Positions 1-64,000 of a stretch of 64,000 nucleotides of DNA are shown here, one piece after another (positions within the stretch are counted from its first letter, which is position 1; each line of letters starts with the position of its first letter). The notes beneath the pieces were generated by a model, which did no database searches, had not been told where the DNA came from, and was given only the letters and a program-made list of their open reading frames with translations. The position numbers and the translations under genes were made by a program. The stretch is from Candidatus Omnitrophota bacterium (GTDB lineage: Bacteria > Omnitrophota > Gorgyraeia > Gygaellales > Profunditerraquicolaceae): positions 6,240 to 70,239 of the forward strand of contig JAPLLW010000016.1 of the NCBI GenBank assembly GCA_026387355.1, in the 5' to 3' direction.

Positions 1-340
1 CGATTCCAGGAACACCAAAAACATGTTATATCTTTGCGTGACTTACCTTGCAATATGTCTATTTTTTCAATATGATAATCTATTCCTAGATTTTTAAAAT
101 GCTCCGCCAATAACTTGGGATGATGGCAAGGATATCCCATATCCACATGCACAGCCAGAAGCTCATATTTAATCGGCACAAATTTCCTACGCTCATTAAG
201 TATCTGCAGTAAAGTCAAACTGTCTTTACCGCCGGATATAGCAACAAGCACCTTATCGCCATCGGTAAGCATATCATAATCCATGATTGCTTTTCCTACG
301 CGTTTAGAGATATAAAATCCTGGGCCTCGTAAAGTTGACA
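1..340 (-). CDS. ttcA: tRNA 2-thiocytidine synthase TtcA-like PP-loop ATPase (3' end cut by window edge)
   Basis: Reverse translation from the ATG at 338-340 gives MSTLRGPGFYISKRVGKAIMDYDMLTDGDKVLVAISGGKDSLTLL... The SGGKDS PP-loop and a CxxC (CFWCSW) match the TtcA family. The ORF runs off coordinate 1. Confidence 0.6.
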
Positions 341-364
341 TAATTATACTTGGGGGCACCTCTG

Positions 365-398
365 GAAATAGGGTCAGAATTAATTCTGACCCTATTTC
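365..398. repeat. perfect 34-bp palindrome GAAATAGGGTCAGAATTAATTCTGACCCTATTTC abutting the HD-GYP stop codon
   Basis: Read directly. The arms are exact reverse complements with no loop. It sits in the 58-bp gap between the ttcA start (340) and the HD-GYP stop (399-401). Confidence 0.8.
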
Positions 399-1766
399 TC
401 AGGTGTCCTCTAGGGAGAGGATGAAGGCGTCGACTATTTCAGCGTCAAACTGCTTATGCCTGTTTTCTTTTAATCTACGCATAGCTTCTTCTTTACCAAA
501 AGATTTACGATAGGATCTGTCTGAAGTCATTGCATCATAAGCATCAGACACGGTGACAATCGCAACTAACTTAGAGATTTTTTCTGCGGACAAACCATTT
601 GGATAACCCTGCCCATCCTGCCGTTCATGATGACCGCTTACGATAGATAGGCCCGGCCTTAAGAATTCGATAAACTTTAATATATCTGCTCCAACTTGAG
701 GATGCATCTTCATTATCTTCCATTCATCACTGGTCAGCGGCCCGGGCTTAGTAAGTATACTCTCGGGAACGCCGATCTTCCCTATGTCATGCAATATGCA
801 AGCTTCCTGCAAAAGGAGTATATCTGATTTTGAGAAATTCAAATATTCTGCCACGCCAACTGCATATTGGGCTACTCTTTCAGAATGCCCTTTGGTATAA
901 GGATCTTTAGCTTCAATTGCCCCCGCCAAGGCATGTATGGTATCGAGATAATATTTCTCAAGCTTAATGCGCGAGGCCTTAAGCTCATCAGTCATCTTGT
1001 TAAAAGCTTCAGCTAATTCTTCCAGCTCATCATTAGTCTCTAAGTTTACTTTCTTACTTAAATCTCCTCGACCAACCTCTCTAGCCCCTTGAGTAAGAAC
1101 ATGCAGCGGCTTAGTTATCCCCCGAGCCATTAACAATCCTATAAGCAGCGAAAAAATTAGGCCGACAAGGAAAACAAAGATGAACCTTTTAGCAAGCAAT
1201 AATTGCATCTTTTCTATAGATTCAGCCTTGACATCAAGAGCAATTATGGCTACAGCTTTACCTTGAGAATTATATAGCGGAGCGTATCCTGAAAGAAAGA
1301 GTCCCCATTTATCTCGGGTGATCTTCTTATCCACTGCTGGCTGCTGAAAAGCAAGCTTCATCTCAGGAAACTTCGAAACATCGTAATACTCTCCACAATA
1401 AGCACTTATCTTACGCTTATCTCCTGAATCAACTAAAAATATCCAGGAATATTCTTTATCGGATTTAATCATTATATACACGCTATCAATAAGCAAATCT
1501 GTTTTTCTTATTTCTCTTAAAACATCGCGGGTCTGAGCATATAATTCTGTACCCTGGCTGGATAACTCCGGCCTTATCTGTACCATTTTATTAACGTCAA
1601 TAAGCATAGCGGAGATCTTTGCCAAGCCTAATATCCTATCCCGCAGTTCTGACTCCTGACGCATAATCGAAACTTTATACACAAGATAGGTAGTAGCAGT
1701 TAAAGCAATAAAAGTTACCAACAAAAAAGCAATGATAAATTTAACTCTAAAACTTATAAACTTCAT
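399..1766 (-). CDS. membrane sensor with HAMP and HD-GYP phosphohydrolase domains (putative c-di-GMP phosphodiesterase)
   Basis: Two N-terminal TM helices flank a ~150-aa periplasmic segment. A HAMP-like region follows, then HDIGK ... GHHERQDGQGYP, the HD-GYP signature. Confidence 0.8.
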   Translation of the reverse strand: MKFISFRVKFIIAFLLVTFIALTATTYLVYKVSIMRQESELRDRILGLAKISAMLIDVNKMVQIRPELSSQGTELYAQTRDVLREIRKTDLLIDSVYIMIKSDKEYSWIFLVDSGDKRKISAYCGEYYDVSKFPEMKLAFQQPAVDKKITRDKWGLFLSGYAPLYNSQGKAVAIIALDVKAESIEKMQLLLAKRFIFVFLVGLIFSLLIGLLMARGITKPLHVLTQGAREVGRGDLSKKVNLETNDELEELAEAFNKMTDELKASRIKLEKYYLDTIHALAGAIEAKDPYTKGHSERVAQYAVGVAEYLNFSKSDILLLQEACILHDIGKIGVPESILTKPGPLTSDEWKIMKMHPQVGADILKFIEFLRPGLSIVSGHHERQDGQGYPNGLSAEKISKLVAIVTVSDAYDAMTSDRSYRKSFGKEEAMRRLKENRHKQFDAEIVDAFILSLEDT

Positions 1767-3583
1767 TAATCTGCTCCTTCCCTTCCTGAAGATTTAGCCA
1801 TATCGCGTATTGTTTTATTAATTTTATGATTCCTCAACTCCTCGATAGAAAGCGGTATAAGCAAAGACCAATTCTTATCGCTGATTGTCCCGGGGGTATT
1901 AATTCTATATTCATAAGCATCATTTTTAAGGATATCTCCTAAATAAAGAAGATCAAAGATAGTATTAATGGCAAAAAGAGAGCCTGCCTCAAGATTCAAC
2001 CTTAAAGCAGCCTGTAAAACTAAGCTATCACTCTTTTCGCGCATCGGCCCACTTAGCGCTAACTGCTTCCAGAGCTTTTCCTTCTCATGGTAGGTATTCT
2101 CATATAAATCTACCAAATCTGTCAGGTGCTCTCTAGGTATAGGTCCATCGATAGAGAGGACCCTTACTAACTTCTCGACTGAATCAACCTCTTCTCTCCA
2201 ACGCATTCTTCCGTGCAAGGAGCGGCTTAAATCGAATAATTTATCCTTTACTCTCTCAAAACCTATATTGCGATGATCCGAACACTTGCGCATAAATAAA
2301 GCCTCATCGACTGTTCCTGCTTCGTTCTCCCACCAGGCCGGCCAATTGGTAGTATCATGAGTAGAAAGCATCGCCACTGAAAGCTTGCGATAATCCGAAG
2401 GCTTCAAGAAATCATGCGCGGTTTTCCAGTCCTTTACCCAACGGCCAACGTCATTACCGGGAATATTTAAATCTTTTAAAGTCTGGGTGCAAGAATTGGG
2501 TATCACCCCTAAATCTTCAGCGCACAAGAACATATCTGTACTTTCAAGCATAACCTCTAAGATCTCTTTGCCGTGTTTACCCCAGACGGATTCATCTGCC
2601 GGATCAAAAAAACCATTTAAGCCCTGATTCTCCAAGGGCTCATTATAAGGAATGCTCCAGATACGGAATAACCCCACTACATGATCAATCCTTAAAACAT
2701 CATAGAAATTCTGGGCATACCTTAACTTTTCCCTTAAATATTTATATCCGTCCTGCTTAATTACCTCCCAATTATATGTAGGCATACCCCAACGCTGTCC
2801 TAGAGCTGCATACATATCGGGTGGTGCGCCTGCGGCAAACTCTAACTTAAAAAAATTAACATGCGCCCAGACATCAGCGCTATCCCGGGATACTAATATA
2901 GGTAGGTCTCCTTTTATAAATACATTCTTAGCCCGAGCATAATCTCGCACTCCCCTAAACTGCTCGAATAGTTGCCACTGAAGCCAAGCCTCGAAATTAA
3001 TTTCTTTTGAATATTTCTTACAGAAATCTTCAAGCGCTTTTCTATCTCGCTCTCTAAACTCTTGCGGCCAATCATACCAAGCTGCCCCCCTGTGCACCTG
3101 CTTGATTACTTTAAATAAAGAGAAATCTCTTAACCAATAAGCATTCTCTTCTTTAAAACTGCGTAAACCTTGCGGCTCAATTACATCTTGAAGTAAGAAT
3201 ATCTCCCATAGAAGACGCAACTTTTCAACTTTAATCGAATAATTCAGAAAAGCTTTCCCTTTCTGCAACCCCTTACGTAGATTCTCAATCTGCCTTTTCA
3301 GGGACTTGTCTTTTGGAAGAGGTAAATCAAGGAAAGAGATGTAGGCGGGCTCTAAAGCAAAAGAGCTCGAGGAGTCATACGGACAATCTTGCCCCCCCAT
3401 TTCATTCATTGGAAGAAGCTGCAGCAAAGAATTACTGTTTTCGCAAATCCAATCTACCAACAGTTTTAAATCACTAAAGTCGCCTATGCCAAAACTATTT
3501 TTTGAATATACAGAAAAGAGCGGGACTAGTACCCCCACCCTTTTCTTGGAGAGAAAAGCTGCGCGCGAAAGAAGTTGTGCCAT
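1766..3583 (-). CDS. malQ: 4-alpha-glucanotransferase (amylomaltase, GH77)
   Basis: 605 aa. The FGIGDFSDL N-terminal motif and overall MalQ-like sequence are present. Confidence 0.8.
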   Translation of the reverse strand: MAQLLSRAAFLSKKRVGVLVPLFSVYSKNSFGIGDFSDLKLLVDWICENSNSLLQLLPMNEMGGQDCPYDSSSSFALEPAYISFLDLPLPKDKSLKRQIENLRKGLQKGKAFLNYSIKVEKLRLLWEIFLLQDVIEPQGLRSFKEENAYWLRDFSLFKVIKQVHRGAAWYDWPQEFRERDRKALEDFCKKYSKEINFEAWLQWQLFEQFRGVRDYARAKNVFIKGDLPILVSRDSADVWAHVNFFKLEFAAGAPPDMYAALGQRWGMPTYNWEVIKQDGYKYLREKLRYAQNFYDVLRIDHVVGLFRIWSIPYNEPLENQGLNGFFDPADESVWGKHGKEILEVMLESTDMFLCAEDLGVIPNSCTQTLKDLNIPGNDVGRWVKDWKTAHDFLKPSDYRKLSVAMLSTHDTTNWPAWWENEAGTVDEALFMRKCSDHRNIGFERVKDKLFDLSRSLHGRMRWREEVDSVEKLVRVLSIDGPIPREHLTDLVDLYENTYHEKEKLWKQLALSGPMREKSDSLVLQAALRLNLEAGSLFAINTIFDLLYLGDILKNDAYEYRINTPGTISDKNWSLLIPLSIEELRNHKINKTIRDMAKSSGREGAD

Positions 3584-3592
3584 CTTTTACAA

Positions 3593-4399
3593 TTAGGGGA
3601 TAAAGAAACGTAATATCTTATCAAACCAGAATACGGAAATTAACGCAGCCATTGAAAGAAACGGCCCATAGGGAATAGTATGATCTTTTTTAGTAACTAA
3701 GTTGACTATCCCGACTGCAGCGCCAAAAAATGGGGCAATAAAGAAAGTGAGTAGCGCCCCCTGCCAGCCCAAGAATGCGCCGATCATCGCTAATAACTTT
3801 ACATCCCCTCCTCCCATAGATTCAGTCTCACCCTGAATAGGAGGTTTTTTAAGTATCTTAAAATAGATCTGATCAAATATCCAACCCGTAAGAAAAATAA
3901 CTCCTCCTCCGACAAAGATTCCCAGGAGAGAATTTAGCATAGGTTTAAAATTAAAGGCGAATGGATTGATATATACCCCTCTGATAGTACTTAATATCAG
4001 ACCGACAATCATTCCACCCACAGAAATTTCATCAGGGATAATTCTATGCGGTATATCAATAAAAGTAGCAATAATCAGGCCGCAGGCCAGAACAAAATAA
4101 AAGAAAAAGTTGTAACTTAAACCGTAGCGCACAAAGAATGCCAGAAATAACAGAGCTGTGATTAACTCCACAAGAGGATAACGTAAAGAAATCCTGTCTT
4201 TACAGATCCGGCACCTTCCTTTTAAAAGAATAAAGCTTATAAACGGTATATTATCGTAGCCCGGGATTCTCTTTTTGCATTTAGGGCAATGAGAGCGCGG
4301 CCAGACTACTGATTCAGATTTAGGCATGCGATGGATGCACACGTTTAAGAAACTACCGACTACAGAACCAAAAATAAATACAATTATATTTGCAATCAC
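3593..4399 (-). CDS. pilD: prepilin (type IV leader) peptidase, A24 family
   Basis: Polytopic membrane protein. The CPKC...CRIC zinc-binding tetracysteine loop sits between TM1 and TM2, typical of PilD/TadV. Confidence 0.8.
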   Translation of the reverse strand: MIANIIVFIFGSVVGSFLNVCIHRMPKSESVVWPRSHCPKCKKRIPGYDNIPFISFILLKGRCRICKDRISLRYPLVELITALLFLAFFVRYGLSYNFFFYFVLACGLIIATFIDIPHRIIPDEISVGGMIVGLILSTIRGVYINPFAFNFKPMLNSLLGIFVGGGVIFLTGWIFDQIYFKILKKPPIQGETESMGGGDVKLLAMIGAFLGWQGALLTFFIAPFFGAAVGIVNLVTKKDHTIPYGPFLSMAALISVFWFDKILRFFIP

Positions 4400-5268
4400 A
4401 ATCTCCTCCTTTTACGCACTTTTGCTGCTTTAAGGCTTGCTTTTTCCAAAACCTTGCGCATTAAATCTATCGGTACTTTCTTAGGTGATATCCAAAGACT
4501 CAATGCCTCTACCCCCTGATAAAGCAACATCCCCAAACCATTTGAACAGGCTAACCCATTCTCTCTAGCTAGTTTTAATAACTTTGTCTCAGAAGGATTA
4601 TAGATTAAATCGTACACAAATAAATCTTTATGTAATAACGCAGAATTCAATAAAAGCGGATCGTCGGGCTTCATGCCTACCGGAGAAGCATTAATTAAAA
4701 GATCCTTATCTTCTAAATTAAGCTCACTTATACTCCCGGCAGCCATAAACTGCATCTCGGGGAAAATCTGGTTAAATCTTTGCATTAGAGAAAGCGAACG
4801 AAAATTATCGACATCGTAAATAGCAACAAACTCTGTCTTCATCTTCCCAAAAGCAAAACATAGCGCCTTAGCCGCCCCGCCTGCGCCAATTAGGGCAACT
4901 CTTTTGGGTTTTATTTTTAACTCCTTGAGATGTTGAATGAACCCGAGATAATCCGTATTAAAAAACTTAACCTTGTCTTTTTTATCGATTACCAGAGTAT
5001 TAGCAGCACCGATTGCATTTACTGCTTCGGTCTTATAGCCAGAGATATACTTCAGAATCTTTTCTTTATAAGGTATGGTAATATTAAGTCCGTGTATATT
5101 CTTTTTCTTAATATTCGATAAGAAAACCCAGAGGTCTTTTTCTTTTAACGGGAAGAGCTTATAGCTGGCTTTTAATTTAAGTGCGGATAGAGCAGCATTA
5201 TGCATTAATGGCGAGAGGCTATGATGAATAGGTTCTCCTATTAATCCGTAAACACAAACCTTCTTCAT
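4396..5268 (-). CDS. aroE: shikimate dehydrogenase
   Basis: GLIGEPIHHSLSPLMHNAA N-terminus and a GAGGAAKA Rossmann loop. Confidence 0.85.
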   Translation of the reverse strand: MKKVCVYGLIGEPIHHSLSPLMHNAALSALKLKASYKLFPLKEKDLWVFLSNIKKKNIHGLNITIPYKEKILKYISGYKTEAVNAIGAANTLVIDKKDKVKFFNTDYLGFIQHLKELKIKPKRVALIGAGGAAKALCFAFGKMKTEFVAIYDVDNFRSLSLMQRFNQIFPEMQFMAAGSISELNLEDKDLLINASPVGMKPDDPLLLNSALLHKDLFVYDLIYNPSETKLLKLARENGLACSNGLGMLLYQGVEALSLWISPKKVPIDLMRKVLEKASLKAAKVRKRRRL

Positions 5269-6773
5269 TTATCCCCTGCCCTGTTTGCTGCATCCAGATA
5301 GGCCCTGATTGCAGCTTCAATGATATCCGTGCTTGCGCCCCTGCCGCTAAAAATAGCATCTCCTATCTTAAGCTTTAAACCAACCTGTCCTAATGCGTCT
5401 TTACCGGAAGTAACCGCTTCTAGATGAAAATCCTCTAATTTTGCTTTAAAGCCGGTGATTTTATCTATGGCTTTAAAACATGCATCTACCGGGCCATCGC
5501 CGGAAGATACACCTGAAACTTTTTTGCCTTTTTTAATCAACTCAACCTCGGCCTTAGGCTTAATAGCTGTGCCGGAAGTGACTTCAAAACTTCCTAATTG
5601 CCAAAGCGGCTTTGATACGCGCAACTCATCCTCAACCAGGATACGCAAATCATCGTCAAAGACCTCTTTTTTCTTATCGGCAACTTCTTTGAAACGGATA
5701 AAGGCTTTATTTAATTGATCATCATCTAGATGAAATCCCAGCGCTTTTAATCTATCGCGAAAGGCGTGTCTTCCGGAATGCTTTCCCATAATAAGCCGAC
5801 TATCAGAGATTCCCACGTCATGCGGATTCATAATCTCATATGTAGTCTTATTCTTTAATACCGCATCTTGATGAATACCGGATTCATGAGCAAAGGCGTT
5901 TCTGCCGACAATGGCTTTATTCGGAGGGACAACGAAATTTGTAAGATTACTCACCAGGCGCGAAGTGCGATATATCTCTTTAGTATTTATATCCAGATAA
6001 AAATTACTGAATACGTCTTTGCGTGTCTTAATTGCCATAACAATCTCTTCCAGAGATGCGTTTCCTGCGCGCTCACCAATTCCATTAATAGTACAATGCA
6101 CCTGCCTTGCTCCGGCTAAAACCGCAGAGAGTGAGTTAGCAACTGCCATACCCAAGTCATCATGGCAGTGGATAGCGATAACTGCTTTATTGATATTTGG
6201 AACACTTGCTTTTATATCGCTTATTAAAGAGAAGACCTCCTGAGGATAGCTGTAGCCGACGGTATCGGGAATGTTAATAGTCTTAGCCCCCTCTTCAATC
6301 GCCGCCTCAATCACCCTAAATAAAAATGAGCGCTCTGAGCGCGTAGCATCCTCAGGCGAGAACTCAATATCATCACAAAGTCTTCTAGCTAATTTAACGG
6401 CCTGTCTGGCCAATATAAGAATTTCGTCTTCTGCCTTCTTGAACTTATATTCCAGATGGATCTTAGAGGTAGCCAAAAATAGATGCAAGCGCGGATGCTT
6501 TGCGTTTTTGAGAGAGCTCGCTGCAGCTTCAATATCCTGCTTTAAACAACGCGCCAAGCCGCAAATAGCACTTTTCTTAATATTCTTCGATATTTCGGCT
6601 ACTGCCTTAAAATCTCCCGGTGAGGCAATAGGAAAACCTGCCTCAATAACATCTACTCCAAGCTTTTCGAGTTGAAAAGCAATTTCAAGTTTCTGCTGCG
6701 CAGTTAATGAGGCACCGGGGGCTTGCTCTCCATCACGAAGTGTTGTATCAAAAATAATTAATTTCTCTGCCAT
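5265..6773 (-). CDS. leuA: 2-isopropylmalate synthase
   Basis: LRDGEQ and [14 protein letters not shown] motifs. 502 aa with the C-terminal LeuA regulatory domain. Lies next to ilvC/ilvBN. Confidence 0.85.
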
Positions 6774-6776
6774 AGT

Positions 6777-7412
6777 TTATTTTATTTCAAGTGAATTAAC
6801 AGCCTTCTCAAACTTAGCTACGTTATTATTAAAATTATCTACCTTATCAGTACAAGTAAGCGTATAGCCTAACTTATCCTTTATAAAAAGATAGACTGAG
6901 GACTTCATGCGAATTTCAAGATAGCCTCTGACCATCGTACCCTCATAGACGAAGTGGGCAGCGTCTTTACCACTTAGCTTAATCATTTTAGGATCTACTA
7001 AAACCTTAATGTCTTTAAACATCGTCTTGATATTCATTAAAGAAGCATTTGCATAGTCCATTGCATTGTCAATATAGCTACCGGAGAGCGGCTCAGTAAC
7101 TAATGCGACGTTTGGATTATATTCAATAGGCGAGCCAAACTGATATTGCGAAAACATAACCAGGACCCCGACTCTTTTAATTGCTTCCTTCAATGATTCC
7201 GTACTCGTAAGATCTGCTATCCCCTTAGCTAATGCCTGTTGCACCTTGTCTCCCGGAGTAATAAACCAACTATCCGGACAATTAATTTTTACCCCCATCT
7301 CAACATTTTCATAAGATAAAGGTGCTTCATCTTTTGCTTGGACAAAAGTTGGTCCGAGCGCTAAACAAAGAACTAAGCTAAAAACAAATATCTTGGCTCT
7401 ATTAAATAACAT
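6777..7412 (-). CDS. hypothetical secreted protein (signal peptide, SPase I type)
   Basis: N-terminal MLFNRAKIFVFSLVLCLALGPTFVQA followed by KDE. No recognisable domain. Embedded between ilvC and leuA. Confidence 0.5.
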   Translation of the reverse strand: MLFNRAKIFVFSLVLCLALGPTFVQAKDEAPLSYENVEMGVKINCPDSWFITPGDKVQQALAKGIADLTSTESLKEAIKRVGVLVMFSQYQFGSPIEYNPNVALVTEPLSGSYIDNAMDYANASLMNIKTMFKDIKVLVDPKMIKLSGKDAAHFVYEGTMVRGYLEIRMKSSVYLFIKDKLGYTLTCTDKVDNFNNNVAKFEKAVNSLEIK

Positions 7413-7426
7413 AATACACCGCCTTT

Positions 7427-8437
7427 CTATTTTTTCATCCAGGGCATCATCTCTCTTAACTGCTTGCCCACTTTTTCAATTAAATGATTATCACCTTCAG
7501 AAATAAGTTTATTGAAATTCGGCCGGCCATCAACATTCTCCTTAATCCACTCTTTAGCAAACTTTCCTGACTTTATTTCTTTTAAAATCTTCTGCATCTC
7601 CTTGCGCGTCTTAGCCGTAATGATTCTTGGCCCACGGGTTAAATCACCATAACAAGCTGTATTCGATACACCTCTACGCATCCCGGATATACCGCGCTCT
7701 TGAATTAAATCAGTGATTAGTTTTAACTCATGTAGAACTTCAAAATAAGCAATCTCCGGCTGGTATCCTGCGTCAATTAAAGTATCAAAGCCTGCTTTAA
7801 TTAACTCGGTTACTCCTCCGCAGAGAACTGCCTGTTCGCCAAAAAGATCGGTTTCGGTCTCCTCTTCAAAAGTCGTCTCAATTACGCCAGCGGTAGTAGC
7901 TTTAATTGCCTTGGCATAAGCAAGCGCTAAATCCTTTGCCTGGCCAGATGCATCCTGGTAAACAGCGATAAGCGACGGCACTCCCTTGCCCTCTTCATAC
8001 ATCTTTCTCACTAATGCCCCTGGTCCTTTAGGCGCAACCATAAATACATCCACATTCTTTGGAGGCTTAATCTGTTTAAAACGGATATTAAAACCATGCG
8101 AAAAGCAGAGGGCCTTGCCTTTTTTTAGGTTCGGTTTTATCGCTTCAAGATAGACTTTAGCCTGCACATGATCCTGAGTTAAAATCTGAATAATATCGGC
8201 TGCCTTTGCTGCTTCAACAGCACTAACCGGGATAAAACCATCACTCTTGGCTAATTCATAATTAGGAGTACCAGACATTTCCGATACAACCACATGCATC
8301 CCGGAATCTCTTAAGCATAGCGATTGACCGCGACCCTGTATTCCATAACCGATTATTGCAATGGTCTTATTCTTTAGTAGACTTAAATCTGCATCCTTAT
8401 CATAATAAATCTTTGCCATTTCAAAGCTCCTCTCCAT
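7427..8437 (-). CDS. ilvC: ketol-acid reductoisomerase
   Basis: [21 protein letters not shown] Rossmann N-terminus and a class I KARI-like length. Confidence 0.9.
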
Positions 8438-8913
8438 TATTTACTGATTGCCAATTTACCTGTCTTAACTAATTCCTTTACGCCAAATTTGCTCAATTCT
8501 TCAAGCAAGGATTTTATCTGCTCCCCATCCCCCACCGCCTCAATAATCGCAAAATCATCTTTAAGATGAATAATCTTTCCTACATATTTACTAAAAATCA
8601 ATCCCAACTTCTCCTTGTCTTTTTGAGTATAATTTATCTTTGCCAGAATTAATTCCCGGTCAATATGCTCTTTTTTAGTAAAATCGGTTACTGTGATTAC
8701 GTCGATTAATTTATTCAGCTGTTTGTTGATTTGTTCCAAAATCTTTTCATCTTGAGCCTCCACCACAATAGTCATGTACGAAATTGTGGGATCCAGAGTC
8801 TCAGAAACCGCTAAAGATGCTATATTGTACCCACGCGCACTAAATAAACCTGCTACGCGAGCTAGTACTCCGAATTTATTCTCAACTAGAACCGAAATTG
8901 TATGTTTCATCAA
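8437..8913 (-). CDS. ilvN: acetolactate synthase small (regulatory) subunit
   Basis: ACT-domain protein starting [31 protein letters not shown]. Overlaps ilvB and ilvC by a few nucleotides. Confidence 0.85.
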
Positions 8914-10577
8914 GCTATCCCATCAATCATATTGTTAATTGCCTGTCCGGCAGGAACCATGGGCCAGACATTCTCCTCTGGTTCAATAATAAATTCTACA
9001 AACACCGTTTTATCTGTTTTTATAGCCTTTTGCAAGGCTTTGCGTACATCATTTTTCTTTGTAACCCTTATCCCCACTGCCCCGTAACTTTGAGCAAGTT
9101 TAACAAAATCCGGGCTGGTAATAGGAGTATAAGAATAACGTTTTTTATAGAATAGCTCCTGCCACTGCCTAACCATCCCTAAAAATCCATTGTTAAAAAT
9201 CAAGACTTTCACGTTAATCTTATTTGCCACACAAGTAGCTAGCTCCTGGATGTTCATCTGAATTGAACCGTCGCCTGCAATATTAAAAACTTCCTTCCCG
9301 GGAACGCCGATTTTTGCTCCCATGGCAGCAGGAAATCCAAACCCCATCGTCCCCAAGCCTCCGCTTGAAATCCATGACCGAGGCTCTAGGTGATTATACC
9401 ACTGACATGCCCACATCTGGCTCTGCCCCACCTCAGTACAGATTATTGCATCGCCTTTAGTCAAATCCCAAAGCTGCTCTAATATATACTGCGGCTTAAG
9501 CAATTTACCGGTGCCCTTATAAGTTAAAGGGTGCTTTCTCTTCCATGCATCAATAGTCTTAAGCCATAAAGAAGTATCCGAAACGTTCTTTATCTCTTTA
9601 AGCAGCTCTCCAATAATATTCTTTGCATCACCGACTATCGGTATATCCACCCGAATATTCTTGCTAATTGATGACGGATCTATGTCAATATGAATTACTT
9701 TTGCATACGGGGCAAAATGATCAAGCCTGCCAGTTACCCGATCATCAAAGCGTGCGCCCACAGCAATAATCAAATCCGCTTCCATTGTTGCGTGATTTGC
9801 ATATGCAGTCCCATGCATGCCAAGCATACCCAGGGATAATTTATGCGTGCCCGGGAATCCCCCCAACCCCATAAATGTAGTAGTTACCGGAGCCTTAATC
9901 ATTTCTGCCAACTTCCTTAAAACTAGATTAGCCCCCGAGGTAATTACTCCACCGCCTGCATAAATAATCGGCTTCTTAGCCTGAGATATTAACTTTGCTG
10001 CTTTTTTAATCTGTCCTGGATGCCCAAAATAAGTAGGCTGGTAACTACGTATATTTATGCTTTCCGGCCAGATAAAATCTGTCTCTGCCCGTTGAACATC
10101 AACAGGTATATCAATAAGCACAGGACCAGGCCTACCACTAGATGCAATATAGAAAGCTTCGGCAATAGTGCGCGCCAAATCCTTAACATCTTTAACCAGA
10201 AAATTATGTTTGGTAATAGAGCGGGTGATCCCGGTTACATCTGCCTCCTGAAAAGCATCATTTCCTATTAAATGTGTACCTACCTGCCCAGTTATGGCAA
10301 CCATGGGTATAGAATCCATATAGGCATTAGCAATACCGGTAACTAAATTCGTTGCACCGGGACCAGAGGTAGCAAGGCATACTCCGACTTTACCTGTTGC
10401 GCGGGCATAACCATCAGCAGCGTGAGCTGCCCCCTGCTCATGACGGGTTAGAATAAACTTGATTTTAAAATCATAAAGCGCATCAAATATTGGCAGCACC
10501 GAACCACCGGGATAGCCAAAGATGACTTCCACCCCTTCGCGCTTTAATGATTCCAATAATATTTGTGAACCCTTCAT
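8910..10577 (-). CDS. ilvB: acetolactate synthase large subunit (ThDP-dependent)
   Basis: 555 aa with ThDP-enzyme motifs ([14 protein letters not shown]..., [12 protein letters not shown]). Confidence 0.9.
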
Positions 10578-12226
10578 CTTAAAACCGCACCTTTATCTGC
10601 AGAACTCACCTGCTTTAAATATCTAGAGAGATAACCAGTTTTAATCTTTGGGCTAACCGGCCTCCATCTTTTTAATCTTTTTTCAATATCCTGCTTACTT
10701 AGTTTCACTTCTAATTTTCTGTTAGGGATATCGATTGTAATTATATCGCCATCTTTTAGGATTGCGATCGGCCCTCCTGCTGAAGCCTCCGGAGATATAT
10801 GGCCGATACAAGGGCCTTTTGTCCCGCCTGAAAAACGACCGTCAGTAATTAAGGCTACGCAGTCCGCTAAACCCAAACCTACAATTGCAGCAGTAGGAGC
10901 AAGCATCTCGCGCATCCCGGGACCACCCGATGGGCCCTCATAACGGATGACTACGCAATCTCCCTTTTTAATTTTATTATTCATGATCGCCTGCATTGCC
11001 TCTTCTTCGCGGTTAAAAACCTTGGCCTTTCCGGTAAATTTCATCATCTTTTCGCTTACCCCGGACTGCTTAACTACCGCACCATTAGGAGCAAGATTTC
11101 CATATAAAACAGCGATCCCTCCCTGCTTATGGTAGGCTTTATTTAATGGCCGGATCACATCTTCATCTGATATACTTGCTTTATCGGCAATTTCGAAAGT
11201 CTTTTCTCCGCTAACATTCAAAACATTATTCAACTTTGATTTCAATCTTTTTAAAACCGCAGGGATTCCTCCGGCGTACTCTAAGTCCTCCATAAAATGC
11301 GTCCCTGACGGCTCTAAGCTTGTTATGTGCGGGGTATTCTTACTAATCTTATCAAAGGTTTTTAAATCTAAATCGATTCCCGCCTCATGTGCAATAGCCA
11401 TAAGATGTAAGACAGTATTACTTGAGCCGCCTAAAGCCATATCTACGACAATGGCATTTTCTAAAGACTTTTTGGTAACAATATCGCGTGGCTTAATATT
11501 TTTATTTATTAATTCCACAATGCGCTCGCCACTAGCCTGGGCAATTCTGCGTTTCTTAGCCGAGATAGCCAGTGCTGTTCCACAGCCCGGAATAGACATC
11601 CCCATAGTCTCAGTAAGACAGGCCATGGTATTAGCAGTATACAGACCTTGGCATGAACCTTGGCCGGGGCAGGCCTCCATCTCTAAACAGGATAATTCCT
11701 GCATAGAGATATCGCCTTTTCTTGCACGCCCCATACCTTCATAGGTATCATGCACAAAAGCTAATTTTCTTTTATTGAAACGTCCGGAAATCATCGGGCC
11801 TGCGGTTACGATAATTGCAGGGATATTTAATCTGGTAACACCCATAAGCATTCCAGGAGTAATCTTATCGCAATTAGTCAAACAGATGATTCCGTCTAAT
11901 TGATGCGCATTGCAAACTGTTTCGATAGTATCTGCGACAATCTCGCGTAAGGCCATAGGATAGCACATACCTAAATGCCCCATGGCAATACCGTCGCAAA
12001 TCCCGGGTACTCCAAAAATAAACGGCACACCCTGCCCATAACAGATACCCCGCTCGATAAAGCGCTCTAAATCGCGCATTCCGATATGGCCGGGAATAAG
12101 ATCAGTGAAAGATGAAGCGATGCCGATAAAAGGTCTGTTTAAATCTTTTTTAGATAAACCCGTAGCATGCAAAAGAGCGCGATGCGGAACTCTCTCTAAA
12201 CCTTTTTTGATCGTATCTGAACGCAT
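10574..12226 (-). CDS. ilvD: dihydroxy-acid dehydratase
   Basis: 550 aa. CDGIAMGH and CDKITPGM motifs of the IlvD/EDD family. Confidence 0.9.
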
Positions 12227-12236
12227 ATATTCTCCT

Positions 12237-13562
12237 TTAATCTGCCCCTTCTCCGTCGTGAACTACTTCTTTTGCCTCTTTGCGGGCTCTTACGATTACG
12301 CGCTTAAGACTGATATATTTATCGACCAGCTCTCTATTATTTACAGCATCTAATTGCTTGAAAAGAAAATCAAATTTATTTTCTATCTCTGAAGCTATTA
12401 CATCGCGCAATTCTTGCGATAAACCCATAATATCTTTCTTAAATGGACCTAAGGCCTTTTTCCGCGCTTTATAGAAAAACTGCTCGTCAGTCTCGCCGGC
12501 CTTTCTCTCGTTAGCAGCATTCACTATGAGCCAATCATACATCTTCTTCTTTAAATCCGCTGGGAAATGCTTGCTATCTAACATCATATTCTGAAAACCG
12601 GTAGCCAGATGCACCTCTAAAGTATCATTCTGCGGAAATTTATGGAACATATCTTCCGGCAGAGTGGATGCGCCATGCTGCACTGCTCCACCCATACCAA
12701 ATTCTTTTTTAGCTAAGCCGGATAATGTCTTAAGAGTCGCGAAATCCAGCTTTACCTCATCAATCGATCCGTCAGCCTTAACTACGCCGCCGTGAGATGT
12801 CCCTGTCTGCACAGAAATCTTGCTTATCCCGATTAATCCCTTACGCAATCTTTCTTTATAACCCTCCATGAATGCGCGCAGGTCTTCGGGAGTAGAATTC
12901 TGATGACCTACCTCTCCTATCTCGCCTCCGACAGAGACGGTAACACCCTTAGGTTCAATTCTGCGGATAAATTGTGTCAGCTTTGCGCAAACCTCATAAT
13001 TATCCTTCTGCTGTTTCTTGATATCTTTCTTACTTAAATCCACTAGAGTGGATGAATCAATATCGATATTGTAAAAACCGGATGCCACTGCATCAGCAAT
13101 CATTACCTGTAACCCGTCTAATTCCTTATTGGGATTTTCCTGGAATTTCTTGGCATTTACCTGCACGTGGTCTGCCTGAATAAATACCGGTCCGCGCCAA
13201 CCCTCTTTTATCGCTGCTGCCAAAACTATACTAGTATATTCTACAGGTGGTTGAGCAGTATAACCCATCTCGGATTTAGCGATTTCAAAGATAAACGCAC
13301 CGCTATTATTCTTCTTGGCTACACGGAATATTGCCCTGGCTAAATCATAAGTCATGCTGCGTAAATTTATCGCAGGCACAGTAAATCCGCTAACCTCAAG
13401 TTTACCTGCCGCCATATATAAATCATGAATACTCGAAGAATAAATCCCTGCTTTATACGCCAGAACCAGAATCTTCTTGGCCAATTCTTTTTTTACACCA
13501 GCATCATCGGTGAAGATTAAATCCATAGCAATTTTATCAATACTTAAAGCTCTCCTACCCAT
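12237..13562 (-). CDS. class II (metal-dependent) fructose/tagatose-bisphosphate aldolase family protein, long form
   Basis: FTVPAIN, QADH and HGAST motifs align with class II FBA (FALPAVN, HTDH, HGGSG). 441 aa with N- and C-terminal extensions. Directly downstream of pfkA. Confidence 0.6.
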
Positions 13563-13580
13563 CTTGCTAACTACTCCTTT

Positions 13581-14540
13581 CTAAGTTAATATCCTAATTA
13601 AATTATGCCAATATTCTGCGTTAAGCTCTTTCTTCTTAATAGCGGTTGCAAAATCTACTTCATTAACTCTACCGCAGCTTATGCCAACAGCCCTATCATA
13701 CCTACCTTGTAACAAACAATCTACTGCTGCCTGGCCTAGACGCAAAGCAAGATCCCTACTAACTGCTGTAGGCCTTCCACCTCTCTGGATATGCCCCAAA
13801 ACTACAGAACGCGTCTCCAAAGAAGTCATATCTGTTATCGACTTCGCAATATCTTGCGCATGTCCTGATCCTTCAGCCAAAACAATAATCCAGCTCACCT
13901 TACCGCGAATATTGCCCTCAACAATATCGTGGCACATCTTCTTGAGATCGAGTTCTATCTCAGGAATAATCACATCTTCGCAACCGCCTGCTAAAGCTAC
14001 CGCTAAAGCAATGAAACCGCAATCCCGACCCATAACCTCAACCACAAAAACCCGCTCCATACTGGTCGCAGTATCGCGAATATTATCAATTGCATTCAAA
14101 GCAGTATTTATAGCAGTATCTGCACCGATAGTAACATCAATACCGTTAATGTCATTATCGATAGACGCAGGGATTCCTACGCAAGGGACTTTATATTTTA
14201 AGCCAAAATCATGTGCAGCAGTAAAAGAACCGTTTCCTCCGATAACCACAAGGCCATCAATAGCGTATTTCTTGATCGTATTATAAGCGCGCTCTTGCCC
14301 TTCTTTAGTCTGAAGCTCAGTGCAGCGAGCGGTCTTTAAAATCGTCCCGCCCTGGTTTATAATACCGGAGACTGAGCGATGGTTGAGAACCTGCACTTCT
14401 TCATTAATTAAACCCCACCACCCGCGGTATATCCCCGTCACTTCTAATTTCTGAGAGATACCGTAACGCACTACTGCGCGTATCGCCGGATTCATACCGG
14501 GAGCATCGCCACCGGTAGTTAAAACTGCTATTCTTTTCAT
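13581..14540 (-). CDS. pfkA: ATP-dependent 6-phosphofructokinase
   Basis: MKRIAVLTTGGDAPGMNPAIRAVVR, TIDND-type catalytic segment (SIDNDI) and MGRDCG motif. The GGDGS motif reads GGNGS here. Confidence 0.85.
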   Translation of the reverse strand: MKRIAVLTTGGDAPGMNPAIRAVVRYGISQKLEVTGIYRGWWGLINEEVQVLNHRSVSGIINQGGTILKTARCTELQTKEGQERAYNTIKKYAIDGLVVIGGNGSFTAAHDFGLKYKVPCVGIPASIDNDINGIDVTIGADTAINTALNAIDNIRDTATSMERVFVVEVMGRDCGFIALAVALAGGCEDVIIPEIELDLKKMCHDIVEGNIRGKVSWIIVLAEGSGHAQDIAKSITDMTSLETRSVVLGHIQRGGRPTAVSRDLALRLGQAAVDCLLQGRYDRAVGISCGRVNEVDFATAIKKKELNAEYWHNLIRILT

Positions 14541-14546
14541 TTTTAT

Positions 14547-16232
14547 TTACAACCCTTCTATCTGCATATCGCGCGGATGTTCCACGATGCAGGTATAGAA
14601 TATCTCTTTCTTCTCTTTCGGAATTAAACCGAATTCCCAAAGCCAGATACCCTTCTTATCTTTCCAGTCCTTCTGGGTAGGCTCAAGGCTTACCTTTTCC
14701 ATCTTTACCTTAATCCGGTCATCTTCGGAGATCGGAATAACTTCAAAGATCTTAACCTTTATATTCTTTGTTTTATAATTCTCTACGGTAATTTTATATT
14801 TATATACTGTCTTCTTGGTCGGCGAAGGAATCCCAGCGATAAGCGTCTCATCTACTTTCTTTTCAAGAAGCTCTCTCTTTACCTTTACATTCTCATCCAC
14901 GCCAAGATATAAATCAAATTCTTCTTGAGGTGCGATATTTTTAATCTGCGATACACCTACAAAATCTCCATTCAAGAAAACATTAACCCTGCCGCCTAAA
15001 AGCTGCAGATCTTTAGCGTTAGTCACCTTGCTTCCAAGGTAAGCAAAAGTAGAAAGACGCGGATAGGCATAGTACGAGAATACCGAAGACAAAACCTGAG
15101 CAGAAACTGGTAGTTTGTATTCTTCTCCGCTAGATTTAACATTTGCTGCCTTAGTTATTTTATAAATAACTGAAATACCCTTTTCTTCTTGTTGAGCATA
15201 ATCATATTTGGCTTTTTCCACTGCCGCAGGTGACGCTGCCATTGAACCAACTGCGAGATCCAAAGACTCAAATTTGCTCGCTTTACTCCTCATACTCAAA
15301 TTCGTACATTCTTGATCGTACATTACTTCTTTGGCCACCATTGGTTGGTAAGGCCTCAAAAACCATGACTCTGGCTCAGGGAGGCTTCCTGAAACATTAA
15401 CTTTTGCCGTTGATAAAGACATCTGCACATCTTGCCAATCTTCACCGGTATTCTGCTTAACAATGGCAAATGAAACTAATTCTGTCTCCTGTTTGTCAAA
15501 ATCTACCCTAGCGTCATAAATAGGGTACCAATAGGCTCCTCTTACCCGGTAGGCAACCTCAAGATTTATATTTCCTGGTTTTACTACTTCCAGATCAACA
15601 ATAATTGAACGCTTCATCTTCTGCATAGGCCCTGCTATATCAGCAAGCTGCCTACGCAAAACATCTATCTGCTTTCTTGTTTCGCGAATATCCATTTCTG
15701 CCTGAATTACCTGCGCATAATTATCCTTTAATCTCACATCGAGAAAAGTTAATGTATCCGATAGCTCTTTTGCCGGAGGCATCTTGGTAACTAAATCTTT
15801 TGGAAGTTGATCCTTGGAAAAAAGACGTACGGAATCAAGAAATAACTTTTCGTCGGCTAATATCCTCTTAGTATCTTCAAACTTACGGATCTGGTCTTCG
15901 AGTTTCTGAATTTCGTCCTGTATTGCTTTTACCTTATCTATAGGCTGCTCTTTAAGAAACTCTTTTTTTACATAAGCACCTAATATCTTAACGCTGGCGC
16001 TACCCTCACCAGATACGCGCAGAGAGTTTTCATCAATCTCAGGTATTATATCTGCAAAAACAACCTTATCCTGACCCAAGGATAACTTTACTTGAGCGCT
16101 CCTTTTAACCAGGGCATCGCCGCTATAAACAGTTACTTCGGAGATCTTAGAATCTGCTTTAAGCTCTTCCGCTAAGGCCATCCCCGAAGATAAGAAAAAC
16201 AACGCAGGTAATAACACAAAGATTGTTTTCAT
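14547..16232 (-). CDS. secreted coiled-coil protein of the DUF4140/DUF4139 (mucoidy-inhibitor-like) family
   Basis: Signal peptide. The N-terminal EVTVYSGDALVKRSAQV segment, a central coiled coil and a long C-terminal beta-rich domain follow. Confidence 0.5.
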   Translation of the reverse strand: MKTIFVLLPALFFLSSGMALAEELKADSKISEVTVYSGDALVKRSAQVKLSLGQDKVVFADIIPEIDENSLRVSGEGSASVKILGAYVKKEFLKEQPIDKVKAIQDEIQKLEDQIRKFEDTKRILADEKLFLDSVRLFSKDQLPKDLVTKMPPAKELSDTLTFLDVRLKDNYAQVIQAEMDIRETRKQIDVLRRQLADIAGPMQKMKRSIIVDLEVVKPGNINLEVAYRVRGAYWYPIYDARVDFDKQETELVSFAIVKQNTGEDWQDVQMSLSTAKVNVSGSLPEPESWFLRPYQPMVAKEVMYDQECTNLSMRSKASKFESLDLAVGSMAASPAAVEKAKYDYAQQEEKGISVIYKITKAANVKSSGEEYKLPVSAQVLSSVFSYYAYPRLSTFAYLGSKVTNAKDLQLLGGRVNVFLNGDFVGVSQIKNIAPQEEFDLYLGVDENVKVKRELLEKKVDETLIAGIPSPTKKTVYKYKITVENYKTKNIKVKIFEVIPISEDDRIKVKMEKVSLEPTQKDWKDKKGIWLWEFGLIPKEKKEIFYTCIVEHPRDMQIEGL

Positions 16233-16253
16233 GTTTACGCCTCCATTTTTAAA

Positions 16254-17510
16254 TCAGGTACCCATCTCCCAACTTGCCAGATATTTCTTCTGCTCAGCCG
16301 TCAAAGTATCTATTTTAATCCCCATAGACTTTAATTTCAGGCGCGCAATATTCTTATCGATATCATCCGGTACTTTATAGACCTGTTTTTTGAGTTTCTT
16401 GTGATTCTTAATCATATACTCAGCAGAGAGCGCCTGATTGGCAAAAGACATATCCATTACCTGAGCCGGATGTCCTTCTGCAGCAGCCAGATTAATCAGA
16501 CGTCCTTCTCCCAAGAGATAGATCTTGCGTCCATCGCTCATTATATACTCAACAGTAAAATCACGGATTTGCTTCTTCTTTTTGGCTAATTTCTCCAAAG
16601 CCGGAATATCGATTTCGACGTTAAAATGCCCGGAGTTAGAGATAATCGCACCATTTTTCATAGCCTGAAAATGCTCCTTGCGTATAACATTGATATCCCC
16701 TGTGACGGTTACGAAAATATCTCCGATGCGCGAAACTTCTTTAATAGTCATAACACCGAATCCATCCATATTCGCTTCCAAGGCTCGCAAGGGATCAACT
16801 TCTACCACGATAACCTTCGCTCCTAAACCGGCTGCGCGCATGGCAGCGCCTTTTCCGCACCAACCATAACCGCAAACCACAAAGTTACTTCCAGCGATTA
16901 ATTTATTGGTCGCCCGGATAATCCCATCTATTGTAGATTGACCCGTACCATAGCGATTATCGAATAAATGCTTAGTCAATGCGTCGTTCACCGCAACGAT
17001 CGGATAACGTAGTTTACCTTCACTTGCCAGAGCGCGTAGCCTGATTACTCCGGTAGTTGTCTCTTCTGTCCCACCGATGATATTGGAGTGTTCTGAAACT
17101 TTACGCTGGTGAATCGTACTTACCAGGTCTGCGCCATCATCCATAGTAATATCAGGCTTTATCGCGAGCGAAGCATACATATGCTTATAATATGTCTTGG
17201 TATCTTCTCCCTTGATCGAGAAAACGGAAATCTTTAAATTCTTAGCCAAAGAAGCAGCCACATCGTCCTGCGTTGAAAGCGGATTGGATGCGCATACCGC
17301 CAATTCTGCACCACCGGCCTTTAAGACCTCCATTAATACCCCGGTCTCGGTAGTTACATGCAAACAAGCAGCAAGCTTTACCCCTTTTAAGGGCTTCTCT
17401 CTCTTAAACCTCTCGGCGATAAGAGCAAGAACCGGCATATTATTACGCGCCCATTCAATTCTTAACGCGCCTTTATTTGCTAACTTTATATCTTTAACAT
17501 CATATTTCAT
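16254..17510 (-). CDS. ahcY: adenosylhomocysteinase
   Basis: [28 protein letters not shown] start and an NAD-binding GYGWCGKG motif. Confidence 0.9.
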
Positions 17511-17520
17511 TAATTACTCC

Positions 17521-18696
17521 TTAAAGTTTAGCTGCTTGTTTTTTGAGCGCTTCAGACTTATCCATTTTCTCCCAACTAAATTCATCTCTACCAAAATGAC
17601 CATAGCATGCTGTTTTCTTGTAAACTGGCTTTAACAGCCCTAAGGAGCTAATTATTCCTTTAGGAGTAAGCTCAAAGTTCTGACGGATTAATTTCACTAA
17701 CTTTTCATCCGCAAGCTCTCCGGAGCCATATGTATCAACATAAATTGAGAGCGGATCAGCGTATCCAATAACATAGGACAACTGCACCATAAACTTATCC
17801 GCAAGACCTGCAGCAACCATATTCTTGGCGATATAACGACACATATAAGCAGCTGAGCGGTCTACCTTAGTAGGATCTTTACCTGAAAATGCGCCTCCGC
17901 CGTGAGGGATACTTCCGCCGTAAGTATCTACGACAATCTTTCTACCGGTCATACCGGTATCTGATTGCGGTCCGCCCACGAGAAATTTACCTGTCTGGTT
18001 GACATAATATTTTGTATCTTTATCCGCCAAGCCCTTTAAGATTGGGTCAGCGATAACCTTGATCATCTCTTGCCGCGCTTTTGCAGTAATATGCTTTCCT
18101 GATGCATCCAATATATCATCTGTATGCTGACAGGCGATAACCACTGAATCAACGCGCTTAGCTTCTCCGTTTTCGTATTCAACGGTTACCTGGGATTTAC
18201 AATCAGGACCCAAGTATTTTAAAATACTGGACCTACGTACATCCGCCATACGCTTAACTAACCTATGCGCTAAAGTTATAGGTAGAGGCATATATTCTTT
18301 TGTTTCTTTGCAGGCATATCCGAACATAATCCCCTGATCTCCCGCACCGCCGGTATTTACTCCTTGCGCAATATCCGGAGACTGTCTGTTAATGGTATTC
18401 ACGATTGCGCAGGTATGATAATCAAAGCCGTATTTGGGATGGGTATAGCCAATCCCCTCAATTACCTCCCGGCCTAACTTTTGGATATCAACGTAAGAAT
18501 TAGTTGTAACTTCTCCACCGACAATCAAAAGACCCATCGTAACATATGTCTCGCATGCAACCCTAGCATGCTGCGGGTGAGTATCATCTTTTAAGATTTT
18601 ATCTAATACCGCATCGGATATCTGATCGCAGACCTTATCCGGGTGCCCCTCTCCTACCGACTCTGAAGTAAAAAAATGCTTACGCACAGCCATCAT
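17521..18696 (-). CDS. metK: S-adenosylmethionine synthetase
   Basis: [25 protein letters not shown]-terminus and [19 protein letters not shown] motif. Confidence 0.9.
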
Positions 18697-18706
18697 TCCT
18701 CCTTAG

Positions 18707-19399
18707 TTAATGCTTAGCAAATTTTTCATTTGCCGCCTTTAAATATTTAATATCACCGATATCGTACCAAGAACCCTTAAAAATAAAACCATAAGTATCA
18801 ATTCTATTCTTAAGCCAATCAATGTAATTACCTGTAGCGTCTACTTTCATGCCGGTCTTAATAAAATCATTAATCATGCCCAATGATTCAGCCGGTATAT
18901 AATACAAACACATTGCCACAAGGCGTGATTTTGGTTTTAACGGTTTCTCCGCAAAATCAATAACCTTACCGCTTTTGTCAAGCCTTGCTACACCATATTT
19001 AGAAGCGTCTTTTAAGTTACGTAGCTTATAAAAACCAACCGTCGAGGCAGGTTTATTTCTAACGGCACTTGCAATAAAATTCTTCAAAGTACCGCTGAAT
19101 AAATTATCTCCCCCAATAACTAAAAGATCCTCTTTAAGCCTTAACTTATTTATAGCAAAATTAATATCGCCGATAGCGCCTCTCCTATCAGCATTACTCT
19201 TAGACTGATCATCTATTAAGGTCAATTGTTTCTTCGCCTGAACAGTCTTCTTCCATTTTCTAAACTTAGCGATAAACTTACTATTTGTAATTACGATTAT
19301 ACCGTCTATCTGCCTTAGGCTGTTTAGCTTATCAATAATATAATCAATGATCGGCCTGCCGCTTACCTCAAGCAAAGGCTTAGGGAATTCTTTTGTCAA
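18707..19399 (-). CDS. sugar-phosphate nucleotidyltransferase (true 5' end uncertain, see findings)
   Basis: Nucleotidyltransferase fold. The conserved G-loop LAAGYATRLYPLT is encoded in frame upstream of the first ATG/GTG/TTG. Confidence 0.6.
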   Translation of the reverse strand: MTKEFPKPLLEVSGRPIIDYIIDKLNSLRQIDGIIVITNSKFIAKFRKWKKTVQAKKQLTLIDDQSKSNADRRGAIGDINFAINKLRLKEDLLVIGGDNLFSGTLKNFIASAVRNKPASTVGFYKLRNLKDASKYGVARLDKSGKVIDFAEKPLKPKSRLVAMCLYYIPAESLGMINDFIKTGMKVDATGNYIDWLKNRIDTYGFIFKGSWYDIGDIKYLKAANEKFAKH

Positions 19400-19443
19400 A
19401 GGATACAGGCGAGTCGCATATCCTGCAGCTAAAATAAGAGCCT

Positions 19444-21174
19444 TTATTTTAGTATCTCCATTAATTTCGCCCGGGCAAATGCCTCTATCTCCTCACCAGT
19501 AGAAAGCTTCATCGCTTCATCGGCAATATCTTTAGCCTGCTTTAAAGTTATCGAACGGATCAAATATTTAAGTTCAGGGATAACTTGCGGCGGCATACTA
19601 AACTCATCCAGACCCAACCCTAAAAGTATTAAGGCAAGGCTTGGTTCTCCGGCCATCTCTCCACACATACCCACATTAATATCCGCATTATGCGCAGCAT
19701 CGATAACGTTCTTAATTAAGCGTAAGACCGCCGGATGCGCAGGATCATAAAGATAGGCTACCTTTTCATTCGCCCGGTCAACTGCAAGAGAATACTGAAT
19801 AAGGTCATTACTCCCGATGCTAAAAAAATCAACTTCCTTGGCCAAAATATCCGCAGTCATTGCCGCCGAAGGAACTTCAATCATAACACCCACCTGTATA
19901 TCTTCATCAAAAGGCATGCCTTTAGTCCTAAGCTCGACTTTCGCCTCCTCGAGTATTTTATTTGCCTGCCTTAACTCACCCACCCCTGAAATCATGGGAT
20001 ACATAAGCTTAAGGTTTCCGTGCACAGAAGCCCGTAGTATCGCCCTTAACTGCAACTTGAATACCTCTGGCCGCGCCAAACAAAAACGTATCGCCCTCCA
20101 GCCTAAAAATGGCTGCATCTCATGCGGAATCTGAAATTGCGATAAGAATTTATCTCCTCCTAAATCAAGCGTGCGTATAATAATCGGATAAGGATTCATC
20201 TCCTCTGCTACATATTTATACGCGTGATAATGATCATCTTCGGTAGGGAGATCTTTCCTGTTCATATAAAAGAACTCAGTTCGATATAGCCCTATGCCTT
20301 CGCCTCCGTGAAGTTTAACTGCCGGCACCTCATCGGGAAATTCAATATTCGCATTTATTTCAACCTTATTGCCATCAAGGGTAATTGCGGGAAGGTCCTT
20401 AACCGCAAGAAATTTTTCAGTTATACCTTTTAGCTTAAGCTCTTCGGTATGATACCGCTCTAGCGTCTCTTCATCAGGGTTGATAATCACGATACCCAAA
20501 GATCCGTCAACAATGAGCATATCGCCTTGATTGATCTTTAAGGTGGCATCTTCGGCTCCGACTACGGCCGGGATCTCTAAAGATTTAGCCATAATCGCGG
20601 TATGAGAAGTCTTTCCTCCTATATCCGTAACAAAACCCGCAACATTCTTTTTGTGCATTGCCGCAGTATCTGAAGGAGAAAGATCATGAGCCACTAATAC
20701 TACCCTATCTTTTAATTCATCCAAACCCTTTCTCTCTTCTCCGAGAAGATTACGTAGAATCCTTTTACCTACATCGTTAATATCGGCAATGCGCTCTTTT
20801 AAATACTCGTCTTCTATCTTTGAAAAAACAGATATATATTTTCTTAAAACCTCCTGAAAGATAAATGCTACATTAAGTTTGTCCTTTTTAAGGCGCGAGA
20901 TAACCTCTTCGATAAGCATGCGATCTTCCAGAACCAAAAGGTGCGCATCAAAAATCTGCGCCTCCTCCTGCCCCATCTCGGTGCTTATCCTTTTCTGTAA
21001 TACAATAATCTCCCTGCGCGTCTTAATTAAAGCTTCTTCAAAAAGCTGTATCTGGACAGGAATATCCATATCAGATATTGCATGCTTTGGCACATTCAGC
21101 TCTTCCTTGCCTAGTTTATGAGCAACTCCGATACTGATTCCGGAAGCAGCAGCTATCCCTCTTAGACTTATCAT
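19444..21174 (-). CDS. ptsI: phosphoenolpyruvate-protein phosphotransferase (PTS Enzyme I)
   Basis: 576 aa. GGKTSHTAIMAKSLEIPAVVG His-domain motif and a PEP-utilising C-terminal domain. Confidence 0.9.
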   Translation of the reverse strand: MISLRGIAAASGISIGVAHKLGKEELNVPKHAISDMDIPVQIQLFEEALIKTRREIIVLQKRISTEMGQEEAQIFDAHLLVLEDRMLIEEVISRLKKDKLNVAFIFQEVLRKYISVFSKIEDEYLKERIADINDVGKRILRNLLGEERKGLDELKDRVVLVAHDLSPSDTAAMHKKNVAGFVTDIGGKTSHTAIMAKSLEIPAVVGAEDATLKINQGDMLIVDGSLGIVIINPDEETLERYHTEELKLKGITEKFLAVKDLPAITLDGNKVEINANIEFPDEVPAVKLHGGEGIGLYRTEFFYMNRKDLPTEDDHYHAYKYVAEEMNPYPIIIRTLDLGGDKFLSQFQIPHEMQPFLGWRAIRFCLARPEVFKLQLRAILRASVHGNLKLMYPMISGVGELRQANKILEEAKVELRTKGMPFDEDIQVGVMIEVPSAAMTADILAKEVDFFSIGSNDLIQYSLAVDRANEKVAYLYDPAHPAVLRLIKNVIDAAHNADINVGMCGEMAGEPSLALILLGLGLDEFSMPPQVIPELKYLIRSITLKQAKDIADEAMKLSTGEEIEAFARAKLMEILK

Positions 21175-21440
21175 TTATCTTCCTCGGCAATAATAATCTT
21201 CTCTAGCTCTTCCATGGCCAAAACAGCATCTTCTCCGTCCGCTTCGATAATAATTACACTTCCTTTTTCCGCGCCCAACATAAGAATACCCATAATCGAT
21301 TTACCGTTGACCTCTTCTTCATCGCGCCTGACAATTATGCGAGAGTCAAATTTATTTGCAACTTGCACAAATAAAGCTGCCGGCCTAGCATGTAAGCCCT
21401 GTTTGTTTTTTACAATTAATTCCTTCTTTACCACTGCCAT
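21171..21440 (-). CDS. ptsH: phosphocarrier protein HPr
   Basis: 89 aa with a GLHARPAA His15 motif. Confidence 0.85.
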   Translation of the reverse strand: MAVVKKELIVKNKQGLHARPAALFVQVANKFDSRIIVRRDEEEVNGKSIMGILMLGAEKGSVIIIEADGEDAVLAMEELEKIIIAEEDK

Positions 21441-21444
21441 AAAA

Positions 21445-22686
21445 TTAAATCTCCTCGATTAACCCTAAAATAATCTTGGCTAACTTTGTAGAGTCATGCC
21501 TAATCACCTTGTCTTCAATGATTCCAAAATCGTCCTCTACCACTCTATAGCCCATCTCTTCAATTCTTTTTCTATCGTTAACTACAAGATTTGAACCCTC
21601 TTTAGTATAGCGACTTAATATACTCTGCGGGATTTCGCCGTTATTCAGAACGCAATAATCAAGCACTCGGGGATGAGAATGTGTAATAAGCACTTTAATA
21701 TGCTCGGAAGCAGCATAAGCATCAGTCTCCCCCGGTTGAGTCATGGCATTACAAACATAAACCTTGATTGCGCCTGAAGAAACAACCGCATCTGTAATCT
21801 CCTGAATCAGAAGATTAGGGATGATGCTCGTATAGAGCGAACCCGGCCCTAAAACAATAACCTGCGCCTCTTTAATTGCCCTTATAGCATCCGGCGTAGC
21901 CTTAGATTGCGCAGGATTCAGATAAACTCTTTTTATAGAACGATTGCTCTTAGGAATTTTATTCTCTCCCACGGTAGTAGAGCCATCCTTATGTTCAGCT
22001 ACCAAAACCACTTTATTTAATGTTGACGGTATAACCTGCCCCCTTAATGCCAGAACCTTACTTGTCTCTTTTATTGCCTTTTCAAAATCTCCGGTTAATC
22101 GCGTCATTACCGTAATAAAAAGATTTCCGAAAGAATGTCCTGAAAGTTGCGAATTTGTATCAAAACGGAATTGAAATAAATCCCGCATAAGCGTCGGTGC
22201 ATCTGCAAGCGCGACAAGGCAGTTACGAATATCTCCGGGGGGCAATATATCAAACTCCTCACGAATTCTACCGGATGAGCCACCATCATCTGCTACGGTT
22301 ACTATAGCCGATATGTTGGACGAAAATTCCTTTAACCCGGTTAAAAGAACCGATAATCCCGTTCCCCCTCCGATAACCGCAATCTTTGGGCCACGGGTTA
22401 ACTGCCGATTATGATAAATAATATCAAAAAGCTCTTGGTTTCTTGAAGCCGGCATAAATGCTGCGATAAAAGAACGCATCATCCGTTTAATGCCTAGAAT
22501 TAAAATTATTATTCCGCAGAACAAAATTAATGAATCAAGGATCTGTATACCTAGAAATTCCTCTGAACTCAAATGGCTTGTAGCAAAAATTAGCAAAAAT
22601 ATGCCGAAAACACTTAAGCCTGCCCAACGCTTAAGCCCTATGCCGGGGTAAAACCATTTCAACATACTATTTATTTTATTAGTCAT
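21445..22686 (-). CDS. YvcK/CofD-like (UPF0052) gluconeogenesis-factor family protein with an N-terminal two-TM extension
   Basis: The C-terminal 320 aa match YvcK (IAVIGGGTGLSVLL...). The N-terminal ~95 aa contain two hydrophobic helices. Confidence 0.7.
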   Translation of the reverse strand: MTNKINSMLKWFYPGIGLKRWAGLSVFGIFLLIFATSHLSSEEFLGIQILDSLILFCGIIILILGIKRMMRSFIAAFMPASRNQELFDIIYHNRQLTRGPKIAVIGGGTGLSVLLTGLKEFSSNISAIVTVADDGGSSGRIREEFDILPPGDIRNCLVALADAPTLMRDLFQFRFDTNSQLSGHSFGNLFITVMTRLTGDFEKAIKETSKVLALRGQVIPSTLNKVVLVAEHKDGSTTVGENKIPKSNRSIKRVYLNPAQSKATPDAIRAIKEAQVIVLGPGSLYTSIIPNLLIQEITDAVVSSGAIKVYVCNAMTQPGETDAYAASEHIKVLITHSHPRVLDYCVLNNGEIPQSILSRYTKEGSNLVVNDRKRIEEMGYRVVEDDFGIIEDKVIRHDSTKLAKIILGLIEEI

Positions 22687-22712
22687 TATATCTTTCTAAA
22701 TAATAAAGGCTA

Positions 22713-23183
22713 TTAAACCTTTTTTTCGTCTTCTTGAGTTATAATCTTAAGTACTGCCTTATCATCGCTGCAATTACGCAAGGTATCTCGGAAGTATTTA
22801 TCCTTAAGCAGTCTTGAGATCCGCGCCAAGGCTTTTAAGTGTGGGCCGGCGGAATCTTGGGGCGCAACCAGAAGAAAGAAAATATAAGCTAACTCTCCAT
22901 CCAAAGAATCAAAATCAACACCTTTCTTAGAAAGACCGAAAGCAGCAACTAACTTTTCTACACAATCTGATTTCGCATGAGGAATGGCTATCCCTTGACC
23001 GATGGCAGTTGAACCAAGCGCCTCTCTTGCCATAAGCGAATCAATGAGTTTATTGCGGCAGCGCTTCTCAATATCCCCTGCGGCAATAAGACCATCGACC
23101 AGTTCCTTAATAACATCTTCTTTTTTTGTAGAGCTGATATTGGTGATGATCGCTTTCTTGGATAAAAAATCTACAATCTGCAT
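22713..23183 (-). CDS. ptsN: PTS EIIA-Ntr (nitrogen regulatory IIA)
   Basis: MQIVDFLSKKAII... with a GIAIPHAKSD active-site His. The ATG at 23181-23183 lies 7 nt after AAGGAGA. The longer ORF call to 23378 would overlap tRNA-Gly. Confidence 0.8.
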   Translation of the reverse strand: MQIVDFLSKKAIITNISSTKKEDVIKELVDGLIAAGDIEKRCRNKLIDSLMAREALGSTAIGQGIAIPHAKSDCVEKLVAAFGLSKKGVDFDSLDGELAYIFFLLVAPQDSAGPHLKALARISRLLKDKYFRDTLRNCSDDKAVLKIITQEDEKKV

Positions 23184-23336
23184 ATTAATTCTCCTTTCGG
23201 TATTATATAAATTTGGAGCGGGAGGCGTTCTGCTGCGCGCTTTAATATTTTTTTTCAAGCGCTTTGACGCGCTTCGCAGAACTTGCCTCATAACAAGCTT
23301 TTCGAAGCCGTGGACAAAAGTACCACGGCGAAGAAA

Positions 23337-23409
23337 AGCGGGAGGCGGGATTCGAACCCGTGACATCAACCTTGGCAAGGTTGCGCTCTACCAGCTGAGC
23401 TACTCCCGC
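23337..23409 (-). tRNA. tRNA-Gly (GCC)
   Basis: Minus-strand read GCGGGAGTAGCTCAGCTGGTAGAGCGCAACCTTGCCAAGGTTG...GGGTTCGAATCCCGCCTCCCGCT. Full cloverleaf, anticodon loop TTGCCAA, discriminator U, no encoded CCA. Confidence 0.85.
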
Positions 23410-23418
23410 GTATTAGCT

Positions 23419-23486
23419 AAAAAAGGGGTCAGAATTATTTTTCTTTCACCTGTCAGGGCCGGAAAAATAATTCTGACCCCTTTTTT
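23419..23486. terminator. long perfect inverted repeat (24-bp arms, 20-nt loop) flanked by A and T runs; bidirectional intrinsic-terminator-like
   Basis: AAAAAAGGGGTCAGAATTATTTTT ... AAAAATAATTCTGACCCCTTTTTT, between tRNA-Gly and tRNA-Leu. Shares the GGGTCAGAATTA core with the palindrome at 365-398. Confidence 0.65.
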
Positions 23487-23499
23487 CAAAGAATATACT

Positions 23500-23581
23500 T
23501 GGGCGGAAGAGGATTTGAACCTCCAAGGGTTGCCCCAATAGCTCCTAAGGCTATCGCGTCTGCCAATTTCGCCATCCGCCC
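23500..23581 (-). tRNA. tRNA-Leu (UAG), long variable arm
   Basis: Minus-strand read GGGCGGATGGCGAAATTGGCAGACGCGATAGCCTTAGGAGCTATTGGGGCAACCCTTGGAGGTTCAAATCCTCTTCCGCCCA. Anticodon loop CTTAGGA, discriminator A, no encoded CCA. Confidence 0.85.
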
Positions 23582-23688
23582 GGATATTTCCTCTTACGCT
23601 TAGAAAACTACTAAACTCGTTCTATAGTCCCTCCGCCTAATTAAGAATAGGTTGGCGTTCGGGACTCATTTTTGCTGCGCAAAAATTC

Positions 23689-23761
23689 GTGAGCCTCCCG
23701 AGACTCGAACTCGGCACACGCGGCTTAAAAAGCCGCTGCTCTACCAGATGAGCTAGAGGCC
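23689..23761 (-). tRNA. tRNA-Lys (UUU)
   Basis: Minus-strand read GGGCCTCTAGCTCATCTGGTAGAGCAGCGGCTTTTTAAGCCGCGTGTGCCGAGTTCGAGTCTCGGGAGGCTCA. Anticodon loop TTTTTAA. Confidence 0.85.
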
Positions 23762-23766
23762 CAAAC

Positions 23767-24327
23767 TCAGAATTCCAATACTTCTTTTTCTTTATTTTTT
23801 AAAATATCGTCAACCCTAGCGATATATTTATCAACTAACTTCTGCAGCTCATCAATACCCCTAAACTTATCATCTTCGGAGACAATCTTATCCTTCTCTA
23901 ATTTTTCAATATGTTCTTTGGCATCACGCCTGATCGTCCTAAGAGATATTCTTCCTGACTCCGCCATTTTATGTATTTCTTTAGCCAATTCTTGACGCCT
24001 ATCTTTAGATAATTGCGGGAATGATAAACGGATAAGCTTACCGTCATTAGAAGGATTGACTCCTAAATTAGACTTCAATATCGCTTTTTCAATCTCGGGT
24101 ATTGCGGTAATATCCCAAGGTTGAATCACTAATAAATGCGCATCAGCAGTTGCAATAGAGGCCAACTGCTTCAAGAGAGTCGGGGTCCCGTAATAATCTA
24201 TATGCAAACCCTCAACTAATGTAGGGCTTGCGCGACCGGTGCGGATTTCTCCAAATTCTCTAGTTACTGATTCAAGGGACTTCTTCATCTTATCTTCACT
24301 ACTGTGCAAAATTTCTTTAGTAGACAT
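23767..24327 (-). CDS. frr: ribosome recycling factor
   Basis: 186 aa with the typical RRF sequence. Confidence 0.9.
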   Translation of the reverse strand: MSTKEILHSSEDKMKKSLESVTREFGEIRTGRASPTLVEGLHIDYYGTPTLLKQLASIATADAHLLVIQPWDITAIPEIEKAILKSNLGVNPSNDGKLIRLSFPQLSKDRRQELAKEIHKMAESGRISLRTIRRDAKEHIEKLEKDKIVSEDDKFRGIDELQKLVDKYIARVDDILKNKEKEVLEF

Positions 24328-24361
24328 GCTTTCCTCCTAGGCTACTTTAAAAAACAAGCTT

Positions 24362-25081
24362 CTACTGAACGACAGTTCCAATCTTGTCGCCCAACACAAC
24401 ACGCTTAATATTGCCTGTCTTGTTTAGATTAAATACCACGATGGGAAGTTTGTTATCCATACAAAGACTGATCGCAGTTGCATCCATAACTTTCAGTCCC
24501 TTTTTAAGCACATCGATATATTTTAATTGGGAGAACTTCTTAGCTTCTTTTACTTTTAAAGGATCTGCAGAATAAACCCCATCTACCTGAGTGGCTTTAA
24601 GTATCGCGTCAGCATTAATCTCCATCGCCCGCAGGGCTGCCGCAGTATCAGTGGTAAAATAAGGATTTCCTGTTCCTGCGACAAAAATAACTACCCGCCC
24701 CTTTTCTAAATGGCGAATAGCTCTCCTTCTGATATATGGCTCGGCGATTCGCTGCATCTCAATTGCAGTCATAACCCTGGTAGGGACACCCGTCTTCTCG
24801 AGAACATCCTGCAGCGCTAGGCCGTTAATTACGGTAGCCAACATCCCCATATAATCGGCAACGGATCTATCCATATCCAATCCGCGACTTCCGGTATTCT
24901 CCTGGCCGCGAAAAATATTCCCCGCCCCTAAAACTATCGCCACATCCACTTTTAAATCCCGGATCTCTTTTATCTGACGGGAGATGGATATTAAAACCGA
25001 CTGGTCTATTCCGTGGGATTTCCTACCCTGCAGGGCTTCGCCGCTTAACTTAAGAAGTATCCTTTTATAAACTGAACCCAT
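24362..25081 (-). CDS. pyrH: uridylate kinase
   Basis: [13 protein letters not shown]-terminus of the amino-acid-kinase fold. Confidence 0.9.
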
Positions 25082-25086
25082 TGATA

Positions 25087-25611
25087 TTATTCGCCGACTT
25101 TATAGCGCATAAACCTGCGCACGACAATATTTTCGCCAATCTTAGCAACAATACTACCCAGGTAATCGTTAATACTCATAGAGGGATCTTTAACAAAAGG
25201 CTGCTCTAGCAAGCAATGATTCTTATAAAACTCTTCCTTGTTCTTTTCATGCTCAACCACTTCAGCCGGGACATCCTCTTTCTTAATATACAACGGACTA
25301 GTCGCGGTTATCTGCATAGCTAAATCTTTGGTAAACTTTATAAAATCGTCGTTTTTAGCTACGAAATCTGACTCGCAATTAACCTCAATCAATGCGCCAA
25401 CCTTATTCCCGTGATGAATATAGGTCTCAATCCTTCCTTCTCTGGCTATTCGGGACTGTCTCTTTGCGGCAATCTCGAGCCCCTGCTTGCGTAAGAATTC
25501 CGCGGCCTTCTTAATATCCCCTTTTGTCTCCTCAAGCGCCTTCTTACAATGCCCAACACTTGACAAAGTCATCTCTCTTAATTCTTTAATCTGCTCTACC
25601 GATATTTTCAT
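25087..25611 (-). CDS. tsf: elongation factor Ts (short form)
   Basis: [24 protein letters not shown]-like N-terminus. 174 aa. Confidence 0.8.
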
Positions 25612-25617
25612 TTTAGT

Positions 25618-26511
25618 TTATGCCTTCCTCTTTATCTTTGGACGACCGTCAATTGTAGGTTTCATATGAGCCTTTTTAATAGACTTACCATCTTCATCGA
25701 GCGGTTCAATCGTTTCAACTATCTCCTCGATCTCTTTTATCTTAATCTCTTCTTCAGGTAATAAGGCCGGCTCTTCAATCGCAGCCTCTTCTTTAATCTT
25801 TACCCCTTCCTGAGAAAGATAGGAAAGAAATTTCTTTCTCCCATCGATTATTGCATCGGTTAAGATATTCGCCACCACCTTTATAGATTTGGTAGCGTCG
25901 TCGTTACCGGGTATAGGATAATCTATAAAATCCGGATTAGAATTAGTGTCGATTAAGGCTACGATTGGAATACCCAAACGCCTTGCCTCTTTTACCGCAG
26001 TATCTTCTTTGCTTGAATCCACCACAAACATCGCCTTAGGCATACGCTCCATAGGAACAATACCCGCAAAGTTTTTATTCAGCTTAGTAAGCTCTTTTTC
26101 AAGACGAGCCACTTCTTTTTTGGTCAACTGGGCAAAAGTCCCGTCTTCGCGCATCCGTTCTATTTCCTTTAAACGGTTTATACTCTTTTTTATAGTTGAG
26201 AAATTAGTCAACATACCACCTGGCCAACGCTCAGTTACATAATACATCCCCGAACGCATTGCCTCCTGATGCATAACCTCCTGCGCCTGCTTTTTAGTAC
26301 CCACAAAAAGAACATATTCTCCTTTTGAAGTTATATCCAACAGGAAATCCCTTGCCTTATTTATGCATTCTTCCGTCTTCTCAAGATCAATAATGTAAAT
26401 ACCGCTTCTAGAACCGAAAATAAATTTCTTCATTTTTGGATTCCAACGCTTAGTCTGATGCCCGAAATGCACCCCTGCTTCCAACAACTGCTTAATTAAA
26501 TCTGATGGCAC
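25618..26511 (-). CDS. rpsB: 30S ribosomal protein S2 with a charged C-terminal extension
   Basis: LLEAGVHFGHQTKRWNPKM N-terminus. K/E-rich tail. Confidence 0.9.
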   Translation of the reverse strand: MPSDLIKQLLEAGVHFGHQTKRWNPKMKKFIFGSRSGIYIIDLEKTEECINKARDFLLDITSKGEYVLFVGTKKQAQEVMHQEAMRSGMYYVTERWPGGMLTNFSTIKKSINRLKEIERMREDGTFAQLTKKEVARLEKELTKLNKNFAGIVPMERMPKAMFVVDSSKEDTAVKEARRLGIPIVALIDTNSNPDFIDYPIPGNDDATKSIKVVANILTDAIIDGRKKFLSYLSQEGVKIKEEAAIEEPALLPEEEIKIKEIEEIVETIEPLDEDGKSIKKAHMKPTIDGRPKIKRKA

Positions 26512-26663
26512 TTTTTACTCCCCCTTTTTACCCGCTTTATGCGGACGTCCCGCTCTAGATAAATAAATTTATTGTTGCGAGAATTGTTAATATGGAACGT
26601 TGCCAAGACTCTCCCGGCAACTGCTGAACTCTATTATTTTAGCAAAATTATGACAATATGCAA

Positions 26664-28454
26664 CTAATTTCGCAGCTCCTGCATGAGATGCAAGCGCTTG
26701 TAAAAACCGTCTTTAGCCATAAGCTCGCTATGCGTACCTGATTCAACTACCAGCCCTTTATCCAAAACAACTATTTTATGCGCATTTCTGACCGTGGAAA
26801 GCCTATGCGCAATAACTAATACCGTACGCCCCTGGATAAGCCGGTCTAAAGCCTCTTGGACTACGCGCTCTGATTCTGAATCTAGCTGAGAAGTAGCTTC
26901 ATCAAGTATTAAAATGGGTGGATTTTTAAGTAAGGCACGGGCTATGGCGACTCTCTGACGCTCTCCTCCTGAAATACGCGCCCCCCTGTCCCCGATAAAA
27001 GTATCATATCCTTGCGGCATGCGACTGATAAAATCATGGGCATTAGCTTGCATTGCCGCCTGCTTTATCTCTTCATCGCTTGCGCCTGGTTTTCCATAAG
27101 CAATATTTGCCCTAATTGAGTCATTAAAAAGTATCGTCTCCTGAGAAACGATCCCGATTTGCTGACGCAGGGATTTTAAGGTAACCTCTCTAATATCTGT
27201 ACCATCAATACTAATCTTTCCCTTTTGTGGATCGTAAAAACGCGGGATTAGATCCAAAAGGGTGGTCTTGCCTGTACCGCTAGGACCAACAATCGCTAAC
27301 ATTGAACCATACGGCACATCCAAACTTATTCCTTTAAGCACCTGATTATCACCATAATGAAACCAGACATCGCTAAAAACAATATTGCGCCTAAAATCCT
27401 TTAATTCGCTAGCAGTAGGAGATTCGACAACGCTAGGGACAGCCTCCAAAACTTCATAAATGCGCTCACTAGCTGCTTCTGCCTGTTGGTTTAAAGAAGC
27501 TACCTGACTTAATTTCTTAAACGGCCTGATGGTAGATAAGAGCGAGCCAATGAAAAGTCCAAAAACGCCGAAAGAGATCTTACCCGCGATAACCTCTCTT
27601 CCTCCGAGTACAAAGACAGCTACACCTGCAATACATCCTACTATCTCGGTAACCGGGGATAAAAGTAGGGTGCGCTTTATTGACTTCATTGATATCTTAT
27701 AATAATCATTATTTACTTTATTAAACTTATTTATCTCGTAATCTTCCATATTGAAAGCTTTTACTATACGCGCTCCAGAAATGGTCTCATAAAGTATGGA
27801 GTTGGTATCTGCCGCTTTCTCCTGAGACCTCTTGGATAACTTTCTAAGTTTCTTGCCTACCGTAGAGATTAAATAGCCTAAAAGCGCCAGGGGCGGTAGA
27901 ATAAAGATAACAAATTTTGCATAAATAAACAGTGTCAACGAGAAGAATATAACTACCTGTAAACCCTGATATACCAAATCAGTTGAGCCATACGAAACTG
28001 CGTTCTCAACAATTCTTGCATCATTGGTAATACGCGACATCATCTCGCCACCACGCTTATGCGTAAAATAATCTAAAGATAGTGTCTGGAATTTAGCGTA
28101 AAGCTTGGCTTTTATATCCCTGACAATGGCTTGACCAATATCAGACATGATATAGCTTTGCACGAAACCGAAAAAACCTTTTAACACGAACAAGATGACG
28201 ATCCCAAAGGCCATATAGTTTAGAAGCGCTTCCGGGGTAAAACTATTAATTTTGTCCACCAAATTTGCCAAAGGAATAGGCAGCTTTGTGGGGATAATAA
28301 TCTTTTTATTGGTAAGTACTTTATCAGCCAAAGGAACCATCATTGCCAGAGATACTCCGTCAAAGATAGCAGAGAAACCCATGCAAATAGTAGCTATGAT
28401 GAACTTCCCGGAATATGGCTTAATAAATCGCAGTAACTTCAAATAATCACGCAT
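26664..28454 (-). CDS. msbA: ABC transporter permease/ATPase, MsbA-like lipid A exporter
   Basis: Six N-terminal TM helices. Walker A GPSGTGKTT, signature ISGGERQR, and Walker B ILILDEATS. Confidence 0.8.
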   Translation of the reverse strand: MRDYLKLLRFIKPYSGKFIIATICMGFSAIFDGVSLAMMVPLADKVLTNKKIIIPTKLPIPLANLVDKINSFTPEALLNYMAFGIVILFVLKGFFGFVQSYIMSDIGQAIVRDIKAKLYAKFQTLSLDYFTHKRGGEMMSRITNDARIVENAVSYGSTDLVYQGLQVVIFFSLTLFIYAKFVIFILPPLALLGYLISTVGKKLRKLSKRSQEKAADTNSILYETISGARIVKAFNMEDYEINKFNKVNNDYYKISMKSIKRTLLLSPVTEIVGCIAGVAVFVLGGREVIAGKISFGVFGLFIGSLLSTIRPFKKLSQVASLNQQAEAASERIYEVLEAVPSVVESPTASELKDFRRNIVFSDVWFHYGDNQVLKGISLDVPYGSMLAIVGPSGTGKTTLLDLIPRFYDPQKGKISIDGTDIREVTLKSLRQQIGIVSQETILFNDSIRANIAYGKPGASDEEIKQAAMQANAHDFISRMPQGYDTFIGDRGARISGGERQRVAIARALLKNPPILILDEATSQLDSESERVVQEALDRLIQGRTVLVIAHRLSTVRNAHKIVVLDKGLVVESGTHSELMAKDGFYKRLHLMQELRN

Positions 28455-28536
28455 TTTACGCTCCTGTCTAAAAGGAAATGCATTTTAGCATAACTCTAGC
28501 CTTGTAGCAACTTTTTTATTGCATAATTTGGCCTTG

Positions 28537-28812
28537 CGTCTGCCTTGGCTTGTTTCTCGCGGGTACGTCCTTCTTCGCTAAAGCTTCGAAGGACTGTTCT
28601 CCGAAGCCTTGGCGAAGGAAAACGCTTGCTCGCCCCAGCGTGGCTCAGCTTAGCTCGGGTCGGCTGCGTCGCTCGAAATCAAGCCAAACCATCCGCAAGA
28701 AAGTGTCTTCGTATGTTTTAGCGGGTGACACGGCGACAGGTCCCCTACTTTTCGCAGGGCGATTAGCCCGAGAAGAAGCAGGGTGGCGCCGTGGCAGGAC
28801 CCGCTAAAACAA
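28537..28812 (+). ncRNA. GC-rich structured element, copy B (candidate small RNA or miniature repeat)
   Basis: ~276-nt GC-rich island in AT-rich sequence. Homologous to the element at 36014-36305 on the opposite strand: shared 5' block CTGCCTTGgCTtGTTTcTCGCGGGTACG, shared GGCGAA, GCTCGGGT and AGCGGGTGAC blocks, shared 3' end GGCAGGACCCGC. Helices: 5' CUGCC with 3' GGCAG; GUUUUAGCGGGU (28716-28727) with ACCCGCUAAAAC (28801-28812); hairpin GUCCUUC...GAAGGAC. Non-coding. Confidence 0.45.
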
Positions 28813-28820
28813 AATTTTAG

Positions 28821-28849
28821 TTGAAACAAGATAGTCTCTCTGCTATCAT
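28821..28849 (+). promoter_or_regulatory. sigma70-like promoter TTGAAA-N17-TATCAT; start codon only 6 nt downstream, so possibly leaderless
   Basis: TTGAAA at 28821-28826, TATCAT at 28844-28849, ATG at 28856. No Shine-Dalgarno between them. Confidence 0.4.
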
Positions 28850-28855
28850 CATGCT

Positions 28856-29782
28856 ATGGATAAATTAAAGGTAGGCGTAATCGGTGTAGGCCATCTCGGC
28901 GGTATTCACGCTAAAATATACAAAGAGATCGGGAACTGCGAGCTTGTGGCTATCTGCGATACAGATAAGAAACAATTAAACGCTGTCTCCCAGAGTCTAA
29001 GTGTACCCGGATACCATAATCACCAGGAACTCTTTGGTAAAGTTGATGCTATAAGCGTAGCTACACCTACAAAGCTGCATTTTAAAATCGCCGCTGACTT
29101 CTTAAAACAGGGGATCCATGCGCTTGTAGAAAAACCCTTTACCCCCACACTTGAAGAGGCTGACAGCCTGATAAACTTAGCCCAGGAAAAGGATCTGATA
29201 CTACAGGTAGGACATATTGAAAGGTTTAACTCTGCCTTTAACGCAACTCAAAAAATTATCAAGGATCCAAAATTTATAGAATGCCACCGCCTCTCTCCAT
29301 TTCCTAACCGTTCAACTGACGTCGGGGCAGTCTTAGACATTATGATTCATGATATCGATATCATACTGGGTTTGGTAAATTCGCCGGTAGACAAAATTGA
29401 ATCAGTAGGGATTAACGTGCTCACGCCTTTTGAAGATATCGCTAATGCCAGAATTACTTTTAAGAACGGTTGCGTGGCTAATCTCACTGCCTCCCGCATC
29501 TCTGACGAAGTAATGCGTAAAATCCGCATCTTCCAGGAGAATACCTATATATCGCTGGATTATAAAAATGCCGAGGCCTGGGTATATCGCAAGGCATTCT
29601 TAAGGATCGTAAAAGAAAATCTCCCCATTGAAAAAGAACAACCCCTGCAAAAAGAGCTTCAGGCATTTGTGGATTGCGTAATCGGGCATATCCAACCGCT
29701 TGTCTCAGGAAAAGTTGCCCGCGAAGCCTTAAAAGTAGCTTTGGAGATACAAAATCAGATATGGCACAAAAAAATATCCTGA
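28856..29782 (+). CDS. Gfo/Idh/MocA-family NAD(P)-dependent oxidoreductase (possible lipid A sugar dehydrogenase, GnnA-like)
   Basis: KVGVIGVGHLGGIHAKIY Rossmann N-terminus and EKP motif. Overlaps lpxB by 22 nt. Confidence 0.75.
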   Translation: MDKLKVGVIGVGHLGGIHAKIYKEIGNCELVAICDTDKKQLNAVSQSLSVPGYHNHQELFGKVDAISVATPTKLHFKIAADFLKQGIHALVEKPFTPTLEEADSLINLAQEKDLILQVGHIERFNSAFNATQKIIKDPKFIECHRLSPFPNRSTDVGAVLDIMIHDIDIILGLVNSPVDKIESVGINVLTPFEDIANARITFKNGCVANLTASRISDEVMRKIRIFQENTYISLDYKNAEAWVYRKAFLRIVKENLPIEKEQPLQKELQAFVDCVIGHIQPLVSGKVAREALKVALEIQNQIWHKKIS

Positions 29783-30894
29783 TTATCTGCGGCGAGCCTT
29801 CCGGTGAACTTCACGCTGCTACCTTAGTCTCTTCTCTAAAGAAATTAAGACCAGATTGGAAAATATTTGGCGTAGGCGGATCCCTCCTCTCTAACGCAGG
29901 CGCTGAAATTATTTACAATATAAAAGATTTAAGTGTCATGGGGCTCTTTGATGTACTTAAAAAACTCCCTCGGTTCATTGCCTTAAAGAATAGGATCCTA
30001 CAAAAACTTGAACACCATAAGATTGAGGCAGTTATTTTTGTAGATTTCTCCGGGTTTAATCTCAGGCTTGCTAAAGATATTAATAACCGCATCCCAACCA
30101 TCTATTACGTCAGCCCCCAGGTCTGGGCATCCAGAGAGGCTCGCGTTAAGACTATCAAGAAATATATCCGCAAGATGATCGTACTCTTCCCTTTTGAAAA
30201 AGAATTCTATAAAAAACACGGAATGGATGTAGAACTAGTAGGCCATCCACTCCTGGATATCGTAAAATCTAAAGAGGATAAGGCTTCTTTATTAAAAGCA
30301 TTAAACTTCCCTACGGAAAAAACTACAATAGCCCTATTGCCCGGATCGCGTAAACAGGAAATCAATAAAATTCTCCCCATAATGCTTAAAGCAGCTCAAT
30401 TGATAAATAAGAAACTCGATGCGCAGTATATAATTGCAAAACCAATCCAGTCTGAGCGCAATATTTATGAACACATACTCAAAAAAACTAATTTAAATGT
30501 AGCAATTGTGGAAGGTAAAACCTACGAATGCATCAACGCAGCTAACTTTTGCCTAGTCTGCTCAGGAACAGCTACACTTGAGACAGCAATTATGCAAAAA
30601 CCATTTCTGTTGATTTACAAGATGAATCTATTGAATTATCTGCTTTACCGGCCGCAGGTAAAGCTACCCTACATAGGTTTAGCGAATATAGTCGTGGGAA
30701 GAAAAATAATCCCGGAACTTATCCAATTTCAAGCTACACCCGATAAAATTGCAAAAGAAACCTTAAGCATCTTAAATGACCCCGCTAGATTAGAAAAAAT
30801 GCATAAAGATCTTGCTGAAGTAAAAACATGCCTCGGTGAACCAGGAGCAGCTATCCGCGCTAGCCACATAATCATCGATTTTCTAAAAGCTTAG
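29761..30894 (+). CDS. lpxB: lipid-A-disaccharide synthase
   Basis: Starts at the ATG at 29761 (MAQKNILIICGEPSGELHAATLV...), the typical LpxB N-terminus. The longer ORF from 29674 adds an implausible basic leader. Confidence 0.85.
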   Translation: MAQKNILIICGEPSGELHAATLVSSLKKLRPDWKIFGVGGSLLSNAGAEIIYNIKDLSVMGLFDVLKKLPRFIALKNRILQKLEHHKIEAVIFVDFSGFNLRLAKDINNRIPTIYYVSPQVWASREARVKTIKKYIRKMIVLFPFEKEFYKKHGMDVELVGHPLLDIVKSKEDKASLLKALNFPTEKTTIALLPGSRKQEINKILPIMLKAAQLINKKLDAQYIIAKPIQSERNIYEHILKKTNLNVAIVEGKTYECINAANFCLVCSGTATLETAIMQKPFLLIYKMNLLNYLLYRPQVKLPYIGLANIVVGRKIIPELIQFQATPDKIAKETLSILNDPARLEKMHKDLAEVKTCLGEPGAAIRASHIIIDFLKA

Positions 30895-30895
30895 T

Positions 30896-31984
30896 TTAAT
30901 AATCTTTTGCTGAATTGATTCGTTCATCAATCGGAGGATGGTCAAAGAAGAAGAATTTGATTATCGGATTCGGGGACCTATCGGAGAGATTCTGCTCAGA
31001 GAGCTTATTCATCGTAGAAATAAATGCATCTTTTAAACCGGTAGTCTCAAGGGCCAAAGAATCTGCGCTACGCTCAAAACTCCTGCTCACAAATGCCTCG
31101 AGCGGCTGTGCAATTACACTCAAGAGTATAAAATATATAAAAATAAGCGGCAGGCTTGCAATGTCGGATAAAGAAGCAAGTCCGAATAAATTCAGGGCAT
31201 AGATGCTTGTCCTGGCTATTAAATAGAAGATTACAAGAATGCTTAGCGAATTAATCACGATCAACTTTAGCAGGTGTTTTAACCGGCAATGCGCGAATTC
31301 ATGCGCTAATATAACTTCTATTTCATCGTAACTATATTTATCTTTCAAGGTATCGGCAAGAATTACCCTACGCGTATTCCCTACACCCACAAAGGCTGCA
31401 TTAGCCTTTAATGTCTTTTTGCTGAAATCTATTTCAAAACAATCAAGCAATTTAACATTCATTCTTTCAGCCAGTTTCATAATCCTTTCCCTTAATAATT
31501 CATCAGAGAGTTTTTTGTATTTGAAAAAAAGCGGGATAACTAACACAGGTAAAACTTTGGCCAGGATTATGCTAAAGAAAATCCAGAATGCCGAAATCGC
31601 CAGCCACCAATAAGCAGCTGTATATCTTAGAATAATATAAAAGGCCATAACTAATATTAGGCTAACTAAGAAAGAAAGACCCAGAGTCTTGAGCTGATCA
31701 TAAGACCAATCTCTCAAACTTTGCGTAGATAAAGAAAATCTATGTTCTAATATATAAGACTGGTAGAATTCAAGGGGTAGATTCAGAAAGTAGTATCCGA
31801 TGGAGACTACTGCTAAATAAGCCGGTACAACAATGTAGCTTAGGACATATTTGTTAAGCCAGATTGATAGCTTACCGGATAAACCTGAGCTTAAAAATAA
31901 AAAAAGCAGGAGAAGGATGTAGGCTGACTCAATGACCGTTAAGGTATATTTTATATTGGAATAACGCTTGGCCTTATCCTGCAT
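30896..31984 (-). CDS. M48-family zinc metalloprotease (HtpX/Ste24-like), polytopic membrane protein
   Basis: Multiple TM helices followed by HEFAHCRLKH (HExxH). Confidence 0.75.
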   Translation of the reverse strand: MQDKAKRYSNIKYTLTVIESAYILLLLFLFLSSGLSGKLSIWLNKYVLSYIVVPAYLAVVSIGYYFLNLPLEFYQSYILEHRFSLSTQSLRDWSYDQLKTLGLSFLVSLILVMAFYIILRYTAAYWWLAISAFWIFFSIILAKVLPVLVIPLFFKYKKLSDELLRERIMKLAERMNVKLLDCFEIDFSKKTLKANAAFVGVGNTRRVILADTLKDKYSYDEIEVILAHEFAHCRLKHLLKLIVINSLSILVIFYLIARTSIYALNLFGLASLSDIASLPLIFIYFILLSVIAQPLEAFVSRSFERSADSLALETTGLKDAFISTMNKLSEQNLSDRSPNPIIKFFFFDHPPIDERINSAKDY

Positions 31985-32000
31985 ATTTGAGCTGAGGATA

Positions 32001-32246
32001 CTACTTGGACTTCTTTACGAGAGGCTTTACATTAACGAAGGTGCGCACCTTTCCGTGGCTCGTCTTCTTCTTAGTGAAATAAACTTCGCCGGCACAGGCA
32101 GCAAAAAGCGTACCTAAGCCCCTGACATTAATCCCGGACTTGTAGGAATCTACACCTCTAATTAATACCTGACCGGTTTTAACAGACATGCCTGTTGAAA
32201 CTTTATTCGCTTTATCTTTCTTTGGCGTTGAAAATCCACCTGTCAT
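32001..32246 (-). CDS. ribosomal protein L27-like small basic protein (divergent)
   Basis: GQVLIRGVDSYKSGINVRGLGTLFAACAGEVYF aligns with the L27 core ([34 protein letters not shown]). The canonical N-terminal AHKKG is absent. Strong RBS AAGGAGGTAA upstream. Confidence 0.45.
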   Translation of the reverse strand: MTGGFSTPKKDKANKVSTGMSVKTGQVLIRGVDSYKSGINVRGLGTLFAACAGEVYFTKKKTSHGKVRTFVNVKPLVKKSK

Positions 32247-32309
32247 TTGATTACCTCCTTATGATAAACTAAATTATTCTATTTAAGTGAGTATATTAAC
32301 ATATAAACA

Positions 32310-33704
32310 CTAATCAAGCAAGACTTCTTCATCTTTAGATGGCACATAAGCATTTATACCCATCTTGGTAAATGTATCGCACAGATCCAGCTCCTGCTCC
32401 TCTTCGCCATGAACTAAGAATATCCTCTTAAGCGGTAAACAGGCATTTACAAACCCCAGTAAATCATTCTTATCAGCATGCCCGGACATTGCGTTAACAA
32501 TCACAACTTCAGCATTAAGCTCATATTCTATACCGAATATGCGCACAATCTTCTCTCTATCTACAATTCTCCTGCCCAAGGTATCCTTAGCCATATAACC
32601 AACTACAAGGATTGTATTTCTGGAATCCTCGATATTATTCTGAAGATGATGAAGGATTCTCCCGGATTCGCACATCCCGCTTCCTGCGATAATAATCATC
32701 GGCCGCTTATCAGCATTTAAGGCCTTAGACTCATATTGATCGCGGATAAATCTTAAGTTTAGCAATTCAAATGGGCTATTCCCTTTAGAAAACTCCTGAC
32801 GCGTTGTAGGATCAAAATAGTCATGGTGATATTCAAAGACTTCGGTAATGTCTGTTGCTAAAGGACTATCTACATATATCGGGACAGAAGGTATAAGCTT
32901 ATCTTTCAATAGCTCATTTAAGTAAAAAATAACCTCTTGCGTACGCTCCAGGGTAAATGACGGGATAAGTACTTTACCACCCCTGCGTAAAGTACGCGAG
33001 ATAGCATCCCTAAGTTTTGATTGAGCCTCCTCAATCGGCGCATGAAGCCTTGAGCCATAGGTACTTTCTAATATTAAATAATCCAGCCCCTTAGGTATAA
33101 CCGGATTATTAAGCAAGGGGAGGTTCTTTCTGCCTAAATCTACAGCATAACCTAAACGTATATTACGATTTTCATCCTTAATATCTAAAATGGTTATAGC
33201 TGAACCTAATATGTGCCCGGCATCAACAAGCGTTGCGAAAACATTTTTGGCGATACAAAATTTCTGATTATAAGAGATGGAGCGGAATATCTTTGTCGCC
33301 TTAGCCGCTTCTTTCTTAGTATAAAGAGGCTTTCTCTCAGGCAGGCCTATGCGCTTATTGATTTTATTAACATATCTGATATCTTCTTCCTGAATCTTAC
33401 CTGAATCCTTAAGCATAAGCTCAGCCAGGTCTTTTGTTGCGGAGGTAGTATAAATCTTACAACGCAGCCCCTTCTTTATGAGGCTTGGAATATTCCCGCA
33501 ATGATCAATATGCGCATGAGAAAGAACGAGCGCATTGATTAAACGCGGATTAAAACTAAAAGTTGTATTTATTGCATAAGACTCATCGCGGTGGCCCTGG
33601 AAGAGCCCTGCGTCAAGCAGAACCTCGGTCTTATCCGCAATCACCAGGTGACTTGAACCGGTAACTGTCCTTACCCCTCCTAAAAATTTTATTTTAACGG
33701 ACAT
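32310..33704 (-). CDS. MBL-fold beta-CASP family ribonuclease/hydrolase
   Basis: HAHIDHCG metallo-beta-lactamase motif near the N-terminus. 464 aa with a beta-CASP-like C-terminal half. Confidence 0.75.
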   Translation of the reverse strand: MSVKIKFLGGVRTVTGSSHLVIADKTEVLLDAGLFQGHRDESYAINTTFSFNPRLINALVLSHAHIDHCGNIPSLIKKGLRCKIYTTSATKDLAELMLKDSGKIQEEDIRYVNKINKRIGLPERKPLYTKKEAAKATKIFRSISYNQKFCIAKNVFATLVDAGHILGSAITILDIKDENRNIRLGYAVDLGRKNLPLLNNPVIPKGLDYLILESTYGSRLHAPIEEAQSKLRDAISRTLRRGGKVLIPSFTLERTQEVIFYLNELLKDKLIPSVPIYVDSPLATDITEVFEYHHDYFDPTTRQEFSKGNSPFELLNLRFIRDQYESKALNADKRPMIIIAGSGMCESGRILHHLQNNIEDSRNTILVVGYMAKDTLGRRIVDREKIVRIFGIEYELNAEVVIVNAMSGHADKNDLLGFVNACLPLKRIFLVHGEEEQELDLCDTFTKMGINAYVPSKDEEVLLD

Positions 33705-33709
33705 ATTTA

Positions 33710-34390
33710 TTACTCCTTAGTCTTTATCTTAAATAGCGCCATGATTATAAATATAATATAGATAAAGCTAAATAGCAACAAAGGTTTATGGCTTAAGAAA
33801 AATTCTCTTAAAACCTCAGGTTTACTGAATACACTTATACCTACAGAATAAAGTATATACTGAATCCAGAAAATCTTTATTGGCGAGCCAATAATTACTG
33901 CGGTAAGATATTTTCTAAAGCGAATTTTGGTAAGTCCGGCAGATAAATCTAGAAATCTATAAGGAATAAGCGGCGCAGCCCGAAATACAAATAACCAGAG
34001 AAGACTCATCTTTCCTAACTTCTCATCCAGATGCCTATATTTATCACTTAATTTACCTTCAACGCTCCTTCTGCCAAGAAGACGCGCTAGATAAAATAAT
34101 AAAAAGGCATTAATTGTTTCAGCAGCACAAATTAACAGAGCACTTAGATACGGACCGAATAATAGTGCGCCCAGTAGCCAAAATAAATCTTTGGAGAAGA
34201 ATACAAAGAAGGTAACAAAAACATAAAGAAGGATATATATAAATGCGCTGGCAAGAAGAGGGAATTTTGTTAATGCGTTTTGTAAAACAGTGGGGTCAAC
34301 TGGTATGTAGCGGCCTAAATACCAAAAGAAAACTAAGACAAAGATCAAAATTAAGAAGCCGAGATTATCCTTAATTTGCTTAATTTTCAT
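33710..34390 (-). CDS. DedA/TVP38 (SNARE-associated) family membrane protein
   Basis: Polytopic. Conserved ...LLGRR...FRAAPLIPYRFLDLSAGL... core. Confidence 0.65.
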   Translation of the reverse strand: MKIKQIKDNLGFLILIFVLVFFWYLGRYIPVDPTVLQNALTKFPLLASAFIYILLYVFVTFFVFFSKDLFWLLGALLFGPYLSALLICAAETINAFLLFYLARLLGRRSVEGKLSDKYRHLDEKLGKMSLLWLFVFRAAPLIPYRFLDLSAGLTKIRFRKYLTAVIIGSPIKIFWIQYILYSVGISVFSKPEVLREFFLSHKPLLLFSFIYIIFIIMALFKIKTKE

Positions 34391-35913
34391 TAAGTAACGA
34401 AGAGATTACGGGATGAGAATTTTCCATCAGTAGTTAAGTTTACGCCTAGTCGCTTTAGGCCAACCTCGTCTCCGGGAGTAGGTATATGCGTCATATGCAA
34501 CTCGCATCCCCTTAACTCTACAAGCTTTTGCATGGCAAGCTCCGCGGTATGATTAGTTGTTCCACTTATTGCTAAAGCAATCAGCGTCTCCTCTAAATCA
34601 AGGCTCTCAGAATCCGCATCAAGTATTCCTTCTTTTAATTTACCAATTTGATTAATTATATGCGGAGAAAGAAGTAAGATTTCATCGGGGATATTCGCTA
34701 AGACTTTAATTGCATTTAAAATCAGACTGCTTGCAGCATGCATAAGCTTGGAATTCTTCCCGGTGAGGATCCTGCCGTCATTTAACTGGATTGCTGCTCC
34801 GCAGAATATCCCGGCATTCCCCTTACCCTTAGCCTCAGCTTCAAGTGCTGTCTTTCTTGCCACCTCAACAACGCTACGGTCAATAAGCTTAATACCTAGT
34901 TCTTCCATAAGTAGCAGTACCCTATCCACCGTCTCTTTTTTCTCAATCCCCAGTACATACTCAGAATTATATCTAAAATACCTGCGGATTAACTCTTGCT
35001 TGGCTGCCTCTTGCACTAGCTTATCATCAACAATACCGAAACCCGCGCGGTTAACCCCCATATCAGTAGGCGAATTATACATAGGCAAGATTACATTCTT
35101 ATCAAATATCCTGGTAAGGATTAATTTTAGTATAGGAAAACTTTCCACATCGCGGTTATAATTTATGGAAGTCTTATTGTATTTATTCAAATGGAACGGG
35201 TCTACGAGATTAAAATCCAGGATATCAGCGGTAGCTGCTTCATATGCTACATTAACCGGGTGCTTGAGGGGCAGATTCCATATCGGAAAGGTCTCAAACT
35301 TTGCGTAACCGGCGTTTACCCCGCGCTTATGCTCAAGATATAACTGCGACAAGCAAACCGCAAGCTTCCCGCTATTTGGTCCGGGAGCAGTTACAACACA
35401 AATCGGCTTTTTGGTCTCAATAAACTGATTTTTTCCAAAACCATTATCGCTTACAATGGAGGCAACATCCGCAGGATATCCTTCTATCGGATAATGCAGA
35501 TAAACCTTAACCCCGCGATGCTCCAATTTGTTCTTGAACATAACTGCCGAAGACTGATTATTAAAACGGGTAATCACTACAGCTAAAATATCCAAACCCC
35601 ACTTACGCAAATCATCAATTAGCTTTAGCGTTGCGGCATCATAAGTAATACCAAAATCACCACGCACCCTCCCCTTCTCGATATCCCCGGCATAAATAGC
35701 CAAGACAATATCTATCTTGTCTTTTAAGCATTGCAGTAACCTTATTTTTACATTGGGGTCATAACCCGGGAGGACGCGGGCAGCATGGTAGTCATAACAG
35801 AGTTTGCCACCGAATTCCAAATAAAGCTTATTATCGAACTTATTCACGCGATCGACAATTGCCTGTGTCTGTTCTTTCAAATACTTATCATTATCAAATC
35901 CAACTTTATTCAT
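34390..35913 (-). CDS. conserved hypothetical protein (UPF0371/DUF1846-like)
   Basis: 507 aa soluble protein starting MNKVGFDNDKYLKEQTQAIVDRV. No catalytic motif I can name. RBS GGAG 9 nt before the ATG. Confidence 0.5.
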   Translation of the reverse strand: MNKVGFDNDKYLKEQTQAIVDRVNKFDNKLYLEFGGKLCYDYHAARVLPGYDPNVKIRLLQCLKDKIDIVLAIYAGDIEKGRVRGDFGITYDAATLKLIDDLRKWGLDILAVVITRFNNQSSAVMFKNKLEHRGVKVYLHYPIEGYPADVASIVSDNGFGKNQFIETKKPICVVTAPGPNSGKLAVCLSQLYLEHKRGVNAGYAKFETFPIWNLPLKHPVNVAYEAATADILDFNLVDPFHLNKYNKTSINYNRDVESFPILKLILTRIFDKNVILPMYNSPTDMGVNRAGFGIVDDKLVQEAAKQELIRRYFRYNSEYVLGIEKKETVDRVLLLMEELGIKLIDRSVVEVARKTALEAEAKGKGNAGIFCGAAIQLNDGRILTGKNSKLMHAASSLILNAIKVLANIPDEILLLSPHIINQIGKLKEGILDADSESLDLEETLIALAISGTTNHTAELAMQKLVELRGCELHMTHIPTPGDEVGLKRLGVNLTTDGKFSSRNLFVT

Positions 35914-35950
35914 TATTTAAATCTCCGTTTAGAATGATTATATAGTAAGT

Positions 35951-35978
35951 ATTATAATACTGAAATGAGTCATTGTAA
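35951..35978 (-). promoter_or_regulatory. sigma70-like promoter TTACAA-N16-TATAAT for the DUF1846 gene
   Basis: Minus-strand read ...CTTTACAATGACTCATTTCAGTATTATAATACT..., about 40 nt upstream of the ATG at 35913. Confidence 0.5.
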
Positions 35979-36013
35979 AGAGCTCCTAATCTTCATGTGT
36001 TAGTAGATGTTAA

Positions 36014-36305
36014 CAGGCGGGTCCTGCCTGCTGATCCACCCCGTTCGTGCTCCCCGCCATAAAACTTGGCGGGTGCGCGCGTACGGGGTCCCCGTATCAG
36101 CAGTCACCCGCTTTTAATACTAATAAACACTAGTTAGTTAGGTACTGACTTGCCTGTGTTTAAGCGGGGCGTCCGAGGAACCCGAGCGGGCACGGTTCGC
36201 CTTCTAATAATGTCAGCGAGAGCGAGGGTCCGCAGGTCGAGCGAAGTTTTGCCTCGCAGGGGCAAAACGAGCGTACCCGCGAAAACACAGGCAAGGCAGG
36301 ACCTA
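36014..36305 (-). ncRNA. GC-rich structured element, copy A (same family as 28537-28812, opposite orientation)
   Basis: ~290-nt GC-rich island between the carB-N stop and the DUF1846 promoter. On the minus strand: 5' GGUCCUGCC pairs with 3' GGCAGGACC (9 bp); conserved block CTGCCTTGCCTGTGTTTTCGCGGGTACG; perfect 8-bp hairpin GUUUUGCC-CCUGCGAG-GGCAAAAC; GCGGGU...ACCCGC helix; shared GGCGAA, GCTCGGGT, AGCGGGTGAC and GGCAGGACCCGC blocks with copy B. Confidence 0.45.
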
Positions 36306-36322
36306 TTGAAAAGATTTTAGCG

Positions 36323-36353
36323 TAATAAAAAGCTGCATTAAAAAATACAGCAG
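36323..36353 (-). terminator. intrinsic terminator after carA-carB(N)
   Basis: Minus-strand GCUGUA-UUUUUUAA-UGCAGC hairpin followed by UUUUUAUU, immediately after the carB-N stop (36361). Confidence 0.5.
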
Positions 36354-36360
36354 GCAAGAC

Positions 36361-38022
36361 CTATTCTTCGTAGGTAGAATAAAAATACGGGGTATATGCC
36401 TTAAATTCGGCGGCACAGGTATCTACAAGCTTAAAGGTGGGTTCTATTTTAAGCTCTTTACGTAGCTTACTGATATCTTCCTCTTTTTTATTCAAAAGCT
36501 TGGCTAGCTGTCTATCGCTAAACCCAAACTCTTTAGCCTCTCTTAAGAGTTCTTTAGATATACTAGCCTTGCTACCTGCAACCTCTTTCTCTAAATCGAT
36601 TATCTCGCCTATATTGCTTAAAAACCAACGGTCGATTTTAGTAATTGCAAAAATCTTATCGATACTCATACCCATCCTTAATGCATCGCCGATATAAAAT
36701 ATGCGCTCGGCATTGGGAGTTTTGAGCTTTTGTTCTATCTTAATCCTAACTTCATCATCTACTTTTATATCCAGAGGATTAGAAAACATTAAGCTCTCTA
36801 ACCCAAATTTCTTAATCTCAAGCGAACGCAAACCCTTTTGTAATGATTCCTTAAAGGTCCTTCCTATAGACATAGCCTCACCCACGGATTTCATAGATAC
36901 AGTAAGCGTAGGATCAGAAGAAGGAAATTTCTCAAAAGTAAAACGGGGAATTTTTACCACGCAATAATCAATCGCAGGCTCAAAACAGGCAGGCGTTTCG
37001 CGAGTGATATCGTTAGGGATCTCATCAAGCGTATAACCAACAGCGAGCTTTGCCGCAATTTTAGCGATAGGAAAACCTGTCGCCTTTGAAGCCAGAGCAG
37101 AACTGCGCGAAACCCGCGGGTTCATCTCAATCACAACCATACGTCCGGTATCCGGATTTAAAGCAAACTGAATATTTGATCCGCCGGTCTCAACCCCAAT
37201 CTCTCTTATGCAGGCAATAGCGGCATCGCGCATCTTTTGATATTCTTTATCAGTCAGGGTTTGAATTGGCGCTACGGTAATACTATCGCCGGTATGCACA
37301 CCCATAGGATCAAGATTCTCAATCGAGCAGATAATTACTACATTATCTTTTAAATCACGCATTACCTCCAGCTCAAACTCCTTCCAGCCTGCCACCGACT
37401 CCTCTACCAAAATCTCGCTGATCATACTTGATTCTAAACCGCGCTTGGCTAATTCCTTAAATTCATCAATATTGTAAGCCATGCTTCCCCCTGTTCCCCC
37501 TAAGGTAAAACTCGGACGGATAATTAAGGGAAACCCGATTTCTTTGGCCACTTTTATTGATTCTTTAAGATTATAAGCTTTTCCGCTACGCGGCAGATCC
37601 AAACCAATTTTGCTCATCGCTTCTTTAAAAAGCTGCCTATCCTCGCCCTTCTTTATTGCCTTTATATTAGCTCCAATACACTCTACTTTATATTTCTTTA
37701 ATACGCCGCTCTCTGCCAAAGCAATGGTAACATTTAAGGCAGTCTGGCCACCTAATGTCGGTAAAAGTGCGTCCGGCCTTTCCTTGGCAATTATTCTCTC
37801 GAGGACTTCCGGTATAATCGGCTCTACATAAGTAGCATCGGCTATTTGAGGATCAGTCATTATTGTTGCCGGGTTTGAATTAACCAGGACGATATTAAAA
37901 CCCTCCTGCTTTAAGACTTTACAGGCCTGTGTCCCGGAATAATCAAATTCGCATGCTTGGCCGATTACTATAGGCCCGGAACCAATAATTAAAATCTTTT
38001 TTAGATCAGTTCTTTTTGGCAT
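36361..38022 (-). CDS. carB: carbamoyl-phosphate synthase large subunit, N-terminal half only (carboxyphosphate synthetic plus oligomerisation domains)
   Basis: [35 protein letters not shown]... 553 aa ending at the end of the oligomerisation domain. No C-terminal half follows. Confidence 0.85.
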
Positions 38023-39124
38023 TTCGCTTTATCTTTGATTTCTTCATTAAACCAATGAACTCTTCGAATAAATATTGTGCATCATGCGGTCCCGGGGAAG
38101 CCTCCGGATGAAACTGCACAGAGAATACCGGTAATTTTTTATGACGCAGACCTTCTAGCGTATTATCATTTAGATTTATATGGGTAAGTTCTATCTCTTT
38201 TTTATTAAGAGTATCTATATCCACGCAAAAACCGTGATTCTGGGAGGTTACGGAAACGCTTCCGGTTCTAAAGTCTTTTACCGGATGATTCGCCCCGTGA
38301 TGACCAAACTTTAATTTAAAAGTCTTTCCCCCCAAAGCAAGACCTAGCATTTGATGGCCAAGACAGATACCAAATATTGGAAGCTTGCCGATCAGCTCTC
38401 TGGTTGTCTGCACGACTGAAGAGACCGCTTCGGGATCACCCGGGCCGTTAGAAAGAAGCAACCCATCGGGCTTAGCCTCTAAAATCTGTAGGCTTGTGGT
38501 TTTAGCGGGAAAAACAAGCACTTCGCACTTTCGCTTAAACAATTCCCTCAGAATATTATATTTTACCCCGCAATCAATAACCGCTACGCGATAAAGCGTA
38601 TTTTTTGGATTATCCCAAACATACTTCTTGCCACAAGTTACTTCTTTAACCAAATCTATCCCCACTAAACCTAATGAATCTTTGGCCTTCTTAACCAAGC
38701 TATGCTCATCTAAATCTAGAGTAGAAAGCACTGCCTTCATTGCGCCTTTCTCCCGGATATGCAAAGTCAGGCTACGCGTATCAATCCCCTCAACAGCTGC
38801 AATATTATTCTTATTAAAATAATCACCTAATGAACCGCTCTTTCTCCAATTACTAGCTATCTTGCTATACTCCTTAACTACAAAACCCTCCAGAAATATC
38901 GAGCGGGATTCAACATCCTCTGCGTTTATCCCATAGTTACCCATCAAGGGATAGGTCATCGCTACAATCTGCCCCTTATAAGAAGGATCAGTAATAACCT
39001 CCTGATACCCGGACATGCTTGTATTAAAAACTACCTCTCCGAATCTTTCTGCGGATGCGCCGAAAGACTCACCCCGGAATATTCTTCCGTCCTCTAATGC
39101 TAATATTGCATTCAACTTTTTCAT
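38006..39124 (-). CDS. carA: carbamoyl-phosphate synthase small (glutaminase) subunit
   Basis: 372 aa. GICLGHQ class I amidotransferase Cys motif. Overlaps carB by 17 nt. Confidence 0.9.
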
Positions 39125-39348
39125 AGACTAACATTGGCGGTTGGCACGGCGCGCTTCTTGCGCTAAAACACGCTGCGAAGCATCGCTGTACCAACCTAAT
39201 TACTGGGATGTAAAAGCTAACTGTTACTATTTATCTTAGAGAAATGGCGTCTTTAGAGCCAGAGATCCCACCCTAAAAACGCCATTGTTTTAGTTTTACA
39301 GCTCTTGCATAAATACCTTGAAGGAGTATATCACAAGTCAAAGGGAAG

Positions 39349-40683
39349 TCAAACTAAATGCAAAAATTCTTTACCTTCTCTCATGGAATTAATGTAACGC
39401 TCTATCTTAATATCTTTGCGCTCCTTCAAATTAATTACCTCATCGCTGCCTTGCGGTGAAATAATTTTGACTACCGGCAGATTGATATCATCTTCATTCG
39501 TAGCTACAACTACTCCCACGCGTTTATCGCTCAAAGAAATTATCGAGCCTAATGGCCAGACCCCCATTATCTTAAAAAAGCTATCAAGCAAAGCAGGGTC
39601 AAATGCGCTGTCGCGTCCGCGCATCATTAAGCTATAAATCAGATCCGGAGGATAATCTGACTTATAGCTCCTTCTTGCGCAGAGCGCATCATAAACATCA
39701 CAGATAGATACTATGGATGATGCTATATGTTGTTTTCGTTTAAAGGGAACCTTAGGGTAACCGCTTAAATCATATTTTAAATGATGCTCAAAACTGACTA
39801 CTACCGGCATAATCCCTATATTGTCAACGTAGCGCATAAGTAGCTTAGCTCCTAAAAATGCATGGCTCTCCATTTGATCAAATTCTAAGTTATTTAACTC
39901 ACCGGGTTTGTTGATTATCTTGCGCGAAACATAAAGCTTACCCATATCGTGTAATAAAGCAGATAACCCGATATCCATAACTATCTCTTTAGTAAAACCG
40001 AGCTTGGAAGAAAAAAACATGCTTAATATGGATACATTCAAAAGGTGGACAAATGTTGCTGCATCATACCTTTTTAAAGTAACAAGCTTTAGCAGCTCTT
40101 GATAGTTAGTACTGAGATTGTCAAAGATACTGCTGACTGCATTCCTTAAAGCTTGCCCTTCAACTGCCTCTTTATTTAATACCCCTTCTAAAGAGCCCGA
40201 AAGCTTATTTAATGAACCCTGGTATATATCCAGATTAACCACAGGCCCTGTTGACTTATCTGCTCCTGCAATAGAACCTTTAACTCGGCCGATAGAGATA
40301 TTCTTTATTCCGAACGACAATAATGATTCTGCTAAATCTTGCTTTATCTCGTCTTTAGGCATAACCAGAAACCCGAGGAATCTGACCAACTCTTCCCTCC
40401 GTAAAGAGGAATTAATCGCAATTCTCTCTATACCCCTATCTTTAAAATAAGTGATCATCTGTTTTAAATGCTTACTTAGATCAAAGAATATCTCCTTTTC
40501 AAAAGCGAGCTCCTCGCCGATTATGCCAAATACCAATTCGTCTCTTTGGTTTAAGTAATCCTGCAAAATAGAGAAAGTATTATCTATGGCCTTGGCGGCA
40601 ATAGAATGATTTAACCCGTAAAGTTTAACTACCTGCAGGGTGACCAGCAGTTCCTTAATAGCGTCTCTAGCTTGATCGCTCAT
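39349..40683 (-). CDS. HD-GYP domain phosphohydrolase with an N-terminal DUF3391-like domain
   Basis: HDMGK ... HHLKYDLSGYP, the HD-GYP signature. The N-terminal ~120 aa resemble the N-terminus of the upstream 639-aa protein. Confidence 0.75.
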   Translation of the reverse strand: MSDQARDAIKELLVTLQVVKLYGLNHSIAAKAIDNTFSILQDYLNQRDELVFGIIGEELAFEKEIFFDLSKHLKQMITYFKDRGIERIAINSSLRREELVRFLGFLVMPKDEIKQDLAESLLSFGIKNISIGRVKGSIAGADKSTGPVVNLDIYQGSLNKLSGSLEGVLNKEAVEGQALRNAVSSIFDNLSTNYQELLKLVTLKRYDAATFVHLLNVSILSMFFSSKLGFTKEIVMDIGLSALLHDMGKLYVSRKIINKPGELNNLEFDQMESHAFLGAKLLMRYVDNIGIMPVVVSFEHHLKYDLSGYPKVPFKRKQHIASSIVSICDVYDALCARRSYKSDYPPDLIYSLMMRGRDSAFDPALLDSFFKIMGVWPLGSIISLSDKRVGVVVATNEDDINLPVVKIISPQGSDEVINLKERKDIKIERYINSMREGKEFLHLV

Positions 40684-42599
40684 TTCAAACTCTCCAAAGC
40701 CCTAAGCGCATTACGTTTAAGCTCTCTATTCCAGAAAAATCTTCTTATGCTTAGCCTTGCAAGACAATCCTTGGCAGCTTTCAAATGCATAGCTTCAATA
40801 ATCCTTATATTCTCAATAATCAACCGGTTATTGATCCCCAATGGGCTGGATATATTAAAGAATAAATCTAGCGCCTGCTTAATAATAAAATCATCCTTAA
40901 GCAAAACTCTTAAAGCCTCTTTCCTTAATGCAATGCTTTTATTTTTAAGCGAAGAAAAGATGAAGTCTGCATCGATCTCGGTTAAATTTTGCATCTGTCT
41001 TAATACCGTAATTTTAGTTAATTCATTTCCGAACGAGTATATTTCTTTAAGCACAGCCAAAGATATAGGAAGGTCTAGTTCTGCAAGAACTTTTATCACG
41101 CAAGTTATAAAATCTAAATCCGAACGCCTATTTCTTAACCGCTCATAAAAAGAATGAAGTTGAGCGGGGACAAACATTAAGAATTGCCTTAAGCCATATA
41201 GGCTAACTTTATTTTCTTCAAATATTTTCTCAAAATAAATATCCGCAGACAGATACGTCCTCTCCATTGAATCAAACAGATAAATGAAATCTTTAGACGA
41301 AAGATCAAACCACATATCTGTTTCTAGATACCCGCCGATCCACTCCTGGATATCTGCTAATGCATCGGCAGAAAACTCCGCTGCAGACTTCTTTTTCTTA
41401 GCAACCTCCAGCAAGGATCTGAAAAAGCTATAGTCTTCGTCGCTATTAATACTTATCCAATCTTTTCTTAATCTTGAAAGAATGGAATCAAGTCCGACTT
41501 TGCTCTTCTCCTGGTCAAAGAAATCAAGGATAACCATACGGTAGCTAAGCTGCAATTGGGTTTGATCAAATACGAGAATACTCTTAAAAGAAATATCTTT
41601 GATTAATGCGGAAAGTGTTAAGCGATAGGATGGGGAGAGATTATCCGACTCCGGACTAAAGAGTATGCCCTTAACCTTCTTAGCCAACGCTTGATTATCG
41701 TTTAAATCTTGCTTTTTCTTGCTAAAAAGAGATGGCATCTTATCCACCCTCTCTCGACCGGCAAGCTGAGAGAACAATTCAAAATTAAGCGTGTTTAGAT
41801 TATCCTTGCTTTTTATTTGCGACAATAAAATATCGGCAAAGTCATTATCATCAAGGGCCCTAAAGACTTCTTTTATCTTATTGATATCTTTGCGGCTCAC
41901 AGTCCCGCTTGAATCCAGAACAATTTGCGTGATGCGCTTTAAGCATTCCGGGAATTTCTCATTGCTAGCGCTCTTAAGTTGGCTTAAGAAACTGCCTAGC
42001 TCCTTACTTAAATTAGCATCTTCAATAATTGATTTAACGCTAAGATTTTTATCAACGCCTGCTAGAAAACTATCAACAAAAGCATTAATTTTATCGGAAT
42101 CCTGAGCCTCTACGTTGGTTTTAAAAAGATAGAGCCAAATATCCTTAGTTTCTTTACCCTCCGAACCCATAAGCCTCGAATAATCCAATTCTTCAATAGA
42201 GATATTTTGGGTACTTACGTTCTTTAGCATATTGGATAAACCATCTTTTTTAAGAATTTCGGCCGGTTGAAGAGAAAGGTTACTTAAAAAATGCGCTAGC
42301 TCTGCAATAGTTAGCCCTGACTTAAATTCTACGCTCTTAATTTTACGGCTATGCAGAATCTGGGAAAGCTCAAAAGATACAAAAACCTTATCCCAATACT
42401 TTCCATCCAGGAATAGTGAACTGGCTGTTACATTAATTTTTACCGGATCCAGAAAACTAAATACCTGGTCTATTTTCTGCTTAAACTCTTGAATTGATTG
42501 TAAGAAATAGGGGTGTTCTGAAGAATAAGCCTGGGTGCTATGAATAACTGTGCGTAACCCTGTAAGGAATCCAATTAACGCTTCATCTTTATTCATCAA
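40680..42599 (-). CDS. large hypothetical alpha-helical protein sharing an N-terminal domain with the downstream HD-GYP protein
   Basis: 639 aa, no enzymatic motif. N-terminus ...SVEFKSGLTIAELAHFLSNL parallels ...RIAINSSLRREELVRFLGFL in the HD-GYP protein. The stop overlaps the HD-GYP start. Confidence 0.5.
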   Translation of the reverse strand: MMNKDEALIGFLTGLRTVIHSTQAYSSEHPYFLQSIQEFKQKIDQVFSFLDPVKINVTASSLFLDGKYWDKVFVSFELSQILHSRKIKSVEFKSGLTIAELAHFLSNLSLQPAEILKKDGLSNMLKNVSTQNISIEELDYSRLMGSEGKETKDIWLYLFKTNVEAQDSDKINAFVDSFLAGVDKNLSVKSIIEDANLSKELGSFLSQLKSASNEKFPECLKRITQIVLDSSGTVSRKDINKIKEVFRALDDNDFADILLSQIKSKDNLNTLNFELFSQLAGRERVDKMPSLFSKKKQDLNDNQALAKKVKGILFSPESDNLSPSYRLTLSALIKDISFKSILVFDQTQLQLSYRMVILDFFDQEKSKVGLDSILSRLRKDWISINSDEDYSFFRSLLEVAKKKKSAAEFSADALADIQEWIGGYLETDMWFDLSSKDFIYLFDSMERTYLSADIYFEKIFEENKVSLYGLRQFLMFVPAQLHSFYERLRNRRSDLDFITCVIKVLAELDLPISLAVLKEIYSFGNELTKITVLRQMQNLTEIDADFIFSSLKNKSIALRKEALRVLLKDDFIIKQALDLFFNISSPLGINNRLIIENIRIIEAMHLKAAKDCLARLSIRRFFWNRELKRNALRALESLK

Positions 42600-42615
42600 G
42601 TTTATTTATTTAAGT

Positions 42616-42876
42616 TTAATCTACGGAATCTAAAAGAATCACAGTTTTGTTCTTAAAAACCTTGAGAAAGCCTTTACCCTTATTGTTAATTATCGTAAGC
42701 CCTCCCGAAGATTCTTTAACGATTATCTTACCTGCCTTAAGATTAGCTATTAAAGGCGCGTGATCCGCAAGTACGCCTAAATAACCCAAGGCAGCCGGAA
42801 CAACTAAAGAAGAAACGTCTCCTTTGTATACTAATGCTCCGGGGGTCAAAATGTTTAAGTAAAAGTTCTTCTGCAT
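42616..42876 (-). CDS. atpC: F-type ATP synthase epsilon subunit (short, lacks the C-terminal helical hairpin)
   Basis: 86 aa beta-sandwich-only epsilon. Last gene of the atp operon. Confidence 0.7.
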   Translation of the reverse strand: MQKNFYLNILTPGALVYKGDVSSLVVPAALGYLGVLADHAPLIANLKAGKIIVKESSGGLTIINNKGKGFLKVFKNKTVILLDSVD

Positions 42877-42885
42877 TTCTTTAGA

Positions 42886-45138
<2,253 letters not shown>

Positions 45139-45142
<4 letters not shown>

Positions 45143-46668
45143 AATTTCATTCTTTTGACAAACTCGTCTTTGAAAGTGCTTATTAAAAGATCCAATTTCT
45201 CCATAAGAAATGAACTTAATTCCTTCTTAGATTGCACCTCTATGGCGATCTCAGGATTCTTATTATCCATATATTCAAAGAATTCATGCTCAAACCTTTT
45301 TACAGCACCTATCGGTAAATCATCGAGAAAACCGCGCGTACCGCAATAAATAATCATTACCTGCTTAGAAATTGGGAGCGGCGTATACTGTTCCTGCTTT
45401 AAAACCTCTACCATCCTCTCCCCGCGGGTAAGCTGTGCCTGCGTAGCCTTATCCAATTCTGTGCCAAACTGGGTAAAAGCAACTAATTCCCGGTATTGGG
45501 CTAAATCTAGACGCAGTTTTGAGGCTACCTGACGCATGGCTTTAACCTGGGCCTTTCCTCCGACCCTGGAGACTGATAAACCTACATTGATTGCCGGGCG
45601 CACACCTGCGTAAAAAAGATCATTTTCCAGATAAATCTGGCCATCGGTAATCGAAATAACATTCGTAGGTATATAGCTGGTAATATCTCCTGCTTGAGTC
45701 TCAACTATAGGAATAGCCGTAAGCGAGCCTGCACCAAGTTCATTATTAAGTTTAGCCGCCCTCTCTAACAAACGTGAATGCAGATAAAATATGTCGCCCG
45801 GATAAGCCTCTCTCCCCGGAGGCCTTCTTAAAAGAAGAGATAGTTGCCGGTAAGCCTGGGCATGCTTAGTTAAATCATCATAAATTACTAAAACGTGCTT
45901 ACCGGAATAAAGCAGCTCTTCGCCCATAGCACAGCCTGAATATGGCGCAAGATATTGTAGAGATGCTGATGCCCGGCTTGATGCGCTAACAATTGTAGTA
46001 TATTCCATAGCCCCGTATTTCTGTAAAGTTTCAGCAACCGCTACAATACTAGACATCTTTTGGCCTATAGCAACATAAACACAATATACATCTTTGCCCT
46101 TTTGATTAATAATTGTATCAATAGTAATTGCGGTTTTCCCTGTCTGACGATCAGCAATAATTAATTCTCGCTGCCCACGGCCGATAGGTGTCAGGGCATC
46201 AATAGCCTTAATGCCTGTCTCAAGTGATTCGCATACCGGCTGACGCTCAACCACATTGGGCGCCCTTGATTCTATGGGTCTAAATTTATTTGTATCAATA
46301 GGACCTTTACCGTCAATGGGCCTACCTAAAGAACTAACTACGCGGCCAAGAAGTGCCTCTCCTACGGGAACCTGAACAATCTTTCCCGTACGCTTGACCA
46401 TATCCCCTTCTTTAATATTCTTATCGGGATTATCCGTGCCAAAAACAACCACTCCAACGCTCTCTTCTTCAAGATTTAAGACCATACCCATGACTTTCTC
46501 AGAAAATTGCACCAGCTCTCCGACCATTACATCGTCTAATCCATGAATACGTGCAATAGTATCACCTACCTGGATAACTGTTCCGATAGACTCCGATCGC
46601 ATACGGGTCTTATATTTTTCTAACTCCTTGCGGATAATCGAAGATACTTCTTCCGGCTTTAATGGCAT
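45139..46668 (-). CDS. atpA: F-type ATP synthase alpha subunit
   Basis: GDRQTGKT Walker A. 509 aa. Confidence 0.95.
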
Positions 46669-46669
46669 A

Positions 46670-47212
46670 TTAAACCTTTACTGTTAAAAGTCTTTCCTTG
46701 AGATCATCTAAACGCCTGCGCACAGAACCATCGATAATAGTATTACCAATAACTACCTGCACGCCACCCAAAAGAGAACCGTCTAAATTTATATAGAATC
46801 TAATCTTACGTTTTAGTTTCATTTCCAACCTCTCTTTAATCTGACGGATTAAATCTAAACCTAGTGGAAAACTAGTCCTTAGTATCGCCTCAGTCTCGCC
46901 CAAGTGTGCGTAGGTAATCCTAACATAATCTGCAATATCAATAATTTTATCAAAACGGTTTTTCTCTAATAAGAACCATAAGAATTCTTTAAACTCTTTC
47001 GAAAAATCTTCCCCAAGGACCTTTTCAATAAAATCGCATTTTTCTGAATACGAAACATCGAAACTGTGCAAAATCTCATAAAACCCCAAATTATCTTTCA
47101 TCAAAAACTTAAGGGCCTTAAAATCACTGACTGCCTTTTTCAGGCCAACAGTCTCTTTAGCAAAATCCATGAAGGCCTCGGCATACCTTTTAACTACCAG
47201 ACGCTCCATCAT
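46670..47212 (-). CDS. atpH: F-type ATP synthase delta subunit
   Basis: 180 aa OSCP/delta-like. Position between atpF and atpA. Confidence 0.75.
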
Positions 47213-47706
47213 TCTAGCTTATCAACTCCTTCCAGAAAATCATTGATTAACTTTCTATCGCCATCTTCAGTAAGTTTCTCCTGAATAATATTCTCGGTTG
47301 CCTTAATCGTAAGATCGATAATCTCGTTCTTTAATTCATCTTTTGCCTTGGCCAGTTCAAATTTAATATTGGCTTTAGCGCCATCGAGTATCTCTTGCGC
47401 GGCAAGATGCCCGCTCTTGCGTGCTTCTTCTAAAATTAGCTTTGCCTGCATAAGTGAATCCTGAATCTTCTGCTTAGCGAGTTGGTCAATATCCGATATC
47501 TTTAAGTTGTATTCAGCCTTTAGTTCTTCGATCTGCTTATTCGCCTCTTCAATCTTCTTAAACTCAAGAATAATCCTCTCTTTACGCTTATCCAGAAGCC
47601 CTAAAATTCTCTTCCAGACAAAGACCCTGAGCAATATAAGCAGGATTAAGAAGCTTATAACCTGGGCCACAATTTCATTTGCGCTTAACAGCTTTAATAA
47701 TTCCAT
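47209..47706 (-). CDS. atpF: F-type ATP synthase b subunit
   Basis: Single N-terminal TM helix then a long charged coiled coil. Confidence 0.8.
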   Translation of the reverse strand: MELLKLLSANEIVAQVISFLILLILLRVFVWKRILGLLDKRKERIILEFKKIEEANKQIEELKAEYNLKISDIDQLAKQKIQDSLMQAKLILEEARKSGHLAAQEILDGAKANIKFELAKAKDELKNEIIDLTIKATENIIQEKLTEDGDRKLINDFLEGVDKLE

Positions 47707-47744
47707 AAATTAAACTCTCTTAACTATTAAAAATAGCTATTAGT

Positions 47745-47978
47745 TTATAACTTTCCGGATAAGACAAACGCAAATACCAAAGCGTATATAGTTAAAGCTT
47801 CGATAAATGCACAACCCGTAGCCATATTAATCAAGATCTTGGTTGCTGCCTCAGGCTGCCGGCCGGTAGCCTCCATAGCCGAAGAAACCGCCTTGCCTAA
47901 AGCAAGCGCAGAACCAACTGCGACTATCCCCAAACCTAAAGGAATAGCTAAAGCTAACATTGTTTTCTCGTCCATCAT
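47745..47978 (-). CDS. atpE: F-type ATP synthase c subunit (proteolipid)
   Basis: 77 aa two-helix hairpin with the ion-binding Glu in AFIEAL. Confidence 0.9.
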   Translation of the reverse strand: MMDEKTMLALAIPLGLGIVAVGSALALGKAVSSAMEATGRQPEAATKILINMATGCAFIEALTIYALVFAFVLSGKL

Positions 47979-47990
47979 ATCCTCCCTTTG

Positions 47991-48743
47991 TTATACTGCT
48001 TCTTCCTCGTGAGTTAACACAAGGGCTAAATATATTGTTGTTAAAAGGCTAAAAACAACTGCCTGAACTACTGCTGCTAAAATTGCCAGTAACGTACTAA
48101 AAATAATTAGCGGTATGCCGGGAAGTCCGAATCCGGAGAGAACTGATAATAGCATCTCATCCCCCCAGATATTGCTGCGTAAACGTAAAGATAGGCTAAT
48201 CGGCCTGACTAACTCTGAAACAATATGCAGAAGAAACATCATTATCGGGATAAAAACAGAGACTGCAAGAATCCCACGCGGACGACCCATCATATGATCA
48301 AAGTAACCTAAAAAACCTAACTCCTTAAATGCGGAATACTGCACATATACAAATACACAAAGCGCCAGGGCTAAAGTTGTAGACCAGCTTGCGCTTGGCG
48401 ACTTCATAAAAGGGACTATCCCGGATAAATTCATAAAAATTATATATATAAAAAGTGTCCCGATAAAAGGGGTGAAACTTCTGCCCTTCGGGCCTAATAT
48501 GCCGCAGATAAAATCATCAAGCGTACCTACAACCACTTCTATAGCATTCTGCAGACGGCCAGGAATCATTGAGGCCTTACGCGTTCCGAAATAGGCAATC
48601 AGAGAGATAATCACGACGATAATAAGGGAAAAAATAACATTCTCCCAAAGATAAATCTGAGCACCCAGGTGCGTGGTGAGCCCTACTTTATCGGCTAGGA
48701 ATGAAACTAAATTTGGCAGTTCGTGCTGGCTTTCCTGATGCAT
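47991..48743 (-). CDS. atpB: F-type ATP synthase a subunit
   Basis: 250 aa polytopic. Conserved Arg in LSLRLRSN. Confidence 0.85.
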   Translation of the reverse strand: MHQESQHELPNLVSFLADKVGLTTHLGAQIYLWENVIFSLIIVVIISLIAYFGTRKASMIPGRLQNAIEVVVGTLDDFICGILGPKGRSFTPFIGTLFIYIIFMNLSGIVPFMKSPSASWSTTLALALCVFVYVQYSAFKELGFLGYFDHMMGRPRGILAVSVFIPIMMFLLHIVSELVRPISLSLRLRSNIWGDEMLLSVLSGFGLPGIPLIIFSTLLAILAAVVQAVVFSLLTTIYLALVLTHEEEAV

Positions 48744-49072
48744 ATAGACAATACCCCCAAAACTAAAAGAATCGAGAAAACACCTAAAAATAAGCTTGAA
48801 ATGGGGAAGATCTTATAAATCAAGATTAAAAACCCTAGTAAATATAATACTGGAAATTTAATTAAAAGCAATAATAAAAGCTTTTGTTTATCTCTCTGAA
48901 GTATGGCTATTTCTATCAATTTTATTGTCAGTACTAAGTTAACCGTGGACCAAGAAGCGCCAACTAACAAACCGAAAGCAAAGCTAAATCTATGCAAGAT
49001 TACAAAAACTAGAAACGCAATTAAAACTAGCAAGATATTTACCTTAACAGACCTATTTATCAGATCACGCAC
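48707..49072 (-). CDS. atpI: ATP synthase protein I-like small membrane protein
   Basis: 121 aa hydrophobic. Immediately upstream of and overlapping atpB. Confidence 0.55.
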   Translation of the reverse strand: MRDLINRSVKVNILLVLIAFLVFVILHRFSFAFGLLVGASWSTVNLVLTIKLIEIAILQRDKQKLLLLLLIKFPVLYLLGFLILIYKIFPISSLFLGVFSILLVLGVLSICIRKASTNCQI

Positions 49073-49313
49073 CCTCCACTCCTCCCTTATCTATCGCTAG
49101 AACCTTTCTGATTATTCTCACTGCCTCTCTAATTCCGACCACAAGGCCCATCCCCACGCAAACGAGCATTACATAATAAGGAAGCCTGAATTCCTTCTGC
49201 AGATAATCCCCTAAAAAGTATCCGCCCAAAGGAGCAGTAACCATCATTATCGGGATATAGGAGATTAACCCCGCGATTTTTATCCTTTTATATAGCTCTT
49301 CTTTTTTAGTCAT
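49065..49313 (-). CDS. atpZ: AtpZ-like small membrane protein (F0F1-ATPase-associated)
   Basis: 82 aa, two TM helices. First gene of the atp operon. Confidence 0.5.
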   Translation of the reverse strand: MTKKEELYKRIKIAGLISYIPIMMVTAPLGGYFLGDYLQKEFRLPYYVMLVCVGMGLVVGIREAVRIIRKVLAIDKGGVEGA

Positions 49314-49320
49314 AAAAAAA

Positions 49321-49352
49321 CGTAGCTAATTTCTTAAATATTAACTACGCCA
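49321..49352 (-). terminator. intrinsic terminator after the APC permease gene
   Basis: Minus-strand CGUAGUUAAU-AUUUAAGAA-AUUAGCUACG stem-loop followed by UUUUUUU, between 49389 and the atpZ start. Confidence 0.6.
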
Positions 49353-49388
49353 TGGCAAAAAACTTCTTTTATGCGCACCTGCGAACGA

Positions 49389-51368
49389 CTAAACCCTGAT
49401 AGGTAATATGACAAACGGTATGCCCTGGCGGTATAACCTTTTTTGCATCGCAAAAACAGTATAGTTATGCAGCATGCGCACAACAAATGAATCATGTGGA
49501 AATATCAGCTGGCCTCCGAAAAAGACTGCATTTGGAAAGCGCGCGACAACCTTAGGTGCAATATTGCTTACTTCTTCTACAACATCTGTTCCGACATCAA
49601 AGAAACCTTCTGCGTAAAAACCCTGCTTATTCATAAACTTAATGTAACGGGAAATATCATTCTTGCCTTCGGTCTCTACGCGACCAACCTCGTCCTTACC
49701 TTTAAAATTTCCGGCGTCAACTACACCTATCTGTACAAATACAAAATTCTTAAAGATCCCACCGAATAACCTGATTACCCCAAAAAGAGTATGCAAACCA
49801 ATACCATTAAACCCGCTTATTAATAAAACAGCGGTCTTAGCTTTTGGGTCAAATTTATGTTCTAAGTTCAGATTTATCTCAGGATTTAAACGCGCATCCT
49901 CAGCTGACTCGGCAACGGTAACTAAATTATTTAACCTATGGAGCAGCTTTGTAGTTTGATAATAATGCCTCTTGATTAAGATCGCTAGTATAATCAGCGC
50001 GCCGGTAATGAATAAAGTGATCCAGCCACCTTCATTAAATTTCATAACAACCATAGAAACTAAAATAAAGGCGCTTAAAATAAGTCCCGTGCCGTTGATA
50101 AGTATCTTCTTGAGCCAGCCCTTAAATTGAGATCGCAACTGCCACCAGTGACGCACCATGCCTGTCTGGGATAAACAAAAGGTGAGAAAAACATTGATAC
50201 TATATAAAACTACAAGAAACTTAACCGAACCATTAGTAAGTACCATTAAAAATAGGGCAAGTCCTCCCATAATCAAAATGCCGTTCTGATTCACTAATCT
50301 ATCACTTAAAGCTGAGAATCTGTTAGGAAACCAGCGATCATTAGCCATATTTGCCAATACCCTAGGTCCATCTATAAAACCTGTTTGAGCAGCAACAAAA
50401 AGAAGCGTGGCTTCGGAAATTAAGGCAACCAGAACAAAAATATATCCGAACTTACCCCAGTCAACAGTAACCGCTTCGAATAAAATCGCATTTAAGGTTT
50501 TCCCGGATTGAGGAACAATCTTAAAGAGTAGGTAGGAAAACATTAAACCTAAAACTACAAAAGAAAGCGATATTGCCATATAGCGCATTGTATGCTTGGC
50601 TGTTTTTACCTTTGGTTCGCGTAAAACCGGCACACCATTACTAACTGCTTCGATCCCGGTAAAAGTACCGGCTCCCATACTATAAGCTTTCAGCACTAAA
50701 AAAATAGTCCCCCATATGCCTAGTGAGGTTATGGTATTATTCAAATCTCCTTTTGTAGCAGTAGCCAACTCACCTAAATTTGATGAATGCCTCCAGAAGG
50801 CATAGCCAATTATAAAGATATGGGTCACTAGAAAAGTTACGAAAATAGGGGTAAGCACTACTACTGATTCTTTTATCCCTCTCATATTCAGAATCATAAG
50901 AACTAAGACTATACCAACGGCAAAGGCCAGCCTATAAGAGTGCCACTCAATTGGTAGAAAACTAAATACGGCATCTGCGCCGGCAGCGATAGAAACCGTG
51001 ATCGTCAGGACATAATCAATCAGCAAGGCGCAACCTGAAACCATCCCTACGGTAGGAGAGATTAATTTACTAGCAACTAGATAACCCCCTCCTCCGCTAG
51101 GAAAAAGCTCAACTATCTGAGAATAACTTGCGCTTATAACAAATATAGTAATCACTGTTCCCAAAGCCACAAAAATACTTAAGAATGTGTGCGATCCTAA
51201 GGCGAGAAAAGCTTCCTGGGGACCGTAACATGAGGAAGATAACCCATCCGCACCTAAGCCTATCCAGGCAAAGAAGGCTATCAGGGATAATTTATGAAAG
51301 ATCCCGGGAGCTTGCGGATCCCGGGACCCTCCTAAAATAAGATTCTTAATTCTTTTGGTTAAAGACAT
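49389..51368 (-). CDS. APC-superfamily amino acid/polyamine permease with a ~200-aa cytoplasmic C-terminal domain
   Basis: About 12 TM helices typical of APC transporters, then a soluble C-terminal extension. Confidence 0.7.
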   Translation of the reverse strand: MSLTKRIKNLILGGSRDPQAPGIFHKLSLIAFFAWIGLGADGLSSSCYGPQEAFLALGSHTFLSIFVALGTVITIFVISASYSQIVELFPSGGGGYLVASKLISPTVGMVSGCALLIDYVLTITVSIAAGADAVFSFLPIEWHSYRLAFAVGIVLVLMILNMRGIKESVVVLTPIFVTFLVTHIFIIGYAFWRHSSNLGELATATKGDLNNTITSLGIWGTIFLVLKAYSMGAGTFTGIEAVSNGVPVLREPKVKTAKHTMRYMAISLSFVVLGLMFSYLLFKIVPQSGKTLNAILFEAVTVDWGKFGYIFVLVALISEATLLFVAAQTGFIDGPRVLANMANDRWFPNRFSALSDRLVNQNGILIMGGLALFLMVLTNGSVKFLVVLYSINVFLTFCLSQTGMVRHWWQLRSQFKGWLKKILINGTGLILSAFILVSMVVMKFNEGGWITLFITGALIILAILIKRHYYQTTKLLHRLNNLVTVAESAEDARLNPEINLNLEHKFDPKAKTAVLLISGFNGIGLHTLFGVIRLFGGIFKNFVFVQIGVVDAGNFKGKDEVGRVETEGKNDISRYIKFMNKQGFYAEGFFDVGTDVVEEVSNIAPKVVARFPNAVFFGGQLIFPHDSFVVRMLHNYTVFAMQKRLYRQGIPFVILPIRV

Positions 51369-53650
51369 TAAAAAGTAGCCTCGCTCTTTTTCTTAAAGCT
51401 TAAAGCACCGTGCTTTGAATACAGAATTGCCCCAAATATAATAACTAAACAAAGGACTATCCCAATTATAACACCTGTATCAGTTCTTTTGTAATGAATT
51501 ATTATAGGTGCGGCAAGAACCGAAACCAGGTTTATAACCTTAATCATCGGGTTTAATGCCGGGCCAGCAGTATCTTTTAAGGGATCTCCTACTGTATCAC
51601 CGACAACAGATGCTTTGTGCGCCTCTGAACCCTTACCTCCGTATAAACCGTCTTCAATTGTCTTCTTGGCATTATCCCAAGCACCGCCTGCAGTAGCCAT
51701 AAAAACCGCTAAAAGTTGTCCTGAGACGATTACGCCGGCAAGAAATCCACCTAATGCCTCAACCCTAAGCACCATGCCGATTAAAATCGGACTTAATACT
51801 GCAATTAAAGCTAAACCCACCAGCTCTTTTTGCGCAGCCACTGTACAAATATCCACTACTTTTTTATAATCGGGCTTTACCTTACCTTCCATTAATCCGG
51901 GTATATGAAATTGCTTGCGCACTTCCTCTACAATCATGGTAGCAGCACGTGCAACAGCAGTAATCATAAGACTAGAAAACAAGCACGGGATAGCCGCACC
52001 TATTAATACACCTACAAAAACAATCGGTTCTGAAACTCGTATACCTGTTGCCATAATGCGTAAAGCCTCAGGTAATCCCATCTGCATCTGGGCCTTTGCA
52101 ACATCAGTTAAAAACGCGCCGAATAAAGAAACAGCGGCAATAACTGCCGAGCCGATTGCCACACCTTTAGTAATCGCCTTAGTAGTATTACCTACGGCAT
52201 CTAAGTCAGCCATAATCTTGCGTGCCTCTGGCTCTAAATGTGCCATCTCGCCAATTCCATTAGCATTATCAGCGATAGGACCAAAAGAATCCATGGCCAC
52301 ATTGTTGCCGGTTAAAGTAAGCATACCAATGCCGGTCATTGCTACGCCGTAAAGAATGTAAACCACCGGCTGGCCCCAATAAATCATAACCGCTGCGGTA
52401 ATAGTTAAAGCGATAACTATAAACTGCCAGGCTGCTGATTCAAGGCCGATAGAAAGCCCGCGTAAAATCAGAGTAGCTGAACCTGTGCGGCTGGCACTTG
52501 CAATTTCTTTTACCGGCGCATGATGCGTATGTGTGAAATATTTAGTTATCTCATCAATAAGAATAGCTAGAACTATACCCATACCTACGGATAAAAATGC
52601 CCGCCATTCATGCATATAGAAATGCGCTAATATCATAAACGCAAATACAGAGATAGCTGCGGAGGCATAGAAACCGCGGTTGATACTCTTAAATGCATCT
52701 TCCCCGCCTTTTGCGCCTTTCTTACCCTTAACTAGATAAGTACCAATAATAGATGAGACAACTCCGATACCGCGCACAAGCAGCGGAAAAATAATCCACT
52801 TTAATTCACCCGTTAGAGAGACAAGCGCTAAACCTAAAATCAAAGCAGATACAATGGTTACTTCGTATGATTCAAATATATCTGCTGCCATACCTGCGCA
52901 ATCACCGACATTATCACCTACTAGATCAGCAATAACTGCGGCATTTCTCGGATCATCCTCAGGTATATTCTTTTCAACCTTACCTACAAGGTCAGCCCCT
53001 ACATCTGCTGCCTTAGTATATATTCCGCCACCCACGCGCATAAAGAGCGCAAGCAGGGTACCACCGAATCCGAAACCAAGCAGAACATCGGGAGAAGCAA
53101 TACCAAAAACAATAAAGATTATTGTCCCGCCGAATAATCCTAAACCATCAGTAAGCATACCTGTAACCGTACCTGTGCGATAGGCAATCTTTAATGCCTC
53201 GGCAAAACTTCTGCGCGATGCACTCGCCACGCGCACATTGCCGTCAACAGCCATACGCATACCGAATTGGCCAACCGCTAGAGAGAAAAATGCGCCCATT
53301 ACAAAAGCAGCGGCTCTACCGAAACCGACAATAAGCTTAACCATATCCGGGCTAAATCTGCTAAAGCGCGTTAACGCCTCATCTGTCGGAGGAATAATAT
53401 ATACCGAGAAAAATAATACGCCTGTAAGCACAAAAATTAAAGGTAGTATGCTTTTTAACTGGCGGCTTAAATATGCATCAGCACCCGAGCGTATTGCGCC
53501 CCAAACCTCCTGCATCGCAGCTGTCCCTTTATCATGGCGCATAACCTGGCTGCGTAGAAAAACAGCATAACCTAAACCCAACAAGGCAATCAAAAGTACA
53601 CTCCAGATTGCAACTACTTCAAATAAACTTGCCTGCATTAAACCTAACAT
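51368..53650 (-). CDS. hppA: membrane-bound proton/sodium-translocating pyrophosphatase (V-PPase)
   Basis: 760 aa, about 16 TM helices. GDNVGDCAGMAADIFESY and DAVGNTTKA signature motifs. Confidence 0.9.
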   Translation of the reverse strand: MLGLMQASLFEVVAIWSVLLIALLGLGYAVFLRSQVMRHDKGTAAMQEVWGAIRSGADAYLSRQLKSILPLIFVLTGVLFFSVYIIPPTDEALTRFSRFSPDMVKLIVGFGRAAAFVMGAFFSLAVGQFGMRMAVDGNVRVASASRRSFAEALKIAYRTGTVTGMLTDGLGLFGGTIIFIVFGIASPDVLLGFGFGGTLLALFMRVGGGIYTKAADVGADLVGKVEKNIPEDDPRNAAVIADLVGDNVGDCAGMAADIFESYEVTIVSALILGLALVSLTGELKWIIFPLLVRGIGVVSSIIGTYLVKGKKGAKGGEDAFKSINRGFYASAAISVFAFMILAHFYMHEWRAFLSVGMGIVLAILIDEITKYFTHTHHAPVKEIASASRTGSATLILRGLSIGLESAAWQFIVIALTITAAVMIYWGQPVVYILYGVAMTGIGMLTLTGNNVAMDSFGPIADNANGIGEMAHLEPEARKIMADLDAVGNTTKAITKGVAIGSAVIAAVSLFGAFLTDVAKAQMQMGLPEALRIMATGIRVSEPIVFVGVLIGAAIPCLFSSLMITAVARAATMIVEEVRKQFHIPGLMEGKVKPDYKKVVDICTVAAQKELVGLALIAVLSPILIGMVLRVEALGGFLAGVIVSGQLLAVFMATAGGAWDNAKKTIEDGLYGGKGSEAHKASVVGDTVGDPLKDTAGPALNPMIKVINLVSVLAAPIIIHYKRTDTGVIIGIVLCLVIIFGAILYSKHGALSFKKKSEATF

Positions 53651-53668
53651 CTTGTAACCGCTCCTTTC

Positions 53669-54073
53669 TTACTTCTCTGTTGTTGCTGCTATATTAAGAT
53701 TTTTTATTCCCACCATGTTTAATATATCTAACACATCAACGATATCTTTAAAACGCACCAATCTATCCGAACTAATAACTACCCCTACATTAGGATTCTC
53801 TTGGTATCTTGCTAAAACCCTATTCTTTAATTCTTTCCTGGTAATCAAATCATCATCCAGATATATCGCCCCTTCGTTGGTTATAACAATATTCACCGGC
53901 CTCTCAGTCTTAGTAGGAGTAGCACTTGCTGCTACAGGCAAATTTACTTTAATACTCGATTGAATAATCAGAGGCGTTGTAATCATGAATACTATCAAAA
54001 GCACCAAGATAACATCGGTAAACGGAGTTATATTTATCTCTGCTATTAGATGTTTTCTGGTTCGGCCCTTCAT
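53669..54073 (-). CDS. exbD: ExbD/TolR-family biopolymer transport protein
   Basis: 134 aa, single TM then periplasmic domain. Overlaps exbB. Confidence 0.75.
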   Translation of the reverse strand: MKGRTRKHLIAEINITPFTDVILVLLIVFMITTPLIIQSSIKVNLPVAASATPTKTERPVNIVITNEGAIYLDDDLITRKELKNRVLARYQENPNVGVVISSDRLVRFKDIVDVLDILNMVGIKNLNIAATTEK

Positions 54074-54687
54074 CTTTTTTTAACAGCTAATAAATCCATT
54101 ATTTCGGATGCGCAAAGCTCCATATCAGAGATAAAATTATCGATCTTTTTTAAAAAATAATTATAGGCCATAACCGCAGGCACTGCCACGCATAAACCTA
54201 CGGCTGTGCAAGCAAGCGCCTCAGAGATACCATTGATTACTACGCTAATTCCACCAGCTCCACTTAATGAAATATCGTGAAATGCGCGAATTATTCCTAA
54301 AACGGTTCCAAATAGCCCGATATATACCGCAGTACTTCCTATGGTTCCCACAATACTGGCATAGCGCTCTAATTTAGTAGTCTCGACCGTGATCTCTCTT
54401 TCCATGGTGTTAGAAATAAGCACTTCGCTATGGCCATGCAGAGTCAATCCAGAAAATACAACACCGGCAAATGGAGTATCTGTCTCTTTACAAATCACTA
54501 AAGCCTTACCCACCTCTCCCTTTTCCAGCTCACGGGTAATCTTTAGCATAAAAGCAACTCTCTTCATGCGCGATCTCTTCTTATAATATCTAATTCTCTC
54601 AATAATAATGGTAAGCGATAAAACAGAACACGCTATTAAAATGTATACGGTAAATCCCCCGGCTTTAAGCAATTGCCATATTGTCAT
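54070..54687 (-). CDS. exbB: MotA/TolQ/ExbB-family proton channel
   Basis: 205 aa, three TM helices with a conserved C-terminal channel region. Confidence 0.75.
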   Translation of the reverse strand: MTIWQLLKAGGFTVYILIACSVLSLTIIIERIRYYKKRSRMKRVAFMLKITRELEKGEVGKALVICKETDTPFAGVVFSGLTLHGHSEVLISNTMEREITVETTKLERYASIVGTIGSTAVYIGLFGTVLGIIRAFHDISLSGAGGISVVINGISEALACTAVGLCVAVPAVMAYNYFLKKIDNFISDMELCASEIMDLLAVKKR

Positions 54688-55206
54688 CTAGAATTCCTCC
54701 TTAAGAATTTCTTTAATCTTAGCTACACAAAAATCAGCTGACTTTTTCACGACTAGAGAAACCTTACTGTTAAATTTAAGCTCCTTAGGCTGAATACCAA
54801 GCACCATAACCTGGCAATCCAAAGATTGAATTAGGTAATCCGCCAGAATACTTAAAGGTAACTGATGCGTTGAAAAAGATACCCCGCCTATTTTATCCGC
54901 CTCAATAAGCTCAATTGCGCCTGCCGGCTTTCCTATATCAGCAGAATCAACGATTATGATGTGTGTTGGCTTAAACTTCTTTATTTCTCCGGTAATATTT
55001 TCCGGGGCAGTATCGCCAATAAAAACCTTGATTCTTTTTTCTTTCGGATTTTTCTGAATAAATCTATCCAAGCCACGGGCGACAATAATTCCGGCAGCAT
55101 CATCGCCTCGCAGAACTGAGCCAACCCCAAGCAGAGCGATCTTTTTTGCCTTCTTTAATCTACTGCTTAGGGCAATCTTTAGGCCTAGATTCATCCTGAA
55201 AAACAA
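54688..55206 (-). CDS. hycI: [NiFe]-hydrogenase maturation endopeptidase (HycI/HyaD family)
   Basis: [16 protein letters not shown] ... [16 protein letters not shown], typical of hydrogenase C-terminal processing proteases. Confidence 0.75.
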
Positions 55207-55543
55207 CCTTTAGTTTTTCGCGGTCTAATTGGGCAAGCTCCACATCGCTTGTGCAAAGAAGTGCCTTTTTAAAACACGAATCTACACACTGGCCGCAGAA
55301 TATACATTTACTATTATCAATTTGAGCCTGGAATTGTTTTTCACCGGTCTTAACAATCACTATCGCGCCTGTCGGACAATCCTTCATGCACATCTTACAA
55401 CCAACGCATTTCTCAGGAAAGAATTTAAGTTTGCCGCGGTAATTGTCTGCCATCTCCAGCTTCTCAGCAGGATATTTACTTGTCGCCGGCTTTTTAAATA
55501 TAGAACGCAAAACCTCCTGCATCATCTTGCCGGGCCTAATCAT
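55160..55543 (-). CDS. 2x[4Fe-4S] ferredoxin subunit (NuoI/HycF-like)
   Basis: Two CxxCxxCxxxCP motifs ([23 protein letters not shown]). Confidence 0.8.
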
Positions 55544-56478
55544 CGCAAAACTCCTTTTAAGACAAGGTTAATCAAGATTTGTAGGAGCGCAAAAGGAACC
55601 AGAAGTTTCCAGCAGAAATCAATCATCTGGTCTATGCGTAACCGCGCTACAACTGTACGCAATAAAGAAATTAAGGCGATAATTCCTAAGATTTTCAGGA
55701 TAAAAACAACAAAACTTAAAAACGCACTTTGAAAGAACCCGAATGGGAAAAATACCGCAGCTAATAGAGCTGCTCCTGATACCATTTCAATATCAATACA
55801 CAATCTTAAAAATGCCAAGAGCTTCCCGCTATACTCCGTAAAAGCTCCTGCAACAACCTCAGTCTCTGCCTCAGGGATATCAAAAGGGGTCTTCTCAAGT
55901 TTACCCAAGAGTGCAACAAGTGAAACAAAGAAACCGATTAAATTAAAACACCAATACCAGGGATGCCGAGTATAAAATAAAACTATATCTACTAGCGACC
56001 AGCTATTCGCTAACAGGGCAGATGCCAATATGCTCATAAATAAAGGAACTTCGTAGGCGAATAACTGAGTTACCGCGCGCACTGAGCCAATCCTGGCGAA
56101 TAATGAAGTGGAATACCAGCCGCCAATGAAAAATGCCAGAGTGGGAATAGTAAGCAGATATAGAACCATAATAATATCGCCATTAAAAGAAAAAGGCGAG
56201 CTTGTATGCCAGAGCGGCGTATAAAGAAATGCTGTAATCACCGCCGTAAGAGCAAAAAGCGGGGCTGCATGAAACATGCGCGGGTTTGCCTGACAAGGAG
56301 TCACCTCTTCCTTGGCAATCAGCTTAATAATATCTGCAAAAGGCTGAAACCAGGGCGGACCGATTCTATTCTGTAATCTGGCATACAACTTCCTATCCAC
56401 ATATTCGGCTAATAAACCGGCAATGCTCACAAAAAGAAAACCCGGAAATACCAGAATATACAATAGCTCTTTAATCAT
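55540..56478 (-). CDS. NuoH/HycD-like membrane subunit
   Basis: 312 aa polytopic. Complex-I subunit-1 family features. Confidence 0.75.
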
Positions 56479-56482
56479 CAGG

Positions 56483-57718
56483 TTAAACCTTTAATCCCGC
56501 TTTGAAACGCTTATTCAAATCAGTAAAATCCGTCCCTCTTTCTCGATGCCACCTAATACTATAATCATGCAAAGTCGCCCAGCTGATCGTCTCGTTCTTT
56601 TTATTGCTGTCATACTCAATAGAAACCATCCTATCAGTACAAGAAAAACAAGGATCAATCGCGGCAATCACAATCGGCATATCCGCAAGATATCTGTCTT
56701 TAAGCATATGTTTTACTACTTGAATGTTCGCCAAGGTAGGCGCCCTTATTTTTACTCTCTCGGGCATCTCGCTTCCGTTGGCTTTAACATAATGCACATC
56801 TTCTCCGCGCGGTGCCTCGTATCGGCTAATCGCCTCTCCCGCAGGAATCTTACGCGCCACCTTTACTACAATCGGGCCTTGTGGCATATTCGCAATAGTC
56901 TGACGGATAATCTTATAGGACTCCATCAGTTCTTTTACGCGCACTATGGTGCGACCAAAAACATCGCAATGATTGTCGGTAATTACTTTAAAATCTAACT
57001 CGCCATAAGCAGCATAAGGATCATCCCTTCGCACATCCCTATCCAGACCTGATGCCCGGCCAGTTGGTCCAACCGCTTCCAGCCTTACTGCATCATCATA
57101 CGATACCACTCCTACTCCGGATAATCTTTTAATAATGGTTGTCTCTTTTGTCGCAACATCAATATAATATTTTGTCCTCTCTTCAAGCTGGCTAACTGCT
57201 TTTAAAACATCATTCGCCTGCTCAGGAGTAATATCGCGACGCACTCCACCGATAGTATTCATCCCATAATTAACGCGATTCCCGGTTAACATTGCTAAAA
57301 TATCCATTACAATCTCGCGGTCGCGCCAACTATACATTAAAAGCGTATCAAATCCTATTTCATGGCCGGCAACACCCAGCCAAAGAAGATGACTATGCAC
57401 GCGCTCAAGTTCGGCAATAAGTGTCCTTATGTAAAGGGCCCTCTTGGGGACTTGAATGCCGGCAATCTCCTCGATCGCCTGCACAAAACAGGTAGCGTGA
57501 GTATGAGAACATATCCCGCAAACGCGCTCTATAAGATATAAATCCTGAGTATACGTATTCTGTTCGCATGCCTTTTCAATACCACGATGGTTATAACCGA
57601 GTCTAATCTCTACCCCTAGAATTTTCTCTCCTTTAAGGGCAACGCTAAACCCCTCCGGCTCTTTTAAGGCAGGGTGCTGCGGCCCCATAGGAATATTAAA
57701 TTTGTGTGAGTCATGCAT
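56483..57718 (-). CDS. group-4 [NiFe] hydrogenase large subunit (NuoD/HycE-like) with intact Ni-Fe ligands
   Basis: N-terminal RVCGICSHTH (RxCGxCxxxH) and C-terminal DPCFSCTDR (DPCxxCxxR) followed by a ~45-aa tail, as in HycE which is processed after the Arg. Confidence 0.85.
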   Translation of the reverse strand: MHDSHKFNIPMGPQHPALKEPEGFSVALKGEKILGVEIRLGYNHRGIEKACEQNTYTQDLYLIERVCGICSHTHATCFVQAIEEIAGIQVPKRALYIRTLIAELERVHSHLLWLGVAGHEIGFDTLLMYSWRDREIVMDILAMLTGNRVNYGMNTIGGVRRDITPEQANDVLKAVSQLEERTKYYIDVATKETTIIKRLSGVGVVSYDDAVRLEAVGPTGRASGLDRDVRRDDPYAAYGELDFKVITDNHCDVFGRTIVRVKELMESYKIIRQTIANMPQGPIVVKVARKIPAGEAISRYEAPRGEDVHYVKANGSEMPERVKIRAPTLANIQVVKHMLKDRYLADMPIVIAAIDPCFSCTDRMVSIEYDSNKKNETISWATLHDYSIRWHRERGTDFTDLNKRFKAGLKV

Positions 57719-57736
57719 ATTTAAAAGCCTCCTATT

Positions 57737-58189
57737 TTATTCTTTTGCAGGATGCCAATCTTTACGTAAAGGAAACTCTCCCTGCGGCCAATCATCAGTT
57801 AAAGGATAACGATTGCCTTTAGGTAAGCCTTCTACCTTAGCTCCAAATAAATCCACTAGTTCACGCTCGTAAATCTCTGCGCTTACAAAATAAGGCATTA
57901 CTGTCTTTAGTACCGGGTTCGTCTTTGGTGCGCTTACCTTTATATTTAAGATTAATCCGCAGTCATGCGCAAGATGGTAAACAAAACTTAAATTCTCCCC
58001 CTCATCCAGCCCGCTAATAGTTAAAAGATGATTAAACTTTAATTCTTCTTTTGAGAATTTGATAATTTCTGCCAGATTCTGTAAATCTACGCTAAAGAAT
58101 ATCCTCCTAGCGCGCGTAATATTAACCTTACCCGAAAGATAACTAAATTTATCTTCTAACTCCTGCTTAATCTTCTCTTCTTGCGACAT
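57737..58189 (-). CDS. NuoC / HycE-N-like 30-kDa subunit
   Basis: 150 aa, Complex1_30kDa fold motifs. Confidence 0.7.
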   Translation of the reverse strand: MSQEEKIKQELEDKFSYLSGKVNITRARRIFFSVDLQNLAEIIKFSKEELKFNHLLTISGLDEGENLSFVYHLAHDCGLILNIKVSAPKTNPVLKTVMPYFVSAEIYERELVDLFGAKVEGLPKGNRYPLTDDWPQGEFPLRKDWHPAKE

Positions 58190-58668
58190 TACTCTCCTCC
58201 TACGGGTATTTCTTTAATAGTTTTAGGGCTAGCTTTAGATTCATCAAGACTTACCAGTAATTTTATTACTCCATCGATTATCGCCTTAGGACTGGCAGGG
58301 CAACCCGGTATGTACGCAGAAACCGGAATAGTTGTATCAATTCCGCCTTTTATATTATAGCAATCTTTAAATACCCCACCGCTACAAGAGCATGTGCCTA
58401 CCGCAACCACAAATTTAGGCTCAGCCATCTGCTCATAAATCCTTATAAGCCTGTCTTCTATTTGTTTAGTCACCGGGCCCGAACAAACTAATACATCCGC
58501 ATGCCTCGGGGTACCTTTAAGCTGTATGCCAAAACGCTCTATATCATAACGCGGAGTGAGCGCTGCAATAATCTCAATGTCGCAGGCATTGCATGCCCCG
58601 GTATTAAAATGCAGTATCCAGGGAGATTTTATTCTAGCCCAGGTTACAACCTTCTTAACTAGATTCAT
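58189..58668 (-). CDS. [NiFe] hydrogenase small subunit (NuoB-like, proximal [4Fe-4S])
   Basis: Cys ligands in GACNAC, GTCSCSGG and GCPASP. Confidence 0.85.
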   Translation of the reverse strand: MNLVKKVVTWARIKSPWILHFNTGACNACDIEIIAALTPRYDIERFGIQLKGTPRHADVLVCSGPVTKQIEDRLIRIYEQMAEPKFVVAVGTCSCSGGVFKDCYNIKGGIDTTIPVSAYIPGCPASPKAIIDGVIKLLVSLDESKASPKTIKEIPVGGE

Positions 58669-59009
58669 GCTTGCCTCTTTAATATAATAGTCAAACCCAC
58701 AATTGCACCCAATATATAAATAACCGCTATGGCAAAACTCCTCAAACTTTCAATGGGAACTGTTGCGATCATCAATGTAGCTACGTGCGCAAGTGTGAAG
58801 AAAAAAGCAAAAGGGAAGAAATTACTGTAATCCGGCTGAGCCATGTGATTATAATTATCCTCGCCGCAGGCATACGATTCACCTAATCCTTTAGCGATCT
58901 TCTTAGGCTTAAAGGCTAAACGGGATAATAAAACCGAAAGCAATATGCAAAAGAGAAGTATGATTATAAAAACTACCGGTGGATAGACAAGAAAGCTAGG
59001 CATTATCAC
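58665..59009 (-). CDS. NuoA (ND3)-like small membrane subunit
   Basis: Three TM helices. Loop SYACGED resembles the PYECG motif of NuoA. Confidence 0.5.
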   Translation of the reverse strand: MIMPSFLVYPPVVFIIILLFCILLSVLLSRLAFKPKKIAKGLGESYACGEDNYNHMAQPDYSNFFPFAFFFTLAHVATLMIATVPIESLRSFAIAVIYILGAIVGLTIILKRQA

Positions 59010-59326
59010 CCCTTCATGTTCCTGATATTTCTTATGTCGAGCGAATTCTTATGTGTATGTATTCCCAAAACTACACCTACGCTAACCGCCATAACTACTG
59101 CCTCAATAACTATTAAAGTAATAACTAGGGCCTGGGTTAACGCTACATGATCGGTGATATACCCGACGACAATCAAAAGAAGCGTAACTGCCTTAATTAA
59201 AATTTCAACTCCGATCAGCGCCCTGATTAGATTAAGGGTGGCAAAGAGGCAGTAAATCCCAATGACTAAAAGCATGAGTACGAAAACAAGAAAGGGCCAA
59301 AGTAATTGCAATGACTCAGCGTACAT
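59006..59326 (-). CDS. NuoK (ND4L)/MrpC-like membrane subunit
   Basis: 106 aa, three TM helices with a Glu in the TM2-like helix (IGVEILIKA). Confidence 0.6.
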   Translation of the reverse strand: MYAESLQLLWPFLVFVLMLLVIGIYCLFATLNLIRALIGVEILIKAVTLLLIVVGYITDHVALTQALVITLIVIEAVVMAVSVGVVLGIHTHKNSLDIRNIRNMKG

Positions 59327-59810
59327 TCTTACGCATCTCCTTAAATAGTATGACTACAGCAAAAGCTCCTGCCAAAAGTATAATTATCTGTCCGAATAAA
59401 TCTAATTGCCTAAAATTCCATAAGAGATTACGCACATTGCGCTCTGTCTCCGGGATAGGCAAAATTAAATCAAAATTTACCTTAATGAGCAAAAGAATTA
59501 ATCCTAAACCCAGGATTATAAAAGGTAAGAGCCTGAAACGCACTAACATAAGTTTCATACGCTCGATAATCTCTTTTTGCGAATACGGCTGAGTAAGGCT
59601 GATTACGCTTACAAACAAAACCGAGATTAAGCCTGCGCAAACCGAGAGTTCAAAAACCGCGGCAAGCGGTGAGGCGAGCCTAAACATTATTATAGCAAGT
59701 ATCACGCTAGTAAGTGCCAGGCCTATGCCTGAACGCAGAAGGCTTCTCGTCATTACCGTCCAGAGACTAGCCAAAACCAGAGCCACTAGAATAATTATGT
59801 TCAAAAACAC
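59316..59810 (-). CDS. NuoJ (ND6)-like membrane subunit
   Basis: 164 aa polytopic. AAVFELSVCAGLISVLFV resembles the NuoJ TM3 region. Confidence 0.5.
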   Translation of the reverse strand: MFLNIIILVALVLASLWTVMTRSLLRSGIGLALTSVILAIIMFRLASPLAAVFELSVCAGLISVLFVSVISLTQPYSQKEIIERMKLMLVRFRLLPFIILGLGLILLLIKVNFDLILPIPETERNVRNLLWNFRQLDLFGQIIILLAGAFAVVILFKEMRKNVR

Positions 59811-59811
59811 A

Positions 59812-61245
59812 TTAACCTCCGAAGATACTACTTACCGGCAAAATAAAAGTATTCAGTAAATAAGGGAAAGCTAATCCTGCACCCACGGTGATTACTGCAA
59901 GCAAAACTGTAGGAATCATAAAACCAAGCCCACCCTCCTTTATGTTCATAAGGTCTTCTCTTAATTTACCGAAGAAGACCATTCTTTGTAATGAGAGAAA
60001 GTAGGCTAGGGTCAAAACACTCCCCATTACTGCTATAATCGCATAAATATAATTACCGGATAACCAAAGGGCGATAACAATAATTAACTTACTCCAAAAT
60101 CCTGCCAAGGGCGGAATACCTGCCGCAGATAAACTCGCCAAGACCGAACTAAATCCTGTTATGGGCATCTTAGCGCTTAAGCCGCCGAGTTTCTGCATAT
60201 CCCGTGTGCCGGCCTGCGCTTCAACTGTTGCTGCATTCACAAAAAGCAGCGACTTAAAGATTGTGTGATTAAATAAGTGGAAAAGTGCGCCGGCTATGCC
60301 TAAGGTCGTACCACATCCTAACCCTAAAACTATATAACCTACCTGACTAATACTGGAAAAAGAAAGCATCCTCTTAAAATCAGTCTGGCCTAAAGCTGCT
60401 AACGCGGCAAAGATAATTGACGAAGCACCTACAAACATTAAAATCTTTTGAATCGGTAGATATAAACCAAATACCGATATCACTATGCGCATTAATGTAT
60501 AAACCCCTACGGTCTTAGTTACCACCCCTGCCAATAATACAGATACCGGACCAGGTGCAGCCGTATATGCATCGGGAAGCCAACCATGAAAAGGCATAAG
60601 CCCTGCCTTTATAAAAAGGCCACAGATAAAAGTTATCATAGCGATCATAATCAACGGATTATATGTTGAATACAATAAGCTTGCGGATATCGCCGAAAAA
60701 GAAGTGCTCCCTGAGACAAGCAAAAGTAAGGCAATAGCGGTTAACATCATAATGCTTGCTACTGACGAGAGTATAATATATTTGAACGCCCCCTCTAAAG
60801 CCAGCATCTCTTTATTAAAAGCTATTAAAACAAATGATCCTACTGCTACAATTTCAAGAAAAACATACAAAGAAAATATATCCGTTACCAGCACAACACC
60901 GTTTAACCCCGAGACGATAATAAGCAAAAGATTAATAAAGTTAAACCTGCGATCGTCATCTTTAATCATTTGCTTAGCTAAAATAATCGTTACAAAGAAG
61001 ACGATCCCAATACAAAGTAACAAAACCCTTGTTATATTATCTGCGGCAAGATCAAACTTAAAGAAGTTGCTGATTACATATATAAAGCTACTCTGGTGAT
61101 ACGTTTCAGGGAAAATAGCAAAAATTATCTGCGCAACCGATAATAATAATGCAACCCAAAGGGCAGTCTTCTTCGCCCAGCCCTTTAAGAACATATTCAT
61201 TATCAGGACACAGAAAAACGGTTTTAGGATTAATGCAGAATACAC
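59812..61245 (-). CDS. NuoN/MrpD-like antiporter subunit
   Basis: 477 aa. PFHGWLPDAYTAAPGPVSVLL broken-helix motif of the Mrp/ND2/4/5 family. Confidence 0.8.
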   Translation of the reverse strand: MYSALILKPFFCVLIMNMFLKGWAKKTALWVALLLSVAQIIFAIFPETYHQSSFIYVISNFFKFDLAADNITRVLLLCIGIVFFVTIILAKQMIKDDDRRFNFINLLLIIVSGLNGVVLVTDIFSLYVFLEIVAVGSFVLIAFNKEMLALEGAFKYIILSSVASIMMLTAIALLLLVSGSTSFSAISASLLYSTYNPLIMIAMITFICGLFIKAGLMPFHGWLPDAYTAAPGPVSVLLAGVVTKTVGVYTLMRIVISVFGLYLPIQKILMFVGASSIIFAALAALGQTDFKRMLSFSSISQVGYIVLGLGCGTTLGIAGALFHLFNHTIFKSLLFVNAATVEAQAGTRDMQKLGGLSAKMPITGFSSVLASLSAAGIPPLAGFWSKLIIVIALWLSGNYIYAIIAVMGSVLTLAYFLSLQRMVFFGKLREDLMNIKEGGLGFMIPTVLLAVITVGAGLAFPYLLNTFILPVSSIFGG

Positions 61246-61258
61246 TAAAATTCTCCTT

Positions 61259-63097
61259 CTAAATAGAACGCAACAAAAACAAAATTACAAAAAACATACC
61301 TAAAAGCGACCAGGCCAGATAAACCGAGAAATTCCCCGTGTGCAGCTTTCTTATCCCGCCCGTTAAAGCTAAGGTTAAATTCACAGTAAATTTATCGTAT
61401 ATCCAATCAATGCCACGATCAATTCCATAACCAACTCTTGAAATTACGTTTACTAAATTTAACCCTATCTCGTATGGATCAAAGAACCTTCCCTCTGCCT
61501 TATTATAAATCCAGGATAACCCTGGGGCATAATGAATATGGTCTACGGCTTTTAAACCAGAACCATATCTTTTTACCCCGAAAAGATGATTTAATAAAGC
61601 CGCGGCCAAAACAATAAGCGTAACTACCACTAAGAATATATTTGTCGGTAAGCCATAGAAATTGTGGCCTCCAAGTCGAGCCTCTCCTAATATTGGTTGA
61701 ATAAAATTTTTAATCGGCAGGATATTAAAGACGCCAAAAATTATACAAGTAAGCGCAATAACTATCATGGGAAGCAGCATTGCAAGCGGTGCCTCTTTTA
61801 CATTCTTGTTCTCATCACTAATCTTACCCAGGAATGCTGCGTGACCCAATTTTAAGAATGAAGCGGCGGTAAGAAATGACCCGACAATTGCGGCAAGGTA
61901 AAATATCCACCCTCTCTCCAGCGCCCCATCATAGATAAGCTCTTTAGAGAAAAAACCGTTAAAAGGCGGCACTCCTGAGATAGCTAATGCTGCGACAGCA
62001 AAACAGACAAAGGTTATCGGCATATTCTTTCTTAAGCCGCCCAGCTTTGCTAAGTCTGTGCTCCCCGCTTCCTTCTCTACCGCGCCACCGGTAAGAAAAA
62101 GGCAGCTTTTATATAAAGCATTATTAACCATATGAAATAGCCCGCCGATAATACCCACAGGAAGCGCTGTCCCGATACCTAGAATCATATATCCAACCTG
62201 GCTAATAGCATGATACGAAAGCAGCTTTTTATAATCTTTCTGAATCAGCGCCATCATAACCGCTAAAATTATCGTAATTGACCCTATAGTCATAAGCATA
62301 ATGCTTATCCAGGTATGCGGATTCAATTTAAATAAATCCAAAGAGATTCTGGTTAAGAGATAAATTCCTAATAATTTTTCAAGGGCAGCCGGCATAAAAG
62401 CCATAAAAGGAAGCGGCGAATCAACTGCTGCGTCCGGAATCCAGCTATGAAACGGCATTGACCCTGCCTTTGAAATTGCACCGACCATTAATAAGATAAA
62501 AGCCAGACTACCAAGTAAATTCAAAGGAAGATTTATATTTGAAATAGTTAAAGTCCCGGCAAGTTGTCCGGTTAAAGCTATACCGAACATCATACATAGG
62601 TCTGTTATGCCTAAAATAATAAAGGCTTTGGTAGCAGTCTTAAAGGCGCCTTTGCCTCCGATAGCAATCAAACCGAATAAAGCTGCCAGAGATCCCTCCC
62701 AGAAAAAGAGCATAATCACCAGATTATCAGCAAGCACTGCCCCGTTAATAAAAGCCAGGGTGATCAAGAAATATGCGTAGAACTGATTTAAAAACTGCTT
62801 ACCGCGCATAAAAACAACTGAGTAGAACATAATCAGAAAACCGAAAAATGCGCTGGCAGATATTATAAATGCGCTAAAATGATATAGCCTTAATGAAAAC
62901 TCTAATCCGAATCCTACCCAGGGAAGTGCATAATAGAGGTTGGATTTAAATAAAGAAAACGTGACTACAAGATTTAATAATACGGCTATAAGCGAAATCC
63001 CCTCTTTTAATGCGCCGGACTTTTTAGGGGTAAGTAATGCGAGCAGGCCGCCAAGTAACGGTATTATAATAGGTAAGAGTAAGATCTTGTCTGTCAT
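61259..63097 (-). CDS. NuoL/MrpA-like antiporter subunit (long form)
   Basis: 612 aa. PFHSWIPDA motif plus a C-terminal extension consistent with the NuoL long helix. Confidence 0.8.
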   Translation of the reverse strand: MTDKILLLPIIIPLLGGLLALLTPKKSGALKEGISLIAVLLNLVVTFSLFKSNLYYALPWVGFGLEFSLRLYHFSAFIISASAFFGFLIMFYSVVFMRGKQFLNQFYAYFLITLAFINGAVLADNLVIMLFFWEGSLAALFGLIAIGGKGAFKTATKAFIILGITDLCMMFGIALTGQLAGTLTISNINLPLNLLGSLAFILLMVGAISKAGSMPFHSWIPDAAVDSPLPFMAFMPAALEKLLGIYLLTRISLDLFKLNPHTWISIMLMTIGSITIILAVMMALIQKDYKKLLSYHAISQVGYMILGIGTALPVGIIGGLFHMVNNALYKSCLFLTGGAVEKEAGSTDLAKLGGLRKNMPITFVCFAVAALAISGVPPFNGFFSKELIYDGALERGWIFYLAAIVGSFLTAASFLKLGHAAFLGKISDENKNVKEAPLAMLLPMIVIALTCIIFGVFNILPIKNFIQPILGEARLGGHNFYGLPTNIFLVVVTLIVLAAALLNHLFGVKRYGSGLKAVDHIHYAPGLSWIYNKAEGRFFDPYEIGLNLVNVISRVGYGIDRGIDWIYDKFTVNLTLALTGGIRKLHTGNFSVYLAWSLLGMFFVILFLLRSI

Positions 63098-64000
63098 CTA
63101 GCCACGCTCGCAATCTGCATCACAGTTCTCTGCACAAAAAAAGATGGATAGTTAATAAATATACCGCTAAACAAAGATAGTAAGCCTAAAAGGGCGACGC
63201 TAAAAATCATTACCGGGCTTGCCTCTTTTACTAGAGGAGCTTTAGCTTCGCTGAGAAAAACTAGATTAAATACCCTAAAAAGATAAATAATCGTTAAAAA
63301 CGCGCCAAACAAAAATACTGAACCTATCCATATCTGTCTAGCTTCTAAAGCGCCTGCAAAAACCAGATATTTACTAAAGAATCCTCCAAAAGGGGGTATC
63401 CCCATTACGGAGAAAGCGCAGAATAAGAATGCCACTGCGGTTATCGGCATTGTTTTAATTAATCCGCCGAGCTTAGTGATATCCTTTATCTTGGTATTCT
63501 GCTCAACTATGCCGGCACAAAGGAAGAGCCCGGCCTTAGCCAGTCCGTGCATTAATATGTAAAGCAGGGCTCCTGCAATGCCTAAGGTATTACCCAGCGC
63601 AAAACCAAAAAAGATAAAACCTATCTGGCTGATTGTGGAATACGCGATAATCCTTTTTAAATCAGTTTCTATAAGCGCAGCGCACGCGGCGACAATAGCG
63701 CTAGTAGCAGCTATTATGGGAATAAGCGTATGCCAAATATCGGGAAGGGTAAAAGTGACCAGGAACAACCTGGCAAAAACATAAACGCCGATTTTAACCA
63801 GCACCGCGGCGTGGAGCAAGGCTGTAACAGGCGAAGGGGCAACACCTGCATCAGGAAGCCAGGTATGAAAGGGGAGGGTTGCCGATTTAGAGAGAATCCC
63901 GACAAGTATCAATAATACTGCGATATTTGAAATCGGATCTTTAAGCAGCCACCTTATGCTAATCATATCAAAAGTCCCGGTCTGCTGATAAATATTTATA
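63094..64000 (-). CDS. NuoM/MrpD-like antiporter subunit (5' part lies beyond the window end)
   Basis: PFHTWLPDAGVAPSPVTALLHAAVLVKIG normally sits mid-protein. The Met at 63966 is therefore probably internal. Confidence 0.7.
   Translation of the reverse strand, partial: INIYQQTGTFDMISIRWLLKDPISNIAVLLILVGILSKSATLPFHTWLPDAGVAPSPVTALLHAAVLVKIGVYVFARLFLVTFTLPDIWHTLIPIIAATSAIVAACAALIETDLKRIIAYSTISQIGFIFFGFALGNTLGIAGALLYILMHGLAKAGLFLCAGIVEQNTKIKDITKLGGLIKTMPITAVAFLFCAFSVMGIPPFGGFFSKYLVFAGALEARQIWIGSVFLFGAFLTIIYLFRVFNLVFLSEAKAPLVKEASPVMIFSVALLGLLSLFSGIFINYPSFFVQRTVMQIASVAR

What the first reader, a model, noticed from the sequence alone, without database searches (positions are those of the whole stretch)
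28537..36305. Two diverged copies of a ~280-nt GC-rich non-coding element in opposite orientations
Copy B (28537-28812, plus) and copy A (36014-36305, minus) are clearly more GC-rich than the AT-rich surroundings. Both are intergenic. B lies between divergent msbA and the oxidoreductase/lpxB pair. A lies between the carB terminator and the DUF1846 promoter. They share blocks in the same order: CTGCCTTG(C/G)CT(G)TGTTT(T/C)TCGCGGGTACG, GGCGAA, GCTCGGGT, AGCGGGTGAC, and a 3' end GGCAGGACCCGC. In each copy the 5' CUGCC pairs with the 3' GGCAG. In each copy a GCGGGU...ACCCGC helix closes an ~80-nt 3' domain. Right after the GGGTACG block the primary sequence differs completely between copies, yet both form a perfect hairpin at that spot (A: GUUUUGCC-loop-GGCAAAAC; B: GUCCUUC-loop-GAAGGAC). 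That is structure conservation with compensatory change, pointing to an RNA-level function rather than a coding one. The spurious ORFs covering the copies (28550-28807; 36160-36357) read the conserved 5' block in different frames, so no peptide is conserved. Plausible -10 elements sit just upstream of each 5' end (TGCATAAT for B, TAAAAT for A). No transposase, reverse transcriptase or IscB/TnpB gene is nearby. I could not fit it to RNase P, tmRNA, SRP or 6S RNA. Candidate identities are a novel multicopy small RNA family or a structured non-autonomous mobile element (miniature inverted-repeat transposable element (MITE)-like, with 9-bp terminal inverted repeats). This may be the previously undescribed feature of the window.
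Basis: seen in the sequence. Interest (0 to 1): 0.85.

Follow-up and report, generated by a model that had tools for sequence, protein, structure and literature searches.

The report
GC-rich hairpin repeat units in Omnitrophota
The two GC-rich stretches are real copies of a small, non-coding, hairpin-forming repeat family. The family is scattered patchily through intergenic DNA of a few uncultured Omnitrophota genomes, so it is most likely a miniature mobile or repeat element rather than a new RNA gene.

Summary
Window 28536-28804 (+) and 36017-36303 (-) are the two strongest GC outliers in the window (0.58 against 0.41 +/- 0.04). They share long exact blocks, fold far better than shuffles, and match nothing in Rfam 15.

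Each "280-nt element" is two separable hairpin units placed tail to tail. Unit 1 is about 160-200 nt and unit 2 about 85-96 nt. Both have the same conserved base: GCG(GG)TCCTGCC ... GTCA(GT/C)CCGC.

Relatives turned up only in Candidatus Omnitrophota metagenome-assembled genomes, at non-orthologous sites. Some are solo units, one is miniaturised, one is truncated, and one carries an internal 65-nt tandem duplication.

In genomes whose DUF1846 protein is 88-92% identical, the carB-DUF1846 site is empty in five lineages. The msbA/oxidoreductase site lacks a unit in six lineages, holds one in the opposite orientation in another, and holds only a mini unit 1 plus unit 2 in another.

Both window copies lie outside the conserved promoters of the neighbouring genes. 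No promoter or terminator of their own is conserved. Both strands fold equally well.

The stems do covary (7 of 37 pairs, 0/500 shuffles). Best reading: a non-autonomous hairpin repeat resembling REP/BIME (repetitive extragenic palindrome / mosaic element) or MITE families (confidence 0.6). A functional structured RNA is not excluded (about 0.2). Interest is moderate to low.

The parts
28536..28696 (+). Copy B, unit 1: a diverged hairpin unit. Its termini are GCGTCTGCCTTGG ... CCAAACCATCCGC. A closing stem of about 21 bp joins the two ends.
   Evidence: Covariance model R1 scores it at 32 bits, E = 1.4e-5. The fold is. blastn links it to the L-type (L002/L008/L010) copies.
28568..28621 (+). 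A hairpin of about 55 nt inserted in unit 1 of copy B only (GUCCUUCUUCGC...GCGAAGGA).
   Evidence: In the blastn alignment of B to the L-type copies, homology resumes at 28622. The MAFFT alignment shows a B-specific insertion.
28697..28719 (.). AT-rich spacer between the two units of copy B.
   Evidence: Read directly from the sequence.
28720..28804 (-). Read on the minus strand it runs GCGGGTCCTGCC-stem...stem-GTCACCCGC. These are the same termini as unit 1, so it is a short unit in inverted orientation.
   Evidence: Fold. It is 95.4% identical to a unit 2 that lacks a full-length unit 1, at the orthologous site L018:17245-17331. The termini comparison is read directly from the sequence.
36141..36303 (-). 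Copy A, unit 1. Its termini are GGTCCTGCCTTGCC ... GGCAAGTCAGTACC. The terminal arms are 30 nt long and 87% complementary.
   Evidence: Listed as inverted repeat I1. Covariance model R1 scores it at 157 bits. The first 64 nt are 89-95% identical to the L002/L008/L010 copies.
36113..36140 (.). AT-rich spacer between the two units of copy A.
   Evidence: Read directly from the sequence. A Logan assembly contig of the same organism (L001) breaks at this spacer and starts at AGCGGGTGAC.
36017..36112 (+). Copy A, unit 2. It is an inverted short unit with the same base as B's unit 2 (AGCGGGTGAC ... GGCAGGACCCGC) but a different hairpin tip.
28482..28510 (-). msbA promoter (TTGCTA-17-TAAAAT). It lies outside copy B and points away from it.
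   Evidence: Promoter scan. The boxes are conserved in L022 and L025.
28821..28849 (+). Oxidoreductase/lpxB promoter (TTGAAA-17-TGnTATCAT). It lies downstream of copy B, so B sits between two divergent promoters.
   Evidence: Promoter scan. The boxes are conserved in L022 and L025 as TTGCAA-17-TATTAT.
35951..35979 (-). DUF1846 promoter (TTTACA-17-TATAAT). It lies downstream of copy A.
   Evidence: Promoter scan. The same boxes are present in relatives that lack the element: L018, L019 and L026.
36332..36351 (-). carB terminator-like hairpin followed by a T run. It lies upstream of copy A.
   Evidence: Terminator scan.

Best explanation
A and B are members of a lineage-restricted family of non-coding, GC-rich, hairpin-forming intergenic repeat units. 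They behave like small non-autonomous mobile or repeat DNA, comparable to REP/BIME/REPIN elements or MITEs.

The basic unit is a long imperfect palindrome of 85-200 nt, with a mini version of about 86 nt. Its base is conserved and asymmetric: 5' GCG(GG)-TCCTGCC-stem ... stem-GTCA(GT)-(CC)CGC 3'. The interior is variable.

In this window each site carries two units tail to tail, separated by an AT-rich spacer of 23-28 nt.

Inferred mechanism (not shown): the conserved loop-plus-stem at the base of each hairpin is the recognition site of a recombinase or transposase acting in trans and encoded elsewhere. The hairpin would form on single-stranded or extruded DNA. Units are gained, lost, inverted, truncated and duplicated in intergenic spacers, preferentially between a gene's end or terminator and the next promoter. 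The need to keep the hairpin explains the compensatory changes.

Any host-level effect, such as stabilising the 3' end of an mRNA or insulating neighbouring promoters, would be secondary.
For: 1. **Patchy presence at orthologous sites.**
   - The carB-DUF1846 spacer is 447 nt in the window.
   - In five related lineages (DUF1846 protein 88-92% identical) it is only 62-99 nt, holding just the conserved promoter: L018, L019, L026, L028, L043.
   - The msbA/oxidoreductase spacer lacks a unit in L019, L025, L026, L028, L035 and L040.
2. **Same site, opposite orientation.** In L022 unit 1 points towards msbA. In the window it points towards the oxidoreductase.
3. **Separable modules and decay forms.**
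   - Unit 2 with only a mini unit 1, no full-length one: L018:17245-17331.
   - Mini unit 1: L018:17481-17566.
   - Truncated remnant: L028:3834-3981.
   - 65-nt internal tandem duplication: L002.
   - Roughly 55-nt insertion plus roughly 70-nt deletion: copy B.
4. **Unrelated genomic contexts.** Copies sit after an EF-G-like gene, after an unknown 725-aa gene, and before a fluoride riboswitch and crcB.
5. **High identity across species.** L008 and L010 are 98.5% identical over 196 nt. They come from two different species representatives and lie at non-orthologous sites.
6. **No conserved promoter or terminator of its own.**
   - Copy B lies between two divergent promoters.
   - Copy A lies between the carB terminator and the DUF1846 promoter.
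   - All of those promoters are conserved in relatives.
7. **Both strands fold equally well.** There is no excess of G-U pairs on one strand.
8. **The palindrome is maintained.** 93.9% of cells are paired, and 7 of 37 pairs show double changes, against 2.0 in shuffles (0/500).
9. **No match to known RNAs or mobile DNA.** Nothing was found in Rfam 15, plasmids or phages, or IMG/VR.
10. **Sister genomes carry other small repeats at the same hotspot.**
    - 18 REP-like GGGGACACCC motifs in alternating orientation in L018.
    - A 95-nt element with perfect 22-bp terminal inverted repeats in L022.
Against: - No transposase or recombinase has been linked to the family. No autonomous element with the same ends was found.
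- There is no consistent target-site duplication. TA/TA flanks occur in 2 of 6 units, and TA is itself palindromic.
- Copy number looks low. There are two sites in 64 kb here. The exact 19-base pattern hit only 1-2 times in each of the two Omnitrophota metagenome-assembled genomes that matched. Classical REP and MITE families are usually more abundant.
- Covariation in an internal hairpin (P4) and the high GC content would also fit a selected RNA structure.
- 98.5% identity between copies in different species could reflect purifying selection rather than recent movement.
- In tandem gene contexts, 4 of 5 copies point the same way as the upstream gene. This hints weakly at an RNA-level role (p about 0.19).
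Confidence: 0.6

Rival explanations
1. A family of functional structured non-coding RNAs. These could be trans-acting small RNAs or protein-binding RNAs, possibly carried on a mobile unit. On this reading the hairpin and multibranch fold is selected at the RNA level.
For: - Folding is strong: z = -4 to -6.
- Compensatory changes occur in the closing stem and the internal hairpin.
- GC content is about 4 sd above an AT-rich background, as is typical of structured RNAs.
- Copies in different species are 98.5% identical.
- Mismatches in the terminal stem are conserved and asymmetric.
- 4 of 5 copies in tandem gene contexts point the same way as the upstream gene.
Against: - No conserved promoter or terminator flanks the copies.
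- Copy B lies between two divergent promoters and copy A lies after a terminator.
- The reverse strand folds as well or better.
- Distribution is sporadic, orientation flips at one site, and truncated or duplicated copies exist.
- Copy B has lost about 70 nt of the core that A and the L-type (L002/L008/L010) copies keep.
- No Rfam match was found.
Confidence: 0.2
2. A cis-acting element taken over by the host. One version is a stable 3'-UTR hairpin that protects the upstream mRNA from 3' exonucleases or reinforces termination. Another is a DNA-level insulator between neighbouring promoters. On either version the repeat is kept where it is useful.
For: - Copies sit directly after gene ends or terminators. 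In L002 the copy starts 10 nt after the stop codon of the EF-G-like gene. A, L008 and L010 follow terminator-like hairpins.
- REP and BIME elements are known, from established literature, to stabilise upstream mRNA.
Against: - Copy B and the L022 copy lie between divergent promoters, with no upstream gene to protect.
- The orthologous genes in most relatives do without the element.
- In L028 the remnant is antisense to both neighbouring genes.
Confidence: 0.12
3. Remnants of a small protein-coding gene or a type I toxin-antitoxin-like module. The idea rests on the open frames that start at the shared TTG.
For: Open frames of 49-58 aa start at the same TTG in A, B and the L-type (L002/L008/L010) copies. 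A and the L-type copies share the frame at GAACCGTGCCCGCTC.
Against: - No ribosome-binding site is present.
- The frame differs in L022 and at the CAAGTCAGT block.
- The 65-nt duplication in L002 and the indels in B break the frame.
- A six-frame translation of the elements finds no called protein among 5.8 billion clusters.
- Long open frames are expected anyway in GC-rich sequence.
Confidence: 0.03

Closest known systems
REP / BIME / REPIN elements (repetitive extragenic palindromes, mobilised by REP-associated tyrosine transposases, RAYTs)
   Same: - Extragenic and GC-rich.
- Imperfect palindromic units with a conserved base.
- Units occur in inverted pairs separated by a short spacer, and in mosaic combinations.
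- No target-site duplication.
- Presence varies between close relatives.
- Sister genomes carry short REP-like palindromes at the same hotspot.
   Different: - Units are 85-200 nt with branched interiors, not 20-40 nt.
- There is no conserved GT(A/G)G head.
- Copy number appears low.
- No RAYT gene has been linked to the family.
Bacterial MITEs and similar small mobile sequences (Correia/NEMIS, ERIC/IRU, RUP, BOX)
   Same: - 160-290 bp, non-coding and intergenic.
- The composite has terminal inverted repeats: GCG(G)GTCCTGCC / GGCAGGAC(CC)GC.
- Strong predicted RNA or DNA secondary structure.
- Modular, with internal duplication as in BOX elements.
- Deletion derivatives exist.
   Different: - No consistent target-site duplication.
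- No parent insertion sequence with matching ends was found.
- Solo units lacking one 'terminal repeat' are common.
- GC content is far above the host genome's.
Integron attC sites and IS200/IS605 end hairpins (structures recognised as folded single-stranded DNA)
   Same: - A hairpin with conserved asymmetric mismatches near its base and a variable tip.
- Pairing is maintained by compensatory change.
- No target-site duplication.
   Different: - No RYYYAAC/GTTRRRY core sites, and no cassette ORFs.
- No conserved 4-5 nt target on the 5' flank.
- No tnpA, tnpB or intI gene nearby.
GC-rich structured non-coding RNAs found by GC/intergenic-region screens (for example the raiA, HEARO and OLE classes in Rfam)
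   Same: A GC-rich island in an AT-rich genome, with strong folding and covariation.
   Different: - No covariance-model match to any of the 4227 Rfam families, even at E < 10.
- No conserved transcription signals.
- Positions are not syntenic.

Membership tests
MITE | Small (<500 bp) and non-coding | tested here: met
   The composites are 269-287 bp and the units 85-200 nt. No reading frame is conserved.
MITE | Terminal inverted repeats | tested here: met
   The composite ends are GCG(G)TCCTGCC and GGCAGGACCCGC. Unit 1 of copy A has 30-nt arms that are 87% complementary. Several copies lack the outer right repeat, however.
MITE | Target-site duplication of fixed length | tested here: inconclusive
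   No consistent direct repeat flanks the copies. TA/TA occurs in 2 of 6 units, and TA could equally be an extension of the stem.
MITE | Multiple dispersed copies and filled/empty site polymorphism | tested here: met
   There are 2 sites in the window, 2 in JAPLLN01, 1 in JAPLLM01, 1 in JAPLLX01, and partial copies in L018 and L028. Orthologous sites are empty in 5-6 lineages. The copy number per complete genome is unknown.
MITE | A related autonomous insertion sequence with the same ends | not testable with these tools
REP/BIME/REPIN | Short (about 20-40 nt) imperfect palindrome with a conserved GT(A/G)G head | tested here: not met
   Units are 85-200 nt and start with GCG(GG)TCCTGCC.
REP/BIME/REPIN | Units in inverted pairs or mosaics, extragenic | tested here: met
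   Copies A and B each consist of unit 1, an AT-rich spacer and an inverted unit 2. All copies are intergenic.
REP/BIME/REPIN | A cognate RAYT gene flanked by the repeats | not tested
   No such gene appeared among the ORFs scanned near the window copies (25.6-39.1 kb). ORFs elsewhere in the window were not run against Pfam (one search lists coordinates and lengths only). The whole genome is not available here.
Known Rfam RNA family | Covariance-model score at or above the gathering threshold | tested here: not met
   Only tRNAs reach threshold in the window. At E < 10 the elements give only spurious microRNA and CRISPR-repeat matches.
Riboswitch / 5' leader | Lies within the 5' UTR, between the promoter and the start codon | tested here: not met
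   Conserved sigma-70-like promoters lie downstream of both copies, at 28821-28849 and 35979-35951. These are promoter predictions, not mapped transcription start sites.
IS200/IS605-derived element (PATE) or TnpB/IscB guide RNA | A conserved target tetra- or pentanucleotide on the 5' flank, or an adjacent tnpA/tnpB/iscB gene | tested here: not met
   The left flanks differ: CAATA, GCCTT, AATTC, AGTGC, TAGTT, TAGTA. Neighbouring genes are housekeeping genes.
Retron non-coding RNA | An adjacent reverse transcriptase gene | tested here: not met
   The flanking genes are msbA, a Gfo/Idh/MocA oxidoreductase, lpxB, carB and DUF1846.
Integron attC | R''/R' core sites (RYYYAAC ... GTTRRRY) and cassette context | tested here: not met
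   The termini are GCG...CGC. No cassette ORFs or arrays are present.

The most novel reading that the evidence does not exclude
The units could be a new class of hairpin element that moves as single-stranded nucleic acid. The conserved asymmetric loop-and-stem base (UCCUGCC / GUCA(GU), clamped by GC pairs) would be recognised by an as yet unidentified Omnitrophota recombinase or RNA-binding protein. Alternatively, they could be mobile genes for a structured RNA with a cellular role. Either reading would explain covariation inside the unit, 98.5% identity across species, and GC content 4 sd above the genome.
Probability: 0.15. Interest if true: 0.6.

Novelty: new member of a known kind. Interest (0 to 1): 0.3.

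Why it matters
Omnitrophota are uncultured, and their mobile DNA and non-coding repertoire are almost undescribed. I found no paper on either.

A defined repeat family with clear unit boundaries has several practical uses:
- It is a marker for strain and lineage dynamics.
- It explains assembly breaks. A Logan contig ends inside copy A.
- It gives a concrete bait (the conserved hairpin base) for finding the enzyme that moves it.

It also serves as a caution. GC-rich, well-folding, covarying intergenic islands in AT-rich genomes are not necessarily RNA genes.

If the minority reading is right, this would be a new structured RNA class restricted to a candidate phylum.

Tried and rejected
**Searches that found nothing relevant**
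- Rfam at gathering thresholds and at E < 10, on both copies and on related loci: nothing relevant.
- IMG/VR pattern scans with the 5' block and with the 3' unit: no hits.
- JGI metagenome pattern scan: 7 hits, all chance matches in GC-rich contigs.
- Genome scan: 9 hits, of which only the 3 in Omnitrophota are real.
- A concatenated six-frame translation of A, B and L010, searched against 5.8 billion protein clusters to catch spurious ORF calls on further copies: no hit.
- blastn ('distant' mode) against plasmids and phages: no match.
- Pfam and NCBIfam on the three ORFs of the 3.5-kb insertion at the L018 hotspot, as possible transposases: no family.
- Literature search on Omnitrophota non-coding RNA and repeats: nothing specific.
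- One contig look-up was wasted on P0001, which is identical to the window protein.

**Readings considered and rejected**
- Riboswitch or leader: the promoters lie downstream of the elements.
- Retron, IscB, TnpB or IS110 guide RNAs: no partner gene is present.
- Group II intron: too small, and no domain V match.
- Type I toxin or small protein: the reading frame is not conserved.
- attC site: the core sites are missing.
- 6S RNA: a bona fide 6S RNA was found separately in L002.

**Tests that were uninformative**
- Strand asymmetry of folding energy: forward and reverse are about equal.
- Orientation relative to the upstream gene: 4 of 5 copies co-oriented, not significant.

Full report

Yes. 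Reading the two regions shows two related GC-rich stretches: B at 28536-28804 on the plus strand and A at 36017-36303 on the minus strand.
- In 250-nt windows they reach GC 0.58, against a window mean of 0.41 (sd 0.04). They are the top outliers in the 64 kb.
- The block CTGCCTTG-N9-TCGCGGGTACG occurs exactly twice (0 expected).
- GGCAGGACCCGC occurs exactly twice (0.09 expected).
- Both stretches fold far better than dinucleotide shuffles, with z = -4.8 and -6.1.
- These two intergenic spacers (401 and 447 nt) are the largest in a tightly packed housekeeping region.

**2. Known RNA?**

No. Rfam 15 at gathering thresholds finds only three tRNAs in the window. At E < 10 the two regions give only spurious microRNA and CRISPR-repeat matches.

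**3. Relatives elsewhere**

- A scan of 185,579 species-representative genomes with the 19-base 5' block gave nine hits. Six are chance matches inside GC-rich genomes.
- The other three are true relatives in two Candidatus Omnitrophota MAGs from Lac Pavin: L002 and L008 in JAPLLN01, and L010 in JAPLLM01.
- The JGI metagenome scan gave only chance hits. IMG/VR gave none. Plasmid and phage collections gave none.
- The DUF1846 protein of the window has more than 100 orthologues at 85-92% identity. Every hit that carries a source name is from Omnitrophica/Omnitrophota MAGs. This identifies the source lineage.
- It also let me fetch the syntenic 21-kb region from about ten related lineages.

**4. 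Corrected anatomy**

- blastn between copies and the alignments show that the '280-nt element' is composite.
- Unit 1 (A 36141-36303; B 28536-28696; 196 nt in L008 and L010) runs from GCGTCCTGCCTTG to CAAGTCAGTCCGC. It is closed by a stem of about 21-25 bp formed by its own two ends. In copy A this is the top inverted repeat of the window (30 nt, 87% complementary).
- An AT-rich spacer of 23-28 nt follows.
- Read on the opposite strand, unit 2 is GCGGGTCCTGCC-stem...stem-GTCACCCGC. It therefore has the same termini as unit 1 (GCG-TCCTGCC ... GTCAGT-CCGC).
- A and B are thus two hairpin units tail to tail.
- The units are separable:
  - L002, L008 and L022 have unit 1 without a unit 2.
  - L010 has unit 1 plus only the last 12 nt of a unit 2.
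  - L018 has a unit 2 that is 95.4% identical to B's, at the orthologous site, with only an 86-nt mini unit 1 nearby in the other orientation.

**5.

- The hairpin right after GGGTACG in B (GUCCUUC...GAAGGAC) is a B-specific insertion of about 55 nt.
- The homologue of A's GUUUUGCC/GGCAAAAC hairpin lies further on, at B 28622-28650.
- Even so, across A, two L-type copies (L010 and L002, the latter with its duplication removed) and L022, the homologous hairpin and the closing stem do covary:
  - 93.9% of pair cells are canonical.
  - 7 of 37 pairs change on both sides, against 2.0 +/- 1.2 in column shuffles (0/500) and at most 2 in slid controls.
- Only four distinct sequences were available, so this supports maintained pairing but is not a rigorous test.
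- Pairing potential is not strand-specific. The reverse complements fold as well or slightly better, with similar numbers of G-U pairs.

**6. Not coding**

- Open frames are expected in GC-rich DNA. The frame shared by A and the L-type copies at one block is shifted at the next block and differs in L022.
- L002 carries a 65-nt internal tandem duplication, which is not a multiple of three.
- A six-frame query found no called protein among 5.8 billion clusters.

**7. Behaviour in evolution**

*carB-DUF1846 site.* The spacer is 447 nt in the window. In five related lineages (L018, L019, L026, L028, L043) it is 62-99 nt and contains essentially only the conserved TTTACA-17-TATAAT promoter.

*msbA/oxidoreductase site.*
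- L019, L025, L026, L028, L035 and L040 have no unit.
- L022 has a diverged unit 1 in the opposite orientation, next to an unrelated 95-nt element with perfect 22-bp terminal repeats.
- L018 has unit 2, a mini unit 1, 18 REP-like GGGGACACCC motifs in alternating orientation, and a 3.5-kb insertion with three ORFs of no known family.

*Other copies.*
- L028 carries a truncated remnant at another spacer, antisense to both neighbouring genes.
- The Lac Pavin copies sit in unrelated contexts: after an EF-G-like gene, after an unknown 725-aa gene, and upstream of a fluoride riboswitch and crcB.
- L008 and L010 come from two different species representatives and lie at non-orthologous sites, yet are 98.5% identical over 196 nt.
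- Copy A is closer to the Lac Pavin copies (89-95% over its first 64 nt) than to copy B in its own genome.

**8. Transcription signals**

- No promoter or terminator is conserved at the unit ends.
- The predicted promoters of the neighbouring genes are conserved in relatives, and they lie outside the elements.
  - B sits between the divergent msbA promoter (28482-28510, minus strand) and the oxidoreductase promoter (28821-28849, plus strand).
  - A sits between the carB terminator-like hairpin (36332-36351) and the DUF1846 promoter (35951-35979).
- These are consensus predictions, not mapped ends. They argue against a 5' leader and make an RNA-level role unnecessary, especially for B.

**9. 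Interpretation**

- The combination points to a non-autonomous hairpin repeat family of the REP/BIME/REPIN or MITE kind: patchy filled/empty sites, orientation flips, solo/mini/truncated/duplicated forms, near-identical copies at unrelated sites in different species, no transcription signals of its own, symmetric foldability, and co-occurrence with other small repeats at a hotspot.
- The conserved asymmetric base of each hairpin is the obvious candidate recognition site for an enzyme acting in trans. Maintenance of the hairpin explains the compensatory changes. These last two steps are inference.
- What does not fit neatly:
  - No consistent target-site duplication.
  - No partner transposase found.
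  - Apparently low copy number.
  - Unusually high GC content.
  - Covariation in an internal hairpin.
- These points keep a functional structured RNA alive as a rival (about 0.2). A host-exapted 3'-end or insulator role is a further possibility (about 0.1).

**10. Novelty and score**

- The family is undescribed. It is absent from Rfam, and I found no literature on Omnitrophota repeats or non-coding RNAs.
- It belongs to a well-known kind of object, so I rate it as a new member of a known kind, with interest 0.3.
- The most novel reading not excluded is a hairpin element recognised as single-stranded nucleic acid by an unknown enzyme, or a mobile structured RNA gene. I give it a probability of about 0.15 and an interest of about 0.6 if true.

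Noticed in passing
L022:16631-16725: An unrelated MITE-like element of about 95 nt with perfect 22-bp terminal inverted repeats (AATAAATGACACTGGCAAGTTT). It sits next to the unit 1 copy in the msbA/oxidoreductase spacer of a sister genome (GCA_026387335.1). In the close relative L025 this spacer holds neither this element nor unit 1, only a different 53-nt hairpin-like stretch.
   Followed up: partly
L018:17200-20480; L026:10148-10232: Clusters of short REP-like palindromes built on GGGGACACCC in alternating orientation. L018 has 18 motifs and L026 has 4. In L018 they lie between and around three ORFs of no known family (239, 132 and 314 aa), within a 3.5-kb insertion at the same intergenic hotspot.
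   Followed up: partly
L002:1665-1794 (minus strand): A perfect 65-nt tandem duplication inside unit 1 of the copy that follows the EF-G-like gene. It shows that the interior of the unit tolerates large rearrangements.
   Followed up: yes
L001:1-103: A Logan assembly contig of the same organism (SRR20698638) starts exactly at AGCGGGTGAC, the first base of unit 2 in copy A. This is consistent with an assembly-graph break caused by a repeat.
   Followed up: no
window 23419-23486: A perfect 25-bp inverted repeat (AAAAAAGGGGTCAGAATTATTTTTC / its complement, 18-nt loop) lies between two tRNA genes of the 23337-23762 tRNA cluster. It looks like a bidirectional terminator. A similar GGGGTCAGACCCC palindrome occurs in L019.
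   Followed up: no
window 36361-38022 (minus strand): The carB gene here encodes only a 553-aa N-terminal half of the carbamoyl-phosphate synthase large subunit, immediately after carA. The same split form is conserved in the relatives that keep carA-carB beside DUF1846 (L018, L019, L026, L028, L043). The second half is not adjacent.
   Followed up: no
L010:477-547 and L002:6667-6826 (minus strand): A fluoride riboswitch lies upstream of crcB (53 bits). A 6S RNA is also present (71 bits). Both are in the Lac Pavin Omnitrophota MAGs, which shows that standard RNA models work in this lineage.
   Followed up: yes
L008:1-820: About 800 nt downstream of the L008 copy has no ORF of 80 aa or more that lies wholly inside the contig, and no Rfam match. 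Its nature is unknown. L002 and L008 also share a short similar stretch 3' of unit 1 (GGTTCGAAATCGCGCC / GGTTTGAATCACGCC).
   Followed up: partly

Follow-up and report, generated by a model that had tools for sequence, protein, structure and literature searches.

An operon for a predicted complex-I-like group 4 [NiFe] hydrogenase with its own HycI protease in Candidatus Omnitrophota

Introduction

In a MAG of Candidatus Omnitrophota, a 64-kb window (the whole stretch of DNA that we analysed) ends in a set of complex-I-like genes that appears to be built around a [NiFe] hydrogenase. This raises the question of whether the locus encodes a true hydrogenase and, if so, which electron donor, which ion and which direction of catalysis it would use. 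Group 4g membrane-bound hydrogenases of Omnitrophota have already been described in MAG papers, some of them as 'Mrp-linked' (PMC8542988, PMC10066038), and a coupling to ferredoxin is presumed for 4g enzymes (PMC5037454, PMC7886697).

Results

Organization of the operon

Twelve closely packed ORFs occupy positions 54688-64000 on the minus strand, all of them where the initial annotation had placed them. Gaps or overlaps between neighbours amount to at most 18 bp, except for a 47-bp overlap at the TTG start of hycI. The order is M-L-N-J-K-A-B-C-D-H-I-hycI, with three antiporter-like genes first and the HycI gene last. Subunit families were assigned with Pfam and NCBIfam models, which bore out both the complex-I-like set of 11 subunits and the three antiporter-like subunits proposed earlier:

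63094-64000 (cut by the window edge), minus strand: antiporter-like subunit 1 ('NuoM-like'), 480 aa in full; Proton_antipo_M, Proton_antipo_N
61259-63097, minus strand: antiporter-like subunit 2, NuoL/MrpA-type, 612 aa; Proton_antipo_M
59812-61245, minus strand: antiporter-like subunit 3 ('NuoN-like'), 477 aa; Proton_antipo_M
59316-59810, minus strand: NuoJ-like subunit, 164 aa; Oxidored_q3/MbhD
59006-59326, minus strand: NuoK-like subunit, 106 aa; Oxidored_q2
58665-59009, minus strand: NuoA/ND3-like subunit, 114 aa, 3 TM; weak Oxidored_q4
58189-58668, minus strand: small subunit, NuoB/HycG-like, 159 aa; Oxidored_q6
57737-58189, minus strand: NuoC-like subunit, 150 aa; Complex1_30kDa
56483-57718, minus strand: [NiFe] large subunit, 411 aa; Complex1_49kDa and NiFeSe_Hases
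55540-56478, minus strand: NuoH-like membrane subunit, 312 aa; NADHdh
55160-55543, minus strand: NuoI-like 2x[4Fe-4S] subunit, 127 aa; two Fer4 domains
54688-55206, minus strand: HycI-type endopeptidase, 172 aa from the TTG start (a 168-aa call exists); TIGR00142

[quoted passage not shown] All 11 families of the complex I core (NuoABCDHIJKLMN) are represented, but the genes run in rearranged blocks ([M L N][J K][A B C D H I]), the D position holds a NiFe hydrogenase rather than a quinone-site protein, and NuoEFG are missing. The initial annotation had noted both that this order differs from those of complex I, Hyf and Mbh and that the window contains no gene for NuoE, NuoF or NuoG, and both observations hold. 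Its concern that nuoEFG might lie just beyond the window finds no support, since in related genomes the operon is preceded by unrelated housekeeping genes, different ones from genome to genome, and homologs of NuoE/F/G, HycB or HyfA occur within 10 kb in none of the 80 related loci.

The large subunit and its maturation

The protein in the D position had been read as a true hydrogenase, with the caveat that its Ni-binding cysteines might prove to be missing. They are present, in an L1 motif RVCGICSHTH (Cys67, Cys70) and an L2 motif DPCFSCTDR (Cys357, Cys360), and all four are kept in 22 of 22 aligned large subunits of the family. Among sequences in the PDB, the protein matches MbhL (6cfw_L) with 320 bits, HycE with 283 bits and Nqo4 with 209 bits. 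The tail beyond the L2 Arg aligns with the HycE C-terminal peptide behind DPCYSCTDR, in keeping with the HycE-type tail first described, and it is 48 aa long (35-50 aa in the family) rather than about 45 aa. The predicted protease, already recognized as closing the operon, scores 125 bits against TIGR00142 (hycI; cut-off 119) and conserves the residues that match Asp16, Asp62 and His90 of E. coli HycI; its gene comes after that of the NuoI-like subunit in 56 of the 80 related loci. No hyp maturation genes were found within the 64-kb window.

One could instead take the locus for a complex that is no hydrogenase at all, an 11-subunit complex I or Ehr-type complex reducing quinone or another acceptor. 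The NCBI NuoD model NF004739 scores 342 bits, just below its cut-off of 360, many database copies of the large subunit are automatically named 'NADH-quinone oxidoreductase subunit D', and the Ni ligands have been lost in close relatives (P0142/L094). However, the clade as a whole conserves the L1 and L2 motifs with all four Ni cysteines, the cleavable tail and a neighbouring HycI, and we give this explanation virtually no credence; at the Omnitrophota locus the conserved Ni ligands rule out an Ehr-type or complex I identity, barring a Ni-free protein.

Electron-transfer and small membrane subunits

The NuoB-like small subunit (Oxidored_q6, 106 bits) has one [4Fe-4S] site (Cys26, 29, 93/95, 123), shares 43% identity with HyfI, 39% with HycG and 35% with NuoB, and is the most conserved subunit across loci (median identity 80%). 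The NuoC-like subunit (Complex1_30kDa, 82 bits) is a chain separate from the large subunit. Two CxxCxxCxxxC motifs (Cys46/49/52/56 and Cys80/83/86/90) characterize the NuoI-like 2x[4Fe-4S] subunit, the presumed entry point for ferredoxin, which matches Fer4 families and the NuoI, HycF and FpoI models (66-96 bits) and has no extra domain. The NuoH-like subunit (NADHdh, 250 bits; 31% identity to NuoH and 28% to HycD) shares with complex I the NuoH loop 'PFDxPEAExE...EYSG' and the 'RxRxDQ...WK' motif.

The NuoJ-like subunit matches Pfam Oxidored_q3 (E 5e-6) and MbhD (E 1.8e-3); its N-terminal half resembles MbsD and MbhD (DUF4040 proteins) in the PDB, and it aligns with E. coli NuoJ from end to end, the TM3 'E..V.AG' motif included. 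The chain is the counterpart of MbhD and MbhE joined in a single protein. In the NuoK-like subunit (Oxidored_q2, 55 bits), Glu41 aligns with NuoK Glu36, whereas the second membrane Glu (Glu75) is shifted by about three residues from the position of NuoK Glu72. The single NuoA-like sequence gave weak matches (Oxidored_q4 E 2.6e-4, below the cut-off; PDB E 6.9), and a profile built from 25 members of its family matched only ND3/NuoA chains, over their full length (13 hits, best E 1.2e-3). Its 'YaCGE' motif, equivalent to ND3 'FECGF', is invariant or nearly so; in contrast to complex I, a nearly invariant His75 stands where NuoA 'FDVE' has its Asp.

Antiporter-like subunits and the lateral helix

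Antiporter-like subunit 1 is complete (480 aa) on another contig of the same organism (L002), which ends 192 bp upstream of it. It matches Proton_antipo_M (251 bits) and Proton_antipo_N, has HyfD and NuoL as its best E. coli matches, and keeps TM5 Glu139, TM7 Lys217, TM8 Lys248, TM11 Lys334 and TM12 Lys389. Subunit 3 (Proton_antipo_M, 226 bits), which scores alike with the NCBIfam MrpD, NuoM and NuoN models, keeps Glu131, Lys213, Lys331 and Lys386. Of the earlier M-, L- and N-like labels, only that of the 612-aa subunit 2 proved specific, and the other two are nominal.

Subunit 2 aligns to residues 2-577 of E. coli NuoL, has Nqo12 (170 bits) and MbhH (168 bits) as its closest PDB sequences, and keeps Glu134, Asp166, Lys210, Lys330 and Lys385, so that proton-path Glu and Lys residues are found in all three antiporter-like subunits, as in complex I. 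Its AF2 model (pLDDT 83, pTM 0.81) contains helices at 487-511, 541-585 (45 residues) and 590-611, and in Foldseek it aligned at full length with NuoL, ND5 and MrpA (TMq 0.75-0.78, about 640 columns) but over only 496 columns with MbhH. The model thus predicts the C-terminal TM15, lateral helix and TM16 of NuoL, as in complex I.

Genomic neighborhood

As the initial annotation had stated, ExbBD, an H+-pyrophosphatase (H+-PPase) and the ATP synthase operon lie next to the hydrogenase; ExbB, ExbD, the H+-PPase, an amino-acid permease and the F1Fo ATP synthase operon follow it on the same strand. The PPase carries the motif 'GNTTKA', which we take to indicate the K+-independent, H+-pumping type (Belogurov-Lahti rule), and the F-type c subunit carries 'IEALTIY', presumably lacking the Ser/Thr ligands for Na+; in our reading, both look H+-type. 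The window also contains fermentative genes (PFK, aldolase, PTS, glucanotransferase), and no Wood-Ljungdahl genes were found in it.

Distribution and phylogeny

The order M-L-N-J-K-A-B-C-D-H-I(-hycI) was found in every sufficiently long locus among 80 species-level genomes from more than 10 phyla, and all subunits are co-conserved across loci (median identities 47-80%). The proposal of an uncommon subtype therefore does not stand, as more than 8000 database proteins, a lower bound, match the large subunit at E<=1e-20, and the subtype occurs in at least 80 species-level genomes. A phylogeny of the large subunits, which had been suggested at the outset, placed the family in one tight clade (96/100 NJ bootstraps) separate from MbhL. 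Its nearest labelled relatives are the Mbh-like enzyme of a Methanoregula and Hfo, an 11-subunit hydrogenase of archaea (Bathyarchaeota); the large subunits of P. furiosus Mbh and of E. coli Hyc and Hyf lie farther away.

Hfo (Fpo-like, Bathyarchaeia, HydDB 4g; Loh et al. 2021, PMC7886697; example locus L091) resembles the Omnitrophota enzyme in combining all 11 complex-I core subunit types with an intact NiFe site and in lacking a Na+ module. The two large subunits share about 53-54% identity, and both rank among the most NuoD-like of hydrogenase large subunits (TIGR01962 scores of 311 and 332 bits, versus 209 for HycE). However, Hfo is archaeal and follows the Nuo/Fpo order A-B-CD-H-I-J-K-L-M-N, in which C and D form one gene, whereas in the bacterial operons C and D are separate; at L091 hycI is not adjacent and an FrhB-like gene lies downstream. 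The Methanoregula cluster (L092; large subunit 53-56% identical) shares the operon tail A-B-C-D-H-I-hycI but, like Mbh, has its antiporter genes between K and A, one of them fused (1094 aa); its J is split into two small genes.

Discussion

We propose, with a probability of roughly 0.72, that the operon encodes a ferredoxin-coupled, proton-translocating and reversible group 4 energy-converting [NiFe] hydrogenase together with its HycI. We infer the electron donor, ion, direction and stoichiometry, and what we observe are the gene content and order, the ligands of all cofactors, a protease together with the tail it would cut, the residues of the proton paths, the modelled lateral helix and the lack of other input or Na+ modules. 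In such an enzyme, Ni insertion would be followed by HycI cleavage of the 48-aa tail after Arg363. Electrons would pass from reduced ferredoxin to the NuoI-like subunit, on to the single NuoB-like [4Fe-4S] cluster and finally to the NiFe site, which would turn 2 H+ into H2. The energy released may travel through an 'E-channel' of the NuoH/A/J/K-like subunits to the three antiporter-like subunits, which would be clamped by the NuoL-like lateral helix and would export protons and probably not Na+, a choice of ion that is based on the missing modules and the neighbouring genes.

The oxidation of reduced ferredoxin with H2 formation yields between roughly 0 and -40 kJ for each H2, according to the H2 pressure, a yield that covers only about 1-2 H+, while the arm has the four-path (4 H+) layout of complex I; a scheme in which every module pumps thus cannot be right in both stoichiometry and direction. 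An over-sized arm, large against a small driving force, would make sense if the enzyme worked mainly in reverse, as a pmf-driven, H2-oxidizing ferredoxin reductase that supplies low-potential electrons for CO2 fixation or acetogenesis. Hfo has been proposed to act in this way (PMC7886697), many 4g-bearing Omnitrophota carry Wood-Ljungdahl genes (PMC10066038), and the co-directional H+-PPase and ATP synthase could energize the membrane. Yet the window pairs glycolytic and PTS genes with a lack of Wood-Ljungdahl genes, the operon is equally present in fermenters (Sedimentisphaerales, Kiritimatiellae, Spirochaetota, Endomicrobiales), and the characterized relatives Mbh, FHL and Ech, though reversible, all evolve H2 physiologically, so that we consider a mainly reverse role unlikely.

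That the enzyme is of the 'Mrp-linked' Mbh type and sets up a Na+ gradient, as papers on Omnitrophota and Cloacimonadota MAGs assume, is distinctly improbable. The label 'Group 4g, Mrp-linked' comes with the Na+/H+ exchange model of Mbh (PMC8542988), and the ferredoxin-dependent P. furiosus Mbh (group 4d; PDB 6CFW) is indeed the closest enzyme of solved structure: MbhL is about 48% identical, the large subunit is likewise processed at its C-terminus, the module order B-C-D-H-I is shared with J/K-like small membrane subunits ahead of it, and the J-like N-terminal half matches MbhD and MbsD. However, the 14 subunits of Mbh include a MrpE/F/G-like Na+ module (MbhA-C), and homologs of this module are absent from the operon and its flanks as well as from the Pfam-annotated relatives L005 and L007; the 12 ORFs tile the region so tightly that there is no space for such genes. 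Mbh also has one antiporter-like subunit instead of three, splits MbhD and MbhE, carries the lateral helix on a separate small subunit and has MbhI where the Omnitrophota operon has a NuoA-like protein. The separate clade and the H+-type appearance of the neighbouring PPase and c subunit argue against it as well. Even less probable is a 4a/4b/4c-like hydrogenlyase that depends on formate or CO, with the gene for its dehydrogenase partner at another place in the genome: E. coli Hyf (FHL-2, group 4a) also has three antiporter-like subunits, and both Hyf and FHL-1 (Hyc; PDB 7Z0S) have a HycE-type tail cut by HycI, but they wire in formate dehydrogenase via HycB or HyfA, fuse NuoC to NuoD, lack NuoA/J-like subunits and use another gene order. 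The Omnitrophota large subunit shares no more than 38-39% identity with HycE and HyfG and has no NuoC fusion, its NuoI-like partner is a plain 2x[4Fe-4S] protein, and Fdh, CODH, HycB or CooF-type genes lie within 10 kb in 0 of the 80 loci.

The operon type presumably falls under the catch-all HydDB 'group 4g' of the literature; the subtype itself is already known from MAGs, and it is widespread in uncultured anaerobes and biochemically uncharacterized. In the sugar-fermenting Omnitrophota host, the proposed ferredoxin-coupled hydrogenase would be reversible and would more likely evolve H2 and generate pmf.

A twelve-gene operon predicted to encode a group 4 [NiFe] hydrogenase

ORF calling identified 12 contiguous ORFs on the minus strand of the window at 54688-64000, adjacent genes overlapping or lying at most 18 bp apart, and the Pfam/NCBIfam assignments agree with the initial annotation of this region as a 12-gene complex-I-like [NiFe] hydrogenase operon. 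One detail of that layout needs correction: the first gene is present, but its 5' part is cut off by the window end. This antiporter ORF continues past the end and has its full length of 480 aa on L002, a contig of 5.5 kb from this organism that is 100% identical and carries 192 bp of non-coding sequence ahead of the gene before the contig itself ends. In the related, Pfam-annotated genomes L005 and L007 the genes 5' of the operon are unrelated to it and differ from genome to genome (L005 has a flavodoxin-like protein there, L007 a beta-lactamase-like one), and we therefore place the operon start at the first antiporter gene. A promoter and terminator scan of 48.5-64 kb returned counts at the level of the shuffled control, with every terminator-like site located inside ORFs.

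Genes of the operon in order of transcription, all on the minus strand within 54688-64000, with Pfam/NCBIfam assignment, length, and median identity to the window protein across 80 loci (the best species-level relatives)
1, NuoM-like, Proton_antipo_M, 480 aa, 67%
2, NuoL-like (61259-63097), Proton_antipo_M, 612 aa, 65%
3, NuoN-like, Proton_antipo_M, 477 aa, 54%
4, NuoJ/MbhD-like, 164 aa, 56%
5, NuoK-like, 106 aa, 54%
6, NuoA-like (weak match), 114 aa, 53%
7, NuoB-like small subunit, 159 aa, 80%
8, NuoC-like, gene separate from that of the large subunit, 150 aa, 52%
9, large subunit in the NuoD position (56483-57718), Complex1_49kDa and NiFeSe_Hases, 411 aa, 71%
10, NuoH-like, 312 aa, 61%
11, NuoI-like 2x[4Fe-4S], 127 aa, 60%
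12, HycI (TIGR00142, 125 bits against a cut-off of 119), 172 aa, 47%

Judged from these sequences, the operon encodes a genuine [NiFe] hydrogenase of group 4. The large subunit carries the Ni motifs L1 (CGICSHTH, within RVCGICSHTH) and L2 (DPCFSCTDR), both of which satisfy the group 4 patterns that we tested (L1, C[GS][ILV]C[AGNS]xxH; L2, [DE][PL]Cx[AGST]Cx[DE][RL]), and among solved structures in the PDB it comes closest to P. furiosus MbhL, at 320 bits, followed by E. coli HycE at 283, every NuoD scoring far lower (at most 209 bits). The earlier reading of the NuoD-position protein as a real hydrogenase with both motifs intact is thus upheld, and the alternative raised with it, a NuoD-like protein devoid of Ni-binding cysteines, does not apply, as all four cysteines are kept in 22/22 aligned large subunits of the family (the large-subunit clade that contains the window protein). 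The remainder of the group 4 set is found in the same operon and comprises a NuoB-like small subunit with four Cys for a single [4Fe-4S] cluster, a NuoI-like 2x[4Fe-4S] subunit with two complete CxxCxxCxxxC motifs, and NuoH-like and antiporter-like membrane subunits.

E. coli HycI cleaves HycE at the Arg of DPCYSCTDR. In the window protein, the residues following Arg363 align with the HycE peptide C-terminal to that motif, as had been proposed, although the tail is 48 aa long rather than about 45. The HycI homolog retains the positions matching Asp16, Asp62 and His90 of E. coli HycI, and the 48-aa tail is the predicted substrate of this adjacent HycI-type endopeptidase.

A membrane arm of complex-I type

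The 612-aa antiporter-like subunit aligns to residues 2-577 of E. coli NuoL and to cyanobacterial NdhF up to residue 607. Its AlphaFold2 model (44 homologs; pLDDT 83, pTM 0.81) places TM15 at 487-511, a 45-residue helix at 541-585 and the last TM helix at 590-611, and in Foldseek the full chain matches NuoL, ND5, NdhF and MrpA (TMq 0.75-0.78, about 640 columns), while MbhH, which is without the lateral-helix extension, covers just 496 columns. As modelled, the subunit has a NuoL-type lateral helix. Each of the three antiporter-like subunits retains four residues of the NuoL-type proton paths: Glu in TM5 and Lys in TM7, TM11 and TM12.

The J-like protein matches MbhD and MbsD with its N-terminal half and aligns along NuoJ over the whole chain, and so corresponds to MbhD plus MbhE in one polypeptide. 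In the K-like protein the equivalent of NuoK Glu36 is present and the second membrane Glu is displaced by about 3 residues; the H-like protein carries the NuoH loop PFDxPEAExE. For the 114-aa A-like subunit a single-sequence PDB search gave no significant match (E 6.9) and a profile of 25 sequences was needed; this profile matched ND3/NuoA chains only, over the full length (13 matches, best E 1.2e-3), a profile-level result that supports a NuoA-type identity. Its YaCGE loop is invariant or nearly so in the family, with the NuoA Asp replaced by a nearly invariant His. With each subunit assigned in this way, every one of the eleven core families of complex I (A-D and H-N) is represented, their gene blocks being permuted relative to the nuo operon to [M L N][J K][A B C D H I].

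Searches with the E. coli proteins NuoE, NuoF, NuoG, HycB and HyfA gave no BLAST match among ORFs of at least 60 aa in the 80 loci, extended by 10 kb on either side. This agrees with the annotated lack of NuoE/F/G genes and, given the unrelated upstream genes in L005 and L007, speaks against a nuoEFG set just beyond the window. MrpE/F/G (MbhA-C)-type genes are likewise missing from the operon, where the ORFs leave no space for them, and from L005 and L007. Since no other input module was found, the redox partner would be a soluble low-potential carrier, most plausibly ferredoxin, with which Mbh also pairs and which is the presumed partner of HydDB 4g enzymes (PMC5037454).

Place among group 4 enzymes

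When 1.84 billion 50%-identity representatives were searched exhaustively with HMMER, 994 matched the large subunit at E<=1e-30, the nearest of which (56, 53, 53 and 50% identical) belong to contigs L093, L092 and L091 and to Asgard archaeal sequences. The sister cluster (L093:3446-13080; large subunit 56% identical) has the order hypA-hypB-hypF', two antiporter genes, J-K-A-B-C-D-H-I-hycI, with a shortened hypF-like gene and antiporter-like genes of 334 and 487 aa; because it has only these two, the number of antiporter modules differs between sister lineages. A Methanoregula cluster (L092) reads J-x-K, a fused 1094-aa antiporter, a 490-aa antiporter, A-B-C-D-H-I-hycI, a layout resembling Mbh minus its Na+ module. 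The Bathyarchaeota cluster L091 (A-B-CD-H-I-J-K-L-M-N) is of the type that Loh et al. described as Hfo, an Fpo-like hydrogenase with 11 subunits (PMC7886697). The window operon shares with Hfo the eleven Fpo/Nuo-type subunits and the intact NiFe site, but differs in gene order, which is of the Fpo/Nuo kind in L091 and M-L-N-J-K-A-B-C-D-H-I here. Directly after the last antiporter gene, L091 also encodes an FrhB/FdhB-like protein with a CBS domain (17370-18896) that is reminiscent of FpoF and may mean that the archaeal Hfo-type complex has an input module after all.

Neighbour-joining (NJ) trees were built from Kimura-corrected distances for 153 and 68 sequences, with bootstrapping on the 68 taxa. 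The family forms a tight clade (96/100 bootstraps; within-family identity at least 66%, mean 74%), joined by the sister cluster in 55/100 replicates and then by the Methanoregula, Hfo and Asgard sequences, nodes deeper than the family clade having at most 55% support and not being relied on. Mean family identity is 54% to the Hfo-like protein of L091, 48% to MbhL, 39% to HyfG, 38% to HycE and 30% to NuoCD. Scores against the NuoD model TIGR01962 rise from HycE (209 bits) and MbhL (253) to the Methanoregula protein (300), the window protein (311) and the Hfo-like protein (332), which would rank the clade and Hfo among the most NuoD-like of true hydrogenases.

Omnitrophota membrane-bound hydrogenases have been reported as 'Group 4g' in MAG papers (PMC8542988, PMC10066038), and Bathyarchaeota Hfo, the nearest labelled relative, is also 4g (PMC7886697). 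The literature treats this subgroup as a loosely drawn, polyphyletic bin to which no function has been assigned (PMC5037454, PMC13582414, PMC7886697), and HydDB subgroup assignment rests on a k-NN/similarity-network classifier. Candidate hosts for culture work in the literature include Elusimicrobium minutum Pei191, whose enzyme is described as 'Mbh-Mrp type' (bioRxiv 10.1101/765248), Endomicrobium proavitum with a 4g enzyme (PMC11257099), isolates of Sedimentisphaerales or Kiritimatiellales, and an enrichment of Velamenicoccus archaeovorus.

Membership in the better-known systems was weighed and rejected, in line with the earlier remark that the gene order is unlike that of complex I, Hyf or Mbh. 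All 11 core subunits of respiratory complex I are present, but the Ni ligands in D are intact and NuoEFG is absent. Formate hydrogenlyase (4a, Hyc/Hyf) is contradicted by the lack of a HycB/HyfA homolog in the 80 loci, by separate C and D genes and by an identity of 38-39% to HycE/HyfG. Mbh (group 4d) would call for an MrpE/F/G-like Na+ module, which is missing, and the large subunit falls outside MbhL (48% identity) in its own clade (96/100 NJ).

Among close relatives in the sister clade, P0142 (L094:1744-2961) lies in a locus with the K-A-B-C-D-H order and has lost the Ni ligands. P0142, P0176 and P0197 now have CGHG, GGCG and QYWN at the four Ni-Cys positions, with a C-terminal tail of about 45 aa in the former two and 21 aa in P0197; these proteins, of which P0142 was examined in its contig, look like recent conversions of hydrogenases to an 'Ehr-like' state within the same architecture.

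Distribution and conserved gene order

A large subunit identical to that of the window has been deposited from a Candidatus Omnitrophica MAG, and at least 8000 database proteins match it at E<=1e-20, the best 120 being 74-100% identical. With each GTDB species represented by a single genome, 232 relatives were detected, of which the best 80 are 66-79% identical and all derive from MAGs.

Hosts of the best 80 of 232 relatives
Omnitrophota; Phycisphaerae/Sedimentisphaerales and other Planctomycetota; Krumholzibacteriota
Lentisphaerae, Kiritimatiellae and Verrucomicrobiota; Elusimicrobiota, including Endomicrobiales
Spirochaetota, Riflebacteria, Fibrobacterota, Bdellovibrionota, Bacillota and one Rikenella MAG

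Gene order in these loci was determined by calling ORFs and matching them to the window proteins, a crude form of ORF calling. The complete string M-L-N-J-K-A-B-C-D-H-I was recovered in 45 of the 80 loci and hycI directly after the nuoI-like gene in 56; the loci without the complete string reflect contig ends or crude ORF calling, and apart from two orphan large-subunit genes in Fibrobacterota no other arrangement was seen among the 80. The initial annotation had suggested an uncommon subtype, which does not stand in view of the number of protein matches and of relatives in more than 10 phyla. By these sequence comparisons, the operons form a single coherent and widely spread family rather than a rarity.

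The first two antiporter genes are apparently fused in some relatives, as in a 1096-aa ORF at L066:3246-6533 and in proteins of about 1000 aa (P0354, 1006 aa; P0365, 1010 aa, Margulisiibacteriota). The orphan genes of the Fibrobacterota MAGs encode stand-alone 402-aa paralogs of the large subunit (L079:9995-11203 and L084:9980-11188; 66-67% identical to that of the window) that keep the four Ni cysteines and a tail of about 40 aa, with no small or membrane subunit gene within 10 kb. Neighbours in L084 include an ArsP_2 metal exporter, a CDF cation-efflux protein, a rhodanese, MauE/DoxX and a ferredoxin, a phosphatidylserine decarboxylase gene lies upstream in L079, and one of the MAGs with a stand-alone paralog also carries the full operon (L080).

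Database copies of the large subunit that bear the Ni cysteines are often automatically named 'NADH-quinone oxidoreductase subunit D'. The NCBIfam NuoD equivalog NF004739 (cut-off 360) scores the window protein at 342 bits and the Hfo-like protein at 367, and some true hydrogenases thus receive the NuoD name from the pipeline.

Neighbouring genes and the probable coupling ion

The operon had been described as adjoining ExbBD, an H+-pyrophosphatase (PPase) and the ATP synthase operon, and all of these indeed lie with it on one strand, in an unbroken co-directional block.

Features of the co-directional block (42616-64000, minus strand)
54070-54687, minus, exbB, abutting the hydrogenase operon
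53669-54073, minus, exbD, next to exbB
51368-53650, minus, H+-PPase, following exbBD, with the motif GNTTKA
49389-51368, minus, amino-acid permease, 659 aa
within 42616-64000, minus, complete F1Fo ATP synthase operon with an AtpZ/I-like gene
47745-47978, minus, ATP synthase c subunit, with the motif IEALTIY

The ExbB/ExbD junctions at the hydrogenase operon measure 0 bp and 4 bp, and no TonB gene adjoins exbBD in the window. In 13-14 Omnitrophota loci (the window and L007-L009, L011, L013, L014, L016, L017, L020, L023, L027 and L029) exbB, exbD and the PPase gene come directly after hycI or the nuoI-like gene; outside this phylum we found only distant exbBD-like genes in Krumholzibacteriota, along with a single Spirochaetia locus that has an exbB-like gene. 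That this neighbourhood reflects a functional link between a pmf generator and pmf consumers is a guess on our part. Elsewhere in the 64-kb window there are no hyp, Rnf or Wood-Ljungdahl genes and no second hydrogenase, and all genes found there belong to housekeeping, glycolysis, branched-chain amino-acid synthesis or the ATP synthase.

We favour H+ rather than Na+ as the ion probably translocated, because the Mbh Na+ module is missing and because of the Lys in the PPase motif GNTTKA, which we take to mark K+-independent, H+-pumping PPases, and the c-subunit motif IEALTIY, presumably that of an F-type c subunit without Ser/Thr Na+ ligands. The spacing from helix 1 to RQPE in this c subunit is longer than in those of E. 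coli and I. tartaricus.

Energetics and direction

In the mechanism that we propose, electrons would pass from reduced ferredoxin through the NuoI-like clusters and the small-subunit cluster to the NiFe site and H2, and the H, A, J and K subunits would couple conformationally and electrostatically to the three antiporter-like subunits. Genes for PFK, aldolase, PTS components and a glucanotransferase in the window would fit a fermenter disposing of ferredoxin electrons as H2.

At between about 0 and -40 kJ per H2 (the value varies with H2 pressure), H2 evolution from reduced ferredoxin pays for 1-2 H+ at ordinary pmf, whereas complex I, with the same four-path layout, moves 4 H+ for about -80 kJ. 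Four protons are thus beyond what the reaction can pay for. The shortfall may mean that not all modules pump in each cycle, that the enzyme operates at very low H2 pressure or low pmf, or that some modules have another role. It is also conceivable that the enzyme often runs in reverse, with pmf driving ferredoxin reduction by H2, a direction already proposed for Hfo (PMC7886697) and plausible for many acetogenic Omnitrophota (PMC10066038); the sugar genes of the window fit the forward direction.

Our boldest reading, tentative and with a probability of about 0.3, is that the clade may be the bacterial counterpart of Hfo: a true hydrogenase with a complete complex-I chassis (three functional antiporter modules, the NuoL lateral helix and NuoA/H/J/K) and an unusually conserved catalytic core, spread horizontally through more than 10 anaerobic phyla. 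Because four protons cannot be paid for, it would then have to lower or vary its H+/2e- ratio, or else serve as an H2:ferredoxin oxidoreductase driven by pmf.

Significance

This is not a new kind of system, in that public sequences exist under the name of nickel-dependent hydrogenase or, wrongly, of NuoD, '4g Mbh' has been noted for Omnitrophota in MAG surveys (PMC8542988, PMC10066038), and the archaeal 11-subunit analogue has been described as Hfo (PMC7886697). What appears to be new in the literature examined is a bacterial clade with the full 11-subunit complex-I set and a NuoL lateral helix, its M-L-N-J-K-A-B-C-D-H-I-hycI order fixed across more than 10 phyla, and its lack of the Mrp Na+ module. 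Metabolic models of the host phyla now copy the Na+/Mrp scheme of Pyrococcus Mbh, though the clade has no Na+ module, and for that reason the 'Mrp-linked, Na+' cartoon is probably wrong for it.

To our knowledge, group 4g is the sole large bin of energy-converting hydrogenases without a characterised member, and this clade, which probably belongs to it, is its most abundant form visible in the uncultured anaerobes examined, spanning Omnitrophota, Planctomycetota, the Verrucomicrobiota/Kiritimatiellae/Lentisphaerae group, Elusimicrobiota, Spirochaetota, Fibrobacterota and Bacillota. Because a low-energy reaction would here drive a complex-I-sized arm, the structure and the H+/H2 ratio of such an enzyme would inform both the origin of complex I and the relation between module number and stoichiometry. 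If the clade is indeed the bacterial counterpart of Hfo, it would lend itself to studying how complex-I-type machines set their coupling ratio and how complex I arose from hydrogenases.
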